NCBI RefSeq assembly: GCF_021028975.2
Contig: NC_059427.1
Span: 125,178,001 to 125,242,000 of the forward strand
Length of the DNA: 64,000 nt
DNA from: Sphaerodactylus townsendi
Taxonomy: Eukaryota
Direction: 5' to 3'
Translations under genes and position numbers: made by a program
The notes under the pieces: generated by a model
What the model saw: only the letters and a program-made list of their open reading frames with translations
The model's database searches: none
What the model was told of the DNA's origin: nothing
In this document: piece after piece, positions 1 to 64,000 of the stretch
Numbering within the stretch: position 1 is the stretch's first letter
Layout: each line of letters starts with the position of its first letter

Positions 1-412
1 CAGGAAACAGCATGAAGTCCCTTTCTTCCAACACCTTGCAGGGTCTCCTCGCCTGTGAAATGGGTGCTGGATCAAAGGGGAGACCCATGCGGGTGATCCA
101 GATTCTGCCAGGCTCTGCACGTGGCGGGCAGCGAAAGGCAGAAACAGAACGTGTCAGCCGACTGGGGCTTGGGAGAGGGGAGCCGGGGGCGTCGGTCGGT
201 CACGGGAATGAGGAGCGGCGGCTTTCTAGCGAATGGGTCGGGGGAGGAGGAGAGGGGCACTGCAGGCTTCCAAATAACAACTGAGAGCCGCGAAGGCATT
301 TTCTCATACTCCTCCGGAGGGAAGTGCTGCCCAATTCAATCAGAGGCTTCCTTTCGAGGACCTGTGCGCGGAGACGCAACACTATAGTCTTTATTTAAGG
401 AGAGGCACCCCT

Positions 413-430
413 AATAAATGGACAAATAAA
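413..430 (+). terminator. Tandem AATAAA poly(A) signals, possibly the 3' end of a convergent upstream gene (PCYT2 by synteny)
   Basis: AATAAA at 413 and 425. No coding sequence is visible, so the gene identity is inferred only from human synteny. Confidence 0.3.
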
Positions 431-1376
431 TGTCTTTGCAATCTTTAGAGAGCGGCGAGGGGACCTGTCCATCTTCTGTGGCTGATGGGGGTGGGGGGAA
501 ATACTTCCCAGAATCCGACCTGCAAGAGCTGATCTGGGATTTATTCAGCTCCCCCCCCCCCCCCATCCCTTTTGGAATCGGACCTTTCTATCAGGTTTCA
601 TCCTGCATCTTTCTGGATTAGATCTGATGCCGATTCCATTCTATTTCTCTATTATCAACCGTTGGGCGCCGTCCTCACCAACTCGGAGAGATCCCTTGAC
701 AGGATCTTGCTCCAAACGGTCCCGTTTGTACCATTTCTACCCCCTTCTGCCTACTGGATCCGATTAAATGACCTCTGACTTTTCAAAACCTTGTGCTGGA
801 AGTTCCGTTTCGGTAGCCGTGGGAGTTTGTAGCCATATGCCAACCAGGGGAAGAAACACTATGCAGGCACACAGACAAAACAGGATACCTGAAAGACTAA
901 CAAACGTTATTCGCAAAAGTTTATTGTGGAATAGATCTTACGGATCTTAAGGGCAGCACTGGAGTCCTGTTCAGTTAGGGCATTCGTATCCTATCTGACA
1001 GCCTTCTAAAATGTTCTGCCATCTTTGTTGGGATTTGGATTGGGTACTGTAAGAGTCTTAGGTTTATTTTAGGTTTTAAAAAATAAAAATAATAAAAATA
1101 AAAATCGCGGGACTTGGATTATCTGCGGGATGACCCCCCCCCCCCGAAAAGCACTTTAAGCCATTTTATGGAAACAAAGAAGAACACAAGAGCGGTTTAA
1201 GGCGCATTTATTATGGGATGCAGAAGGGGAGGAAATGAAGAATGTCCCTCATCCTGCCCGCCATCGCTCCAGGAGAAAGATTCGTCCCGTCTTTCTTCTG
1301 CCTGCCTGCCTTTCTTCCCCTCGCCCGGTCCGGGTGTTCCGCTCGGGGTTTCCAGGGCAGCCTGCCTCCCTCGCTC

Positions 1377-2402
1377 TCAGGGGGTGGCGCAGTCCGCGGG
1401 GTCCAGCGAGACGGTCACATCGGCCTTGCACTGGATGATGCTGGGCACGCTGGGCAGCAGCTGGCAGCTCTGCAGCTCCGGAGCCACTTCTTTCACGCAC
1501 ACCGCCTGGCGGAGGGGGAAGAGAGCCAGGGTGAGAGGGCTGGGGGACTGGGACGGGGGAGACGTCGCTAGAGCCGCGCTTTCTCCGTCCGCTCCCTCGG
1601 CCAAGCCAGCTCGCTGACTGTACAGAGAGTAAAGCAATCGGGCTTCCTTCCCCATAAGCACGCTCTAGGATCGCCCCGGCCGTCTCCAGCGGCAGCCCCC
1701 ATCTCCCGAGCTATGTCGAGAGGCTGCCTGGCTGGGACGGCCCGGCAAATCCCTTGCCCGAGGAGAAAGAGCGGGCCAGACGGCTCCCCTGCCCCGAGTT
1801 TGCAAGGGTCAGTCTTGGCCGTTTTCTTTCTGTTGCAACGCGGAGCTGAGCACTTTTCAGGAGAGAAGGCACAGCGGCTGCCCCGCCACCTCGAACGCCG
1901 GGCAGCAGCAGCGGCAGCCACCCCCTGCCGGGACACGGAACTAAAGCAGCCAGCCACACACCCCCTCCACCCCTCTTGAAGACTCCGAGCCGACCACGTG
2001 CGGCTCCAAGCGGCACTCTTCCCAGTTCCCGCCTTCCCGGGTCGGAGCCCTCCGCTCTCCCAGGGGGCGCTGCCCCACCTTGCCCCGCCCGTCGCGGCCG
2101 CCACTCACCAGGCTGCGGAGCCCGCCGGGGCCCTGGCGCGGCTCGGCCATCAGGAAGGCGGCGAGTCCGGCGGGCGCGGCTGCCTCGGCGCTACTGCTGC
2201 TGCTGCTGCTGTCGGGGCCGCCGCCGCCGTCGTCCGAGCGGCGCATGTAGGGCGAGCGGCGGACGCCGGACAGCAGCCCCGAGGCTCTGCCCACCGAGTA
2301 GTAGCTGGGGCCGGCCGCTTGCTTGTACCACGCCTGGGCGGGCGGGCAGAGCAGCGCGGCCAGGGCCAGGCAGGCGAGCGCCAGGGTGGGGGGTCCCCGC
2401 AT
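1377..2402 (-). CDS. NPB: Neuropeptide B precursor, 140 aa; coding exons 2402-2109 and 1505-1377
   Basis: Signal peptide, then [31 protein letters not shown] (NPB23/29 with dibasic sites). Donor CTG|GTGAGT at 2109 and acceptor CAG|GCG at 1505, both phase 0. Exon 2 encodes [14 protein letters not shown]...[14 protein letters not shown]. Position next to ANAPC11 is syntenic. Confidence 0.95.
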
Positions 2403-2458
2403 GGTGTGTTTGACTGCCGCGTCTCAGGCTCGGTCTGGGCACCGGCCGGCGGCTGCGG

Positions 2459-2464
2459 TTTATA
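2459..2464 (-). promoter_or_regulatory. TATA box of NPB, within a CpG island
   Basis: TATAAA on the minus strand about 57 nt upstream of the ATG, with a GC box just upstream. The region from about 1.3 to 2.9 kb is CpG-rich. Confidence 0.75.
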
Positions 2465-4922
2465 TCGGGGAGGCGAGAGCGGGGGCGGCATGGCTCAGCC
2501 TCCTCGCCGAGCACCCCAGCACCCAGGAGCGAGCGAGCGAGCGAGCGGGCGGGGGTGGGGGCAGCAGCAAGAGACGGCGGCACCCCGCTGGAAGCCGAGA
2601 CGCTGCAAGATCCCGAGGCGGGAGAGCGGAGACGCTTCTTAGACGGGAAGCTCACCTGCCGCATAGGTGGCTCCCGCGAGCAGTTTTGGGACGCCAGTTT
2701 CTGAGGCCAATAGGACGCTTTGGAAGGGATGCCCCAAATTGGATGCCCGGTTTTGAACATCCCTTCCAAAGCGAGGAGATGCCAGGCTTGCCGCCGGGAG
2801 CGAGCAAAAGTGGCAGCCACCCCCAAGCGCTCCGTCCACCGTGACTTGGCCAGAGGTTTAGCCGTGGCGTCCCCCTTGCCCCCTGGGTTTCTGTGACCGC
2901 TCTGAAAAGTCTCTGGGGTCAGGACTCAGTTGGGAGGAGGGCGAGGAAGCGCGTGAGGTGTTTTTTCAGATGCCTTCTCATACAACGGGCTTAGTATGGG
3001 TTGGCTTCGTTTTAAGCAATTACCCCATGGGGTGAGTTTCAGGGGTATTCTCAGACACCGTTTGGCTCCCTACATTGAGTTCAGGGCACTCAGAACCGCA
3101 ACCAACTTGCGAGAACGAAGCTCAGTGTCAAAGAGAAAGCTCTTCCTGCTTCCCCAGCCTGATTACCTGGGGAAATTGAAACACTTAGGGCGTGCAAAAG
3201 ATGCGATTTAGCGATTTTTACCTGGCTAGGGCAAAGCAAGATCCCAGTGCGTCTTAATAAGCTACCAGTAACCACAAAATAAACAGATTTTTTTTCAGCA
3301 AGGTGTAGAATTTATTGAGGGCAGGGGAACTGAAAAAGTTTTCTTCAGCATGTGTGTATGAAAATAAGAGAAACTGAAAGAGAATCAAGCCAGAGGCTGA
3401 AGCAGGGAATGGCTAGAGAAGAGGGGAGTGGGTTGAAGTTTGGGAAAGCAGAGGTTTTAAGAGAAAAAGAGTTTGCCTATCCTCAGTCTGGTGAGCTGGT
3501 TAGGGTAGGTAATCTGTTTAGATGACCCAGAGATTCCATGTAGGGACCTTTAGACAGAACTGCCCAAGGATTTGCTGATTCTAGGATGCAAGCTCTGAGC
3601 CAGCAGAAGGGTAAAACTGCACAATTTTGGCTGACAAAACAGTGACAGTTGTACACGCTGGCAAACACACAAAAAAATCAAATAATCGTAGAGTCCAGGA
3701 ATTCACAGTGAGAATCTGCAGCTTTGAGTGAATTGTGGAGGAGGGGGCTTCCTGGAAAGAAAACAGCAGGTACAAAATGCAATCATGGTGAACAAAAGGG
3801 CTGTCAGGGTGGAGGCTTCACCTATGCCTGAGGCAGATTGGGAGGGACCCTTCAGACAAGGTCAGTAAGATCAATCAAGTTGTGACAATCAAGACCCCAT
3901 CTTGGTGATGAAGGCAAAGTCAGCATGCAGATGTCCCATCCATGAATCCCCCCACCCAAGTTGTCCACTTGCTAGCATAGCCTGAGGAGAGCCAATTTAG
4001 CCAAGATGAAGTTGAGGAAGACGGCACAGAGTTAAAAGAATTTCAAAATCTTTTCACCATGCAAGCTTATTTAGATGCATTTTAATGACTATAACTCCAG
4101 GACCAGGTACATGCTGGTTAATCTAAGATAAATTATTTAGACATTTAAACCCTACTTCCCACCCCCAATGGGGCTCACAGCCATTTTATATGTGTGTGTG
4201 TTCTGAAGTTCTTTTATATATATGACATATACATAGTTAAAAAGAATTGAGCAATCTTGAATTTGCTGCTTTTTTGGGGGAATCTTATCAATTTCTCAGC
4301 TTTTCAGGATCATGCAGTTCTGTTGTTTTCCTGTCTCACTATCTCTGTTTCCTGGTTCCCCCCACCCCTTGATGGTCCAGAAAACTGCCCCCTTGCTGAA
4401 GAAGCAGGCAGACAAGGATGGAGCATTTTATCTTGGGTTGCAATTTGTAGAATTAGGTACATGCAGACCCCACAGCAGTAGGTGAAGAACCTGGATCAAA
4501 GTCTAGTGTGTTTTTTACTGCCCTCTGGTGCTGTTTTCCAATTGTGCAGGCTGTTATTTGAGCGAAAGGCTAGCTAGCCCATCTGGAAAAAGACTTCTAC
4601 CCCTGAATATTTTACAGTGGGGTCGGGGATATGGTGCAGGACACTTATATGAAGCTATTGCACAAAAAAACCTTGTATGTATTGAACTCCTGTTAATTTT
4701 AATGGGATATCGATGAATGTGTAATTGGAACTGTGCAATGTGAAATATTCATGACCATGCATAAAGATTAACTTGCCAGATTTCAGATGCCTTGGTAGTG
4801 CTGGCTGTATAGAAAACTTTGGCAGGTGACTCAGTAGGGATCTGCAAATAGCAAGAAACTACAATATGATCAGTTTCACTTAGTTAAACGTTTGTGTGTG
4901 TGTGAGGGATAATTATAGGGTA

Positions 4923-5837
4923 CTAGCGGGCCCGGCCACACGTTGCTGTGGCAATTGTCCTCATCACAGTCCGCAACCCACACAAATGTCCATGCAGGAC
5001 CAGTGATCCCCAGCATAGCCTTTTGGGGTGGTCAAATAGAATCCCTCTTTCCCTTTTCAATGCACATTGTTATAGGGTGCTGTCTTTTTTTTTAGTATAA
5101 GGTAACCCTTTTTATTCTACAACAGAACTATCCAGAGTTCGAATCCCGCTGTCCATGAGGCTGGTTGACACGCACAGTCCTGGCTTGGGTAAGGCAGAAC
5201 TGGGGCAAGCAGGCTATCCCAGTCAGGCAGCAGAGGCAGGGTGGTGAGGCGCTCAGATCGAGGCCAGCTCCCTGGGTTCTTAGAGGGCCATGTGCAAAAG
5301 AAGTGGAGCCAGTAGTGTTGGTTCGCCCCCACCTCGCAGATTGTCTTAGAAGAAAAAGGCAAACTCCAGCTCGTTTTTAGTAAAAGAGAGCTGTGGCGAA
5401 TATGGGTGAGGAAGTGGGTAAGTGGTGGTTGGATGTGCGGGAGGGCAGAGTGAGGTGTGTGAGGATGAGCTGGATGAGTATTGTGTGGTAGCAGTGGGTG
5501 AGGCACAGAGAGTGAAAGTTACCTGCATGTGAGGGGGGAACCCCACCTGACGTGTCACACAGCAAAGTGTGTATGTGTTTCACTTCCACTCGTATTACCT
5601 AACAGTATTGCCTATTTACTGTTTTCACTGCTCATCTCTGCCCATCTGCACGAACATTCTAAGCCCTCATACCAAGCCCTCAGGCCACAGACAGACAGGC
5701 TGCACGAACATTCTAAGGGTGACAGTTGAACACAAACAGCTTCATGGCCTAGTGCGCCAGGAAAAAGACATTTTACCTGCCTCAGGTATGGACTTTCGGT
5801 GATTTGAAGGTCTGATTACCTGCCCGCAACAGGGAGA
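4923..5837 (-). mobile_element. Non-autonomous Helitron copy A, 3' portion (interrupted by the ERV)
   Basis: The minus strand ends in hairpin GCCACAGCAACGTGTGGC, then about 8 nt, then CTAG|T. It is a near-identical inverted match to copy B (10659-12297). Confidence 0.85.
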
Positions 5838-6296
5838 TGTAGGGGTGAGCCCACGAACCCAGCAGAACCGTAGAAGGAGCGCCAGGTATGCCTGTGCCGG
5901 CTACGGCCTTCCGGGCGCACACGCTCCCCCAACCCACGCTCCCCCATGAGTCACGGGTCATGAACTGCCTGACTCGCGGTCACCAGGTGTCCCATACAAA
6001 GGGACAAAAGGGCCCCTGCCCTCAGGTGAAGATTAGACCCAGACACGGATGCTCCCTCCCGCACGTAGCAGCCCAATGAGATCATGCATCACATGATGAT
6101 CTCCCGACCTCCCGTTCTCCCGCCTGCCTGACCCCCTTACACGCCCCCATTGAAACCCTAATAAAAGGTGTGAAGGGTGAGCGCACGGCAGAGTTGCCAG
6201 GATCACGGGATCCCACGTTTCCTGCCACTGGCTCTCTCCACCAGATGAAATCTCCACGTCTCGTCTCTTCATTGGGGCCTCGTGGGCAAGACTACA
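5838..6296 (+). mobile_element. ERV 5' LTR (459 bp)
   Basis: TGTAG...CTACA termini, followed after 3 nt by a PBS. A second copy lies at 9447-9881 on the opposite strand. AATAAAA (TATA- or polyA-like) at about 6160. Confidence 0.92.
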
Positions 6297-6299
6297 AGC

Positions 6300-6317
6300 T
6301 GGTGCCGAAACCCGGGA
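6300..6317 (+). promoter_or_regulatory. Primer binding site complementary to tRNA-Phe
   Basis: TGGTGCCGAAACCCGGGA is the reverse complement of the 3' 18 nt of vertebrate tRNA-Phe(GAA). Confidence 0.88.
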
Positions 6318-6494
6318 ATCCTCGAACCTCCGCCGTGACTTACCGTCGCCTGGAAAAGGGCTTCTCGGTACCGATCGTCCGCTGGATTGGCGCATCCAGG
6401 GACCCACCCCCTCGGTACCGACCATCCGCTGGATCGGCGCATCCAGGGATTCGCGTTCCAGGACACTCTCTCATCTGACGAACCACCGGTAAGC

Positions 6495-7944
6495 ATGGGC
6501 GCTTGTAAAAGCACGGCTTTTGACAAGCACGTTAGCGAGCTGAAAGCGCTAGCGAAACGCGGCAGGGTCTCCGTAAAGAGAGGGGAGCTGCACGAATTGG
6601 TTGAGGAGATTGATAGGCAATGTCCATGGTACCCAGAAAGGGGGACATTCAATCTTAAGGACTGGGAAAACATCGGGCGCACTCTGCACAGAGAGCCTCG
6701 CGTGCCGATGTCGCTGCTACTGACGTGGAGACAGTGTTATGTCGCCATCAGCCTGCAGGTCCCTGGTGTCTTTGCCATGGATCTCCCTCCTTTTGATCTT
6801 TCACCTTCAATTTCAAGCCCGGAAGTTTCTCTATCCACTAAGCAGGAAGCCTGTCCTTCTCCCGTTTCAAACTCTCCCGCTCGTGCTCTCGCGGCCCTGC
6901 CGCCTCCTCCTTCTGCTCCGCCTTCTGCTCCGCTTCCTCCTCCCGTTTCTAAAGCCACCGCACCTCCGTCAATGCCACGTAATGGCACGAGTTTCAAAAC
7001 TCTAGCAGAGCGTATTACCCACGATCTGCAGAGGAAGGAAACCCTGACGGAAGACGATGCTGATCTCCTCGCCGTCTGCCCAGCCCACTACACTGACCAC
7101 GGGGAGGACGGCGTCATTCAGCGAAGTCGCTTGAGTATCGCCCCATAGGCTATAACGTTCTCACTGAGCTCCGCAAGGCAATACGGGACATGGGGATCAC
7201 CAGCCCCTATGTGAGAGGCATGCTGGAAGCAGTCATACGGAATCACGTAATGGTTCCGGAGGACTGGAAAACCACTTTTCACATGCTCTTGAACCCTGCG
7301 CAATATGTTGTTTGGGAAAGCGAATACTGCCAACAATGCATAAGCAGAGGGGCAGCCTCTGGCGGTGCCTATACTGCCGCGCAGCTCTATGGCTGCAAAG
7401 GCTTCGCCCTTCCCGACGCGCAGATCGTCCTGCCGTTTGTAAGAGTGCCCGCTGCCGGACAGCCAACCCAGAGCTTTTCCAACGTTCGGCAGAAGCCTCA
7501 GGAGCCTTACGCTGAATTCCTGAACAGGCTCCAAGAGGCCCTGCAGAGACAAGTTGACAACGATGCAGCCCAACATGAGCTCCTCATGCGCCTCGCCAAA
7601 GAGAACGCCTTTGCTGAGTGCCGCAGGGCGATCACGGGCTTAGGGAAGAACCCCGAACTGGCCGACATGCTTAAGGCTTGCCAGGATATCGGATCTTCCG
7701 CCCATCAGGCCAGCCTCCTAGCCGCAGCACTCTCCACCACCTGGGGGCAGCCCCAAGACGAGTGCTTCAACTGCGGCAAGCGGGGACACTTCCGGAGGGA
7801 CTGTAGGTCACCCGGTGGGGGGCTTACAATCCCGACGGAGGGGGGTTCTCCCCTGGGAGACGAAGGCCCATAGGAAAGCCCCGGACCAAATGCCCCCGAT
7901 GCCAGGAGGGCTTTCACTGGAGAAGCGAGTGCCCGTCGGGAAAC
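6495..7944 (+). pseudogene. gag: Betaretrovirus-like gag (MA, late domain, CA, NC) with frameshifts at about 7130 and about 7820
   Basis: MGACKS myristoylation start. Class II MA motif CPWYPERGTFNLKDWENIG. PSAP twice. Major homology region SFSNVRQKPQEPYAEFLNRL. Zinc knuckles CFNCGKRGHFRRDC and, in another frame from 7891, CPRCQEGFHWRSEC. Confidence 0.92.
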
Positions 7945-8711
7945 TCTTACCCGGGCCTCTCCCCAGCCCAGGACCAAGGAGGAGAATACTAAACCAGCCC
8001 CGAGAACCAAGGCCCGAACCCAAACCACCGCCTCCCAGCGGTATCTCTCTCTCCTGTACCCAACCTCTTTCTCTCAAGTTCCCCCATGAGATCCTCATTG
8101 CCCCGACCCAGTACAGCGATCCCATCCCCCCAGAGGCCGTCGGGTTAATCTTGCCCAAAGCCTCCGCCACTGAGCAGGGACTGTTTGTCGTCCCGGGAGT
8201 CATCGACTCCACACACCAAGGAGCTGTTCACATTCAGGTGTGGACAAACATCCCGCAGGAGTTGCCCAGCAGAACCAGCTGCGCACAGCTGATCCTCCTG
8301 CCCCACACGCTGCCTGCCGCCGATTCAATAAAGGCCACGAGCCCAGATCGCCATCGGGGCACAACCGGCACCACCGTGGCGGCGGTAGAAAAGCCCATTG
8401 GTAGCTCCCGCCCGTACCTGGAGCTCACTATAGAAGGGTGTCCATTCAAGGGACTTGTGGACACCGGCGCCGACGTAACCGTCATCAGAGCAGCCGAGTG
8501 GCCTGATCAGTGGCCAACCAAGGCTTGCCCGCGCATCTGGGGGGTGGGGGGGAAGCAGACCGCGAGACGGAGCACCTGCCCGCTCACAGTCCGCAGTCCA
8601 GGGCTCGAGCGGCAGCTCACAGTCCGCCCCATCATCTTGGACATCCATGTTAACTTGTGGGGAAGGGATCTCATGAGTCAAGTAAAGACGACTCTAGTCT
8701 GGGATGGATAA
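7938..8711 (+). CDS. pro: ERV pro ORF: dUTPase-like domain plus aspartic protease, reached by a -1 frameshift
   Basis: Slippery heptamer GGGAAAC at 7938-7944, with pro in the -1 frame relative to the second zinc knuckle. dUTPase-like GLIL...VVPGVIDS...AQLILLP. Protease motifs LVDTGADVTVI and NLWGRDLM. No stop codons. Confidence 0.88.
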   Translation, partial: GKLLPGPLPSPGPRRRILNQPREPRPEPKPPPPSGISLSCTQPLSLKFPHEILIAPTQYSDPIPPEAVGLILPKASATEQGLFVVPGVIDSTHQGAVHIQVWTNIPQELPSRTSCAQLILLPHTLPAADSIKATSPDRHRGTTGTTVAAVEKPIGSSRPYLELTIEGCPFKGLVDTGADVTVIRAAEWPDQWPTKACPRIWGVGGKQTARRSTCPLTVRSPGLERQLTVRPIILDIHVNLWGRDLMSQVKTTLVWDG

Positions 8712-9112
8712 ATCCACTCCCGCCATGGCCGCTACCCAGAAGAAGAACAGATAGCAGTGGGCCACGTTGAGATCCCTACCCCCCAGCTCTGACTGTGTTT
8801 CCTACCTCCACCCCAGAGCCCCCGCTCTGGAACACCCTCTTTCTCTCTCACTTTGTTCTATTTTTTCAACCAGCAAAGGCGGGAGGGCCAATTGGCTGAC
8901 TGGCCCTCCCTGGATTAAAATCTGGGCCCATCCTGGTACCGCAGCACTGCCAGGACAGGCCCCAAGTTAAGGGGAGGCCGCCGCCATCTGCACGTACTCA
9001 CAACCTGTTTGGGTTGTGGTCGCCCGGTGCATGGCGTCTTATTCGGCGCCTGGCAACTCTACCAATACCATGTCCAAGGCCAGGCGCCTAGCCGAAACCG
9101 CCCCTTAAGGAG

Positions 9113-9217
9113 TGGTTCACCAGATAAGCCTCTGCCACTCAGGTGGAGGAGTTTGGAATCAGACCAGGTTCTCCAGATCAGAATAGACCTACTCTTAACC
9201 ACTACCCCATGTTGGCT
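9113..9217 (-). mobile_element. 5' half of a tRNA-derived squamate SINE (inverted)
   Basis: The reverse complement reads GGTAGTGGTTAAGAG...CTGGAGAACCTGGTCTGATTCC...GGCTTATCTGGTGAACCA, matching the head of the intact SINE at 44026-44321. Confidence 0.8.
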
Positions 9218-9348
9218 TAGCAATTTGACTTCATACACACACAAACACGAATTTGGTTCTCTGCACTGTAGAAAAAGGAGCATAATTTAGTCTTTTCTGT
9301 TCTGTGCCCTCTGAATTGGGCAGCCACTTTTAATCTGAGATGGGATCA

Positions 9349-9446
9349 TCTATATATATATAAATCTAACAGTGTGTTTGTCCCTGATGGTCTCCCCCAG
9401 AAGCTGCTGGACGGTTCACCCCCAAATTTTCACAGGATGTCCCTCC
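9349..9446 (+). mobile_element. Helitron copy A 5' end, displaced and inverted
   Basis: A|TCTATATATATA... matches the first 100 nt or so of copy B. It stops at the ERV insertion point. Confidence 0.85.
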
Positions 9447-9881
9447 TGTAGTCTTGCCCACGAGGCCCCAATGAAGAGACGAGACGCGGAGATTTCATCT
9501 GGTGGAGAGAGCCAGTGGCAGGAAGCGCGGGATCCCGTGATCCTGGCAACTCTGCTGTGCGCTCGCCCTTCACACCTTTTATTAGGGTTTCAAATGGGGG
9601 GCATGTAAGGGGGTCGGGCAGGCGGGAGAGCGGGAGATCATCATGTGATGCATGATCTCATCGGGCTGCTACATGCAGGAGGGAGCATCCGTGTCTGGGT
9701 CTAATCTTCACCTGAGGGCAGGGGCCCTTTTGTCCCTTTGTATGGGACACCTGGTGACCGCGAGTCAGGCAGTTCATGACCCGTGACTCATGGGGGAGTG
9801 GGGGTTGGGGGAGCGTGTGCGCCCGGAAGGCCATAGCCGGCAACAGCATGCCTGGCGCTCCTTCTACGGTTCCTGCTGGGT
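9447..9881 (-). mobile_element. ERV 3' LTR, inverted, missing about the first 19 nt
   Basis: Reverse-complement match to 5857-6296, with scattered substitutions and one short indel. Confidence 0.92.
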
Positions 9882-10032
9882 GACCTTGGCCTAGTCACAG
9901 TTCTTCGGAACTCTCTCAGCCCCATCTACCTCACAAGGTGTGGGGAGAGGAAGGGAAAGGTGCTTGTAAGCCACCTTGAGTCTCCTTACAGGAGAGAAAA
10001 GATGGGGAATAAATCCAAATTCTTCCTCCTCC
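9870..10032 (+). mobile_element. 3' half of the same SINE
   Basis: CTGCTGGGTGACCTTGGCCTAGTCACAG...GTCTCCTTACAGGAGAGAAA...AAATCCAAA tail, matching the 3' half of the other SINE copies. Confidence 0.8.
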
Positions 10033-10658
10033 GATTTTACAGAAAATTTTGCAGAGAGAATTGCATCTGAAATCCATCAGGTCCTTGTATGTTAAGATGT
10101 GTGATTTAGCAGCATAGAAACCAACTTAATTTTATATTACCACTTTGGATGAGACATTTACAGTGCAATCCTAAGAACACTTTCCTGGGTGTAAGGTTCA
10201 TTGAATAGACCTGTGTCGGATTGAAAGTAGACCTGCTTAAGATAGTTTTGTAACATACTCTAGCAACATCTGCAGAGTGGAAATGGGAGAATGGATAATG
10301 CACAGAACCTTTGTTGCTGTGCATATATCAAATTAGTTGAAACCTTTTGGTAAATGAAAACAGTGAGAACCAGTCTCTAGGTTATATTGAACTTCTCTTC
10401 AAAGCTATATACTCACAAAGACAGAAGTTGCTTAGGACCAAAGCAGATGTGATGGATTTAGAAAGATGCAACTGTGAATCACTGAGCTGTTTTTTCTTTG
10501 CTTCATAACAGCCAAAGAGATTGCTCATCTGATAATTGTCTAAATGGTTTTTACACCCCAAACCTCATTATTAGCCCTGAGAGAAAGTGTCTTTTCTTCT
10601 GCAAATCTTTTCTCCTACTTTGAAGTAAAGAAATTGTTGGGATCGTAGATCTCCCCCA

Positions 10659-12297
10659 TCTATATATATATAAATCTAAACGTGTGTTTTTGTCCCTGAT
10701 GGTCTCCCTCAGAAGCTGCTGGACGGATTGTCCCCAAATTTTCACAGGACGTCCCTCCCTGTTGCAGGCAGGTAATCAGACCTTCAAATCACTGAAAGTT
10801 AATACCTGAGCCAGGTAAAACGTCTTTTTCCTGGCGCACTAGGCCATGAAGCTGCTGTGTTTAACTGTCACCCTTAGAATGTTTGTGCAGCCCAGGGGTC
10901 CCCAAACTACGGCCTGGGGGCCAGATGTGGCCCCCTGAAGGCATTTATCTGGCCCGCCAGGCATGGCAGCGATTGCTCCATTCATGTGCAGTGGGGGCTC
11001 GAGGGAGAGGAGGAACTGGCCCCAACGGCTGTTGATTGCAGTTACATGATGGCACCCCCAAATCTCCATGCATTTTCTGACCCAGAGTTGGAAACCTTAC
11101 ATGTGGCAATGCCTGCTCCGCCCTTCCCTCTCGGCTACTCCATGTGTTGCTCTCAGGCTTTCTGTTCCGCCTCACTCCCATTGGCATCAGCCAGGCTGGC
11201 GAATCGCTCACTGGCTGCTAGGGAGGAAAGAACCCAGGAAGATACCTGATCCTGGGTTAGATGGAATGCTTCATTGGGAAAGTTCTGCATTTTTTTTTTT
11301 TTACAGTGGAAGATATTCCACAGCCTCCCCAACAATATTTGGAGCCCACCCTGTACTTGACATACTTTGGTCACTGTTCTAAAAATAGACCATGACAGAA
11401 AGGCTGAAAGGTGAAATCAAACATTTTACCATCATTTGTGCATAGGAATTTGTTCATAGTTTTTTTTAGTCTGGCCCTCCAACAGTCTGAGGGTCAGTGA
11501 ACTGGCCCCGTTTAAAAAGTTTGGGGACCCCTGGTGCAGCCTGTTTGTCTGTGGCCCGAGGGCTTAGAATGTTCGTGCAGATGGGCAGAGATGAGCAGTG
11601 GAAACAGTACATAGGTAATACTGTTAGGTAATACAAGTGGAAGTGAAACACATACACACTTTGCCGTGTGAGATGTCAGGTGGGGTTCCTCCCCCCACAT
11701 GCAGGTAACTTTCACTCTCTGTGCCTCACCCACTGCTACCACACAATACTCATCCAGCTCATCCTCACACACCTCACTCTGCCCTCCCTCACATCCAACC
11801 ACCACTTACCCACTTCCTCACCCATATTCGCCACAGCTCTCTTACTAAAAACGAGCTGGAGTTTGCCTTTTTCTTCTAAGACAATCCGCAGGGTGGGGGC
11901 GAACCAACACTACTGGCTCCGCTTCTTTTGCACATGGCCCTTTAAGAACCCAGGGAGCTGGCCTCGATCTGAGCGCCTCACCACCCTGCCTCTGCTGCCT
12001 GACTGGGATAGCCTGCTTGCCCCAGTTCTGCCTTACCCAAGCCAGGACTGTGCGTGTCAACCAGCCTCATGGACAGCGGGATTCGAACTCTGGACAGTTC
12101 TGTTGTGGAATGGAAAGGGTTACCTTATAAAACAAGACCGCACCATACAACAATGTGCATTGAAAAGGGAAAGAGGAATTCCATTTGACCATCCCAAAAG
12201 GCTATGCAGGGTAGTATTGGACCTGCATGGACATCTGTGTGGGTTGCGGACTGTGATGAGGACAATTGCCACAGCAACGTGTGGCCGGGCCCGCTAG
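10659..12297 (+). mobile_element. Non-autonomous Helitron copy B (complete)
   Basis: 5' A|TC and 3' CTAG|T termini, no TSD, subterminal hairpin at 12268-12285. Confidence 0.88.
10893..11533. mobile_element. hAT non-autonomous element nested in Helitron B
   Basis: TIRs CAGGGGTCCCCAAACT / AGTTTGGGGACCCCTG. Perfect 8-bp TSD GTGCAGCC. Absent from copy A. Confidence 0.9.
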
Positions 12298-13279
12298 TTG
12301 ATATTTATGTCGCTTTCCAGCAGAAATGGGAGAGAGGCTTTATCAGGCAGTGCTGATTAGATTACACGTCACAGATTGCAATTTTCCTGAAATCTCTTGA
12401 AACATTTGAGAATCCCAGAATGCTTGAAAGGTACATAAAAAGAAAACATATTTCATACACATAACATGATGCAGGTGGCATGGGGAGGCGCAAATGCCAG
12501 AAACTCCCCAGCCACCTGAAAGTCCTTCATCGGCCAAAACAGCACCTAACACCACAGGCTGGGATGATACTATCCTAAGATTTGAACCTGGCTTTTTTTT
12601 TAGCTGTAGGAAATAGCAAGGATCCAGTAGCACCTTCAAGACTTAACAACATTTTAAATGTTTTGTTGCTTCCAGCCTGATAAAGAGTCCTGGCGAGGTG
12701 TGCACAATGTTTTGTTTTATGTCATTTGGTCTGTCCTCTAAACATATTACATGATTGTGTTTCTTTTTCTGGATTTTTCATGGCCAACACAACCAATCAC
12801 ACCTTTAAAAAAAACAACCTCAGGTCAGCAACACAACACAACACTCTTGTAGATCAAAATGTTCTGTACCTTTCTGAATACTGCCATTTTTGATGTGGAC
12901 CATGTATCCTTTTCCTGCTTGTCTTACCTGCTTGTCAGAAGGGCATTTTTGATGGTATACGAATACATAGATAACATATATATTTCTTTCACCTTTATGA
13001 TGGAGAAAATTTTCCTTTAATAATGGTCAGAAAATCCTGTTCCTATTGTCAGAATCTAATAAGATCTCCAAGGTCCTGCAAGATCTCCAATGGAGGTGGG
13101 CAGGAGATCTCTCCACCCTGCTCCTCACTCCCCCTGCCATGGCAGCTAGAGCTAGGTTTCTGCAAGGCTTTGACAGCTCCTTCACTTCCTTCCATAGCAG
13201 GGGAACATGTAGGAAGGGAAACCAGAGCCCAGGGCAAAATAGTACACAGGCCTGTCTGCAGCAGCTTCACTTCATGCAT

Positions 13280-13495
13280 GTGATGAAGTAGGCTATAATC
13301 GGTGGAAGGTTAAGCTTCAATAAATGTGTTCGTCTTTAATGTGCTGTAAGACTTTTGTAGCACCTTAAAGACCAATATAATTTCCAGGGTGTAAGCTTTT
13401 GAGAGTCAAAGCCCACTTTGTCATATCTGATGATGATAGCTTTGACTCTTGAAAGCTTACACTCTAGAAATCTTGTGCTACTGGACATCAGTTTT
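13280..13495. mobile_element. Degenerate Penelope-like (Neptune-type) terminal remnants in inverted arrangement
   Basis: Inverted pair ...GTAAGCTTTTGAGAGTCAAAGC... / CTGATGA...GCTTTGACTCTTGAAAGCTTAC, containing a decayed CTGANGA...GAAA core. Confidence 0.5.
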
Positions 13496-15375
13496 ACTCT
13501 TCTACTACAGACAAACACAGCTTCCTAACCAATACAAGACTTTTGTTTTCCTAAAACAGATTAACGTGGCGACCGTACTAAAATCTGCAAGTAGTTAGAA
13601 TAATAACTCCCAAACTGTGAGCCAGGGTACACTTGAGTGCCATGAGAATAAATAAAGGATTCTGTGATCTAAAGATTCCTATTCACTCACCCACTGTGTC
13701 TTTTCTAGCCTTTCCAGCCCTCAGCTGGGGAAGGGTAATTCTGTAGAATCTTTGTTTTGGATGTGAATTCACTGTTGGATGTTGGAGATGTTACTCATTG
13801 TAACTCTGCCTGAGTCACTAGTCTGGACCTGCTTCCCTTCAATTATGCGTATACAGAAAAGTGACTCATGTAAAAATACATGGAGGTAGACTACTCCAAG
13901 GACATGCAAGTCTTATTCCCTCATACCCTAAAAGCAAACTTCAGGTGTAAAAGTAAAGTCTTGCCACTTCTGTGCCTCTGCTATCGCAAGTTTGGGAGGC
14001 AATTAAGTTAAGGATAATGGCATTACTTAACTAATATTGTCTTCATATTTCAGTGATGGGCAGGGCTTTGAAAACACTCTTGTCCTTCTAGATTCACCTG
14101 TATAACCTTCCCCTTTGCAGGGTCATCTTTGTTAGCATTATTATTGTATGTTGGAAAGGTCACAGACAATAATAATTTATTAAGAACGTCTCATTTGGTG
14201 TTTCAAAGGGTTTCCAATAACACATAGCAGGCGGGGGAGGCAGAAAGGACTGGGCACTCAATAGCCAGGATGAAGCATCAAAAACAGCTGGTCTGTGGGC
14301 TGTGAGGCTACATAGCAAAGCTATGGCAAAAACCCTTTTGCTATTGGAGATGGGGATAGAACCCTTACAGATATAATTTAAACAGGACTATTTCTTTACA
14401 GGTCACACCTTTCTATCTCACTGTGGATCTAAAGAGCATATGGGCACTGATAAGAATATTGTGCTCTTGGCAATAATCTTTGCAGAGGCTCTGTGTAGGT
14501 GAAATACACAGGGGGCATTACAAACGATGAATCACATCACTTATTTATTGGAACCTCCCTGTGTCCTCATTTACACTGTGGGCAACTGCTTGGCAATATG
14601 AGAGATCTGGCATTACTGCTTTTGGGAAACCAACACATTGTATTACTAGCCAAGTGTGCAAGAAGATGCAGGCACAAATTTGCAGTTATTCACTCCTCCC
14701 TCCTGCCCCTTTCCCCTAATATTCTCTAATACAACGTTTATACTGAAAGGTCACAGATCTGAACCATATAATGCCCGAACTTTGCCAATAACAACAAAGT
14801 AGGTTTCAAGATTGTTGCCCACAGGCTTAAGGTCTAAACAGAGGAACTGAGATAACAGGAATACAACTCACAAATGAGATACAGAATGGAAGGGAAAGGT
14901 TACCTCAGTTCCCCAGAACATAAATGGCTGAGAATGTGCACTGAATGGGAACATAAATGATTCCCAACTCTTAGTGCATATGAGGCATGGCCTAGGGTAT
15001 TTCAGGCATTGCGAGAGATGTCTGAGTTTTGGAAAACATGAAAAAGGTATTTATCTACTTCTTTAGCTTTTCCCACCAACTATCATACACAGTGTTAAGT
15101 CTGGAAGTCACACAGTGTGTAATATTGCAGAAAGGCATAGAAACCAGAACCACAGAGGGTCAAAGTCCTGATTACACATGGTTGGCAGCATTAGCTATCA
15201 ATGTGCCAGCAGTACTTCCACTTTCCCCATCTTCCTTCAGTTTTCCTTTCAACAACACTGGAAAGGTAGGAGGTATCTTCTATATTGTGTTCCAGGAGCA
15301 GGCAGAAATTCACTCCTTAGCAAGTGAGCCATCCATAGAATCCAAAAGGGGAACAGAGAAAGAAAATTGTCACAA

Positions 15376-15724
15376 TCATTCTTTGAATTTCCATTCCTGC
15401 CGGCACATTGGGCAGTGCTGCTGAAGTTGCTGGGAGTTGAGCCACTTCAAAATACAATGCATATGAAAACAGTGGGAACACTGACCCCATACCAGAGGGC
15501 AGTCATCTCCGGGCACCTTACCTGCAAAATATAAGCTTAATTAGGAGAAAGCTGTCAAAAGATCATATACATATGTAAATATGAATATCAGTGGGCACAC
15601 GGCCTTACTACTCACAGTCTGGGCAGCAGCCATTGAAGGCCATCCGGCAAATTCCACAATTCTCATCATTGGCAACCCAGAGCCAAGAAGCAACTCCATG
15701 CCAGCACTTGATTTTCACTTTCAT
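15376..15724 (-). CDS. ANAPC11: APC/C subunit 11 (RING-H2), 84 aa; coding exons 15724-15616 and 15521-15376
   Basis: Missed by the ORF track. Spliced translation is MKVKIKCWHGVASWLWVANDENCGICRMAFNGCCPD-C-KVPGDDCPLVWGQCSHCFHMHCILKWL...QQHCPMCRQEWKFKE*. Exons total 109+146=255 nt across a GT-AG intron. Upstream acceptor at about 15760. Confidence 0.96.
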
Positions 15725-16726
15725 TATGTCCAGACCACACACTAAGCTTAAGATGGAATCTGACAGAATAAGAAAGAAGCTGGATGGAAAGTAGGTTCAT
15801 TTCTATAGATCCTCCAATCCTTAAACAAAGCCGAATGTTGCATTTCTCTATAAAGCTCACTAAAATATCTTAGAACTTTTTTTGATATTAAATAGTGTAA
15901 AACATGCTAAAATCAGTACTCAACATTTACAAATAACTAGACTGTGTGCGAAGGCTTGGGAAAACAGTCAAGTATGCTAACAGTTCTTCACTGTTTCTTT
16001 AATTCCAGCATCCTCACAGGGAAGGCTGAACAGGGAAGAAACAAAATATTTGTAGAAGCAGCCAATTCAGTTTAAGATGAGCATTTCCACTTTGGTCACT
16101 GGGCAGAATGTCAAAAAAGGGCTAAGATCAGCAATAACCATTCCAACCAGCACAGAAATCAGAATTTCTTTGACACATAAAACACAGAGTATTAAAACTT
16201 TTAGCACCACAGTAATCCAAGAGTTTCATGCAAGATACTAGCAGTCATGCAGCAGTAAAGCCCTAAATTAGTGAAGGGCAAAAAGATACCCTGTACAAGG
16301 GTCTCACAAAAGCACACCTGACTGTCTCTAACAAGTGGCTGCTGCATACATTTAGATCTCCATTATTTATGCAGGAGCATAACTTCACAACAATATAAAT
16401 AAACACAACATGTTAAAAGTCCACATTTCAGAAGGAGGGAAAAATCAGAAGAGAGACGGCAAAAGAGAAGCCAGGGGAAATCTCAGCAAAAGCAACCAAG
16501 TCTTGACAAGGCTAAGACCTGGTTTCCTCATGCCAGAGGACAAGGTGATAAAATGGAACGCTATGGCAGAATGGCATTTCCTATAGTTTAAACAGAAAAT
16601 GTCTATGTTGTTGCTCCTCCACAGACCTGGTCCAGGCAGCTCGAGTTGGACTGCAAATGACAGTCTGAATGTTAATAAAACAAAACACTCCACACAACTA
16701 GAAAACTAGCACATCAGATGAGAAGA

Positions 16727-16815
16727 TGAAGATGCAAGCCACAGATGCAGGTGAAACGTCAGGAGAGAATGCTCCTAGAACACGGACATACAGCCCGGAA
16801 ACCACACAGCACCCC
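16727..16815 (+). mobile_element. Penelope-like terminal fragment
   Basis: Same sequence as 26535-26617 and 47431-47520. Confidence 0.7.
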
Positions 16816-17099
16816 ATTTTCAAGTTGTGTTGATTCGTTAAATGCAGAGAGCTTTTTTTTAACACAGATCACTGCACTAAAAAGTAATCCCTCATGTGCA
16901 GCATGTAGTCATTTTTGTACCCCATTCTCCCGCATACACGAGGCATGCCTAAAATGAGTGCCTTGGACTGTCTGAGAGGCAGAGGAGAACCAGACAAACG
17001 GAACATCGGATAAACTAACGGGGAGATCTTAATGAAACTACGGATATTAAATAGTCTTTTCCTGAGGAGAAAAACAAAAATCACTCCCTATCGCCCGTC

Positions 17100-17450
17100 C
17101 CAGAAAAGAAACACGCTCCTCTCTCATTTCTGCCTCCCATCCCTCCCTCTTCACAGCTCGCTCAATTGCCCCAACCTTTGCGGCGAAACTCAACTGTTTC
17201 TTCCTCTCCTACCTCCTCTCCGTTTCGCCGCCCCCCCGGAAGTCCCGCCCCTCTACTTTCCCAACCTCCCTCACGCGCCCAACTCCCATAAAACCTCGCG
17301 TGTCGACGACGGACGCGCCTTTCGTTCACATAAATCGAAGTTTCCACGTGCGCGCTCTTTGCTCTCATTCCGTCTCCACCCTATCCGGTTCCGGACCCGG
17401 TGTAGCGCGGCCGGAAGCGTAGGCCCCTGGAGCCGGAGGGAGCCGCCATC
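17100..17450. promoter_or_regulatory. Bidirectional CpG-island promoter shared by ANAPC11 and ALYREF
   Basis: Head-to-head genes. ETS/GABP CCGGAAGT at about 17236, a GC box, E-box CACGTG at about 17345, and further CCGGAA sites near 17390-17418. Confidence 0.75.
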
Positions 17451-22568
<5,118 letters not shown>

Positions 22569-22834
22569 ACCAGTTGGCGCGTTTTGTGCATGGAAAGGAC
22601 TGCAGACATCTCATTCCATGCTCCCCAGGGGGAGGGGAAGGGTGTATGGCGGCTATTAATATCAAGGATGGGATTTGTTTTACTTTTAAGTTTTTGGAAT
22701 AGGTTTTAAACTCATGTAAAGGTTTCTTTCTTTTTTTTTAAATTCTGAAACAGATCTGTTTTGTACCGAGTTATTTTTGGGAAAAATTTAACTGGTTGCC
22801 TGTTGGGCCTTGGTGGCTTTTTCACCTTGGCAGT

Positions 22835-22840
22835 AATAAA
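22835..22840 (+). terminator. ALYREF poly(A) signal
   Basis: AATAAA about 270 nt after the stop codon, following a U-rich 3' UTR. Confidence 0.7.
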
Positions 22841-25800
22841 ATAGAAATGTGTCTAGAGCTGTAAATGTCTGCTTCCTGTTGCAGCTGGAGCCTAGCGTTG
22901 GGGCTGCAGCCAATATGTGTTAGGGAAGCAGGTATCTGCCTGCAGGCCCCCTAGCAACAGAGTTGGTGCTGAGTTGCCCTTCCCATGAGGAGGGATTCTG
23001 CTCTCTCTCAGGTCTCTCTCCTCCACTGTGTCCCAGTAGGGGCTTGTGAACTTGTGCATCCCCCTATCTCCTTTGTGCCGACTCTTCTCTTTTTGTCTGT
23101 GCTAAAGCCAGCCAGTGTGACTACTTTTTGCAGGGAAGTGGTGTTGGGGTTCTGCAGTAAAATAGCTCCACCCTCTGTTATGGAGAGGGAATTAATTTCT
23201 TGTTGAATTCATTTTTGTATTTAAAACTTGATCCCAAAGTTCAGTGCTGGTCCCACTTCAGTATTTTTACTGTACAATAGTTGCTGTGAATTCAGTGACT
23301 CCAACATGCCAAGTAAAGATTTAGTCTTTCAACTTGCAATTCCATAATGAATTCCTTTTTTGAAGTAAATCTGTTTGATGGCATTTTTTTTACAGTGCAC
23401 ACTGTTCTCACAATTTCCTGTGCTTTGGAATAAAATTATTTTTAGGTTTTTCCGTAATGGGGAGGATGGGAATGTGCGTCACAGTAATATGGCCACGGTT
23501 TTTAACTTGTGTTGGGATAAATCCAAAGCTGATGTTAGAAAAGTAGTGCCAGTCAGTCCCATCCAAGAGCATATCCCATATTCTAGTACTCCAGTCCATT
23601 AAATAATTTTTCCAGTGGGAAAAAACTTTCAATTTCAAAGACGCAAACGAGTTTTTCATGGTGGTTGGGGCAGAGAGAATAAGAAAACTTCAATACCTTG
23701 AAAAAAAGCGGATGTAGCAAAATACCAAAGTTTGTTCCATACAATGACCAGCATATTATTATTAAACTTGTACTCTGCTCATCCCTGGCCACAATGTATG
23801 AGGTGATGTATCTGGTAATAATTTTTATACAGCAGTGAAACAAACATAAGATACTTGCTGGATAATGGCAGCTATCAGTAACTTGATATTGACAATTTGT
23901 TTGCTTTCATATCAGTTTTTATAAACATTAATATCATTGTGACAATTAGTGGATAGACTTCTTTTATGTGAGAACCTTGCATTGTTCCACTGAAACCCTG
24001 TAATTATGATTTTGTATGTGGAAGACGTGACAGGGTGTGTAAAGTATTATGTCTGATTCCATACCAAATAAGAGGTAGTGCGCCATTAGATATTATCCTC
24101 ATAATATTTAATACTTAACCTTTTTGTGACAGTTAAAACTTTCAGAAGAAAACCTGTTCCCATTAGGCAAAATACCTCTATTTCAATTAGTTTTCAGATC
24201 TATTTCTTTGTGACAGGTATTCCATATTGCTAATAGTGTGGAGTCTGTTTCCAAAATTAATGCTCTACACAGATGTCCATTAGCTATGTTTGCTGACAGC
24301 TGGGAAACTGTGAAACTTATTTTAAAAATTCTCTTCTGCCATAGTTTGTAGTGGTTAATACAGAAAGTGCTGTTAAAACAGACCAGAAGGATTTTAAAAA
24401 TTTAACTGTAGCAGAACACTAAACAATATGTTCAATAAAATCAAGAATTTGACTAAAAGCCTAGCTGGAAAAGAATGTTTGGGAAAATTGGAATCTTCAC
24501 TTTCTTCCTGGATAACACTAAATTAAATTCTTGGTCTTAAAGGAAAAAATATTCACTGTGTAGAAATCTGTAAGTGTTGTAAGTAAGCTTTTGAAATATT
24601 CTTCCAATAGAAAAGCTTTTTTTTAAATAGCTATCAGTATATTTGAAAACCTTAGCACTAGCTTCTGCAGGGTGCTCTGTATTGCTTCCCCTTGGTACTA
24701 TTCTATGTTTTCCTAGAAATCAAAAATATAGCAAACTGTCACTTAACATGTCACCAAAGGAAGAATGGGTAATATCTGTGTGCATCATTTGGTATGTATG
24801 AGTGGATATATACCTTAAACTGCTCTTTCTTCCATCTTTAGTAGTCTTAATTGAAAACAGATACATGGATATGGTCAATGGAAACTTACAAAATATGTAA
24901 AATATAGAAACTGCAAATCAGCCATAAGTAACAATGCACCAAGTATAGCTGTAGTAAATAACTGATTAGGTTAACAAAAATATTATTAATTGGAGGTCAT
25001 ACAGTCTAGAGAACAAATATGACAGGCTGTAGCAATTACCTAGTTTGTATAGTTCAGTTAGTCAAGAAATCAGACAGCAACCTAAATACTGAATTCCACG
25101 CCTATGTTCAGTGGTCTCAAGAACAAACTATGGAATGTTACCGTTTGTGTGCTGATTTAAAAGTGATGAATGGAGGTTCTTTTCCTTACCTCTTTTTGGA
25201 ACAGCAATTTGCCATGGGTATATCCTCACATAAGCTACTTTTGCTCAAGATTTCCAAAGCATATTTATTAGGAAGCAAACACCATTGAACAGTGCAAGGA
25301 AGTATACTGCATCTCTGCATTAGTATCAGCTCACCAGTGGAGCAGCAAAGTTTATTTGATCTGAATCCTTGAGTCGTTACAGTTGGATGAAGTATCCCAT
25401 GTTGAAATTCTGGAATGCCATCTCACTGGGTGACCCTGGGTCAATCTCTCTACCCAGCTGAAGAAATGGATTGGGAGAGCCACAGTTGTATCCAAAAATT
25501 CTACAAGAGAAGACACAGAAGTAACTACCCATGGTCGTTGCCTGCAAGCTCAAATTGGTACAATGCCCCCATAATGATCTGCATCCCCATCCGAATAATA
25601 TTTCTTAAAATCCTTATGAGGCCAACCTTCCTTTGGTTTAAAACACCCCTAACATAAGCTTCTAACCAACAATGGGTCACCTAATGAAGACAAATATCAA
25701 AATACCCTGCAACAAATTAAGAGGTTAACTTAGCATTCATGTACAGTTAGGCAATGTTATAGGATCCACTAACAGCTGAATGAAAGTTGGACTCATTCAC

Positions 25801-26525
25801 CTCATTATCCAGGATATATAGGCTGTTCTGTTAACAGTGCCTCTCTGCTGTCTATATATAGGTCAAACTATTTAGTCTGGAAAAGAAACTGATCCAAATC
25901 TGACATTAACAAAATAATGACATTGGTTCACATATTTCACACTACGGCCCCCCAATCTGTTCCATCTCCTTATGAGTGTGTTGTACATTAGCAAAATCTG
26001 GATTTCCCCTTGTTTAACTAGCTTATTGAAACTAAGGCTTTATTCACTAGGTTTGAATTTCACATTATTTCAAGGCCTCTTGACCCTTCTCTTCATGCAT
26101 AAAATGTCTATGTTGTGAAACTTCACATAACTAAGAATTGGGCTTCACAAAACTGTGCCATCAAGTTGCAGCTGCTATAGAGTTTGAGGCAAGTGGGTAA
26201 GCAAAGGTGGTTTGCAGTTGTCTACATCAAAAGTATCTGGTAGTCTTCCATCTGAATACTGACACTTGGCTTCCTAATCTGTCTGTATTATACCATTCCA
26301 CATATCCATAAAAGGTTCAACAATAAAATTTTGTTAGTCTCTAAAGTGTCCTGTTTATTTCAGCATCACAAACTTGTGTGGATTACATGGGAGGGACTAT
26401 AAGAAGGCCATCCTGAGGTTGGAGAAAAGGTGCAGAAATATAGATGGCTGTGTTGAAGGGATGTACCAATGACAAGATTGCCAACTTGATTTCCAAGGGT
26501 TGTGCTGAAATACAAGTTAAAAGTA

Positions 26526-26617
26526 TTGTCGAAGGTGCCAGCCACAGATGCAGGCGAAACGTCAGGAGAGAATGCTGCTAGAACACGGCCATACAGCCCG
26601 GAAACCACACAGCACCC
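26526..26617 (+). mobile_element. Short Penelope-like insertion
   Basis: Flanked by the 12-bp duplication AAGTTAAAAGTA. It starts with the inverted stub TTGTCGAAGG, as the 47339 copy does. Confidence 0.8.
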
Positions 26618-27299
26618 AAGTTAAAAGTAGTTGTGTTAAAAAATGTGGAACAGATTTAGAGACCTGCTGTGCACCTGGAATGTTAGCCCCCAGGGTGGAA
26701 TAAAAGTCCTTGAATTCAGAAAAACTGCAGGGAATGTAATGACAGTTCCTGAGAGTGAAATCTGCTCTTGGATGGGAACATCAGATTCCAGAATAGAGTA
26801 ACAGTCCCTGGGACTGGTCCTAGGGACTAACATTCCTCTTCAAGAGCAGTTTACCTTGTCACAGGGACCCCCCCCCCCCATTCTACTGGGGGGAGCTATC
26901 ATTCCAGCAGCAGAATACTAATGCTTATTTCACGGGACGTCATTCCACTCTGGAGGCCGTCTTTTCACTCTATATATGTATAGATCTATAGGCCTTCAGG
27001 TATTCATTTTATGGTATTGGTGCTAACCGTACTCCTCTGGCTGATGGCATCTGTTAGCCTACGATAGCTCTTTTATTATTTTGGGTACTCAGAATAAATG
27101 GGCAATTTCACTGTTCCCAGTGGGCATCGCTGTCATCAGTTTTAGAACATTTTGGTATTGAACCAAGACCTAATTTACATAGTTAACCCATAAATGAACT
27201 TAACTCCTGCAGTTACAGCAGGCTCGACTGGCGGCGGGGGGGGGGGGGGCTGAACTATTATTATGCCCCGCTTTCTGCGACGGTTCTAGAAGCGGAGGT

Positions 27300-27829
27300 C
27301 TCCATTACCTCCCCGCCTTTACGGAGGAAGCTTGACCCGCCCTATAATCGCAGGGGTAAAAAAGCCATCCCCGTTCCAAGATGGCTGCCGGGCGGGTAAA
27401 AGGCAACGAGAGATACTCTAGCCGTAGAATGTGTTGTCTATGGTCAACTCCCGCCTGTTTCGGTTCCCTCTTCCTCCGCCCCCTGAGTAGAAAGTGCCTC
27501 GGTACTGGAAAAGAGATGGATGGACTCAAGGAAGCCAGGGTCCTCCATTTTGCAAGCTGTGAAAAAGCGGACGGTTTGAAGAACGTTAATAGGCAAGAGC
27601 TCCATCAGTCGGAACTTGTAGCCCGACGGCAAGCATACAGCATACAAATGAATCACAGAGCATACGAACGAAACGGTCCGCTCACCGGAAGTGACGTGCC
27701 GCTGGACTGTAACCCCGCCCTTCTGCCTAGGGGAGTCGCGGAAGTGCGGGGGCGCGCGTGGGGTGGATCTGGGCGGTGGCGGGCGGCAATTGTCACTGGT
27801 GGCGGCAACAGCAGCGTTAGAGCAGCGAG
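27300..27829 (+). promoter_or_regulatory. ARHGDIA: ARHGDIA CpG-island promoter and non-coding exon 1
   Basis: YY1-like CAAGATGGCTGCC at about 27377, ETS-CRE composite CCGGAAGTGACGT at 27685-27697, several GC boxes, and donor GAG|GTAAAG at 27829. Confidence 0.7.
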
Positions 27830-28530
27830 GTAAAGTGGAAGCCCGGGCTCGGGAGCGGTCCTTTCGGTTCTTGCCGGCCGGAAGGTTGCAGCTCGGGGGC
27901 GGGGTGGGGGGCTCGCTTTTTGTATGTTGGGTTCTCTCTTGCTCTTTTCTGCTTCTTCCGTGGCCGCCGCCCTCTGTCGGTTGTGCTTTAAGACGGCTTC
28001 CCTACCTTTCCCTCTCGCCCGCCCCGCTTCCTTCTCAGTTCTTTACACAGCTCCGTTATTTGATACATCTTTTTTTTCTTTTCGACCGTTTCCTCGTTTG
28101 AAGAGCTGTGAACTTTACTCGCCTTCATTCTCGTGGCAAAGCTGCTACTTCCTTGCTCCGCTCTTATCTCGTTTCCTTTCCTTTGCTTGGCATTCTCGCT
28201 GTTAGAGACGCTGTCGTTTCTCCTTTGGGTCGCTGCCCTCGCATATGCAATCGTGTAGTCGTTATTTTGAGTATATAATGGTTTTTTTGTCATTGGTGGA
28301 GAGTTCCTGTTCCCCTGTCTTGACTTCTTTAGTATCTATGGCTTTGGGAATGTAGTATAACGGTGTGGCTGTTGAAGTCCTTGCACGCTTTTCTGTTCTT
28401 CCTAAACAACTAAATATGTAGGACATACCAAACCACACAAATCACTTCACGCTGTGCCATGGAGAGAAACACAACTGACCACGACATGCCTCTGAAAAAG
28501 ACAGACAAAGATATGGGTGAAACGCTAGGA

Positions 28531-28658
28531 CAGGAGTCTGCAACCTGCGGCTCTCCAGATGTTCATGAACTACAAATCCCATCAGCCCCTGCCAGCGCGG
28601 GGGCTGATGAGATTTGTAGTCCATGAGCATCTGGAGAGCCGCAGGCTGCAGACCCCTG
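28531..28658. mobile_element. Palindromic hAT MITE
   Basis: Near-perfect fold-back, TSD CGCTAGGA. Confidence 0.88.
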
Positions 28659-29479
28659 CGCTAGGAGCTAAAACCACCAGGCTGCCACCGTGCAGCCTGG
28701 AAAGCCCACAATGGCCAGTTTATTCTTGCTGTGAAAACCTTCTACAATGCTGTGTACTGTATCAATTGTAAGTGGCTCACTTACAGTCAGATTCTCAAGT
28801 GTGTCCTCCATACGTTCCTCTTTGGGAAATGTGTCTGGATAGTTCATAGTTTAATCTGCAAATCTTCATTTCTGTGCCATGGGCTGTCTCTGAGCATATT
28901 CAGAGTGTGTTTTTTCCATGACAAAATAAATTACATGCCCAGGATTAGAATGAGGGAGGTTTCTGGGATAGAGGAAATGATGTCAAAGCAGTTCAGACTA
29001 TCTTGCTATTAAAGCTTGGTGTGCTTGATGTTAAAAGAAAGCACAGATCGTTTCTTAAACTGAGTTACACGCTGGTAAGGGGTGTGCAAGGCTAGAAATC
29101 ATGTGTGCTGAATTCAAGAGAAACTAATAATGTGTAAGTTTTAAATGAACCCCCCCCCCCAAGGATAGCTATATATTGTATTGTTCTTAAAAATAGTATG
29201 TCAAGGTAGCCCATGTGTAGTATAGCCATAAGTAGCAATCCTGTTAAGCTTCCTAGTAAGTTTTAAAAGTGTGTAAAAATGACCCTCACTTGGGGAAGTT
29301 ACTAGAAGAGCTTGTAACTTTGTTCCATACTTTTATACAAATCTTTTATTGAGCATATTTGTAGGCTTTTAGCTTGTCTTGACATGAGCTAGGCAATTAC
29401 TTTCAAGTTGGCTGTCATAGTATTCTTTTGGGCATATACTGGCTACACTTCTAGAGAAAGGTTAGAGGATACGCTAGAG

Positions 29480-29615
29480 CCGTGGTGGCGAACCTTTGGC
29501 ACTCCAGATGTTATGGACTACAATTCCCATCAGCCCCTGCCAGCATGGCCAATTGTAGGGGTTGATGGGAATTGTAGTCCATAACATCTGGAGTGCCAAA
29601 GGTTCGCCACCACTG
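29480..29615. mobile_element. Palindromic hAT MITE
   Basis: Fold-back, TSD CGCTAGAG/CGCTGGAG. Confidence 0.88.
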
Positions 29616-31347
29616 CGCTGGAGGGTGGGAACTGGACAGCATGCAATACTAGTAGGCCTGCAGTATAAACTGTTTTGGGTCTGATTAGAGAGAAAAATTG
29701 CATATAAATTAAGGAATGAGAAAGTATAATGTGTAGCATGTTATGGATAACAGCAAGAAAACTTGTTCATGTCATGTTGTTTTCCTGGGATATTTATTTA
29801 TTTATTCAGTTTATAAACTGTCCTTCCTGTTGCCACGTTTCTGGCTGGGGGCTACTGAATACAAGAGGCGGGGAAATATATTTTCTCTTTTGTGTGAGGC
29901 TTTCCTTGTTTCAGTCTTTCTTTGACCATCAGATTAATGATGGGGAAAATTGGAATAAGATGACTGGGGGGTATATGTAGCTTGTCATACCACCAGTTGA
30001 AAAGATGTGTGGACCACTACTTAAACTAAAAGTATTGTGAGGCAGAATAATTTTAGTGACTGGTAGAAGCAGAGAGGGGAGGAAAAATACAGCTTCTGCA
30101 TTTACATTATTTACTAGACTTGCATAAATTGGTCAGAAATTAACACTTGTATGTGAAGGGGGAACCCTTATACTTAACATAAAACATGGGCTCTAAAACA
30201 GTATTCTTTAGTTCTGTGTTTAATAAAGGAAAGCAACTTAAATTCGTTATGTGTCTTGTCTGTATCCTTGGTCTAGGTGTACTGATAACCTTTCGTATCC
30301 TTAACAATCTACATGCTCAGTGTGTTTCTTCCAGTATCTTAATTGCCTAGCCAAGGTTTGGTTAGCCAAGTCTTGTATTGAACCTGTCCTTCAGGATAGA
30401 TGTACAAAAAGTAAAAGTTGTTATCAAATAGGAGAAAAGTCAGTTGCAATGGATTAGGAAATGGTTACAAATTAAGCCTGTACATGAATATGCCATGTTA
30501 ATTGAATGCATAATATGAAACTAATCTCACCCGAAGCTTTGAAGAACAGGATCTGTTTTGTTGTTTAAATGAGAACATAAATCATGACAAGTGGATGACT
30601 TCCACAGGGAGCACAGCCATAGAAAAATGTCCAAAATTGTGAGCTCCCAGAGGAGACCTTCAGTGACTATCAGCCTGGTGGGCAGTTTCATAGGTAGCGA
30701 AAGTGGTTTCTCAGAGCATTTAGGATGTTAAAGGTCAAAACCCCCACTTTGGATTGTGCCCGGAAACCAACGTGGAGGCCAGTTAATGTTTATAAGTAGT
30801 TGAACCATTGCTGCAAATTCTAGTTAATAAATTGGCTACCATTTCAGACACAGGGACATCTTGAAAAGTCTTGATGGTGCTGGGTGAGCTTCTCAGTGTA
30901 GCATAATTGTGTGGTAGAAATGCTGCACTGAGAAAGCCCTTCTGAGACTGGTGACTGGGGATGTCTTACGCTTTGGGGGAAGGTACCCATTGTTGCCTGA
31001 AAGCATTGGGAGAATTAAAGGAACTTAGTAAAAGGATGAGTTGGTCATGTAGCTTAACTATAATAGCCTAACTGCTACCGGGCCACGAACTGGTAACCTA
31101 TTGACTTAGAAATGGATTTCTTCCATTGTGTCCCAGACTTGTAGCTCTATTGGTAAGTATCTGTGCTCCTGCAAACTCATTCCTGTCTCCTTCACCCTTC
31201 AAAGCTGTGCCACTGCTGAATACTCACCTTTATCTCGAATGATTTCTTGGCTCAACTGCTCTTAGTAGCCCAGCCTAGATAGGCATTGTAGTACTTCCAG
31301 TAACAGCTCCAGTAGGGTTCCTGGTGGCCCGTCCTTTTTTAGCATTT

Positions 31348-32231
31348 AAGAACATAAGAACATAAGAACTAGCCTGCTGGATCAGACCAGAGTCCATCTA
31401 GTCTAGCATTCTGCTACTCGCAGTGGCCCACCAGGTGCCTTTGGGAGCTCACATGCAGGATGTGAAAGCAATGGCCTGCTGCTGCTGCTGCTCCTGAGCA
31501 CCTGGTCTGCTAAGGCATTTGCAATCTGAGATCAAGGAGGATCAAGATTGGTAGCCATAGATTGACTTCTCCTCCATAAATCTGTCCAAGCCCCTTTTAA
31601 AGCTATCCAGGTTAGTGGCCATCACCACCTCCTGTGGCAGCATATTCCAAACACCAATCACACGATGCGTGAAGAAGTGTTTCCTTTTATTAGTCCTAAT
31701 TCTTCCCCCCAGCATTTTCAATGAATGCCCCCTGGTTCTAGTATTGTGAGAAAGAGAGAAAAATTTCTCTCTGTCAACATTCTCTACCCCATGCATAATT
31801 TTATAGACTTCAATCATATCCCCCCTCAGACGTCTCCTCTCCAAACTAAAGAGTCCCAAATGCTGCAGCCTCTCCTTATAAGGAAGGTGCTCCAATCCTT
31901 CAATCATCCTCGTTGCCCTTCTCTGCACTTTTTCTATCTCTTCGATATCCTTTTTGAGATGTGGCGACCAGAACTGAACACAGTACTCCAAGTGCGGTCG
32001 CACCACTGCTTTATATAAGGGCAAGACAATCCTTGCAGTTTTATTATCAACTCCTTTCCTAATGATCCCCAGCATAGAGTTTGCCTTTTTCACAGCTGCC
32101 ATGCATTGAGTTGACATTCCCATGGAACTATCCACTAAGATGCCCAAATCCCTTTCCTGGTCTGTGACTAATAGCACTGATCCCTGTAGCATGTATGTGA
32201 AGTTTGGATTTTTTGCCCCTATGTGCATCAT
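31348..32231 (-). mobile_element. 5'-truncated CR1 LINE (ORF2 C-terminus plus 3' UTR)
   Basis: Open frame with ERDLG, VRPHLEYCVQFWSP, VQRRATRMI, RRLRGDMIEVYK and TRGH motifs, stop at 31542, and an (TTCTTATG)n octamer tail. Confidence 0.93.
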
Positions 32232-33447
32232 TTGTAGCTGGGTTTCCAAGGTGAGCGTTTGTATACACTGCAGCTTAGCCAACACGTACTGCCAGTTCAC
32301 ACAGTGGTAGGGCCAATTATTCAGCAGGTAAATGCAGACCAGACATAAAACTCTCTCACTTTTTCTGTCAGATTAAGGGCCTCGATTTATTACCTGGCTT
32401 CCCACCAGTAGCATTCTTGCAAAGATAGGCAGTAGTTAGAAGTTACAGAATATTAACCAGGAAAGTCTGTGAAAGGATCTATGCCACTTAAAAAAAAATC
32501 TTGCCCATCCTCTTAAGGAGTTTTGAGCTCAAATTCTGAAGGCTAATGATTCTCAGCAAAATATTTGCTACTGTGTAGGACAAGCAGCATATGTTGACAA
32601 AAAGCATGTGTACCAAGGCTAAGTCCAGACTCCCCACTGGTCCTGAGCTCCCTGGTTGCAGCACACTGCATTATCTCTAGGCTAATGGGATCTCCAGTTT
32701 GTTCTGATGAAACCTTCTGCTAAAGTGAATTAGTGGTTTAGCCTTGGGGACCATTCATATGAGAAGCTTCTGTTTTTGCCTTCTTTCAGTTGCAGATGAT
32801 GATCTCCCTGGTGGCAAAGCCTTATGCATTCCCTCCCGTGCTGAATATTCTTCTGGTGGCAGTGCAGTCTGATTTCTCAGAAGACTTTCACGCTTAATTT
32901 CCAGTGGAATGCCACCTTCAGAGATCTACATATAATGAACATATTCCCTGAATGTAATGTTTAGGGAAGCAGAAACGGTCTGACAATAGAGAATGGAAAG
33001 GAAGCTGCCCTAATGCAGCAGAAAGTGGTCTTGTTTACATGGCAGACCCAGGCCAATTTTCTTCATGTCAGATGAATGACTGCTTGGTGTGAGGGTTTCT
33101 TGTAGCGTGGTATCCTGTGCAGGAATGTTTTGTTTTACATCTTTACATATACACAGAATGGGCACATACAAGCTGTCTGATGGACGTGTCAGCAAAGGTA
33201 CTTGGACAACATATTGTAACTGTGTTGCACAGTAAATTCCTATGGGTTGGGTCCAGATTAAGTTGTTAAATTGCCACAGATTCCCTTCCTGCTGCAGACT
33301 CCAAGCCCCCTGTCCACCAGAAGCAAGATTTTGTAAACATCAGAGGCATGGAGGAATGCAGGAAAGTTTTATCCTACAGAACATTTAGTCAAGATGCTTG
33401 AATACAAATGTGTTCAGGAGCTCCAGTCTGTTGAATTGATACTGGTA

Positions 33448-33661
33448 AGGCCAGAGTGGTATAGTGGTTAGTGTGAGACAAGGATCTGGGAAACCCAGGT
33501 TTAGATCTTCAAACTGTCATGGAAGCTTACTGGGAGACCTTGGGCCAGTTACACTCTGTCAGCCTAACCTACCTCACAGGATTGTTGTGAGGATAAAAGG
33601 GAAGAGAGAACAATGTTAGCTGCTATGGGTCCTAATTGCGGAGAAAGGCAGGATATAAATA
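33448..33661 (+). mobile_element. Older tRNA-derived SINE
   Basis: A-box-like TGGTATAGTGGTTAG, core GACCTTGGGCCAGT...CCTACCTCACAGG, and tail GGATATAAAT. Confidence 0.7.
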
Positions 33662-34849
33662 AAGTCAACAAAATAAATTGTCTGACCAGTATACTTGTTC
33701 AGTTGTATGCGAGAGGCTTATTTGGTCTGTCCTTTATCTGTCTGCCTCGGTGAATAAAATTATGGGTTAATGCTGCATGGAATACATAGCTATCCACTGC
33801 AAGGCCAAGTGGGAATTGAACGGTCATCCTTTATGGATGTAGAGTGTATCCTAATTACTTAGGGGCAGGCAAGCTTTTCTGTGCATTGGCATTTTTTCCT
33901 AGAGTACCATAGTTGCTGCCTTGAAGCTTTGGATTCAAAGTGGGTTAAGATCATAGCTTTTGGGAGTTAGCCATATTAATTCAGTAGCTGATCTTAGATT
34001 AGGTGTGCGAGGGAACATTCACAGGATTTCCTGTACTGTTATGCCCCTGCTCCTTGAGAATTTGTGTGTCAGTTCTATATTAGTACAAAAATAGTCCTGG
34101 GAGGTACAGTTCTAATTAATCTGCTCTTCCTGAACCTTCTTTCCCCCCACCCATGGGTACTAAGCAATGTTAGGTGGTTTTGCAGGCTTTCCAGTTCAGC
34201 CAGGACAGAACTGTAGTGTTACATAATTCACTGTGAATGTCTCTAACATTGTATTTCTTCTAGAAGGTGTGGGATTACTGCAGTTTTAGGGAAGAACTAG
34301 CTGATTTTTGAAAGGGAACACTTGTGAGAACTGGATAAAAACTCATTGGCTCTGTGTAGTCCAATACAGCAAATACATGCGTATATTATTAAAAAAAAAT
34401 TTTTTGCACAGTATGTCTGTACTCTAGTAGTTTGTGGTTGATTCTTGAAACTAATATGCTTTGTTGATACTTTTGGTTGAGCAATGTGGTGCCCACAAGA
34501 GTAAGTGTGAGGAAATGACTTTCCAATAGTTTCTTCTTGCAAAGTCACTTTGCTAGCAAGTGATTGAATCACATACAGGAAATGCGGCCTGTCAGACAAG
34601 CAGGGGCAAACTTAGAAATGTAACTGCTGGCTGTTTGGAAGGCCATATCTGTAGGCAAGGAAGTTGTGGTCATTGTGCTACATTAGATATGAGTCTACCC
34701 CATATGAGATGGCTGTTTTCTTTCAAATCTGTGCTAAGAAAACATGCCTCAGATCAGGAAATACAGCAGCATTTTCTTTCTTTCAAGAGCTAGAATTATT
34801 AAGCAGTTGGGATAAAATAGGGTGTAGGAGCCATAGCAAGTTGAACTTT

Positions 34850-34930
34850 GAAGATGGTGAGAAGGAACAAACGTTAGGAACAAGATCCACCAGACCACGG
34901 CCACACAGCCTGGAAAACCCACCAGAACTA
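34850..34930 (+). mobile_element. Divergent Penelope-like terminal fragment
   Basis: AAACGTTAGGA...CACGGCCACACAGCCTGGAAAACCCAC resembles the other three copies. Confidence 0.5.
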
Positions 34931-34974
34931 GAACACCTATATTGTTTGGTGGTGGAGAGACACAGCTGACTTAA

Positions 34975-35150
34975 CGGTGATCCTGTAGGCTTTTCAAGGC
35001 TAGAGAGAAGCAGAGGTGGTTTGCCGTCGCCTGTCTCTGCATCGTGTTCCTGCTACTTTTTGGTGGTCTGCCATCCAAGAACTAACCAGGATCAATTCTG
35101 CTTAGCTTCTAAAAAGTGGCAAGATTGGTCTAGCCTGGACCATCCAGGTC
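34975..35150 (-). mobile_element. 5S rRNA-derived SINE, degenerate
   Basis: The reverse strand carries 5S-like AGAAGCTAAGCAG...GGTTAGT.CTTGGATGG.AGACC. Confidence 0.6.
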
Positions 35151-35424
35151 TGGGTTATGAAAACTATGCATCCTCTTGAAATCTTGCTTCCATACACAAA
35201 TTCAGAGCTATTTCTTGTAGCTAAGTTGAAACATTTTTTTGAAATGAGAACTGTGATTCTCAGGTTGCTCCTTCTGAGTGGGACATATCTAATAGTAAGG
35301 TGTATTTTTATAGGATTAATATTGTTACCCTTGGCTTGCTCCTCATGTGAATTTTGCCTGTCCATATTCTAGAATATTGGTATTGTGTACTAGAACATCT
35401 TCCTCTGGATAAGCGCTTTAGTTA

Positions 35425-36366
35425 CTGTATATACTCGCAAATGTCGAATTTTTCAGCACATTTTTTGTGCTGAAAAAGCCCTCCTCAACTTATACGCGAG
35501 TGAGGTGTATTTTTAAAAATATTTTAGGATTTTTACTTTGTCGGCCGCCAGGGGGCGCAGTTTTTAAGCTAGTGGCATCAAAATTTCAGGGTATCATCAG
35601 GTGACACTCCTGATGATATTAGCCAGGTTTGGTGAAGTTTGGTTCAGGGGGTCCAAAGTTATTCACCCCCAAAGGGAGTGCCCCATCCCCCATTGTTTCC
35701 AATGGGAGCCAATAGTAGATGGGGCTACATTTTGAGGGTCCATAACTTTGGACCCCCTGAACCAAACTTCACAAAACCTGGGTGGTATCATCAGGATAAT
35801 CTCTTGCTGATACCAGCCAGGTTTGGTGATGTTTGGTTCTGGGGATCCAAAGTTATGGATCCCCAAAGGGGTGCTCCCATCCCTCATTGTTTCCAATGGA
35901 AGCTAATAGCAGATGGGGCTACCCCCTTTTGAAGGTCCATAACTTTGGACCCCCTGAACCAAACTTCACCAAACCTGACTGGTATCATCAGGAGGGTCTC
36001 CTAAAGATACTCTGAAATGTTGGTACTGCTAACATAAACATTCCTCCCCTGACAGGCACCCTCAACTTTTCCCAAGATTCTCCCTTTAAATCACCCCCCC
36101 CCTTCTGAGTGGATTTAAAGGGAGAATCAGGGCTTACAGAGCTAGTTTACTGTTTTTCTTTGAAATAAATGTTCAAAAACATTTAACTTACTGATGCCTC
36201 AATTAATGTAATTTCATTGGTATCTTTTTATTTTTGAAATTTATCAGTAGCTGCTGCATTTCCCACCCTCAACTTATATGCAAGTCAATAAGTTTTCCCA
36301 GTTTTTTGTGGTAAAATTAGGTGCCTCGACTTATATGCAGGTCGACTTATACACGAGTATATAAGG
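35425..36366. mobile_element. Tc1/mariner-pogo-type non-autonomous element with internal alternating repeats
   Basis: TA|CTGTATATACTCG ... CGAGTATATAAGG|TA termini, with internal inverted and direct repeat modules. Confidence 0.75.
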
Positions 36367-36772
36367 TAAATTTGTTTTCAAAATTTCCTGGAAATGCTGA
36401 CCACCAAAGAATAGCAGGAACACAATGCAGAGACAGGCAATGCCACATGGTTGTTTTTTGTGGTCTCTTCTTCCCTAACTTCTTCCCTAGCCTGTGTCTT
36501 GCAAGAATTCACATGTTCTTGGCTCCCCTCTAGTATCTTGAAGAATCTATCAAACTATACAGTCCCCTATAAGTGTCTTCTGGGTTGAGCCCACAGAATT
36601 TCTTTTTCCACTTCAGATATTGTGAGCAGAGCCTCAAAGAGTGATTCAGATCATTCCACTAATGTTTTATTTCCCTACGACCTGTAAATGGGGGTGGGGA
36701 CCACGACCACAATAAAACGTCTTTTGTTCTCTCCAGCCAAATTTTATCCTACTGATTCTTAATAAACTAGAC

Positions 36773-36907
36773 CAGAGGTGTAGCTCCGGGGGGAGGGGGG
36801 GGTGCACCGGGCGTGCGCCCCTGTGGGGGTGTGGCAAGGGCATGGCAGGGGCGGGGGCAGAGGATGCACCAGTGCACCAGGCGCTTTCCCCCCTTGCTAC
36901 GTCTCTG
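36773..36907. mobile_element. GC-rich hAT-like MITE
   Basis: TIRs CAGAGGTGTAGC / GCTACGTCTCTG, TSD AACTAGAC/AAATAGAC. Confidence 0.75.
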
Positions 36908-37395
36908 AAATAGACGCTTCAAAGACATTTAGGAGATTGGGGTAAGGAAAATAGGCTTCCTCTGGCTTTGAAGCTGATCCTGGACTTGCAGCTTGCATGT
37001 GAAAGAAGGCTGTTCCCTGCTTTTCTGCTGAAGTCTACCTCCCAAAGGCTGCTACAGTATGTTACGGCTACACAACTTGATTGGCTTTCTGCATACAGAA
37101 TGGCCACTACAGATCTGCCTGTTCTGCGATCAGCAAAGCAGCTGTAGCTCAACTTCCTAGACCGAAGCACTCCTTCATAATCTGTGGGGACAAGTTGTGG
37201 TGCCGGCCTTCCTTGGGAATCTTGGCAGTCAAAGAGGCTTTCTAGGCTGCAGTTAACAACAGTCTTTAGAGGATTAGTGTCTTAGCCTGGGGGTGTGAGA
37301 GTTGTGGATTCTGATCCCTTGCACCGGTGATCCTCATTCCATGGTACATCTATTGAAGAAATTGATTGTGACTTCTGTTGTCTTATACATCATGT

Positions 37396-37693
37396 GAAGA
37401 AGAAAAATTTGGATTTATATCCCCCTCTTCTCTCCTATAGGAGACTCAAAGGGGCTTACAATCTCCTTGCCCTTCCCGCCTCACAACAAACACTCTGTGA
37501 GGCGGGTGGGACTGAGAGAACTCTGAGAAGCTGTGACTCGCCCAAGGTCACCCAGCTGGCATGTGTGGGAGTGCACAGGCTAATCTGAATTCCCCAGATA
37601 AGCCTCTACAGCTCAAGCAATAGAGCAGGGAATCAAACCCAGTTCCTCCAGATTAGAATGCACCTGCTCTTAACCACTACGCCACTGCTGCTC
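37396..37693 (-). mobile_element. Full-length tRNA-derived squamate SINE
   Basis: Reverse-complement match to 44026-44321, with a (CTT)n tail. Confidence 0.85.
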
Positions 37694-39786
37694 CTGTGTG
37701 CAGAGTACTCTCTGTATTTCTGTCACTGTTCTAGTTGCTTCATTTTGCAGAACAGTAAACAGGTGTTTGGCTCTCTAGACTAGCAATTTTGTTCCAGCAT
37801 GTAAACATTTTGTACATACTCATTGCAGTAAACTAACACCAATGGTATTCTGGAATCATTTTGTGGAGTGTGTCACTTTCCAGAGTCCTTTCCAATACTT
37901 GATGCATGGGTGCATTGCAAAGTGGGAAGTGGAATTGATGAAGCCATGCCCAGTCATTCATCTGAGTACTACTTTGCTGCGTGGGTGTGGGGGAGGGAGG
38001 CAGCACTGAGCCTAGTGATGCAGCTTGAGGCCACAAGATGGTGGTGTAATAACTGTGTTTCCTAATGGCCAAAGTAGAGTGCTGCCTTCAGGATATAAGG
38101 AACAGGCAGGGATCTGGTAGGCAGCCTGATTCGGAGGAGAAAACAGTGGAGCTGTGCCAGCGGCTGCTGCTTTTCAGTGTCATGTCCAAGGCATGTGGCC
38201 ACACCCTTGGAAAATGAGCCAACTTCTTGCTGAGGGGAGGAGACTTTTGCTGCTTTCTAAAGGAGTGGGGCTGGGCTGCATCTTGTTATCCTTCTAGTCA
38301 CAAGAGCAGGGCACTCCCTTCGGTAGGAGAAGAATATTGTTTGCTGAAGGTTCCCCTTTCAGGACCCAGAAGAATTGGTGCCACCTTACACACCAGAAAA
38401 CACTTCTGGATGAATGACAAATGGTTCCTTATTCTGTGTTTAACTGGACACTACATGGGAACTCTCTCTCTCCCCCTCCCCCCAAGTGTTCTGGTAATTT
38501 TGAAGCTGGTGCCAGCTCAGTGAGTTCTGGGAAGAGTTTTTGCTAGGGGCAAAGAAGGGCTAGTGGTAAACTGCTGTGGGTTAATGGGCTGATGCTGCAT
38601 ACAGTCTGCCTTGTAAGTAATGGGAAGTGTGCCAGTTTACCAGGGCCTTCCCATTCCTGGAAAGCTCCTGGCTTCTTATCGCCAGGCAGTTCCTGTTTTG
38701 CTTTAGGATGAGTGGGGCTATGTTACCCTCCCATGTCTTTATAACTAGCTGGATTCAGAAGCAACTGGCATTTACTACTGTAAAGGAAACTGCTTCTCCT
38801 CTGGGCTCACCCTGTCTGCCAGAAAAGGGTGTATGTGTATCCTAAACATGCTTCACTTCATGTGAGACTGCAGTTGAAAATACTGGTATTAATGCAGAAG
38901 CCTTGTAAACTACTTGCTTCTTCGTAACACAACTCAGCTGCAGATGGGGTGAGTAGGAGTTCATGAAAAGCTTGAATGAATGGTTTTGTAGTAGTAGGTA
39001 ACCTCTGCCTAAATAAGTTTGATTTGCCTTCGTGTGCAAATATATATATATATATAAAAAACAACCCTAAATTGACCATGGCAGCCATCTCTTTAAGAAA
39101 CTTTTATTTTAAAGAGAAGAGTGTTAGAAGGGAGTGTCTCTTTATGCTATGTCTCTCTGCCTATGTCTTGTGGCTGCTTCCAGCCTCCTCAAGTTGCAAG
39201 AGCAATTAAGCATTTTTGATGAGGAGAAGCAAGTGAGTTAGTGTGCCCTACCAAACTTTCAGGACCACTGTCACCTCTACTTCCTTTTTCCTAGGGAAGC
39301 CAAAGTTTCATCCTGTGTGGTTTGTGCCCTTCTCCTTGTCAAAGGATCTATATATTAGCTATGTGTAGTTCTTTTTGTCAGCAGGAGTTAAGAGTTCAAA
39401 GCTACATAATGTAATTTTGCTCTTAAAGGACACGCGAGGAGAGTTGGGGTTATAGTCATTCAGTTCTTCTTTACTCATTTAAACAGATGTAACACAGCCA
39501 AGATAAGGAATAAAAACGAGAGTTATCACAAAATCACTGCTGCCTGCTTTCTAATTGAATAGCCGTCTGTGGCAAAGCTCCTTTTGGTCTGTCAGTTCAT
39601 TTTCTCTGCCTCCTACTTTTCTCTCATTAGTTACCTGTCAAATACTTTAAATAAATAAAATTCCAGTCTTCCTAATGTCCTATTTTCTGCAGCTGTTACT
39701 ACTACAAATTTCTTTGAGCTTTTCCCAAATATTTCATGTTTGCTTCAGTTGCCCTGTAAGCTACCTTGTAATATATTGGAATAGAC

Positions 39787-39925
39787 CCGTGGTGGCGAAC
39801 CTATGACACTCCAAATATTCATGGACTACAATTCCCATCAGCCTCTGCCAGCATGGCCAATTGACAGAGGCTGATGGGAATTGTAGTCCATGAACATCTG
39901 GAGTGCCATAGGTTTGCCACCACGG
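39787..39925. mobile_element. Palindromic hAT MITE
   Basis: Fold-back, TSD GAATAGAC. Confidence 0.88.
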
Positions 39926-40065
39926 GAATAGACCCTATAACCGTTTGCTTCCTGATTTAGCAAGTAGGGGAACAACAACGCGTGTAGATTTTTTTCCTTA
40001 ACTTTATGACTTTGTGGGCTTCTGCTCAGTTTGAAAACTGCTACTTCAAAGTGTAAGGTTTACAT

Positions 40066-40213
40066 CAGGGGTAGGGAACCTGCGGCTCTCCAGATGTTCA
40101 GGAACTACAATTCCCATCAGCCTCTGTCAGCATGGCCAATTGGCCATGCTTGTAGGGGCTGATGGGAATTGTAGTTCCTGAACATCTGGAGAGCCGCAGG
40201 TTCCCTACCCCTG
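40066..40213. mobile_element. Palindromic hAT MITE
   Basis: Near-perfect fold-back, TSD GTTTACAT. Confidence 0.9.
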
Positions 40214-42359
40214 GTTTACATGTTTTAAGTTACTTCTGAAGTGGTATGTGAATTTTTGGGTTTTTTAAATTGTAAGCTGCCTTAGAGGCTAACAAGTAGA
40301 AATACAACTAATTATTCTCGTCTGAAATGTGGGGGGAAACCCACTTATTTATATCATTTATGCCTTCCATCTCTCTTAAATGGGGATCAAATCAGCTTAC
40401 ATTATTCTCTACTCCATTTTATTTTCACAACCACCCTGTGAGGGCTAAGAGTGAATGGCCCAGTGTCACCAGCAAGCTTCTATGGCAAAGTGGGGGATTC
40501 AAACTTGGGTCCCCAAAATCCAAACCTCTACCACATTGGCTTGCAAACTATGAACTTCTATAAAATGAGTCTGGACATCCTAAGGAATTTAGTTCTATAA
40601 TTTGGTAACTTCTGGTTTTCTAGTACTCCTAAGTCCTTTTCAGATATTACTAGAAGCCTGCCAACCAAACATATTGAGAACACATTCTGCCTGTAAGTCC
40701 TTCTAATACATGCAGTTGCCATGTTGTGAACTGGGGCAACATGCATGCTCAGCATGGGTGTAGAAGTATTTGTACATATGAACACAACCTATTGGTTCAT
40801 GCTCACTGCATCTCTACGACCACAGTAAATTTATATTTTGCCCCTGTTAATGCAGTATGGTGATAGTGCTTTTTCTCTCTCAACACATATAGATGATGGT
40901 AGGTTCCTGGTCCCTGCAGTGATGTCTGAAAAGGTCCCAAGAGATAGGAGGTATGCAAACTACCTGTGCTTTAGATCCAGGAGGACTATTGGCAGCACTA
41001 GACTCAAAAGGCTCAAGAGTAAGAGAAGTCCTATGTTGGAATCTCAGTTCAGTGTTAGGTTATAAGACAAAACGTCTCCAATACTTCAGATTGCTGAAGT
41101 TACTGGGATTCGTGTAGCATTCCCCAGCATCTTTCCATTCCATAAAGGAACTGGTTCTGCTTTACTTTGAGTCATGTGTGTTTCTCCCTGTTTGATCTTG
41201 TTTCCTCTTAGTTGTGTAAATGAGAAGTTAGTACTTCGGAAGCAGATTCAGGTGGGTAGCCATGTTGGTCCGAAAAAACCAAAAAAAGTTCAGAAGCACC
41301 TTTTAGCAAAGTTTTATTCTTGGTATAAACGTTTATGTTCATGCGCACTAAGTCGTTGGTCTTAGAGGTGCAACTGGACTTAAAACTTTTCTCTACGTTG
41401 GAAGCAGTCAGTATTTTATCCAAGATCTGGTGACTTCTAGAATTCAGTTGTTCCATGCTTTGCCATCCACTAATGTTGGCAGCATTTTAACCCTTTTCTG
41501 ACCTTCTTAGAGCTACTTTGCAAAATTATACACAGGAAAAGCACAAGAAGTAGCATTGGAGGGCAGAGGAAGCAGGGGAGAGCAGCTATCTCCCTGCACA
41601 GCATCCTTGTAAAAACGGGTTTGCTTTCTGCCACCACCTTGACAAGGAAATTCTAAAGCCTTTGAAAACTGGAGAACACAACCTCAGATTCTTTTTCAGA
41701 AAACCCCCTGGAATACAGTGACTTCAGATATAGTTTGCAGCGTGTGGAGGAGTTGGGAGGGTGTAGGGTTTATAAGAGCAGCAGACTTTCTTAACTGTTA
41801 TTACTTTTGCTTAGCCACATAATAGCTTCCTATTCATAATTTTTAGTACCTGCAGCTTATTACCTCTCCCCCCTAGCTAACAGCAGCTGCATTAGCTAGT
41901 CTCATTTAGCCTTGGATGTTCAAAAGGGGCTCAGCAGTCAGCTAGGACAGCTAGTGCACCCCTCTGGCAGCTGCTAATACTAACCTGCCTTCTTTGTACG
42001 TCTTGGAACACTTTTTGTTGGATGAGATAGTGTGTAGTATAGAGCAGACCTGGAAGCAGCGGGCATGTTGCTGCTCAGTTGGCTGCCATTAGAACTTGAT
42101 AGGGGGCCAGGACTCAGCTAGCAAAAGAAATATTTGCTCTAGCCGCAGCAGGAGGGATGAGAGTGTTTGAGCTGGGAACACTGCTATCTTGCTCTCTTCC
42201 CATGGATGGGCCATATTTCAAGCTGACCCCTTGAAACTGAAAAACAGTATCTTGAGAGGTTTCTCCATTAAGGAAACTTCACGGTCAGGGCTGCTAGTGC
42301 TCACAGGTGACAATTCATGTTCTTGTGTTTTCCTCTAGACATAGGTTGATCTTGCAGAG

Positions 42360-45293
42360 ATGGCTGAGCAAGAACCTACCCCTGAGCAACTGGCGCAGAT
42401 TGCAGCTGAAAATGAAGAGGACGAGCACTCTATCAATTACAAGCCCCCTGCCCAGAAGAGCATCCAGGAGATTCAGGATCTAGACAAAGATGATGAGAGT
42501 TTACGAAAGTACAAAGAGGCCCTGCTGGGAAATGTAAACGTTGCTGCTGGTGAGTTCCTTCAGAGTATATCTTCCTGTTGTTAAAAAGTAGAACTCTTTA
42601 GATTTGCCCCCCCCCCCTCCAGTTTATCTTTAAGGCGGGCTTTCATTTCCCATCTGGATGTAGGTGAGCAATCCAGCTGGCTAAAGTTGAGCATTAGGGT
42701 CTTGAAGACTTGCAGATGGTTCTGGCCGAAACAGATCCATCTGAGAGAGATTAGCTGCTTAGTACATGTAATCTGCTTTTGAATCAGTGGTGTATATCAA
42801 GCAGGCTTACAATTATTTATTTTATTTCTATTCTGCCCTTTCCCGATGAAGTTAGGCTCAGGACCGCTAACAGTACATTTGTATGCTTTGTAAATATAAT
42901 CATAAAACCAAAGTATACAATGTAACAGAAACGTAGTTCCTTAAAACTACTTAAAGAGCAGCTTCCTAAGCAAAATTTCCCCTTAATAATAAGCTTTATT
43001 ATTATTTCTAGCCAAGGTGAACCATATTCCTATGAGTGAAGAATGTGCCAACAGTTGGGGAAGGAAACACTTTGTTAGGATCCAGCAGGGGAGGCCATTT
43101 GGCATAAGACTGTCGCTGACCCCAGCCATAGGCAAAAGGAATCTTAATGTAATCTTTGTCCTTGTGGAAGATCCTGAAATGGTAGGACTGGCAGAATGGC
43201 GGCTAAGCGGGTCATAAAAGCTATCAAAGGAATAAAAGATCTGTGACTTGACAACCAATTGAATTTCCTATCCTCTGATTTTGATATCATTTAATGCTTC
43301 TCCACAATCCAATTCTGGAATGTAGGATTTTTTTAAATGAAGGTAGAGGATTCCCAGGTTTACCAGTCTTGCATATCACAAAGAGGCCATGCCGTAATCG
43401 AAGAAGCTGATTTTACCTGCAGTGATCAGTTGAGTGAACAGGGTATTGGTTTGCAAAGCTGCAAGTGCTTTTCATTCCTTTTCTGTTTTAGATCCCAGCA
43501 TTCCAAATGTGGTGGTAACAAAACTGACTCTGGTTTGTGCCACTGCCCCTGGCCCATTGGAGTTGAATCTCAGAGGTGAGTGGGTTATGTCCAAATAGAG
43601 GTCAGTCCCGTGAAGGTACAGTAGGCTGCTTTACTCTGTTTTTTTGCACCCATGCTAGCTTTTCTGGCCCTTGCTAGGAGATAGGAGAAATAGGAGTGGC
43701 CTTCTTCAGAGTTAAGCTTCTGAAGAGACCCCCTCCCCCCCAGCAGAGTTGCAGTTGGTATAGTTTAAGACTCATCTTGTTTCATACAGAGCAGGCTTGT
43801 GTGCAGGCTACTTATAGAGGCCAGGATACTTCCATTGGCATAGTGAAATAACTGTCATATCTAACCATTTCAATTTGAGCCTGCCTGCCTGCCCCCCCAG
43901 TAGTCTTTCATGTAAAAAAAACCCAACAAAACCTCAGATAGCGCTGATCATGTTGTCTGTTCTGTGGGTGGAACATCTCTTGTTACGGTAATTATGTCTG
44001 CTGTGGTATTGAGACGAGAATTTCGCAGCAGCAGTGGCGTAGCGGTTAAGAGCAGATGCATTCTAATATGGAGGAACTGGGTTTGATTCCCTGCTCTGCC
44101 GCTTGAGCTGTGGAGGCTTGTCTGGGGAATTCAGATTAGCCTGTGCACTCTCTCAGACGCCAGCTGGGTGACCTTGGACTAGACACAGCTCTTCTGAGCT
44201 CTCTCAGCCCCATCCACCTCACAGAGTGTTTGTTGTGAGTGGGGAAGGGCAAGGAGATTGTAAGCCCCTTTTAGTCTCCTACAGGAGAGAAAAGGGGGAT
44301 ATAAATCCAAACTCTTCTTCTAAATCTCCATTATGTTGTCTGTGGCCTTGTTGTAACAGTTTCCAAGATTTAGACTACTACTGAAAGCAGAAGAGTAATA
44401 ATGCCTGCTTAATAGAGATGAGGCTGAAATTGAAGGGACTGTCTTGCTCAATGGGCAGCAGTTTCTCTCACTCCTGCCATCTTTTGCCATCCAGGTGACT
44501 TGGAGAGTTTCAAGAAGCAGTCCTTTGTGCTGAAGGAAGGTGTGGAGTACCGGATAAAGATCTCATTTCTGGTAAGGTCTCGTGAATGGATAGTTAAACA
44601 AATATTAGAAGATGGGATCCTTCACTGGCTCTGGCTGTGTGAAAGATGCTTGTCAGTTAAGTTCATGTTGGCTGACCTCTTCTGTCTGTTTTAGGTGAAC
44701 CACGAGATCGTTTCAGGGTTGAAGTACATTCAACATACATTCAGGAAAGGAGTAAAAAGTGAGTGCGTGCAAAGGGGGAAGCAGCCTTATACTGTAGATC
44801 TCTTACCTCTTCTGCCACTTTCAGGCAAGAAAGTGCCGCCCTTGCAGCAAAGTCTGTTTGCAAAGGAGCTTTTCCTCCTTGTCCTGAAAGCAGACGGCTT
44901 AAAAACAGAATTTGGGGCTAACCTAATGTAGTGAGAGTGTAATTTTTTTGTGAGTACCAACTTCAGTGGAGGCAGAACAGCAATGAGCTGATCATTTGAG
45001 AAGGCTCAAATGTTGCTGTTGATGGAGATGTATTGACTTGTTTCAAGAGTCTGTTTTTGGTGGTTTACTGTCCCTGTTTTTGTCTTCTTCCAGTTGACAA
45101 GACTGATTACATGGTTGGGAGTTATGGGCCACGTGCTGAGGAATATGAGTTCTTAACACCTATGGAAGAAGCCCCCAAGGGTATGCTGGCCCGGGGCAGC
45201 TACAACATCAAATCGAAATTTACAGATGATGACAAGTCAGACCATCTGTCCTGGGAGTGGAACCTGACCATCAAGAAGGAGTGGAAGGATTAG
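42360..45293 (+). CDS. ARHGDIA: Rho GDP-dissociation inhibitor 1, 204 aa; exons 42360-42549, 43492-43575, 44495-44571, 44695-44758, 45094-45293
   Basis: [24 protein letters not shown]...[17 protein letters not shown]...[13 protein letters not shown]...MVGSYGPR...[20 protein letters not shown] introns, 615 nt in total. Confidence 0.97.
44026..44321 (+). mobile_element. Full-length tRNA-derived squamate SINE in an ARHGDIA intron
   Basis: A box TGGCGTAGCGG, B-box-like GGTTTGATTCC, and a (CTT)n tail. Same family as the copies at 37396 and 60009. Confidence 0.85.
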
Positions 45294-46637
45294 TCTTTCC
45301 AATGCCAAATCCTAAATGTTGTTCAGACAGTGGCTACAGTAGAAACCCCACCCTGTACCAAAGTGCTGGCATTGGATACCCTTCCCTTCCCCCTTCCCCT
45401 TTAGCTCACCAAGGAGACTTCTTGGCTCAACGCCCCCATATTCCCTTTGAGAATCACAAAGAAATTGACCAAACCTACCCCGTCTGTCCCTGAGTACAGA
45501 GCAGGCATGCTTCATGTCCGTCACCTGGGCTCGTTTCATTGCTGCTTCTTACCCATTGGAATATATTTCATGCAGGTTCTAAAAGGAAAGCAGTGTCCCT
45601 ACTTGTTGCGGGGGGAAGGGGGATTTGGAAGCATTCCTGTCTCTCGACAAGAGGTGAAGTGCTGAGGAATCATGAATCCATGCAGAGCTGGCAACTGCCT
45701 GCTGCCCCAATTGTTTCCAGGCTCAATCATGTTCATGGCCTGCCTTCTCCCTTCCCTCTGGGGTGGGGCATAGGCTGGCTTTCCATTTGTGATGGTTTCT
45801 GTAACCATGATGCCTTAAAGTGTGTAACATACATCCCCCAGGGAGGGGCCCCCAGACCTTGTTACACTTTTTTATATGTGCTCCAGTTCTGTCCATACAC
45901 ATAGTTCCTTCCCTTCTGATTTGCATCTTCTGGCTACACCATAATCCTGCTGAAGCTGATTTCCCCAAGGCCTTAAGCAGGGTTCTGGCTGCTACACTCT
46001 CCCCATGGTCAGAGAAGCATTTGCTTCCAGCCAGCGGGAATGGGCTTAGAAGTTACTAGTTCCACTGTCATTTCCTTGTCAGTTCTGTCACATCTGTTGC
46101 AAAGTATTGAAGCCCTTGGGGCAGCCTCTGGGTTTCTGGGCTGGAAGATGGATTGGCCTAGCTCAGCTGCTCCTCCTCTGATCTGAACAAAGAGCTTGCG
46201 ATGGACAAATGCTGAAGAGCAGTGAATGCCTTATGTATCTGTTCTGCCTTTGAAATTTTGTGCCTGGCCTGTCAGTATTTATTATTGCCTTGATTAGATT
46301 CCTTTTCTTCATGATACCTGAGCAGCCCCAGAAAAACCTCAGTGACCTGGCAGTGGAGGAAGCAGGAGGTTTGCAGAATCTGAAAATCTCTGCTTGCCAG
46401 GCAGGCGTGTTCCCCCACCTCGGCAGTCCAGCTCAGTGGGCTGCTTTGAGTCCCCAAACTGTGCTAGAACTGGGACCAAGTGTGTGGTTCTTTCATAGCT
46501 ATGTCTCTGCCCGTACATCCTCCTCCCTGCTCCTTTCCTTACAGGAGATTTTTGTTTGATTTGGCACATTTTTGTCTGTAAATCTTAGACACGGTTTAAC
46601 AGATTTGGAACCATCAGCTTCCCCTTCTGACAGTTAC

Positions 46638-46643
46638 AATAAA
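46638..46643 (+). terminator. ARHGDIA poly(A) signal
   Basis: AATAAA about 1.35 kb after the stop codon, with GT-rich sequence downstream. Confidence 0.65.
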
Positions 46644-46822
46644 ATCTTGAAACTTATCATGGGTTTGGCCTTGTGAAGTTATTAGTAGTCAAAGTAGAAT
46701 TGGCACCCGAATGTTCTGTGAAACAGTAGATGTGCTGGGGGTTTAAAAATCTCACTCTACAAATGCCATCTTCTAGTTCCACCTGTCCTTGATCCTTCAA
46801 CCACTTCTGCATTTATCTAGCA

Positions 46823-46970
46823 CAGTAGTCTGTAACCTGCAGCTCTCCAGATGTTCATGGACTACAATTCCCATCAGCCCCCGCCAGCACAGTCAATTGG
46901 CCATGCTGGCAGGGGCTGATGGGATTTGAAGTCCATGAACATCTGGAGAGCCGCAGGTTGCAGACCCCTG
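46823..46970. mobile_element. Palindromic hAT MITE
   Basis: Fold-back, TSD ATCTAGCA. Confidence 0.88.
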
Positions 46971-47338
46971 ATCTAGCAAGTGCTCTTTTCGGATGGTCAT
47001 TGCTGTCTGACACATGCCTGTTGTCACTTCTGCATCTGGATCAATGTCTTCCTAACCCATTTCACAGATGAATATCTGCTAGATAACCACAACTCCCTTG
47101 TGGCTTTATCAGATAATGTCTTCCGCCAGGGATGGTTTCTGCACATGTTAACAGCTACCGTGTGCTTGACTGAAGTGATTACTTCATGAAGCAGTTACAG
47201 TATTTGAAGCTTTTAGAATCATTGGGATATGGCATAGAAACTCTGCGTACTACATTTATTTTGCTGTTCCTCCAGAGAGCTGAGTGCTGACAAATGATTC
47301 TCCCCTTTATCTTGCATTCACAAACAACCTCTGGGGTT

Positions 47339-47520
47339 TTGTCGAAGGCTTTCACGGCTGGAATCACTGGGGTGCTGTGTGGTTTCCGGGCTGTATGACC
47401 GTGTTCTCTGAAGATGCCAGCCGAGAACTTCTGAAGATGCCAGCCACAGATGCAGGCGAAACGTTAGGAGAGAATGCTGCTAGAACACGGCCATACAGCC
47501 CGGAAACCACACAGCACCCC
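47339..47520 (+). mobile_element. Penelope-like insertion with inverted pseudo-LTR and hammerhead ribozyme core
   Basis: 13-bp flanking duplication AACCTCTGGGGTT. An inverted copy (47339-47407) precedes a direct copy containing CTGAAGA-stem-GAAAC at 47431-47462. Confidence 0.82.
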
Positions 47521-49933
47521 AACCTCTGGGGTTGCTTGTATGTTGAATTGAGTGTAACTGACCAGAGGCCACCCAGCAATCTCAGGCTTTGAACCTGAGT
47601 CTTGCTAATCCTACTCCAGTTCACTAGCCTCAGTATTTTGTGGCGACTCCAAAAACTTTCAAATAGAAGTCCATCCTGGACATGGCACATGCAAATGAAG
47701 AATTCGTGCTTCTGGAGTGCTCTGAGCAAAGTGAGAATGGCAGCCTTTCTGGGTGGTATCCCTGGCAAATTAAGTAAGCCTCGCTGGAATTTTCAGCTAC
47801 TTGTTTGTAATAGGGACCAGCCAACAATCCTATGTATGTTTTGCATACCAGTACCTAACATTGAGAGAGAGAGTGGTATGGACCATGGCTTAGCATTTCT
47901 GCAGGGGACTTCCAAGGAACAGGATTTTAGGGGGTCTTTTAGGCTGTTGGGGAGGAATTCTTGCACCTCTGGGTTCGAGCTTCTGCATTTGAACATAGGG
48001 ACTTCATTAAGTTGCAACAAATTTGCTCTCCATGAGTATCAAATGCTAGACACGTACATCAGAAGTGATATCATAGCTCTTGGGTATACAAAAGCAGGGC
48101 ATCTGACGAGCTACTGATAGAAATGGTAGTCAGAACTTTATTGGACTAGAACATTTTCTAGGCTGTCAGAAAATACCTACCATGGCAGTCTTATAACCAG
48201 CCATGGATAGTAGCCTACAGATTGGAAACTCCTTGTGAATACCACTATGTCCTGCATTTGGCACGGTTGGCTGCAACCACTTATTTGTATGAATAGTTCC
48301 ATATTGTTCCTAATAACTCAGATAATTGGCAAGTTGTAAATACAAGAACTTAAAATTCTTTATAAATGGGTAGGTGAGAGCCATGCCTCCTATTGGTTAG
48401 ACTGCATGTAGATGGGAATAAGTTTAAGATCGGAAGCAGGATGAGAGAGAGTTAATGGAATGGGGGGTAGCACAACAAATGAGGGAGGACTTTGATTTCT
48501 CTGTAAAAGAAAGGGAAAGAGCAATCTCTAGTGCAGAAATATGAACTCTTGGAGATGGCTCTGGAAAAATATAGTCAGGGTTAGGAAGGAAACAATTTCT
48601 GTGCCAAGTAGTGAGATTTAGAATACACTATGCATATTACATTAGCATAATTAGTTACACTTATTATAAATTCTTTGTTGTTTCCAAAGATGGGATGCCT
48701 GGGAGTCAAAAGGTCACATATGCCAAAAGAGTGCACATAAATACAGAGAGGGAAGGCAAACAGTGCAGTTGATGGAAGCTCAGCTTGCTGGGTCTGAACT
48801 ATGAGCCTTCAGTAGGTAACCAGTTGTGAAACATGCTACATTTTTCTACAGGTATGCGTAATGTAGGGCTGGTTATGAGTTTGGAGGATTTCTTCCCCTT
48901 GCCCACCGGGCCTTGCTCATGCTTCCCTTCCCACCCACTGCTGCCTATGCATCATTCCCATGCCCACTTGCAAGCCTTTCCGCCTGCCTGTGTGCCTTTC
49001 CTGCAGCTTTGCTGCATATTGTACGTGGCTGGAAATTCTGCAGTAGCAACTGCTAGGTAGCAGATGCAACTAGGAACATTGGTGGCAAAGCAATCACAAA
49101 TGAGTGGGCTGTAGAAATTATGCTGTATGACTTGGGAGGGGGGCATACAATATCTTGGATGGGATGTTTCCAATACCCGGAGTGCCTTGGATTAGATCAC
49201 TGTGGAAGCACAGTTTCGCTTCCCATGTACTACTCCACCCTAAGACTAGCAAATTTGTCTGCAAGCGTAGAGGCACAATACTGAATGTTACTGCCCATCA
49301 TTTCTATATTGAAGTGCTTGCCTCTGTTATGGCTTAAATCTATTAGGTTTTAGTTGTCAAGATATTTACATTAGCTAAACCATTCTTGTCCTGTTTTTGG
49401 TTTTCTCTAATAACTGGGGAATCTTGGCCTACTTGTGGCTTTCAGAATTCTAGCTTGTGTAGGGAAGTCTTTCTGCAAGTCTGACTGGGGCCCTTTCAGA
49501 TTACCTTTCTGAACTGTATGTTATCTGTGTTGTCCTGATTCCAAGTGAAGCAAGGTATTTCATACAGCTAATTTCAGCTCATCTACCAGCCATCTCTAAA
49601 GTGCTTTAAAGAACAGGACTGTGCTTCCACCTTCACCGGCACTTTTTCTAAGGTGTGTTTTTTTAAGCCTTTTCTTTAAAGTTCTAGGATTAGTGCTATG
49701 CATCCAAGTGCTGGTGATATAGCACTGACTTGCTGTATCACTGGCATTTGGATGTATTGGATTGGTACTAGAGCACTAATTTTAAAACTTTTTTTTGAAA
49801 AGTTGAAAAAGAATGCACTGCTCTAAAAGGCAGAGGGAAGTGCTCCAGACATTTTAAACAGCACACTGTAGCCATTCAGAAGTGCAAGGAAGAACTGAAA
49901 ATGGAAGAAAGCAGTTTTGTAAACAGCTGAGCC

Positions 49934-50655
49934 CAGGGGCGTAACGAGGCAAACTATAGCCCTGGGCAAAACCTGAGTTGGATGCGCCCCCCCCCCCCAT
50001 GGGCAGCCCCATCCCCCATTCTTTCTAAGGCGATGGAGGCTACCCTTTTGAGTTATGGACCCTCTGCACCAAACTTGGGGGGTGTCATCATGACAGTCTC
50101 CAGATGATACCCTGAGATTTTGGTGCTGATACAACCAAAAAGGCACCCCCTGCAGGAACATCCCAGAAATTTGCCCAAGAATCTTTGTTTTGCATTGAGT
50201 TTTCTGCATTGCTGTCAATGGGGGTTGCAGGCTTGGGGGAGGGGCACATTTCTGAAGGCACAGTCTCAAAACTTTCAGGGTCTCATCAGGAGACTGCCCT
50301 AATGATACCCCCCAGGTTTGGTACAGTTTGGTTCTGGGGGGGCCAAAGTTATGGAGCCTTAAAACTGTAGCCCCCATCTCCTATTAGCTCCCATTGGAAA
50401 CAATGGGGGATGGGGTCACCCCCTTTGGGTGTCCATAACTTTGGATTCCCTGAACCAAACCTCACCAAACTTGGGGGGTAGCATAAGGACAGTCTCCTGA
50501 AATTTTGGTGCCGCTAGCCTAAAAACTGAGCCCCCTGCAGGCAAAAAATGGAAAACCATTAAAATACCCAAAAAACGAACCCTGCATTTTGATGCCCCCC
50601 ACAAGGTGGTGCCCTGGGCAACTGCCCACCTTGCCCAATGGGCATTACACCCCTG
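49934..50655. mobile_element. hAT-like non-autonomous element
   Basis: TIRs CAGGGGCGTAA / TTACACCCCTG, TSD GCTGAGCC/GCTAAGCC. Confidence 0.82.
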
Positions 50656-51662
50656 GCTAAGCCCCAGGATGCCAACGGGACACAAGTGGGTTCATCTGAA
50701 AAGGTAAACAAAAATCTGTTCGCAAATGGGTGCTCAAAGAGATTATATGGGCAGTTTGAAAAGGGCTTCTGTGTGACAGATGCATCTTGAGTCCTCCATT
50801 ATATATATATAAATATATAAATATATAAATATATATATATATAGGAAAGCAAGATGCTATGTACCCAAGAATGACCCATGAGTCTCCATTTCCAGTTCCA
50901 GTTCCATTTTTAATGGCATATAATTTCAACCTTTAATGGCATATAAACCCATGAGTCTCCCAGAGCAGCTACACTGACTAGGTGATGCCTGTGAGGCAGT
51001 GCACTGAACAGATGCCAGTAAATGGGAAGAACTTTTCTGCCTGAACCAGCCTGTTACTTTCTGTAACAGGAATAAATTGAGCTAACTGTTGTAGGCATTA
51101 AATTGCTGCTGGTAGATTAAATGTAACTGGCAGCAACAAAACCATCTCCTCCCAGTATGGTCATCAGAATGGAGAATAGGAAAGACTTCTAACTGCTACT
51201 CCATAGAATTCTGCTGGAAATTCTGTGGAAATTGGACAGTGACCAATTGTTGAAGATTGACTGGGGTTTTTTTTTCTTGATTAGGGAATAGCTTCCATTC
51301 TCTCTCAGGAGGACATGTAGAACGATGTTGCAGGACATGCAGTTTTGATCAGTTTGCCTGATGCCCAGCTTTGCTGATAGATTCTGCTTGATGAGGCATA
51401 ATCTCTGTTCAACTCATTGTTCCTAAATAAGTCCGTGTAATATATTATCCCTTTTCCCAAGGCCTTCGGATATTTGGCTAGTATATATGATCATTAGATA
51501 TTCTTGCTCCCTTTAAAAACAAAGTTTAAAAGCTGAGCTACTTAGCTGTATTGGGGACATACAGAAGGCTTCATTAGGAAAACTTTTTTATTTAAAAGGT
51601 AAAGTAAAGAACAAGAAGGGTTATGTAAATGTTATGGATTTTGAGAGATCCATAGAGAATTT

Positions 51663-51856
51663 ACTCTGACCTGGAGAGCTCAGGCAAGCCTGATCTCAGA
51701 AGCTAAGCAGGGTCAGCGCTGGTTAGTATGGATGGGAGACCACCAAGGAGGTTGGAGTTGCTAGGCAGACGCAGGCAGTGACAAACCACATTTGAACTTC
51801 TCTAGTCTTATAAACCCTGAAGGTTGCCTTAAGCCAGTTGTGACTTGACAGCAAAA
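51663..51856 (+). mobile_element. 5S rRNA-derived SINE
   Basis: 5S-like head GCCTGATCTCAGAAGCTAAGCAGGGTC...TGGTTAGTA..GGATGGGAGACC, followed by a non-5S body and a LINE-like tail. Confidence 0.7.
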
Positions 51857-52834
51857 ACAGAAAGTAGAAAGAAGTGAGCCCATAGCTGGGAATAAAACAG
51901 CAAATACCAAAGCCTTGTTATGTGTATTAAAAAGCAGAAAAACCTGACAAGAGCATTCACAGTAGTCACTCTCTGTGATGAATGCACATATTATGGAAAT
52001 GTCTGTGTCACTTCGCCAGCTTTAAATCGCCAGCTTTAAAATGTTTCCTGAAACAAAAATGGTTGCAACTGATCCCAGATATTGTATAAGCAGATTGCTG
52101 TTTCCTACATGGCCACTAGAGACTGTCAAAGAGTAATGTTGTGTGCAACTTTTACCCTTGCCAAAATGCAATGTTTCTGAAAGCAGCTACTGCTCTGGTG
52201 ATGTTGATGCACAGTGTGGCTCATGAGCTGTTTTGTGAGATTAACTTTCTAAAATTTTGGTCTTTCCAGGGTGACAGGGTTGCTTACATCAAAATGGATA
52301 GGACTGCAGGACTGTTACCATTTAGGAGAGTTGATAAAGACAGAAGTTACAGTTACAGCACTAAAGGCAGAAAGGCTAGAGAGGATGGTGCATTTAAAAT
52401 CCTAAAGCTGCAGATTCCATGAAAAATATTGGGAAATGCAAAGTATGGAATGGTAAGTTATAATGAAATTTTAGCATTATAATGAAATTTTAGCATTTAG
52501 CAGCCGATTATTTTGAAATAATTGCCTGCTAGCCTCCTTGTTTAAAAGTGATATTATTGGGGCGTGTATTGATGGGCATGTGGAAATTTGACTTGGAAAC
52601 AAAATGTTAGGCTTGGACTTGTTATGTTCCTTCTGCCAAACCAGGGTGCATGTATCTTGACCTCCAAACATTCTCTGGTGGAAGGTGGGTGTTCATGCAA
52701 GAGATGTGCTGATTTTTGTTAACCTCTGAACCCACGTTGACTCCTGGAGATGCTTTTTTGGATCTCTTGCACTTGGAAATCCTTACCACAAAATTGATCC
52801 AACCATGGTAATTTCTTCATTTATATACTGTTCT

Positions 52835-53080
52835 TTGTGTTATGTGCTGACAAGTTGCTTCTAACCTATCCTGATCCTATGAGTTAATGACCTCCAAAAC
52901 ACCCTGTCATTAACAGTATTGCTGAAGTTTTGCAAACTGAGGGGCATGGTTTCATTTATTGACTCAATCCATCTCATGGCTTCAACTTTTCCTACCATTT
53001 TTGTCTTTTTAAATTACTCTTCTTATCATTTGAACAAAGTACAATAACTTCAGTCCAGAAATTTTAACATCTGATCTGAT
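52835..53080 (-). mobile_element. Degenerate RTE-like LINE 3' end
   Basis: Resembles RTE 3' ends (AGATGGATTGAGTCAATAAA...CAAACTTCAG on the minus strand). Heavily decayed. Confidence 0.45.
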
Positions 53081-53518
53081 CTAGTTCTTTAGCTACTGTT
53101 TATTTTAGTGATTAAAAAAAGACTTGTACTGCATTGCTTCAAGGTCAAGAGACAATATTAGTTGGAAATTTTAAAGCCACAAATTCCTATTTCAATCCTA
53201 TTCCTGACCTTGTTATCTAATTTTCATCAGACATTTGCAAGTAATTATTAACACTGTCTTCTTAGTTGGCCTGTTTCTCTTAACTGTTCTTCCATTACAT
53301 ATGTGACACCTTCAGAAATTCTTTGCAGGCAGAACAAAATTGTGCCATCTGCAAACTTTAGCAGACTTATTTGTCATAAACTAGATTTTATGGATTAGAT
53401 TGCAATCACCAGCTAATATTATGTTTTAAACTGGGATATTCTTATTTTCAGTAATTTGCCTGCTACTTCAGAAGCTGAGAGTATATATTTAAAAATATAT
53501 ATGTATGTTACTTTAGAG

Positions 53519-53704
53519 CAGTGGTTCTCAACCTGGGGGTTGGGACCCCTTTGGGGGTCGAACGACCCTTTCACAGCGGTCGCCTAAGACTCTCTGCATC
53601 AGTGTTCTCCATCTGTAAAATGGATAAATGTTAGGGTTGGGGGTCACCACAACCTGAGGAGCTGTGTTAAAGGGTCGTGGCATTTGGAAGGTTGAGAACC
53701 ACTG
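53519..53704. mobile_element. SPIN-like hAT MITE
   Basis: TIRs CAGTGGTTCTCAACCT / AGGTTGAGAACCACTG, internal GGGGGTCGAACGACCCTTTCACAG, TSD CTTTAGAG/CTTTAGAA. Confidence 0.85.
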
Positions 53705-56700
53705 CTTTAGAATGTATACCTTTCCATCTTATCAGTACTTCCAAAATATAAAATAAACACATTATTGTGTTTGGTACTAATTCAGCTCTCTCTGCATGAT
53801 ACAATCAAGGCAACTGCTTATTTGTCCTTCCAGGATGCCAGGGAGGTCTCCACTTAACCCATTGTGCTGTCTCCAATTTTCTGACTGGGAACATGTGTAC
53901 AATCTGAAACTGAATCAAGAAGGAGCCACATGACCAGTATCAATTTGCACGCAGGGTTTCTCATCCAATTAAGGATAGCCGCTTGGGAGATGGCTTATTT
54001 ACATATATACCCTGAAGCTGCCTCAAGGCAGATGAAATAAACAAAGATATCTGTAAATCTAGGGCTGTTTTGCTTTAAAGTGCGAGTGCTCATAAATAAG
54101 GTTGGACTGGTTTCTACCAGTTTCTCCAATTGAACTTATGAGAGCCCTGAAAAAAGGTGCTGGTATTCAGTACTAGTTAGTACAGTACTATTACTTTTTT
54201 AAAAAGTCCTTTGTAAATCAAATTGGCTTAGTGTCTGGGTTGTGTTAAACCTAGAGTCTATTTGGCCCTCAGATCAAAGCTACCCAGCGTGGTAGCTGGA
54301 CTCAGATCTGCTTTTCCTTGAAATTCCCAGTTTCAGACCGCAAGAACAAAAGCTATTTCTGTAGAAAGCTGATTCAAGGGGAGCGAGGGGGAGGTGTGGA
54401 AACAAAATTAGCCACACAGAGCTTAGTGAGTGTATCCAGCTGGGAACAGCTGGCTAGTTGCCTCTAATGAATCAGAGACCAGACCCATTCTTAAATCTCA
54501 ATGCTTTTCAGCTATTGATTGTTATTACCTCCTGGGGTCTGCCACAAGTGTATGCATGGGAGAGCAAACCTGGTATATGGATGAAAAGCTATGACATCAG
54601 GATTTGCAATCTAAACAGCCATCTGCTGGTGTGGTTAATAAAGGGAAGGATTGATTATGGATCTCAATATTTTCTCCTTAGGGATGGTGTTTCAGAACAG
54701 CCTGTGGTGTTGGTGTGGACTGTGTACTACACACACACGTACACACATAAATATGAATTAAAAATGTATACATATTATGTGTAGTGTTGCAAAGATTAAC
54801 AACTTTACTCAGTTCCGGTGTGCTTTGCTTTTGTGGTATTTAGAATCCGTTATGGATCAAGCTGAGGAGTTAACGGCTTCACTCTTGCTTGGAAGAGGAA
54901 CAAGGCCAGAACTTTCTTACATCATCCTTCAGCTTAACACTGATCAGAAACACTCTTCTTGCTTAAGACCAAATTCCTCAGCTTTGAATATATTTTTGTC
55001 AGGAAGGGAGGAGGAAGGAACCTTTGCACTCACCAAAAAGCAAGGTTTTAGAGGTGAAAAATGTTTCTGGGGAAATGTATCTGTTTCATACGTTACAGAC
55101 AGAAGTGTTCCTTCTCCTTTCTTATACATGTCTTCCATCCTCTGTCCTGCCAACTGCAACTGTCATATTTATATAGTGTTCATAAATATACAGATAAAGT
55201 TAAGAATCCTGAAGCACTTTAAAGACTAAAAAAAAATTCTAGCGTAAACTTTTATGATTCAGAGATGCTGGATTTGTTTCATTCTGCTACTAACATAATT
55301 CCCATCCAGAACAATAATATTACAGGCTTCTTTTTTATGATTTTTTTTGGGGTGTGTGTGTGTGCAATGGTTTGCTGTTTGGACCATTTGATGGTGGCAA
55401 CTGAATTTGATGGACCATTTGATGGTGGCCATTGAATTTTCAGGTTTTCATTAGATGTGTGTTTTGCCAATGAAGACAGGAACATTACCCACTCCATGCG
55501 CGTGCACACACACTCTCTTTCAATGGCATCCCCAACCAGGCTGATCTACAGATGAAGCTCATTTTCTACATGTTTTACCTCATAACGTTATTGAGAAGGG
55601 AAAGGGCATGACAAAAACGTAACAGAGAGTGAGTGCCTGTAGAACAAGTGTAGTAAATCTTCTCAAGACAGATTTATCATTGACTGGGATACCTCTGCAG
55701 TTTATCGTGTGCTTCTCTGAAGATGCAGGGAATATATTATGGCCAACATAACAAAAGTATCTGAGCTGGGTCTGAAACGCATACACACTTTTACAGTTTG
55801 AAGTCTTTAAGAGGCTTATAGTCAGTAATACTGCAATTGACACACTGTTTTTGAGAGGAGCAGTAACAAACTCTGCTTACCTACTAACTTAATTAAGTTC
55901 TTACGAGACTCTTGGCATAATCAGGATACTGATAACTCCTCTGGCTGAAAAATCTACTCTTCAGCCAACTCACCAGTTGGTCAAAAGTTCAAATGCCCCG
56001 CCCCCCGAAATCTTCCCAAAAGAGAATAATATACTAGGAAAAGAAACTACAGTAGAGGTACATCCTTGATAAATAAGGACAATTAGAGCATTACCCATAT
56101 TTCCATGCAAGTGAAAAAGGCAATAGGACCCCTTCGAAGTAAAAAGGTTGTACCAGTTGCTTACTTCTAAAGTGCCAACTTGTATAATCTTTAGTGCTTA
56201 TTTGAATTGCATCACCTCTGTAATGTGGGATTGGTAGGCATAATGCTTTGATTTGAAAAGTAAATTGGTTTGTAGATGCAAATTTCTCTGCATTGAACAG
56301 GAATACATTAACAGTGAACACACAAATTTTGCAAGTTGGCTATTTTAGCATATTGCATCTCAGAAGAAGTAACTGTGCTCTTATATACTTATTACTTCTT
56401 TGTTTTGTTTCAGCCCAGTATATTGTTTGTAGATCACACTTGGATGCCACAGGGCATTGTAAGAAGTTAAATAAGTATTCCAGGTAGATCTAAAGGGGTA
56501 TCAGAAATGAACCCTGCCCAATCATTCCAAAGTGTGCCCTGGTTGCTGTGACCAGCCCAACACATAGCAGGAAAAAAATATTTATGTTAACTGCTGAAGC
56601 ATGAAGTGGAAAACATGATGAAACGGAAATGCTCTGTGAACAATGGGAACTTTGCAATGCAAAGCACATTTATTATTAGGAAATAAAATCCAGTTAATGA

Positions 56701-59700
56701 AGATTTGCTTCTGAGTCACTGCGCTTAGAATTGAGCTGTACGTAGCGCATATCTAGGTCTAAGGAAACCCAAGTTCAAATTCCCCAGTCTGCCTCAACCA
56801 TAGAGTGTTACTTTAGGCTAGCCATTAGTCCTGGCAGGACTACCACGGGTATTGACTAGAATGACATAAGTATTACATTCTTTAATTTCTCCTAAACCCC
56901 AACACTACTGAAGCCTTGATTGTGCTTGGCCTTTTTTCATGCTGACTGCTAGCCCCAGCCCAGTTTGGCAAGCTTTCTGTATTTATCTTATCAGCTTACG
57001 CTGTTTTCTTTTTTTTAGTAGGTCTGTGCCCTTAATAGCTACCTGATGTTCTATTGGTTGACATGTCTCCCCCATGATAATGTCGTGACGGGGAGGAAGC
57101 TACATCTGTTGGATTCTGGTCTATCACACTAGTGTTCTTAAAAACACAGCAGATCTGTTATGAAAAAAAATGTGACAAGACCACCAGCAAATTGGATTGA
57201 AAGTTCATAGAACAACCCAGGCCACTTGGATCAAAAAGTGTGGTCAGACTGACCTGAAGAAGTGAAAGGGAAAATTATAGCCTTTGTTTTTAGTCTTTTA
57301 CAATTGCACACTTTGCATATTCCCCAGCTTTTATGCCTAATAAAGGTTTTTGGATTGGATATTCCCCAGCCTCTTTCAATTGCCTTGTTAATGTTTCATC
57401 CTGCTCTGAATTTTTTGGTATTCCTCCCCCACCCAATGCTGTTGAGGGAGCATTTTGATCTCTAATTGCTGAACAGTGAAATGTATTTATTTAGTAGTTT
57501 TACTTCACCATTCCTCTCAGGAGCCGAGGGGAGTTTACATAATTTTCTTCTCTGCCATGTTGTCCTCACAACAACCCTGTGAAGTAGCTGAATGTGAGTG
57601 ACTGGCCCAAGGTCTCCCAGAAAGCTGCATGGGTGAGTGGGTATTTGATCCTTGGTCTCCCAGGCAATCCTCTGCTGGATTAGTAATGTTTAAAAACAAA
57701 AGGCTTGCATTTCCCAACTTGAGGAAATAATGCATCCACCCAAGGAATTGTTATTTGTTGCCACTGCTGAATGCTAGAGACTGGTCTATTTGAGAAATGG
57801 TTGAGTGATAATGGATTGATAAGCTGAGCTTATCATTCGTATGTTTGCTTTATGGAATCTACTTTGCTCCCAGGTGGAAAAAGAGCACGACAGAAATATA
57901 ACCCTTTCTCTTTCTGCTTTCTTGCTTCAACACAGGCAGGTCAAAGGGGCAGGGCAGCTCAGCCAATGACAGCTAGCCACCTCAGGCCTTTTGACAGCTG
58001 GCTGCTTTCCTCAGCTGTGGACTCTAACCTAACAGGTTAAGACACGTCCACCCAGAAATGAGGAAGCCATCATGTGGTTAAGTGGTCTGGATTTTTATAA
58101 TCTGGAAAACAAACGTTGGAAAATGTGGTGGTGGAGGAGGAAAAAGATGGTGATTGCCGTCCTGGGAAGTGAATGAATTTTTCTCTAGACATCTTTATTC
58201 AGCTGTGGTTTTGCTAACATTAAATAGGATTCATGATTATGAACTTTACTGTGACACAACAACTTACCTTCAGCTTCATTCTTAGGTGGACTTTCATCAC
58301 TAGAGGAAAAGGGGTTTGATATAAGAAGGTGCTGAAACTGTACAATGTATTCTAAGACAGTAATTCTGATCATACTTATTTAGAAGTCTCACTAAACCTA
58401 TGGGGCTTATTTCTGAGTAAATGTAGCTATGCTTGGCCAGGAAAACATATGAGACCAACATGAACCAGTCTGGAAAGATGTAGCAGTTTCTGGTGACTCC
58501 CAAGTTTTTTGCCGGCTCACTCCTGCATTTATTTAGAAGAAGCCCCTTATGGTTTGCTGCACTGCCTTAAGGCTGGAAACATAATTTGTATTATTACCAA
58601 GGTTCCGCCACATTTTAGCCGTACCCATCACAACGGAGCCTACAGCACTATTTAGGCAGCGGCTTGCTCCAGTTAGCCTGTTGTCCCCAGAACAACAGGC
58701 AGGCAGGACTTTGAGCTGAATTGCCTTTGGCTGGCATTGGGACTGAGGCACCTGGCAAATGGAACGCTTGAGGATGACGTGTCCCAGTATTACCAAGTCT
58801 AACAGGCTCCTCTTGCAACCCTGAGCACACACCCTTGTGAAGAAAGAGGACAAGCCTGTTTGCACAACTAAAACAGCTTGTCTTCAGGAAACACACTTGC
58901 ATCTTAGAGTGGGTTGACAACAGCATAAAGGACAATGCAGTTTAGGATTAAACATGGAACCTTGTGTGTGTAAAGCAGATACTCTGCTATTGAGCCATGA
59001 CCCCTCTTCTAAAGCATTAAAAATATAATGTAAACATTTAACTCTTTTGGCTTACTCATGCCTCCTCTTCACTTTTATGTTTCTCCGAGATTTTCTAGGA
59101 ACTCTCATCTCTTTATAGTGTACACTTCCTCTGTAACAATATACTAAAAATCATATGTGTGGCAAGGTCCTGCCTGTATTACAATTTCAGTTAACAAATC
59201 CCATGCTTGGAGCACATGCCATAGTGTTACTACCATGCTGGACTCTCAGAATGACATGTGATATAGTTCAGTTGAAGTAGTTTATTTAAGGCAACAGATT
59301 CAATTTCTAATGAAGTACTTTGAAAAGTTGCAGTGCATGTTCGGTGTTGCCACACATTCCTGCTCCCTTTTTGTCTTTTTCCATAGATGAACATTAGCGT
59401 ATGTGTTCTTCTTATTATGAAGGTACAGTATTTTTTTTCAGCCCAATATATGCTTGTTATCAGCAGGAGCTCAGTACAAAATGAAAAAATCTGCAAAGTT
59501 GATTTGAATACAAACATTTTCTACTGGGAAAAACACACTTCTGTCAGCAGAAAAGTGCAAGAGAAGGGATTCCTGACAATTCCCCCTCCCACTGCAGAGG
59601 GGGAAGAGAACATTTTCTGCTGTGAGTGCTGCTCCTCTCACACTTGATAGGATCCATGACTGTGGCATATTTAGGCTAATTATATCACCTAGTTCCTTCA

Positions 59701-60008
59701 AGTGCAACGGATGTCATCAGCTAAAACAAACCCAACGAATTAGACATTCAACTGCCTTCAGAATAATATTTATTGCTTAAGGACCTACAAAACTGAAGTA
59801 CAACACAAATGATTCATGACATACACAATGTGGTTATTGAGTTACCTTTACTCTGGCTATAGGATGCAAACAAAAGCTGTTGTAGAGCAACAGATAAGCA
59901 CAAATGTCTTCCAATGTGATCACCTGTGCAATCCTATGCAGTTGTTCCAGTCTGTTTTCAGTGAGCTTACATAGGAGTAACTCTGCATAGGACTGAACTT
60001 GTATTGTA

Positions 60009-60307
60009 GAAGAAGAAGAGTTTGGATTTATACCTCCCCTTCCTCTCTTATAGGAGATTCCAAGGGGCTTACAATCTCATTTCCTTCCCCGCCCCCCCAC
60101 AACAAACACCCTGTGAGGTGGGTGGGACTGAAAGAGATCCGTAGAGCTGTCACTAGTCCAAGGTCACCCAGCTGGCATGTGTTGGAGTGCACAAGCTAAT
60201 CTGGTTCCCCAGATAAGCCTCCACAGCTCAAGTGGCAGAGCAGAGAATCAAACCGGGTTCTCCAGGTTAGAGTGCACCTGCTTTTAACCACTACGCCACT
60301 GCTGCTC
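60009..60307 (-). mobile_element. Full-length tRNA-derived squamate SINE
   Basis: Matches 37396-37693. Confidence 0.85.
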
Positions 60308-63300
60308 CTTTTCTCTGTAGGAGAAAAGGTTTCTCCATCCATATTCTACAAATTCTTAATTTCATAAACTTCTATAAAAAGTTTTCCTTCTAACAATTTA
60401 TCGGGAGGTAGGCATCAGGCCAAGGAGTCTAATTTTGTTTACACTCTCCAGATCTTTTATTAGAAATTGGTATTATGTTGACTGTTTTCCAATTTTCTGC
60501 TAAAAAAGGTCAATTTCAGTGACAAGCAGAATATTTGTAACAGAAAACCTGCTGCGCCTGTCAATTTGTCAGTTATGTTTGTCCAGATCGTGTTTTCTTT
60601 GACTGTGTGACAATTTTCTGACACCTTCCCTGAAAAATGTTATTTCTGCAGTTATCTGATGGACATAGTCTGAAGTGATATAAAAAGTTCAGCCTCCCTA
60701 ATTTTTAAAAAAATCTATTAAGTAATTCTGTTACACTGAACAGTCCAAGTACCTCCCTTGATAGGTTCTTATTCCTCATGAGCTCAAATAAAAACTTACA
60801 CTGTTTTAATGGTTTCAGCAATGCCACTTGCTTTATTGACAATTTCATTTGCTTTGCAAGCACACATGGTCATTTAGGCAAGACTTCTACAATATAAAGG
60901 AAGCCTTTTTGCATTTTATAGTTTTCTTGATTCTGTCTGTTAATCACATTTGTCTTCCTCTTGGATTACTTTGTCCACTGTCTAGTTGTGGCATACTCCA
61001 TTTGAGCTTTTATTATAGCATTTTACATAGCATCTGAAAGGTCTGACTCTCCCTTTCACAACCTCTGTTGAATGTCATATGATGTCCCATCACAGACTTT
61101 ATTTTTTCTTCTTTCTCACAATTCCTGTAGCATAAGGTGAGGAATTAGACTCTCAACTCAGCCATGCTTTCTTATCTTACTGTTCATTTCCAGAAGTAAG
61201 GATGTCAAACGCTTAAAATGAGAAATGAATAAAATACATGGCATGCTTAAATTTCATTCTGAAATGACTGATTTATTATGGTTGTTTTTCACAGTGTTGC
61301 TGACTACAGGAATGTCTATTATAGGTATTAATTTATTTAGGTATGGAAAATGATTTTATTTTCATTAAATCCAAGGATGTAAGCTCTGACTCATAAAAGC
61401 TCATACTGAAATAAATGTAATTTTTTAAAGGTGCCGCTGAACTTCTATGCTATAATAGACTAACACAGCTACCCCTCTGGAATGATTCTGAATCTTCCAG
61501 CACAGCTTTACATTCTACACAAATTAAGTGATCCTTGTGCACCCCAACTCTGAATATGTGCCCCTATGACTCAGGATATTCAGGGTATGTATGTTTTTGC
61601 TGAATGTGGTAATTTTCGTTTTCATTTACTTTTCAACAAATTTATAATGGGTCTGGAAAATGGGTGAACCATGAGCAGTTTTGGCAACTGAGTCTCACAG
61701 GTTGCATCCAGGAATGATTAAGGGCATATATAGTTAAAACAGGTACACCCAAGTTATCCCAAGTAACTACAGAATCCTACAGAATACAGTTACAAAAACA
61801 GCACTACACAATTTACCAACAACCTGGTTAATTGGAAAAGGAACAATTTAAAAACAAATGCAGTAGATTAATCAATCTCATTGCTTCAAACGTTTTCATG
61901 TGAAATCACTGGCTAGTACAAACATTCTTTGTATTGTGGACCAGTAGCTTAAAAATAAACCTTGTACACTGGAGAGGTATTTGTTTGTATTAAAATTAAT
62001 GACATCCTTTATGATTATAAGAAACATCTGTTTCAACAAAAAATATGATACATTTAATGGATGCCATACACATTCTTATATCATTTGGCAGGAGATATGA
62101 TGACAACACTAGAATCGACTTGTCAACAGACTCAGGTGAAACAATCACTGTTCTAAAAAATATTGTAAGACAGCAACACGGTATGTGAAGGTCAATAAAC
62201 TTAAGTTTAATTACACAGCCAGTAGACCTGTTGTGGATGGTGCCTCAGAAGGAGTTAATTCTATGCCTACACATGGAAACACAGGTCCCATTTGCCGCAT
62301 GTACCATACTTCCTTTCACCAATGTTGGTTGTGGCACCAACTAACAGGCACAATGACTTTCTAAGAATGTTCTAGGACATTTTGAACTCCAAGAACATTC
62401 TAGAAAAAATTCTAAGCAGGTTTACGTGGAAGTAAGTTCCATTTTGGTCAAAAGTCCTTACTTCCAGAAATTCATGGTTAGGATTACAGCCTCTGATAGT
62501 GACCTGAAAAATTACTATTCAATGAAACAATTTAAGAGAGACTCTAATAGAAGACTGGATTTATCTGAAAATTTGAATGATTTAGATCTCATTTGCGACC
62601 ATTTTTTCTCTCTCAGTACGTTTTATTCTGCATACACTATTGTGAATCAAATAGTCCATTCAAAGCACCTAAGCAGATGGTATTGTATTTCAATTACCCC
62701 TGAAATTAAGGGTGCTTTTTGTATGCGTGTAGGCTTTACAGAGACGTCTCAAGTCTGTACCTCTTGCATTTCATTTTGACCTCATTGTTCACTTATCATT
62801 TCTCCTTGTGCCTATTATGTATGCGTCTGGTAATCATGCATCTAAATAAGTATTTTGTTCTCTTCTGCCAAATAACATATCCCTATGCAAAATTACTCAG
62901 GTCTAAGTCCACTGAAATCAAGACGGTAATGTAAACTTGATAACAAGGTCCTATAAAACTCTTTCCCCCGTCTTTAAAATAGAGATTGTTCTGCCCAACA
63001 AAAAAGTATTCTAGTAGAATCCTAGATTACATATTTAGATTAATTTTTTGTCATTGCAATATATGAAAAGGCCACGGAGCGTACATGTATTAAAAGTGGA
63101 TTGCACCAGAGTGAAAGAAGTCCTCCCAAACAGTCTTTCTCTGCTTAAAACTTACACGTTCAAGGAACATTAACTCCTCCCCCTCAACCGTCTTGCCGGT
63201 ACCTTTTTGCATACAGTTACTCAATAGCGCCCCCCATTTCCCTACACGCCCGGAAGTGCTTGCTAATTCACTCCTTTGCCTTTCCAGGTCACTTATTAAC

Positions 63301-63459
63301 CGCGGCCCAGTCAGAATCAAACACGAACAAGATTTCACAGCGGCACGCAAAAACGCATGCGCGGCTGCCGCTACAGAACGGGCGTGTCTTTCAATGCCAC
63401 GTTCCAAAGGAGAAAGGTGAAACGACGGAGGGCTGGGAGAACGGGCTTTCGTTGAAGTT

Positions 63460-63740
63460 TACCCAATCAGAAGCACTTGTGTAGCGGTCCAAGAAGAGAG
63501 ATGTGATCCAATCAGAGACGGTAATGTGATTAGATTAGCCAATCGAAGACGATGGAGCAGGAGAGACCCAACAGGTCTGTTTGGAAATGGCAGGAAAGAT
63601 GACGTGACTGTTTGGGTGACCAATCAAAGCTTTCGGGCGGGCTTAGGCGCTGCGCCAGCTCAATAAGAACAGAAGGAGTAGGCGGCCTGACGTAGCCAAT
63701 AAACGGAAGCCGGAGAGGGAGGGGGCGGGTTTATAAGCTG
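63460..63740 (+). promoter_or_regulatory. P4HB: P4HB promoter: CCAAT array, UPRE/CRE-like sites, GC boxes, TATA
   Basis: CCAAT at 63463, 63508, 63539, 63620 and 63696. TGACGTGA at 63600, TGACGTA at about 63688, GGGGCGGG, and TTATAA at about 63731. Confidence 0.85.
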
Positions 63741-63828
63741 GGGGGCGGGCGCGTCGGGTCCTCTTTGCCGTGGATTCTCGTTGTCCTGTCCCTTCGCCCG
63801 CGATCCCGCCGCTCTCCTTTGTGCCGCC

Positions 63829-63988
63829 ATGAAGACCGCCGTGCTCTGGTCTCCGCTGATCTGTTTGCTGCTGCTGGGCCGAGTCTCCGCCGACGAGGAG
63901 ATCGAGGACGAGGAGGGCGTGCTGGTGCTCAAGGGGGTCAACTTCGATCGGGCGCTGGAGCAGTTCCCGCATCTCCTGGTGGAGTTCT
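63829..63988 (+). CDS. P4HB: Protein disulfide-isomerase, coding exon 1 (gene continues beyond the window)
   Basis: Kozak GCCGCCATG. MKTAVLWSPLICLLLLGRVSA-DEEIEDEEGVLVLKGVNFDRALEQFPHLLVEF, then a phase-1 donor T|GTGAGT just before the expected YAPWCGHC. Syntenic position. Confidence 0.93.
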
Positions 63989-64000
63989 GTGAGTGGAGGC

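Follow-up and report, generated by a model that had tools for sequence, protein, structure and literature searches.

Hughes and Coffin reportedly described in 2002 a HERV-K element with an inverted LTR. Inverted-LTR proviruses on record include HERV-K124 (PMC3625200) and guppy PrERV-1 (PMC5210030). HERV-K124 resembles the provirus reported here from the lizard Sphaerodactylus townsendi in being beta-like and in carrying a 3' LTR that is truncated and inverted with respect to its 5' LTR. According to the available text, however, HERV-K124 has three LTRs and a mechanism called unresolved (PMC3625200), whereas in the lizard copy the flipped segment includes host flank, and each of its two junctions is mappable. 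Guppy PrERV-1 is likewise a vertebrate ERV with one LTR inverted, but the available part of that report describes it as foamy-like, with the 5' LTR as the inverted one, and its mechanism as unclear (PMC5210030). The available text of PMC11599104 does not mention inverted LTRs. A similar geometry is reported for DIRS-1 of Dictyostelium, in which a gag-bearing interior is enclosed by inverted terminal promoters directed toward one another. In the accessible sections on DIRS-1, the inverted repeats are native to a tyrosine-recombinase family and siRNAs have been shown (PMC4482531), whereas the lizard locus is a one-off rearrangement known from DNA. Maize Mu killer, too, is a rearranged element copy with possible silencing of its family via double-stranded RNA; there, as far as the available text goes, an inverted coding duplication is read through from a flanking gene (PMC3440606), whereas at the lizard locus the LTRs alone form inverted repeats.

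The window analyzed here is the whole 64,000-nt stretch of contig NC_059427.1 (positions 125,178,001 to 125,242,000), and all coordinates below count from its first letter. An initial annotation had placed two nearly complete LTRs face to face across gag-pro, and this arrangement was borne out. A complete 459-bp 5' LTR with TG...CA ends occupies 5838-6296 of the plus strand (A-rich AATAAA box at 6160), and an inverted 3' LTR, with its first 19 nt missing and its AATAAA box intact at 9583, occupies 9447-9881 of the minus strand. Alignment of the right LTR to the left LTR begins at 5857 and comprises 417 matches, 14 mismatches and 13 gap columns. Because the inverted match extends over about 443 columns at 93% identity with a bit score of 661, chance can be ruled out. 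As expected for an integrated provirus, we observed TG at 5838, CA at 6296 and 9447, and a target-site duplication. The LTRs are inverted rather than direct as in an LTR provirus, and we attribute their orientation to a later inversion that included host DNA. A CCAAT-like box near 6073 is present in the left LTR only and at a CpG-decay site, and was thus dropped as promoter evidence. The locus is flanked by two minus-strand genes that we take, from their motifs, to be NPB (ATG at 2402, 7.2 kb downstream of the flipped LTR) and ANAPC11 (CDS 15724-15376, upstream of it). Public sequencing contigs from four of 11 listed runs (X1, X3, X4 and X5) were compared over 1200-9446.

Between the LTRs, the plus strand has Pfam matches to Gag_p10, Gag_p24, zf-CCHC, dUTPase and RVP. 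The 5' LTR is followed by a putative primer-binding site (6300-6317, plus strand), which we take to be of the tRNA-Phe type. The gag region (6495-7932, plus strand) is broken, with matrix and capsid in separate frames, a frame change near 7100-7148, a stop at 7871-7873 and the second zinc knuckle (7891) in the third frame; its best PDB matches are Gag proteins, HERV-K Gag among them. The pro frame (7722-8711, plus strand) contains dUTPase and aspartyl protease domains (Pfam dUTPase, 2.8e-11; RVP, 2.1e-19). Further ERV interior (8712-9117, plus strand) is shared with other family copies, and paralog contigs of this post-pro region cover 8680-8792, 8945-9072 and 8949-9117. Some window-specific ERV letters are unsupported in X3 or X4; contigs lose rare variants. 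No pol or env was recognizable in 8712-9117 (0 Pfam families in three forward frames at E<=10). A possible integrase C-terminal remnant at 8860-9111, suggested by eye and by one relative, found no support (0 Pfam matches; BLASTP E values of 1.5 and 14). Rfam and ARAGORN gave 0 matches. The separate pro frame, the dUTPase ahead of the protease, the beta-type matrix and capsid, and the two zinc knuckles are features of class II, betaretrovirus-like elements. Judged from this gag-pro layout and these domains, the provirus is probably a class II (beta-like) copy without recognizable pol. Membership in the DIRS or tyrosine-recombinase class does not fit: instead of tyrosine recombinase and RT frames, gag, dUTPase and protease alone were found in the interior, host flank accompanies the inverted LTR, and a target duplication exists.

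The provirus resides in a non-autonomous Helitron-like element. The 3' part of this host element (4923-5832, minus strand) is 93% identical to a sister copy without provirus (10657-12298, plus strand), which provides an empty-site reference, and has a terminal hairpin plus CTAG, followed by T. Its 5' part, now flipped (9349-9441, plus strand), starts with TC, is 90% identical to 10657-10758 and ends where the 3' part begins. Both copies have a 5' TC, a 3' hairpin plus CTAG and an A/T insertion point; the designation Helitron-like is provisional in that it is based on ends and insertion site. By comparison to the empty sister copy, GGAGA (5833-5837, plus strand) and GGAGG (9442-9446, minus strand) are the left and right copies of a target-site duplication, with one mismatch between them. 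In all four runs, contigs (8, 5, 4 and 4) connect 5832 with 9446 on opposite strands with four shared letters. The outer end of each LTR meets one half of a single Helitron-like element at a 5-bp duplication, and the two LTRs are therefore the 5' and 3' LTR of one ordinary provirus. This single target site in one Helitron, common to both LTRs, excludes that an LTR was brought here inside a Helitron from elsewhere.

The flipped segment spans ~770 bp (9113-9881) and comprises the 3' LTR, the Helitron-like half, unique flank and half of a SINE. The host portion of this piece, like the longer inverted pair described below, goes beyond the initial annotation. The SINE 5' half is inverted (9113-9209, minus strand; 74-78% identity to three intact SINE copies within the window), and the SINE 3' half retains its original orientation (9870-10031, plus strand; 75-81% to three intact copies). 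The tail match resumes ~25-30 nt past the end of the head match, and the halves tile the intact copies. Unique host DNA within the inversion (9210-9348) is covered by a single contig (9132-9374) at single-copy depth (75.7 in X1 and 41 in X3). At junction 1 (9113-9117), ERV interior meets the reversed SINE head with a 5-nt overlap; an ERV paralog contig fits through 9117, and SINE contigs are loose before 9113. At junction 2 (9870-9881), the LTR start meets the SINE middle with an overlap of ~12 nt, 7 nt of which match the other SINE copies of the window exactly. SINE-family sequence after the head leads into the letters of 9870-9877 in the reads of four of four runs, according to a by-eye comparison. 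The 5-nt and ~12-nt overlaps, together with the loss of 19 nt of LTR and ~22 nt of SINE, are characteristic of microhomology-mediated inversion, and since host flank sits inside the flipped piece, the inversion is later than integration.

The history that we consider likely is the following. As the flanks show, an ordinary class II gag-pro provirus integrated into the Helitron-like element between ANAPC11 and NPB. A single later inversion with deletions, for which the junctions suggest template switching or microhomology end-joining, would have flipped the 3' LTR, the Helitron head, the unique flank and the half SINE at the expense of some viral interior in addition to the LTR and SINE nucleotides. 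The convergent LTR arrangement would be a by-product of this event. Germline methylation appears to have affected both LTRs, and the locus would most likely be silent or yield antisense RNA in minor amounts at best. A history in two steps would yield the identical two junctions: the provirus would first have been reduced to a solo LTR, the nearby SINE would have received a copied LTR-gag-pro fragment, and LTR-LTR recombination would then have flipped the interval, the flipped state resembling a solo LTR plus a SINE insert. This scenario involves three events instead of one and a SINE insert without integrase-type ends or target duplication, and we regard it as very improbable. The initial annotation had further stated that inverted LTRs cannot collapse to a solo LTR. 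This is correct for an LTR-LTR crossover, but incomplete: as a result of the inversion, the Helitron heads are direct repeats (102 columns, 90%) flanking the flipped LTR on both sides, so that the flipped LTR could be deleted. A longer inverted pair, of which the sister copy forms one arm, encloses the locus (4922-5705 versus 11534-12298; 785 columns, 93%).

Among the matches listed for the four runs over 1200-9446, no contig bridges junction 1. Misassembly therefore has to be weighed, either through misorientation of a short unique contig between SINE and LTR repeats or through a chimeric molecule, with the true LTRs being direct. The flipped piece is precisely the unique core bounded by two high-copy repeats, as such an artefact would predict, and some window letters are without support, for example position 2077, which differs in four of four runs. 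Because these letters are unsupported by any compared run, the window consensus is imperfect or derived from another individual. The public contigs look genomic (NPB intron unspliced, intergenic DNA continuous) and are consistent with the order expected before the inversion and with a core present in single copy. Against an artefact, the window contains 0 N, a chimera would have had to switch strands twice, and the overlaps, accompanied by deletions at each end, are shorter than a k-mer graph would require to join sequences. Short overlaps with end deletions are typical of repair events. Overall, we consider an assembly artefact unlikely.

A self-silencing locus had also been proposed. Germline activity of both LTRs would produce fold-back stems as well as sense and antisense transcripts that overlap over ~3 kb, and these would seed siRNAs or piRNAs against a multi-copy family. 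The ~770-bp inversion would thereby have made one copy of a young multi-copy ERV DIRS-like, with antisense gag-pro RNA seeding family-wide silencing. The geometry permits this, and assumed arms at 6190-6296 and 9447-9553 are predicted to form a duplex at -231 kcal/mol; the proposed fold-back of the LTR 3' parts holds as geometry only. Yet the window contains 19 inverted matches of at least 100 nt, 4 of them at least 90% identical, and fold-back potential is thus not special at the LTR pair. The family is multi-copy, with one contig at a depth of 1100 compared to about 45 for single copy. According to the available text of the reports, siRNAs arise from the opposed repeats of DIRS-1 (PMC4482531), and lone proviruses set off piRNAs in chicken and koala (ALVE6, PMC5383398; MAP4K4 KoRV-A, PMC12264075). 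Similar to these single defective or gene-proximal proviruses, the lizard provirus, which lies downstream of ANAPC11 and in antisense orientation to it, is a possible source of antisense piRNAs. An inverted LTR is not described in the available text of either report, however, and the koala insertion is located within a 3' UTR (PMC12264075), whereas the lizard provirus lies ~4.7 kb beyond the first ANAPC11 poly(A) hexamer. In chicken, moreover, transcription by itself was insufficient for a piRNA locus, according to the same partial source (PMC5383398). Further arguments against self-silencing are that the LTR transcription start is an assumed rather than a mapped position, that a minus-strand ATTAAA at 9334 is placed between the flipped LTR and gag-pro, and that CpG decay is present in both LTRs. 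Among the titles listed in a literature search, no gecko piRNA study was found. Taken together, we rate a self-silencing function of this kind, and with it family-wide silencing, as quite improbable.

CpG sites hold 11 of the 14 LTR-LTR differences, compared to a simulated mean of 3.6-3.7, and at least 11 CpG differences were reached in 1 of 20000 simulations. This proportion points to germline methylation; the LTR sequences suggest past methylation of both copies and lean toward silence. CpGs are still numerous in both LTRs (observed/expected 0.61-0.65), and the A-rich box is intact in both. CpG decay is a sign of past methylation, which is separate from present silence, and methylation of the LTRs could itself be an outcome of small-RNA targeting.

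NPB and ANAPC11 are on the minus strand, so the flipped LTR shares the orientation of both neighboring genes. It had been placed downstream of ANAPC11 and about 7 kb upstream of NPB, in agreement with the 7181 bp between its A-rich box at 9583 and the NPB ATG and with the ANAPC11 coordinates. The accompanying suggestion of an alternative NPB promoter or ANAPC11 terminator appears weak, given that each gene is equipped with signals of its own, a TATA-like box and a CpG island at NPB and AATAAA hexamers at ANAPC11. Apart from co-orientation, a point in favor of such a role is that the minus strand has donor-like sites (6343, 5522 and 2655); the scan behind them is crude and, as judged by eye, would pass 1 of 2 known control donors. 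Against a role at NPB, the 7.2-kb gap contains five minus-strand AATAAA/ATTAAA hexamers (9334, 5116, 4703, 4086 and 3316), and no pyrimidine-rich acceptor was seen just 5' of the ATG. Signal and mature peptide are both within exon 1, so that LTR splicing into exon 2 would yield no peptide. Against a terminator role, AATAAA is already present at 14549 and 14181, 4.3-4.7 kb before the LTR. Among the papers listed in a literature search, none deals with an LTR promoter for NPB, and we consider either role hardly credible.

In conclusion, proviruses with an inverted LTR are rare but already described, and the lizard locus is a clearly mapped instance, in which nested elements allow the order of events and both junctions to be read. 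The two junctions provide locus-unique tags. If antisense small RNAs were produced, the locus would represent a vertebrate route to silencing a young ERV family through rearrangement of a single copy, distinct from insertion into a piRNA cluster or a 3' UTR. It would then be a "killer" locus that arose in a vertebrate through rearrangement and whose birth junctions can be mapped.

As proposed in the initial annotation, two LTRs face each other in inverted orientation, at 5838-6296 on the plus strand and at 9447-9881 on the minus strand, with gag-pro between them. The left LTR is complete; the right LTR matches it at 93% over 443 columns, without its first 19 nt. Pfam matches to Gag_p10, Gag_p24, zf-CCHC, dUTPase, and RVP were obtained in the gag and pro frames, and HERV-K Gag is among the best solved-structure matches of the ERV gag, which is disrupted by a frame change and a stop. 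No Pfam family matched the 400 nt after pro in the three forward frames. Contigs of paralogous copies contain the same post-pro stretch, one of them spanning the pro stop, and thus pol is absent there in at least some copies of the family. By eye, the leader (6355-6445) contains about 50 nt duplicated nearly in tandem, and contigs of other copies differ there (joint 6334-6413). P0003, a protein model of the snake Ahaetulla prasina, combines parts of gag, dUTPase, protease, and the integrase C terminus but lacks any match to RT, a hint that pol-less gag-pro elements of this group also occur in snakes. The nearest named protein is P0005, a public protein of the gecko S. townsendi called KIF17 (91% over 58 residues). 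Its start consists of parts of gag and dUTPase from this ERV family, and it is either an artefact of gene modelling or, at a different locus, an exonised ERV.

The provirus lies within a Helitron-like element, of which an intact sister copy without provirus is present at 10657-12298. On the minus strand, 5836-4922 corresponds to the 3' part of the sister copy; on the plus strand, 9347-9446 corresponds to its 5' part. These two parts abut at one identical site, where the left LTR begins and the right LTR ends. Both LTRs thus belong to a single integration, as its 5' and 3' LTRs, and not to two proviruses. The target-site duplication reads GGAGA at the left LTR and GGAGG at the right LTR, and the empty sister copy has a single GGAGG. 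Contigs in all four public sequencing runs compared connect 5832 with 9446 in opposite orientation, sharing four letters at the joint. They probably derive from other Helitron copies but confirm the empty-site join. The Helitron-like copies at 4922-5836 and 10755-12298 are themselves opposed, 5-6 kb apart and 93% identical, a pair longer than the inverted LTRs and older than the inversion. The sister copy carries a 641-bp insert (10893-11533) that resembles a hAT-type MITE: its target duplication is 8 bp long and exact, and its terminal inverted repeats measure 16 nt. Elsewhere, several palindromes of 140-160 nt from one family (28525-28664, 29474-29613, 39782-40218, and 46817-46977), all of them near-perfect inverted repeats, are probably MITEs.

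A SINE is divided, with its head at 9113-9209 (minus strand) and its tail at 9870-10031 (plus strand). Aligned to three intact copies found elsewhere in the window, the two halves cover the element except for about 25-30 nt between them. The SINE-family sequence adjoining 9113 has the same 30 letters in 4/4 runs, and by eye its last 8 correspond to 9870-9877; with 8 of 30 letters retained, about 22 nt of SINE were lost. Where ERV interior meets SINE head, a paralog contig fits to 9117 and SINE sequence is present from 9113, so that the two overlap by 5 nt. Where LTR start meets SINE middle, the LTR can be aligned as far as 9881 and the SINE from 9870 onward; this overlap of about 12 nt has one gap against the left LTR and 7 nt exact against the other SINE copies of the window. 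We propose that SINE and Helitron were present when the provirus integrated, and that one inversion of 9113-9881 followed, with bases deleted at both ends, presumably through template switching or microhomology end-joining. A single contig covers the unique core (9132-9374), and its depth is that of single-copy sequence (75.7 in run X1, flanks 80-122; 41 in run X3, flanks 46-69), and in contigs of another sampled organism the Helitron head adjoins the same flank. The flipped piece is of a repeat-bounded contig type that may be placed in the wrong orientation, no contig among the listed records of the four runs bridges 9113-9117, and 9870-9881 lies beyond the stretch compared. Misassembly is nevertheless unlikely, and the rearranged provirus is probably real and well mapped. 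At 2077, in the NPB intron, all four runs carry a different letter, so that the window has either an allele private to it or an error in its consensus.

A DIRS element was rejected because neither recombinase nor RT was detected and the inverted end arose secondarily. According to PMC3625200, the 3' LTR of HERV-K124 is truncated and inverted, as here, and LTR inversion is called rare, citing Hughes and Coffin 2002. In guppy PrERV-1 the 5' LTR is inverted (PMC5210030).

Three neighboring genes, presumably ALYREF, ANAPC11, and NPB from their motifs, lie in this order across 1378-20800, as they do in human; ALYREF (plus strand) and ANAPC11 (15724-15376, minus strand) share a divergent promoter region near 17200-17460. 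The flipped LTR was suggested to serve NPB (ATG at 2402, minus strand) as a promoter. The spacing of about 7 kb holds (7181 bp), and donor-like sites occur at 6343, 5522, and 2655. The promoter itself is not favored, given five minus-strand poly(A) hexamers in between, a peptide encoded in exon 1, and the TATA-like box (2464) and CpG island (obs/exp 0.77) that NPB itself possesses. ANAPC11 has AATAAA at 14549 and 14181; its read-through would be antisense to gag-pro, flip or no flip, and the flip places an AATAAA in its path. Any gene-regulatory role of the flipped LTR is extremely improbable. A silencing role of the convergent LTRs, also suggested initially, is slightly less so but still very doubtful. 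Were both LTRs active, the transcript of each could fold back on itself over at least about 100 bp (predicted duplex, −231 kcal/mol with assumed arms) and the two could overlap by about 3 kb. Each LTR has a single A-rich box (6160 and 9583), which might serve either as TATA box or as poly(A) signal. Across the window there are 19 inverted matches of at least 100 nt; four of them reach at least 90%, and the Helitron pair around the locus is the longest. Such LTRs were also said to be unable to collapse: an LTR-LTR crossover would indeed invert and not delete, but in the present arrangement the Helitron heads form direct repeats on either side of the flipped LTR (102 columns, 90%).

By analogy, the locus might work as do DIRS-1, whose opposed repeats yield siRNAs (PMC4482531), Mu killer, which silences its own family (PMC3440606), or the single proviruses that trigger piRNAs in chicken and koala (PMC5383398, PMC12264075), with transcription by itself insufficient in chicken (PMC5383398). 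In titles and abstract openings, within a search of incomplete coverage, no vertebrate ERV silencing its family via an inverted LTR was found.

Over 431 aligned columns the two LTRs show 14 differences (13 transitions; K2P 0.034). CpG sites hold 11 of these, where simulation gave 3.6-3.7 on average, and 11 was reached in 1 of 20000 simulations for each starting copy. Non-CpG divergence (3/372, 0.8%) gives an age of roughly 1-4 million years if the rate is assumed to be 1-3 per billion sites per year. Dense methylation was part of the initial annotation's own refuting condition, to which the CpG excess comes near: it points to methylation of both LTRs in the germ line, as a past and not a present state.

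Follow-up and report, generated by a model that had tools for sequence, protein, structure and literature searches.

In a vertebrate survey, inversions and duplications made up less than 0.2% of the reported structural variants (PMC13320814). Among 1,019 human genomes, 159 of the 733 catalogued non-MEI inversions were listed with one adjacent deletion and 12 with two, and the authors ascribe inversions with deletions to replication-associated processes, e.g. MMBIR (PMC12350158). Endogenous retroviruses (ERVs) with LTRs in opposite orientations have been described as well. HERV-K124 is reported to carry truncated LTRs that are inverted relative to its 5' LTR; LTR inversion combined with template switching was proposed for it, and LTR inversion is called rare in that report (PMC3625200). 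The same report cites Hughes and Coffin 2002, on an ERV-related element resembling a DNA transposon, for the mechanism of LTR inversion (PMC3625200).

Here we describe a provirus with inverted LTRs in the gecko Sphaerodactylus townsendi. The window that we analysed is a stretch of 64,000 nucleotides (RefSeq assembly GCF_021028975.2, contig NC_059427.1, positions 125,178,001 to 125,242,000), and all coordinates below refer to it. In the assembly, a block of about 770 bp is reversed, and this happened after three mobile elements had inserted. The block measures 763-775 bp, has its left edge at 9107-9113 and its right edge at 9875-9881, and is opposed to both of its flanks. It contains most of a 3' LTR, the 5' end of a Helitron-type element, the head of a SINE and about 130 bp of unique flank (host sequence at 9215-9348, with no other match in the window for 9218-9348). 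The orientation of the LTR and of the Helitron breaks against the left flank, and that of the SINE against the right flank. That three elements are flipped over a single interval of this size had been proposed in the initial annotation, and our self-BLAST of 4500-13000 against the window, together with a SINE profile, bore it out. The split elements were checked singly against intact sister copies, and for each of them the two pieces turned out to be complementary. Since the block is reversed relative to both flanks and the pieces complement each other, a single inversion of 763-775 bp accounts for all three elements. One flip suffices to restore the LTR, the Helitron and the SINE together, just as the initial annotation held. 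Our literature search, which was thin on subscription papers, found no published report of this locus.

The 5' LTR lies at 5838-6296 on the plus strand and has TG...CA ends and an AATAAA signal at 6160. The 3' LTR, at 9447-9881 on the minus strand, is indeed antisense to it: positions 5857-6296 (+) match 9881 to 9447 (-), and the AATAAA of the reversed copy is found on the minus strand at 9578-9583. Only the CA end of the 3' LTR is kept, and the equivalent of 5838-5856, i.e. the first 19 nt, is missing. The two LTRs are 93.2% identical over 443 columns of the self-BLAST alignment.

The second element is a non-autonomous Helitron-type copy (copy A). Its body and 3' end occupy 4923-5837 on the minus strand, with the CTAG terminus at 4923-4926, and its 5' end lies inside the block at 9349-9446 on the plus strand, with an A/TC start. 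Copy B, at 10659-12297 on the plus strand (self-BLAST), is unbroken and served as the reference; the body of copy A is 93% identical to it and the 5' end 90%. Judged by copy B, the 5' end of copy A is opposite to its body, as had been noted, and the two pieces abut with an overlap of 5 nt. Both copies begin with TC, end with CTAG and are inserted between A and T. A candidate hairpin in the 3' subterminal region, whose 6-bp stem precedes the CTAG by 8 nt, has z = 0.2. Copy B also holds a MITE (10893-11533), whose terminal inverted repeats are 16 bp long and whose target-site duplication is 8 bp; by these features we take it to be hAT-like. Copies A (4923-5837) and B (10659-12297), 93% identical and in opposite orientation, enclose the whole locus as an inverted repeat pair. 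Such pairs can destabilise forks, and a link of this one to the breakpoints would be conjecture.

The third element is a SINE of about 300 nt, possibly of the Sauria/Squam1 family. A profile built from the three intact copies in the window matched the head inside the block from 9209 to 9115 (model positions 14-110, E 2e-17) and the 3' part with the tail outside the block at 9870-10029 (model positions 137-300, E 2e-36). The head thus lies on the minus strand (9113-9214) and the tail on the plus strand (9872-10031), in agreement with the initial annotation. Numbered on an intact copy of 307 nt, the head stops at position 111 and the tail begins at 138. Compared with the copy at 60 kb, the junction lacks 22-26 nt of the SINE (26, or 14+8), a loss that had previously been missed. 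The head is 75-83% and the tail 83-87% identical to the intact copies, which are 86-90% identical among themselves. By this divergence the split SINE may belong to another subfamily, and the true microhomology may differ by a few bases. Because the split SINE has diverged, the sequence before the break, the exact microhomology and the exact loss are uncertain. A search by eye for a target-site duplication of the SINE found none, and no tRNA family was among the six weak Rfam hits obtained in looking for a tRNA-derived head.

The overlap between the two Helitron pieces gives the order of events. The 5 nt shared by the pieces in copy B coordinates precede the TG of the left LTR (4/5 matching) and follow the CA of the right LTR (5/5 matching). 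They represent the target-site duplication (TSD) of the provirus, with the left copy at 5833-5837 (+), carrying one mismatch to the target in Helitron copy B, and the right copy at 9442-9446 (-), now within the block. Since this TSD flanks both LTRs, one integration made both of them and the flip came afterwards. TSDs of class II ERVs are typically 6 bp long; the one found here is 5 bp with one mismatch.

The LTR pair differs by 19 substitutions in 432 columns (K2P 0.046). Eleven of the 19 differences are at CpG sites, six of them decayed in the right copy and five in the left. This means that the LTRs aged separately and that the assembly did not produce one by duplicating the other. With the yearly rates of 3.17e-9 and 1.96e-8 given for the Texas banded gecko (PMC9995274), the LTR divergence translates into an insertion age of 7.2 or 1.2 million years; the rates are borrowed from that gecko and CpG decay inflates the estimate. 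The provirus thus inserted roughly 1-7 million years ago, which is an upper bound for the age of the inversion.

By resemblance, the provirus is like a class II (beta-like) ERV that has gag and pro only. An 18-nt primer-binding site, which we assume to be of the tRNA-Phe type, is found at 6300-6317 (+), immediately downstream of the LTR. Three bases (6297-6299) lie between the CA of the LTR and this site; two are more usual in beta-like viruses. By eye, the leader upstream of gag contains a duplicated stretch of about 45 nt at 6360-6450, downstream of the primer-binding site. The gag region (6495-7873, +) runs over two reading frames with a break near 7.14 kb, and Pfam recognised Gag_p10, the N and C domains of p24 and a CCHC knuckle. 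It is followed by pro (7722-8711, +), with a dUTPase and then an aspartyl protease by Pfam. In the ORF at 7722-8708 the dUTPase spans aa 98-216 and RVP aa 229-325, which places the dUTPase between gag and the protease. When compared with solved structures, the capsid had HERV-K Gag among its top matches, and the top matches of the protease were 1nso/3sqf, presumably the M-PMV protease. The nearest match in a capsid search of representatives was 56% identical.

Downstream of pro lies an internal remnant (8712-9106, +) that lacks a polypurine tract at its end and in which neither a pol nor an env domain could be recognised. Pfam detected no pol, env or RT domain in any of the eight stop-free plus-strand pieces of at least 26 aa at 8690-9110, and neither a PDB search with one 26-aa piece nor tblastn with a snake ERV protein detected pol or env remnants. 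A few codons past the pro stop resemble a motif that we take to open a beta-like RT. By eye, the remnant also has a splice-acceptor-like sequence at 8830-8874, where a run rich in pyrimidines ends in CAG. The segment 8967-9108, which ends at the left junction, can be drawn as a stem-loop. Folded as RNA it gave z -1.3, with 21 of 200 shuffles as good, and as DNA z -2.5 (3/200 shuffles), a weak value for a region that was picked after the repeat had been seen. With folding scores this weak, we dropped the stem-loop as a fork-stalling trigger and as an RNA export element.

A fragment of the dUTPase is 91% identical (53/58 aa) to a part of the RefSeq KIF17 protein of S. townsendi (P0005), and this protein evidence points to at least one further copy of the ERV family. 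The N-terminal 79 aa of the KIF17 model contain pieces that match both gag and dUTPase of this family. They may reflect exonisation, or a gene model wrongly drawn across a sister provirus. A search for a full-length sister polyprotein returned only the KIF17 protein, which is weak evidence of absence.

The two junctions differ in what they retain. At the right junction (9875-9881) the LTR and the SINE share an exact microhomology of 7 nt, and the 7-nt word is common to the left LTR (minus strand) and to all three intact SINE copies. A match of at least 7 nt occurred at random junction pairs with a frequency of 0.00057-0.00083 (200,000 pairs for each of the three copies), so the microhomology at this junction is above chance. 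The initial annotation had placed a shared LTR/SINE word at 9873-9881; the word is present, and its exact length is 7 nt rather than 9, as 8/9 positions agree over the longer interval. A longer inverted similarity between LTR and SINE at this junction was not above chance, being equalled by 504-644 of 5000 random 40x40 windows. The longest in-window repeats across the right boundaries are 9 nt (at 9872) and 15 nt (at 9881). Compared with the left LTR there is also an additional C at about 9872, for which we have no explanation.

At the left junction (9107-9113) the interior of the provirus meets the SINE head, which lies on the opposite strand. No purine run of at least 9 nt was found between 8978 and 9112. 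The absence of such a run means that the polypurine tract expected before the 3' LTR was lost together with 19 LTR bases and some of the interior; the earlier reading of a junction without its polypurine tract and first LTR bases therefore stood. The longest in-window repeat across the left junction is 10 nt. An imperfect palindrome (9096-9117), with 9 of 11 possible pairs and a fold z of -1.5, is centred on the junction, at 9106/9107. Depending on the mismatch penalty, this palindrome was equalled by 234, 508 or 1233 of 5812 random 11-centre windows (4-21%), and it is suggestive at most of a fold-back scar. A templated insertion from 4900-12300 was also considered for this junction, and the search gave only matches of 8-9 nt, which we took as chance.

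We propose the following course of events. At the start, a distance of about 130 bp separated a non-autonomous Helitron-type element from a SINE in the interval between ANAPC11 and NPB. A class II ERV then entered the Helitron at a point some 100 bp inside its 5' end and duplicated 5 bp, as the TSD shows. In the assembly, the block that begins close to the start of the 3' LTR and reaches into the middle of the SINE was later reversed. Most likely this took a single event of repair or replication, in which two breaks were joined end to end or a stalled fork switched template by microhomology. Annealing of the 7-9 nt word, present in opposite sense in the LTR and the SINE, would have created the right junction. 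Both ends would have been trimmed in the process, with 19 LTR bases, the polypurine tract and some interior lost on one side and 22-26 SINE bases on the other. A single microhomology-guided event that made the inversion with deletions at both ends is probably the right explanation. The initial annotation had named inversion plus deletion by microhomology-mediated repair or template switching. Its first part is supported by the three split elements and the TSD, and the mechanism we infer from the right junction only.

Three other routes were discarded. NAHR between long inverted repeats would need a similarity that we did not find, as the best local similarity between LTR and SINE was reached by 172-276 of 300 shuffles. 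Twin-priming 5' inversion does not fit a block that extends beyond one element and takes in about 130 bp of flank, the Helitron end and the LTR. An element that ends in inverted LTRs or ITRs is contradicted by the right LTR, whose CA end and TSD are internal (9442-9447).

The main rival to the single microhomology-guided event is a balanced flip, in which a real inversion arose by blunt joining of two breaks and separate deletions followed later. A left junction without measurable microhomology would fit such a course, and the SINE may have lost two separate blocks (14+8 nt). The provirus shows no pol or env domain, so sequence is lost at this locus regardless of the flip, and there would be ample time for deletions in 1-7 million years. 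However, independent deletions would not favour losses exactly at both junctions, and chance would seldom put a 7-nt word at the right junction. We therefore give a balanced flip with later deletions a small chance. The chance of an assembly artefact is slim. A small contig could have been mis-oriented with its gaps collapsed, or a chimeric read could have filled a gap. The public S. townsendi assembly, from which we take the window to derive, is described as made with Supernova, ARCS, TGS-GapCloser, NextPolish and 3D-DNA; it is based on linked reads, and 6.6 Gb of nanopore data were used to close gaps (bioRxiv 10.1101/2021.08.13.456260). Both edges of the block coincide with repeat boundaries (the start of the LTR and the middle of the SINE) and both have lost sequence, and contigs tend to break in repeats such as those that hold the junctions. 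Nevertheless, the window contains no N, no long in-window repeat spans either junction to mislead a k-mer graph, and an artefact would require two false joins, one of them with above-chance microhomology. Homopolymer indels, although counted in small numbers, were not in excess in the block either (1/3 indel events in the LTR pair, 1/1 in the Helitron head and 1/4 in the Helitron body outside the block). The inversion is very likely real and not a product of the assembly.

The shared TSD excludes the readings in which no inversion took place at the locus. The title of Hughes and Coffin 2002 indicates that an ERV relative similar to a DNA transposon has been published, and an LTR inverted during reverse transcription, or inverted as a family trait, could have integrated as such. 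Against this, the integration end of the right LTR (CA plus TSD) points inward at 9447, its outer end is truncated into the SINE, and host flank, Helitron and SINE are flipped along with it; the probability of this reading is close to nil. The region is rich in repeats, which could favour independent insertions of a solo LTR, a Helitron fragment and two SINE fragments that lie in opposite orientations by accident. The pieces, however, are complementary within 5 nt for the Helitron and 26 nt for the SINE, and the 5-nt overlap is the TSD that flanks both LTRs, so that coincidence of this kind is hardly conceivable.

The locus is apparently intergenic, between ANAPC11 and NPB. The neuropeptide B gene lies at 1384-2402 on the minus strand, inside a GC-rich island and about 2.5 kb from the Helitron end. 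Its first coding exon (2109-2402, -) had an S. townsendi protein as its best match (100% identity, 78% query cover), with the next geckos at 79% and 78% identity. On the other side, Pfam, which was run on 148 of the 270 listed ORFs of the window, placed ANAPC11 at 15.6 kb (-), RRM and FoP domains at 20.6-21.7 kb (+) and Rho-GDI at 42-45 kb (+). By synteny, the RRM/FoP ORFs are presumably ALYREF. Rfam at the gathering threshold and ARAGORN gave no hits in the window. Palindromic MITE-like repeats of about 150 nt occur at 28.5, 39.8-40.2 and 46.8 kb, and a repeat of about 195-nt period and mixed orientation at 35.5-36.0 and 50.0-50.5 kb.

In this layout, the sense transcript would have neither a 3' LTR nor a polypurine tract, and the AATAAA of the 3' LTR is on the other strand. 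From what is understood of retroviral biology, this copy would be immobile. Its LTRs are no longer direct repeats and would not collapse to a solo LTR. A selected function is not needed to explain the locus. It is a far-fetched idea, and very probably wrong, that selection has kept the flipped 3' LTR as an antisense promoter over gag-pro, with convergent transcription feeding a dsRNA- or piRNA-type silencer of the ERV family in trans, or as a promoter, enhancer or terminator in the interval from ANAPC11 to NPB. The layout would permit antisense reading: the LTR has its AATAAA on the minus strand, and NPB starts 7 kb away on the same strand, as does ANAPC11. If this were true, a provirus would have been turned into its own suppressor in one step and locked against solo-LTR loss.

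The value of the locus lies mainly in its legibility. Owing to the nested elements and the TSD, the order of events and both breakpoints can be read from one assembly, which makes it a teaching case. It also shows how a provirus can escape both annotation by LTR pairs and collapse to a solo LTR, and, should the un-inverted allele occur in sister species, it could serve as a marker in Sphaerodactylus phylogeny. It opens no new mechanism and tests no long-standing question; its importance would be larger only if the flipped LTR drives antisense or small RNA or affects NPB.

In its gene content, the gecko ERV is similar to HERV-K and Mason-Pfizer monkey virus, with which it shares Gag_p10, the capsid, the CCHC knuckle and a dUTPase before the protease. 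It differs from them in that pol and env were not detected and in a TSD of 5 bp, compared with the usual 6 bp.

Like the human complex inversions as they are catalogued (PMC12350158), the gecko locus has a short block, losses at the junctions and no long inverted repeats at the breakpoints. The human catalogue is built on long reads and a reference allele, whereas the gecko inversion is inferred from split transposons in one assembly. HERV-K124, as it is described (PMC3625200), is also a class II provirus with a truncated 3' LTR inverted relative to the 5' LTR. In contrast to the gecko locus, which has two LTRs and a flip that reaches into the host flank, it is reported to have three LTRs and, besides the first internal region, another that is mostly deleted. 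The element of Hughes and Coffin 2002, by its title and the way it is cited, likewise involves LTR inversion in an ERV; in the gecko, however, the integration end of the right LTR points inward and the LTRs are not terminal inverted repeats. The gecko inversion is thus a further instance of a catalogued, uncommon kind, in line with HERV-K124 as an already described ERV with post-insertion inverted LTRs.
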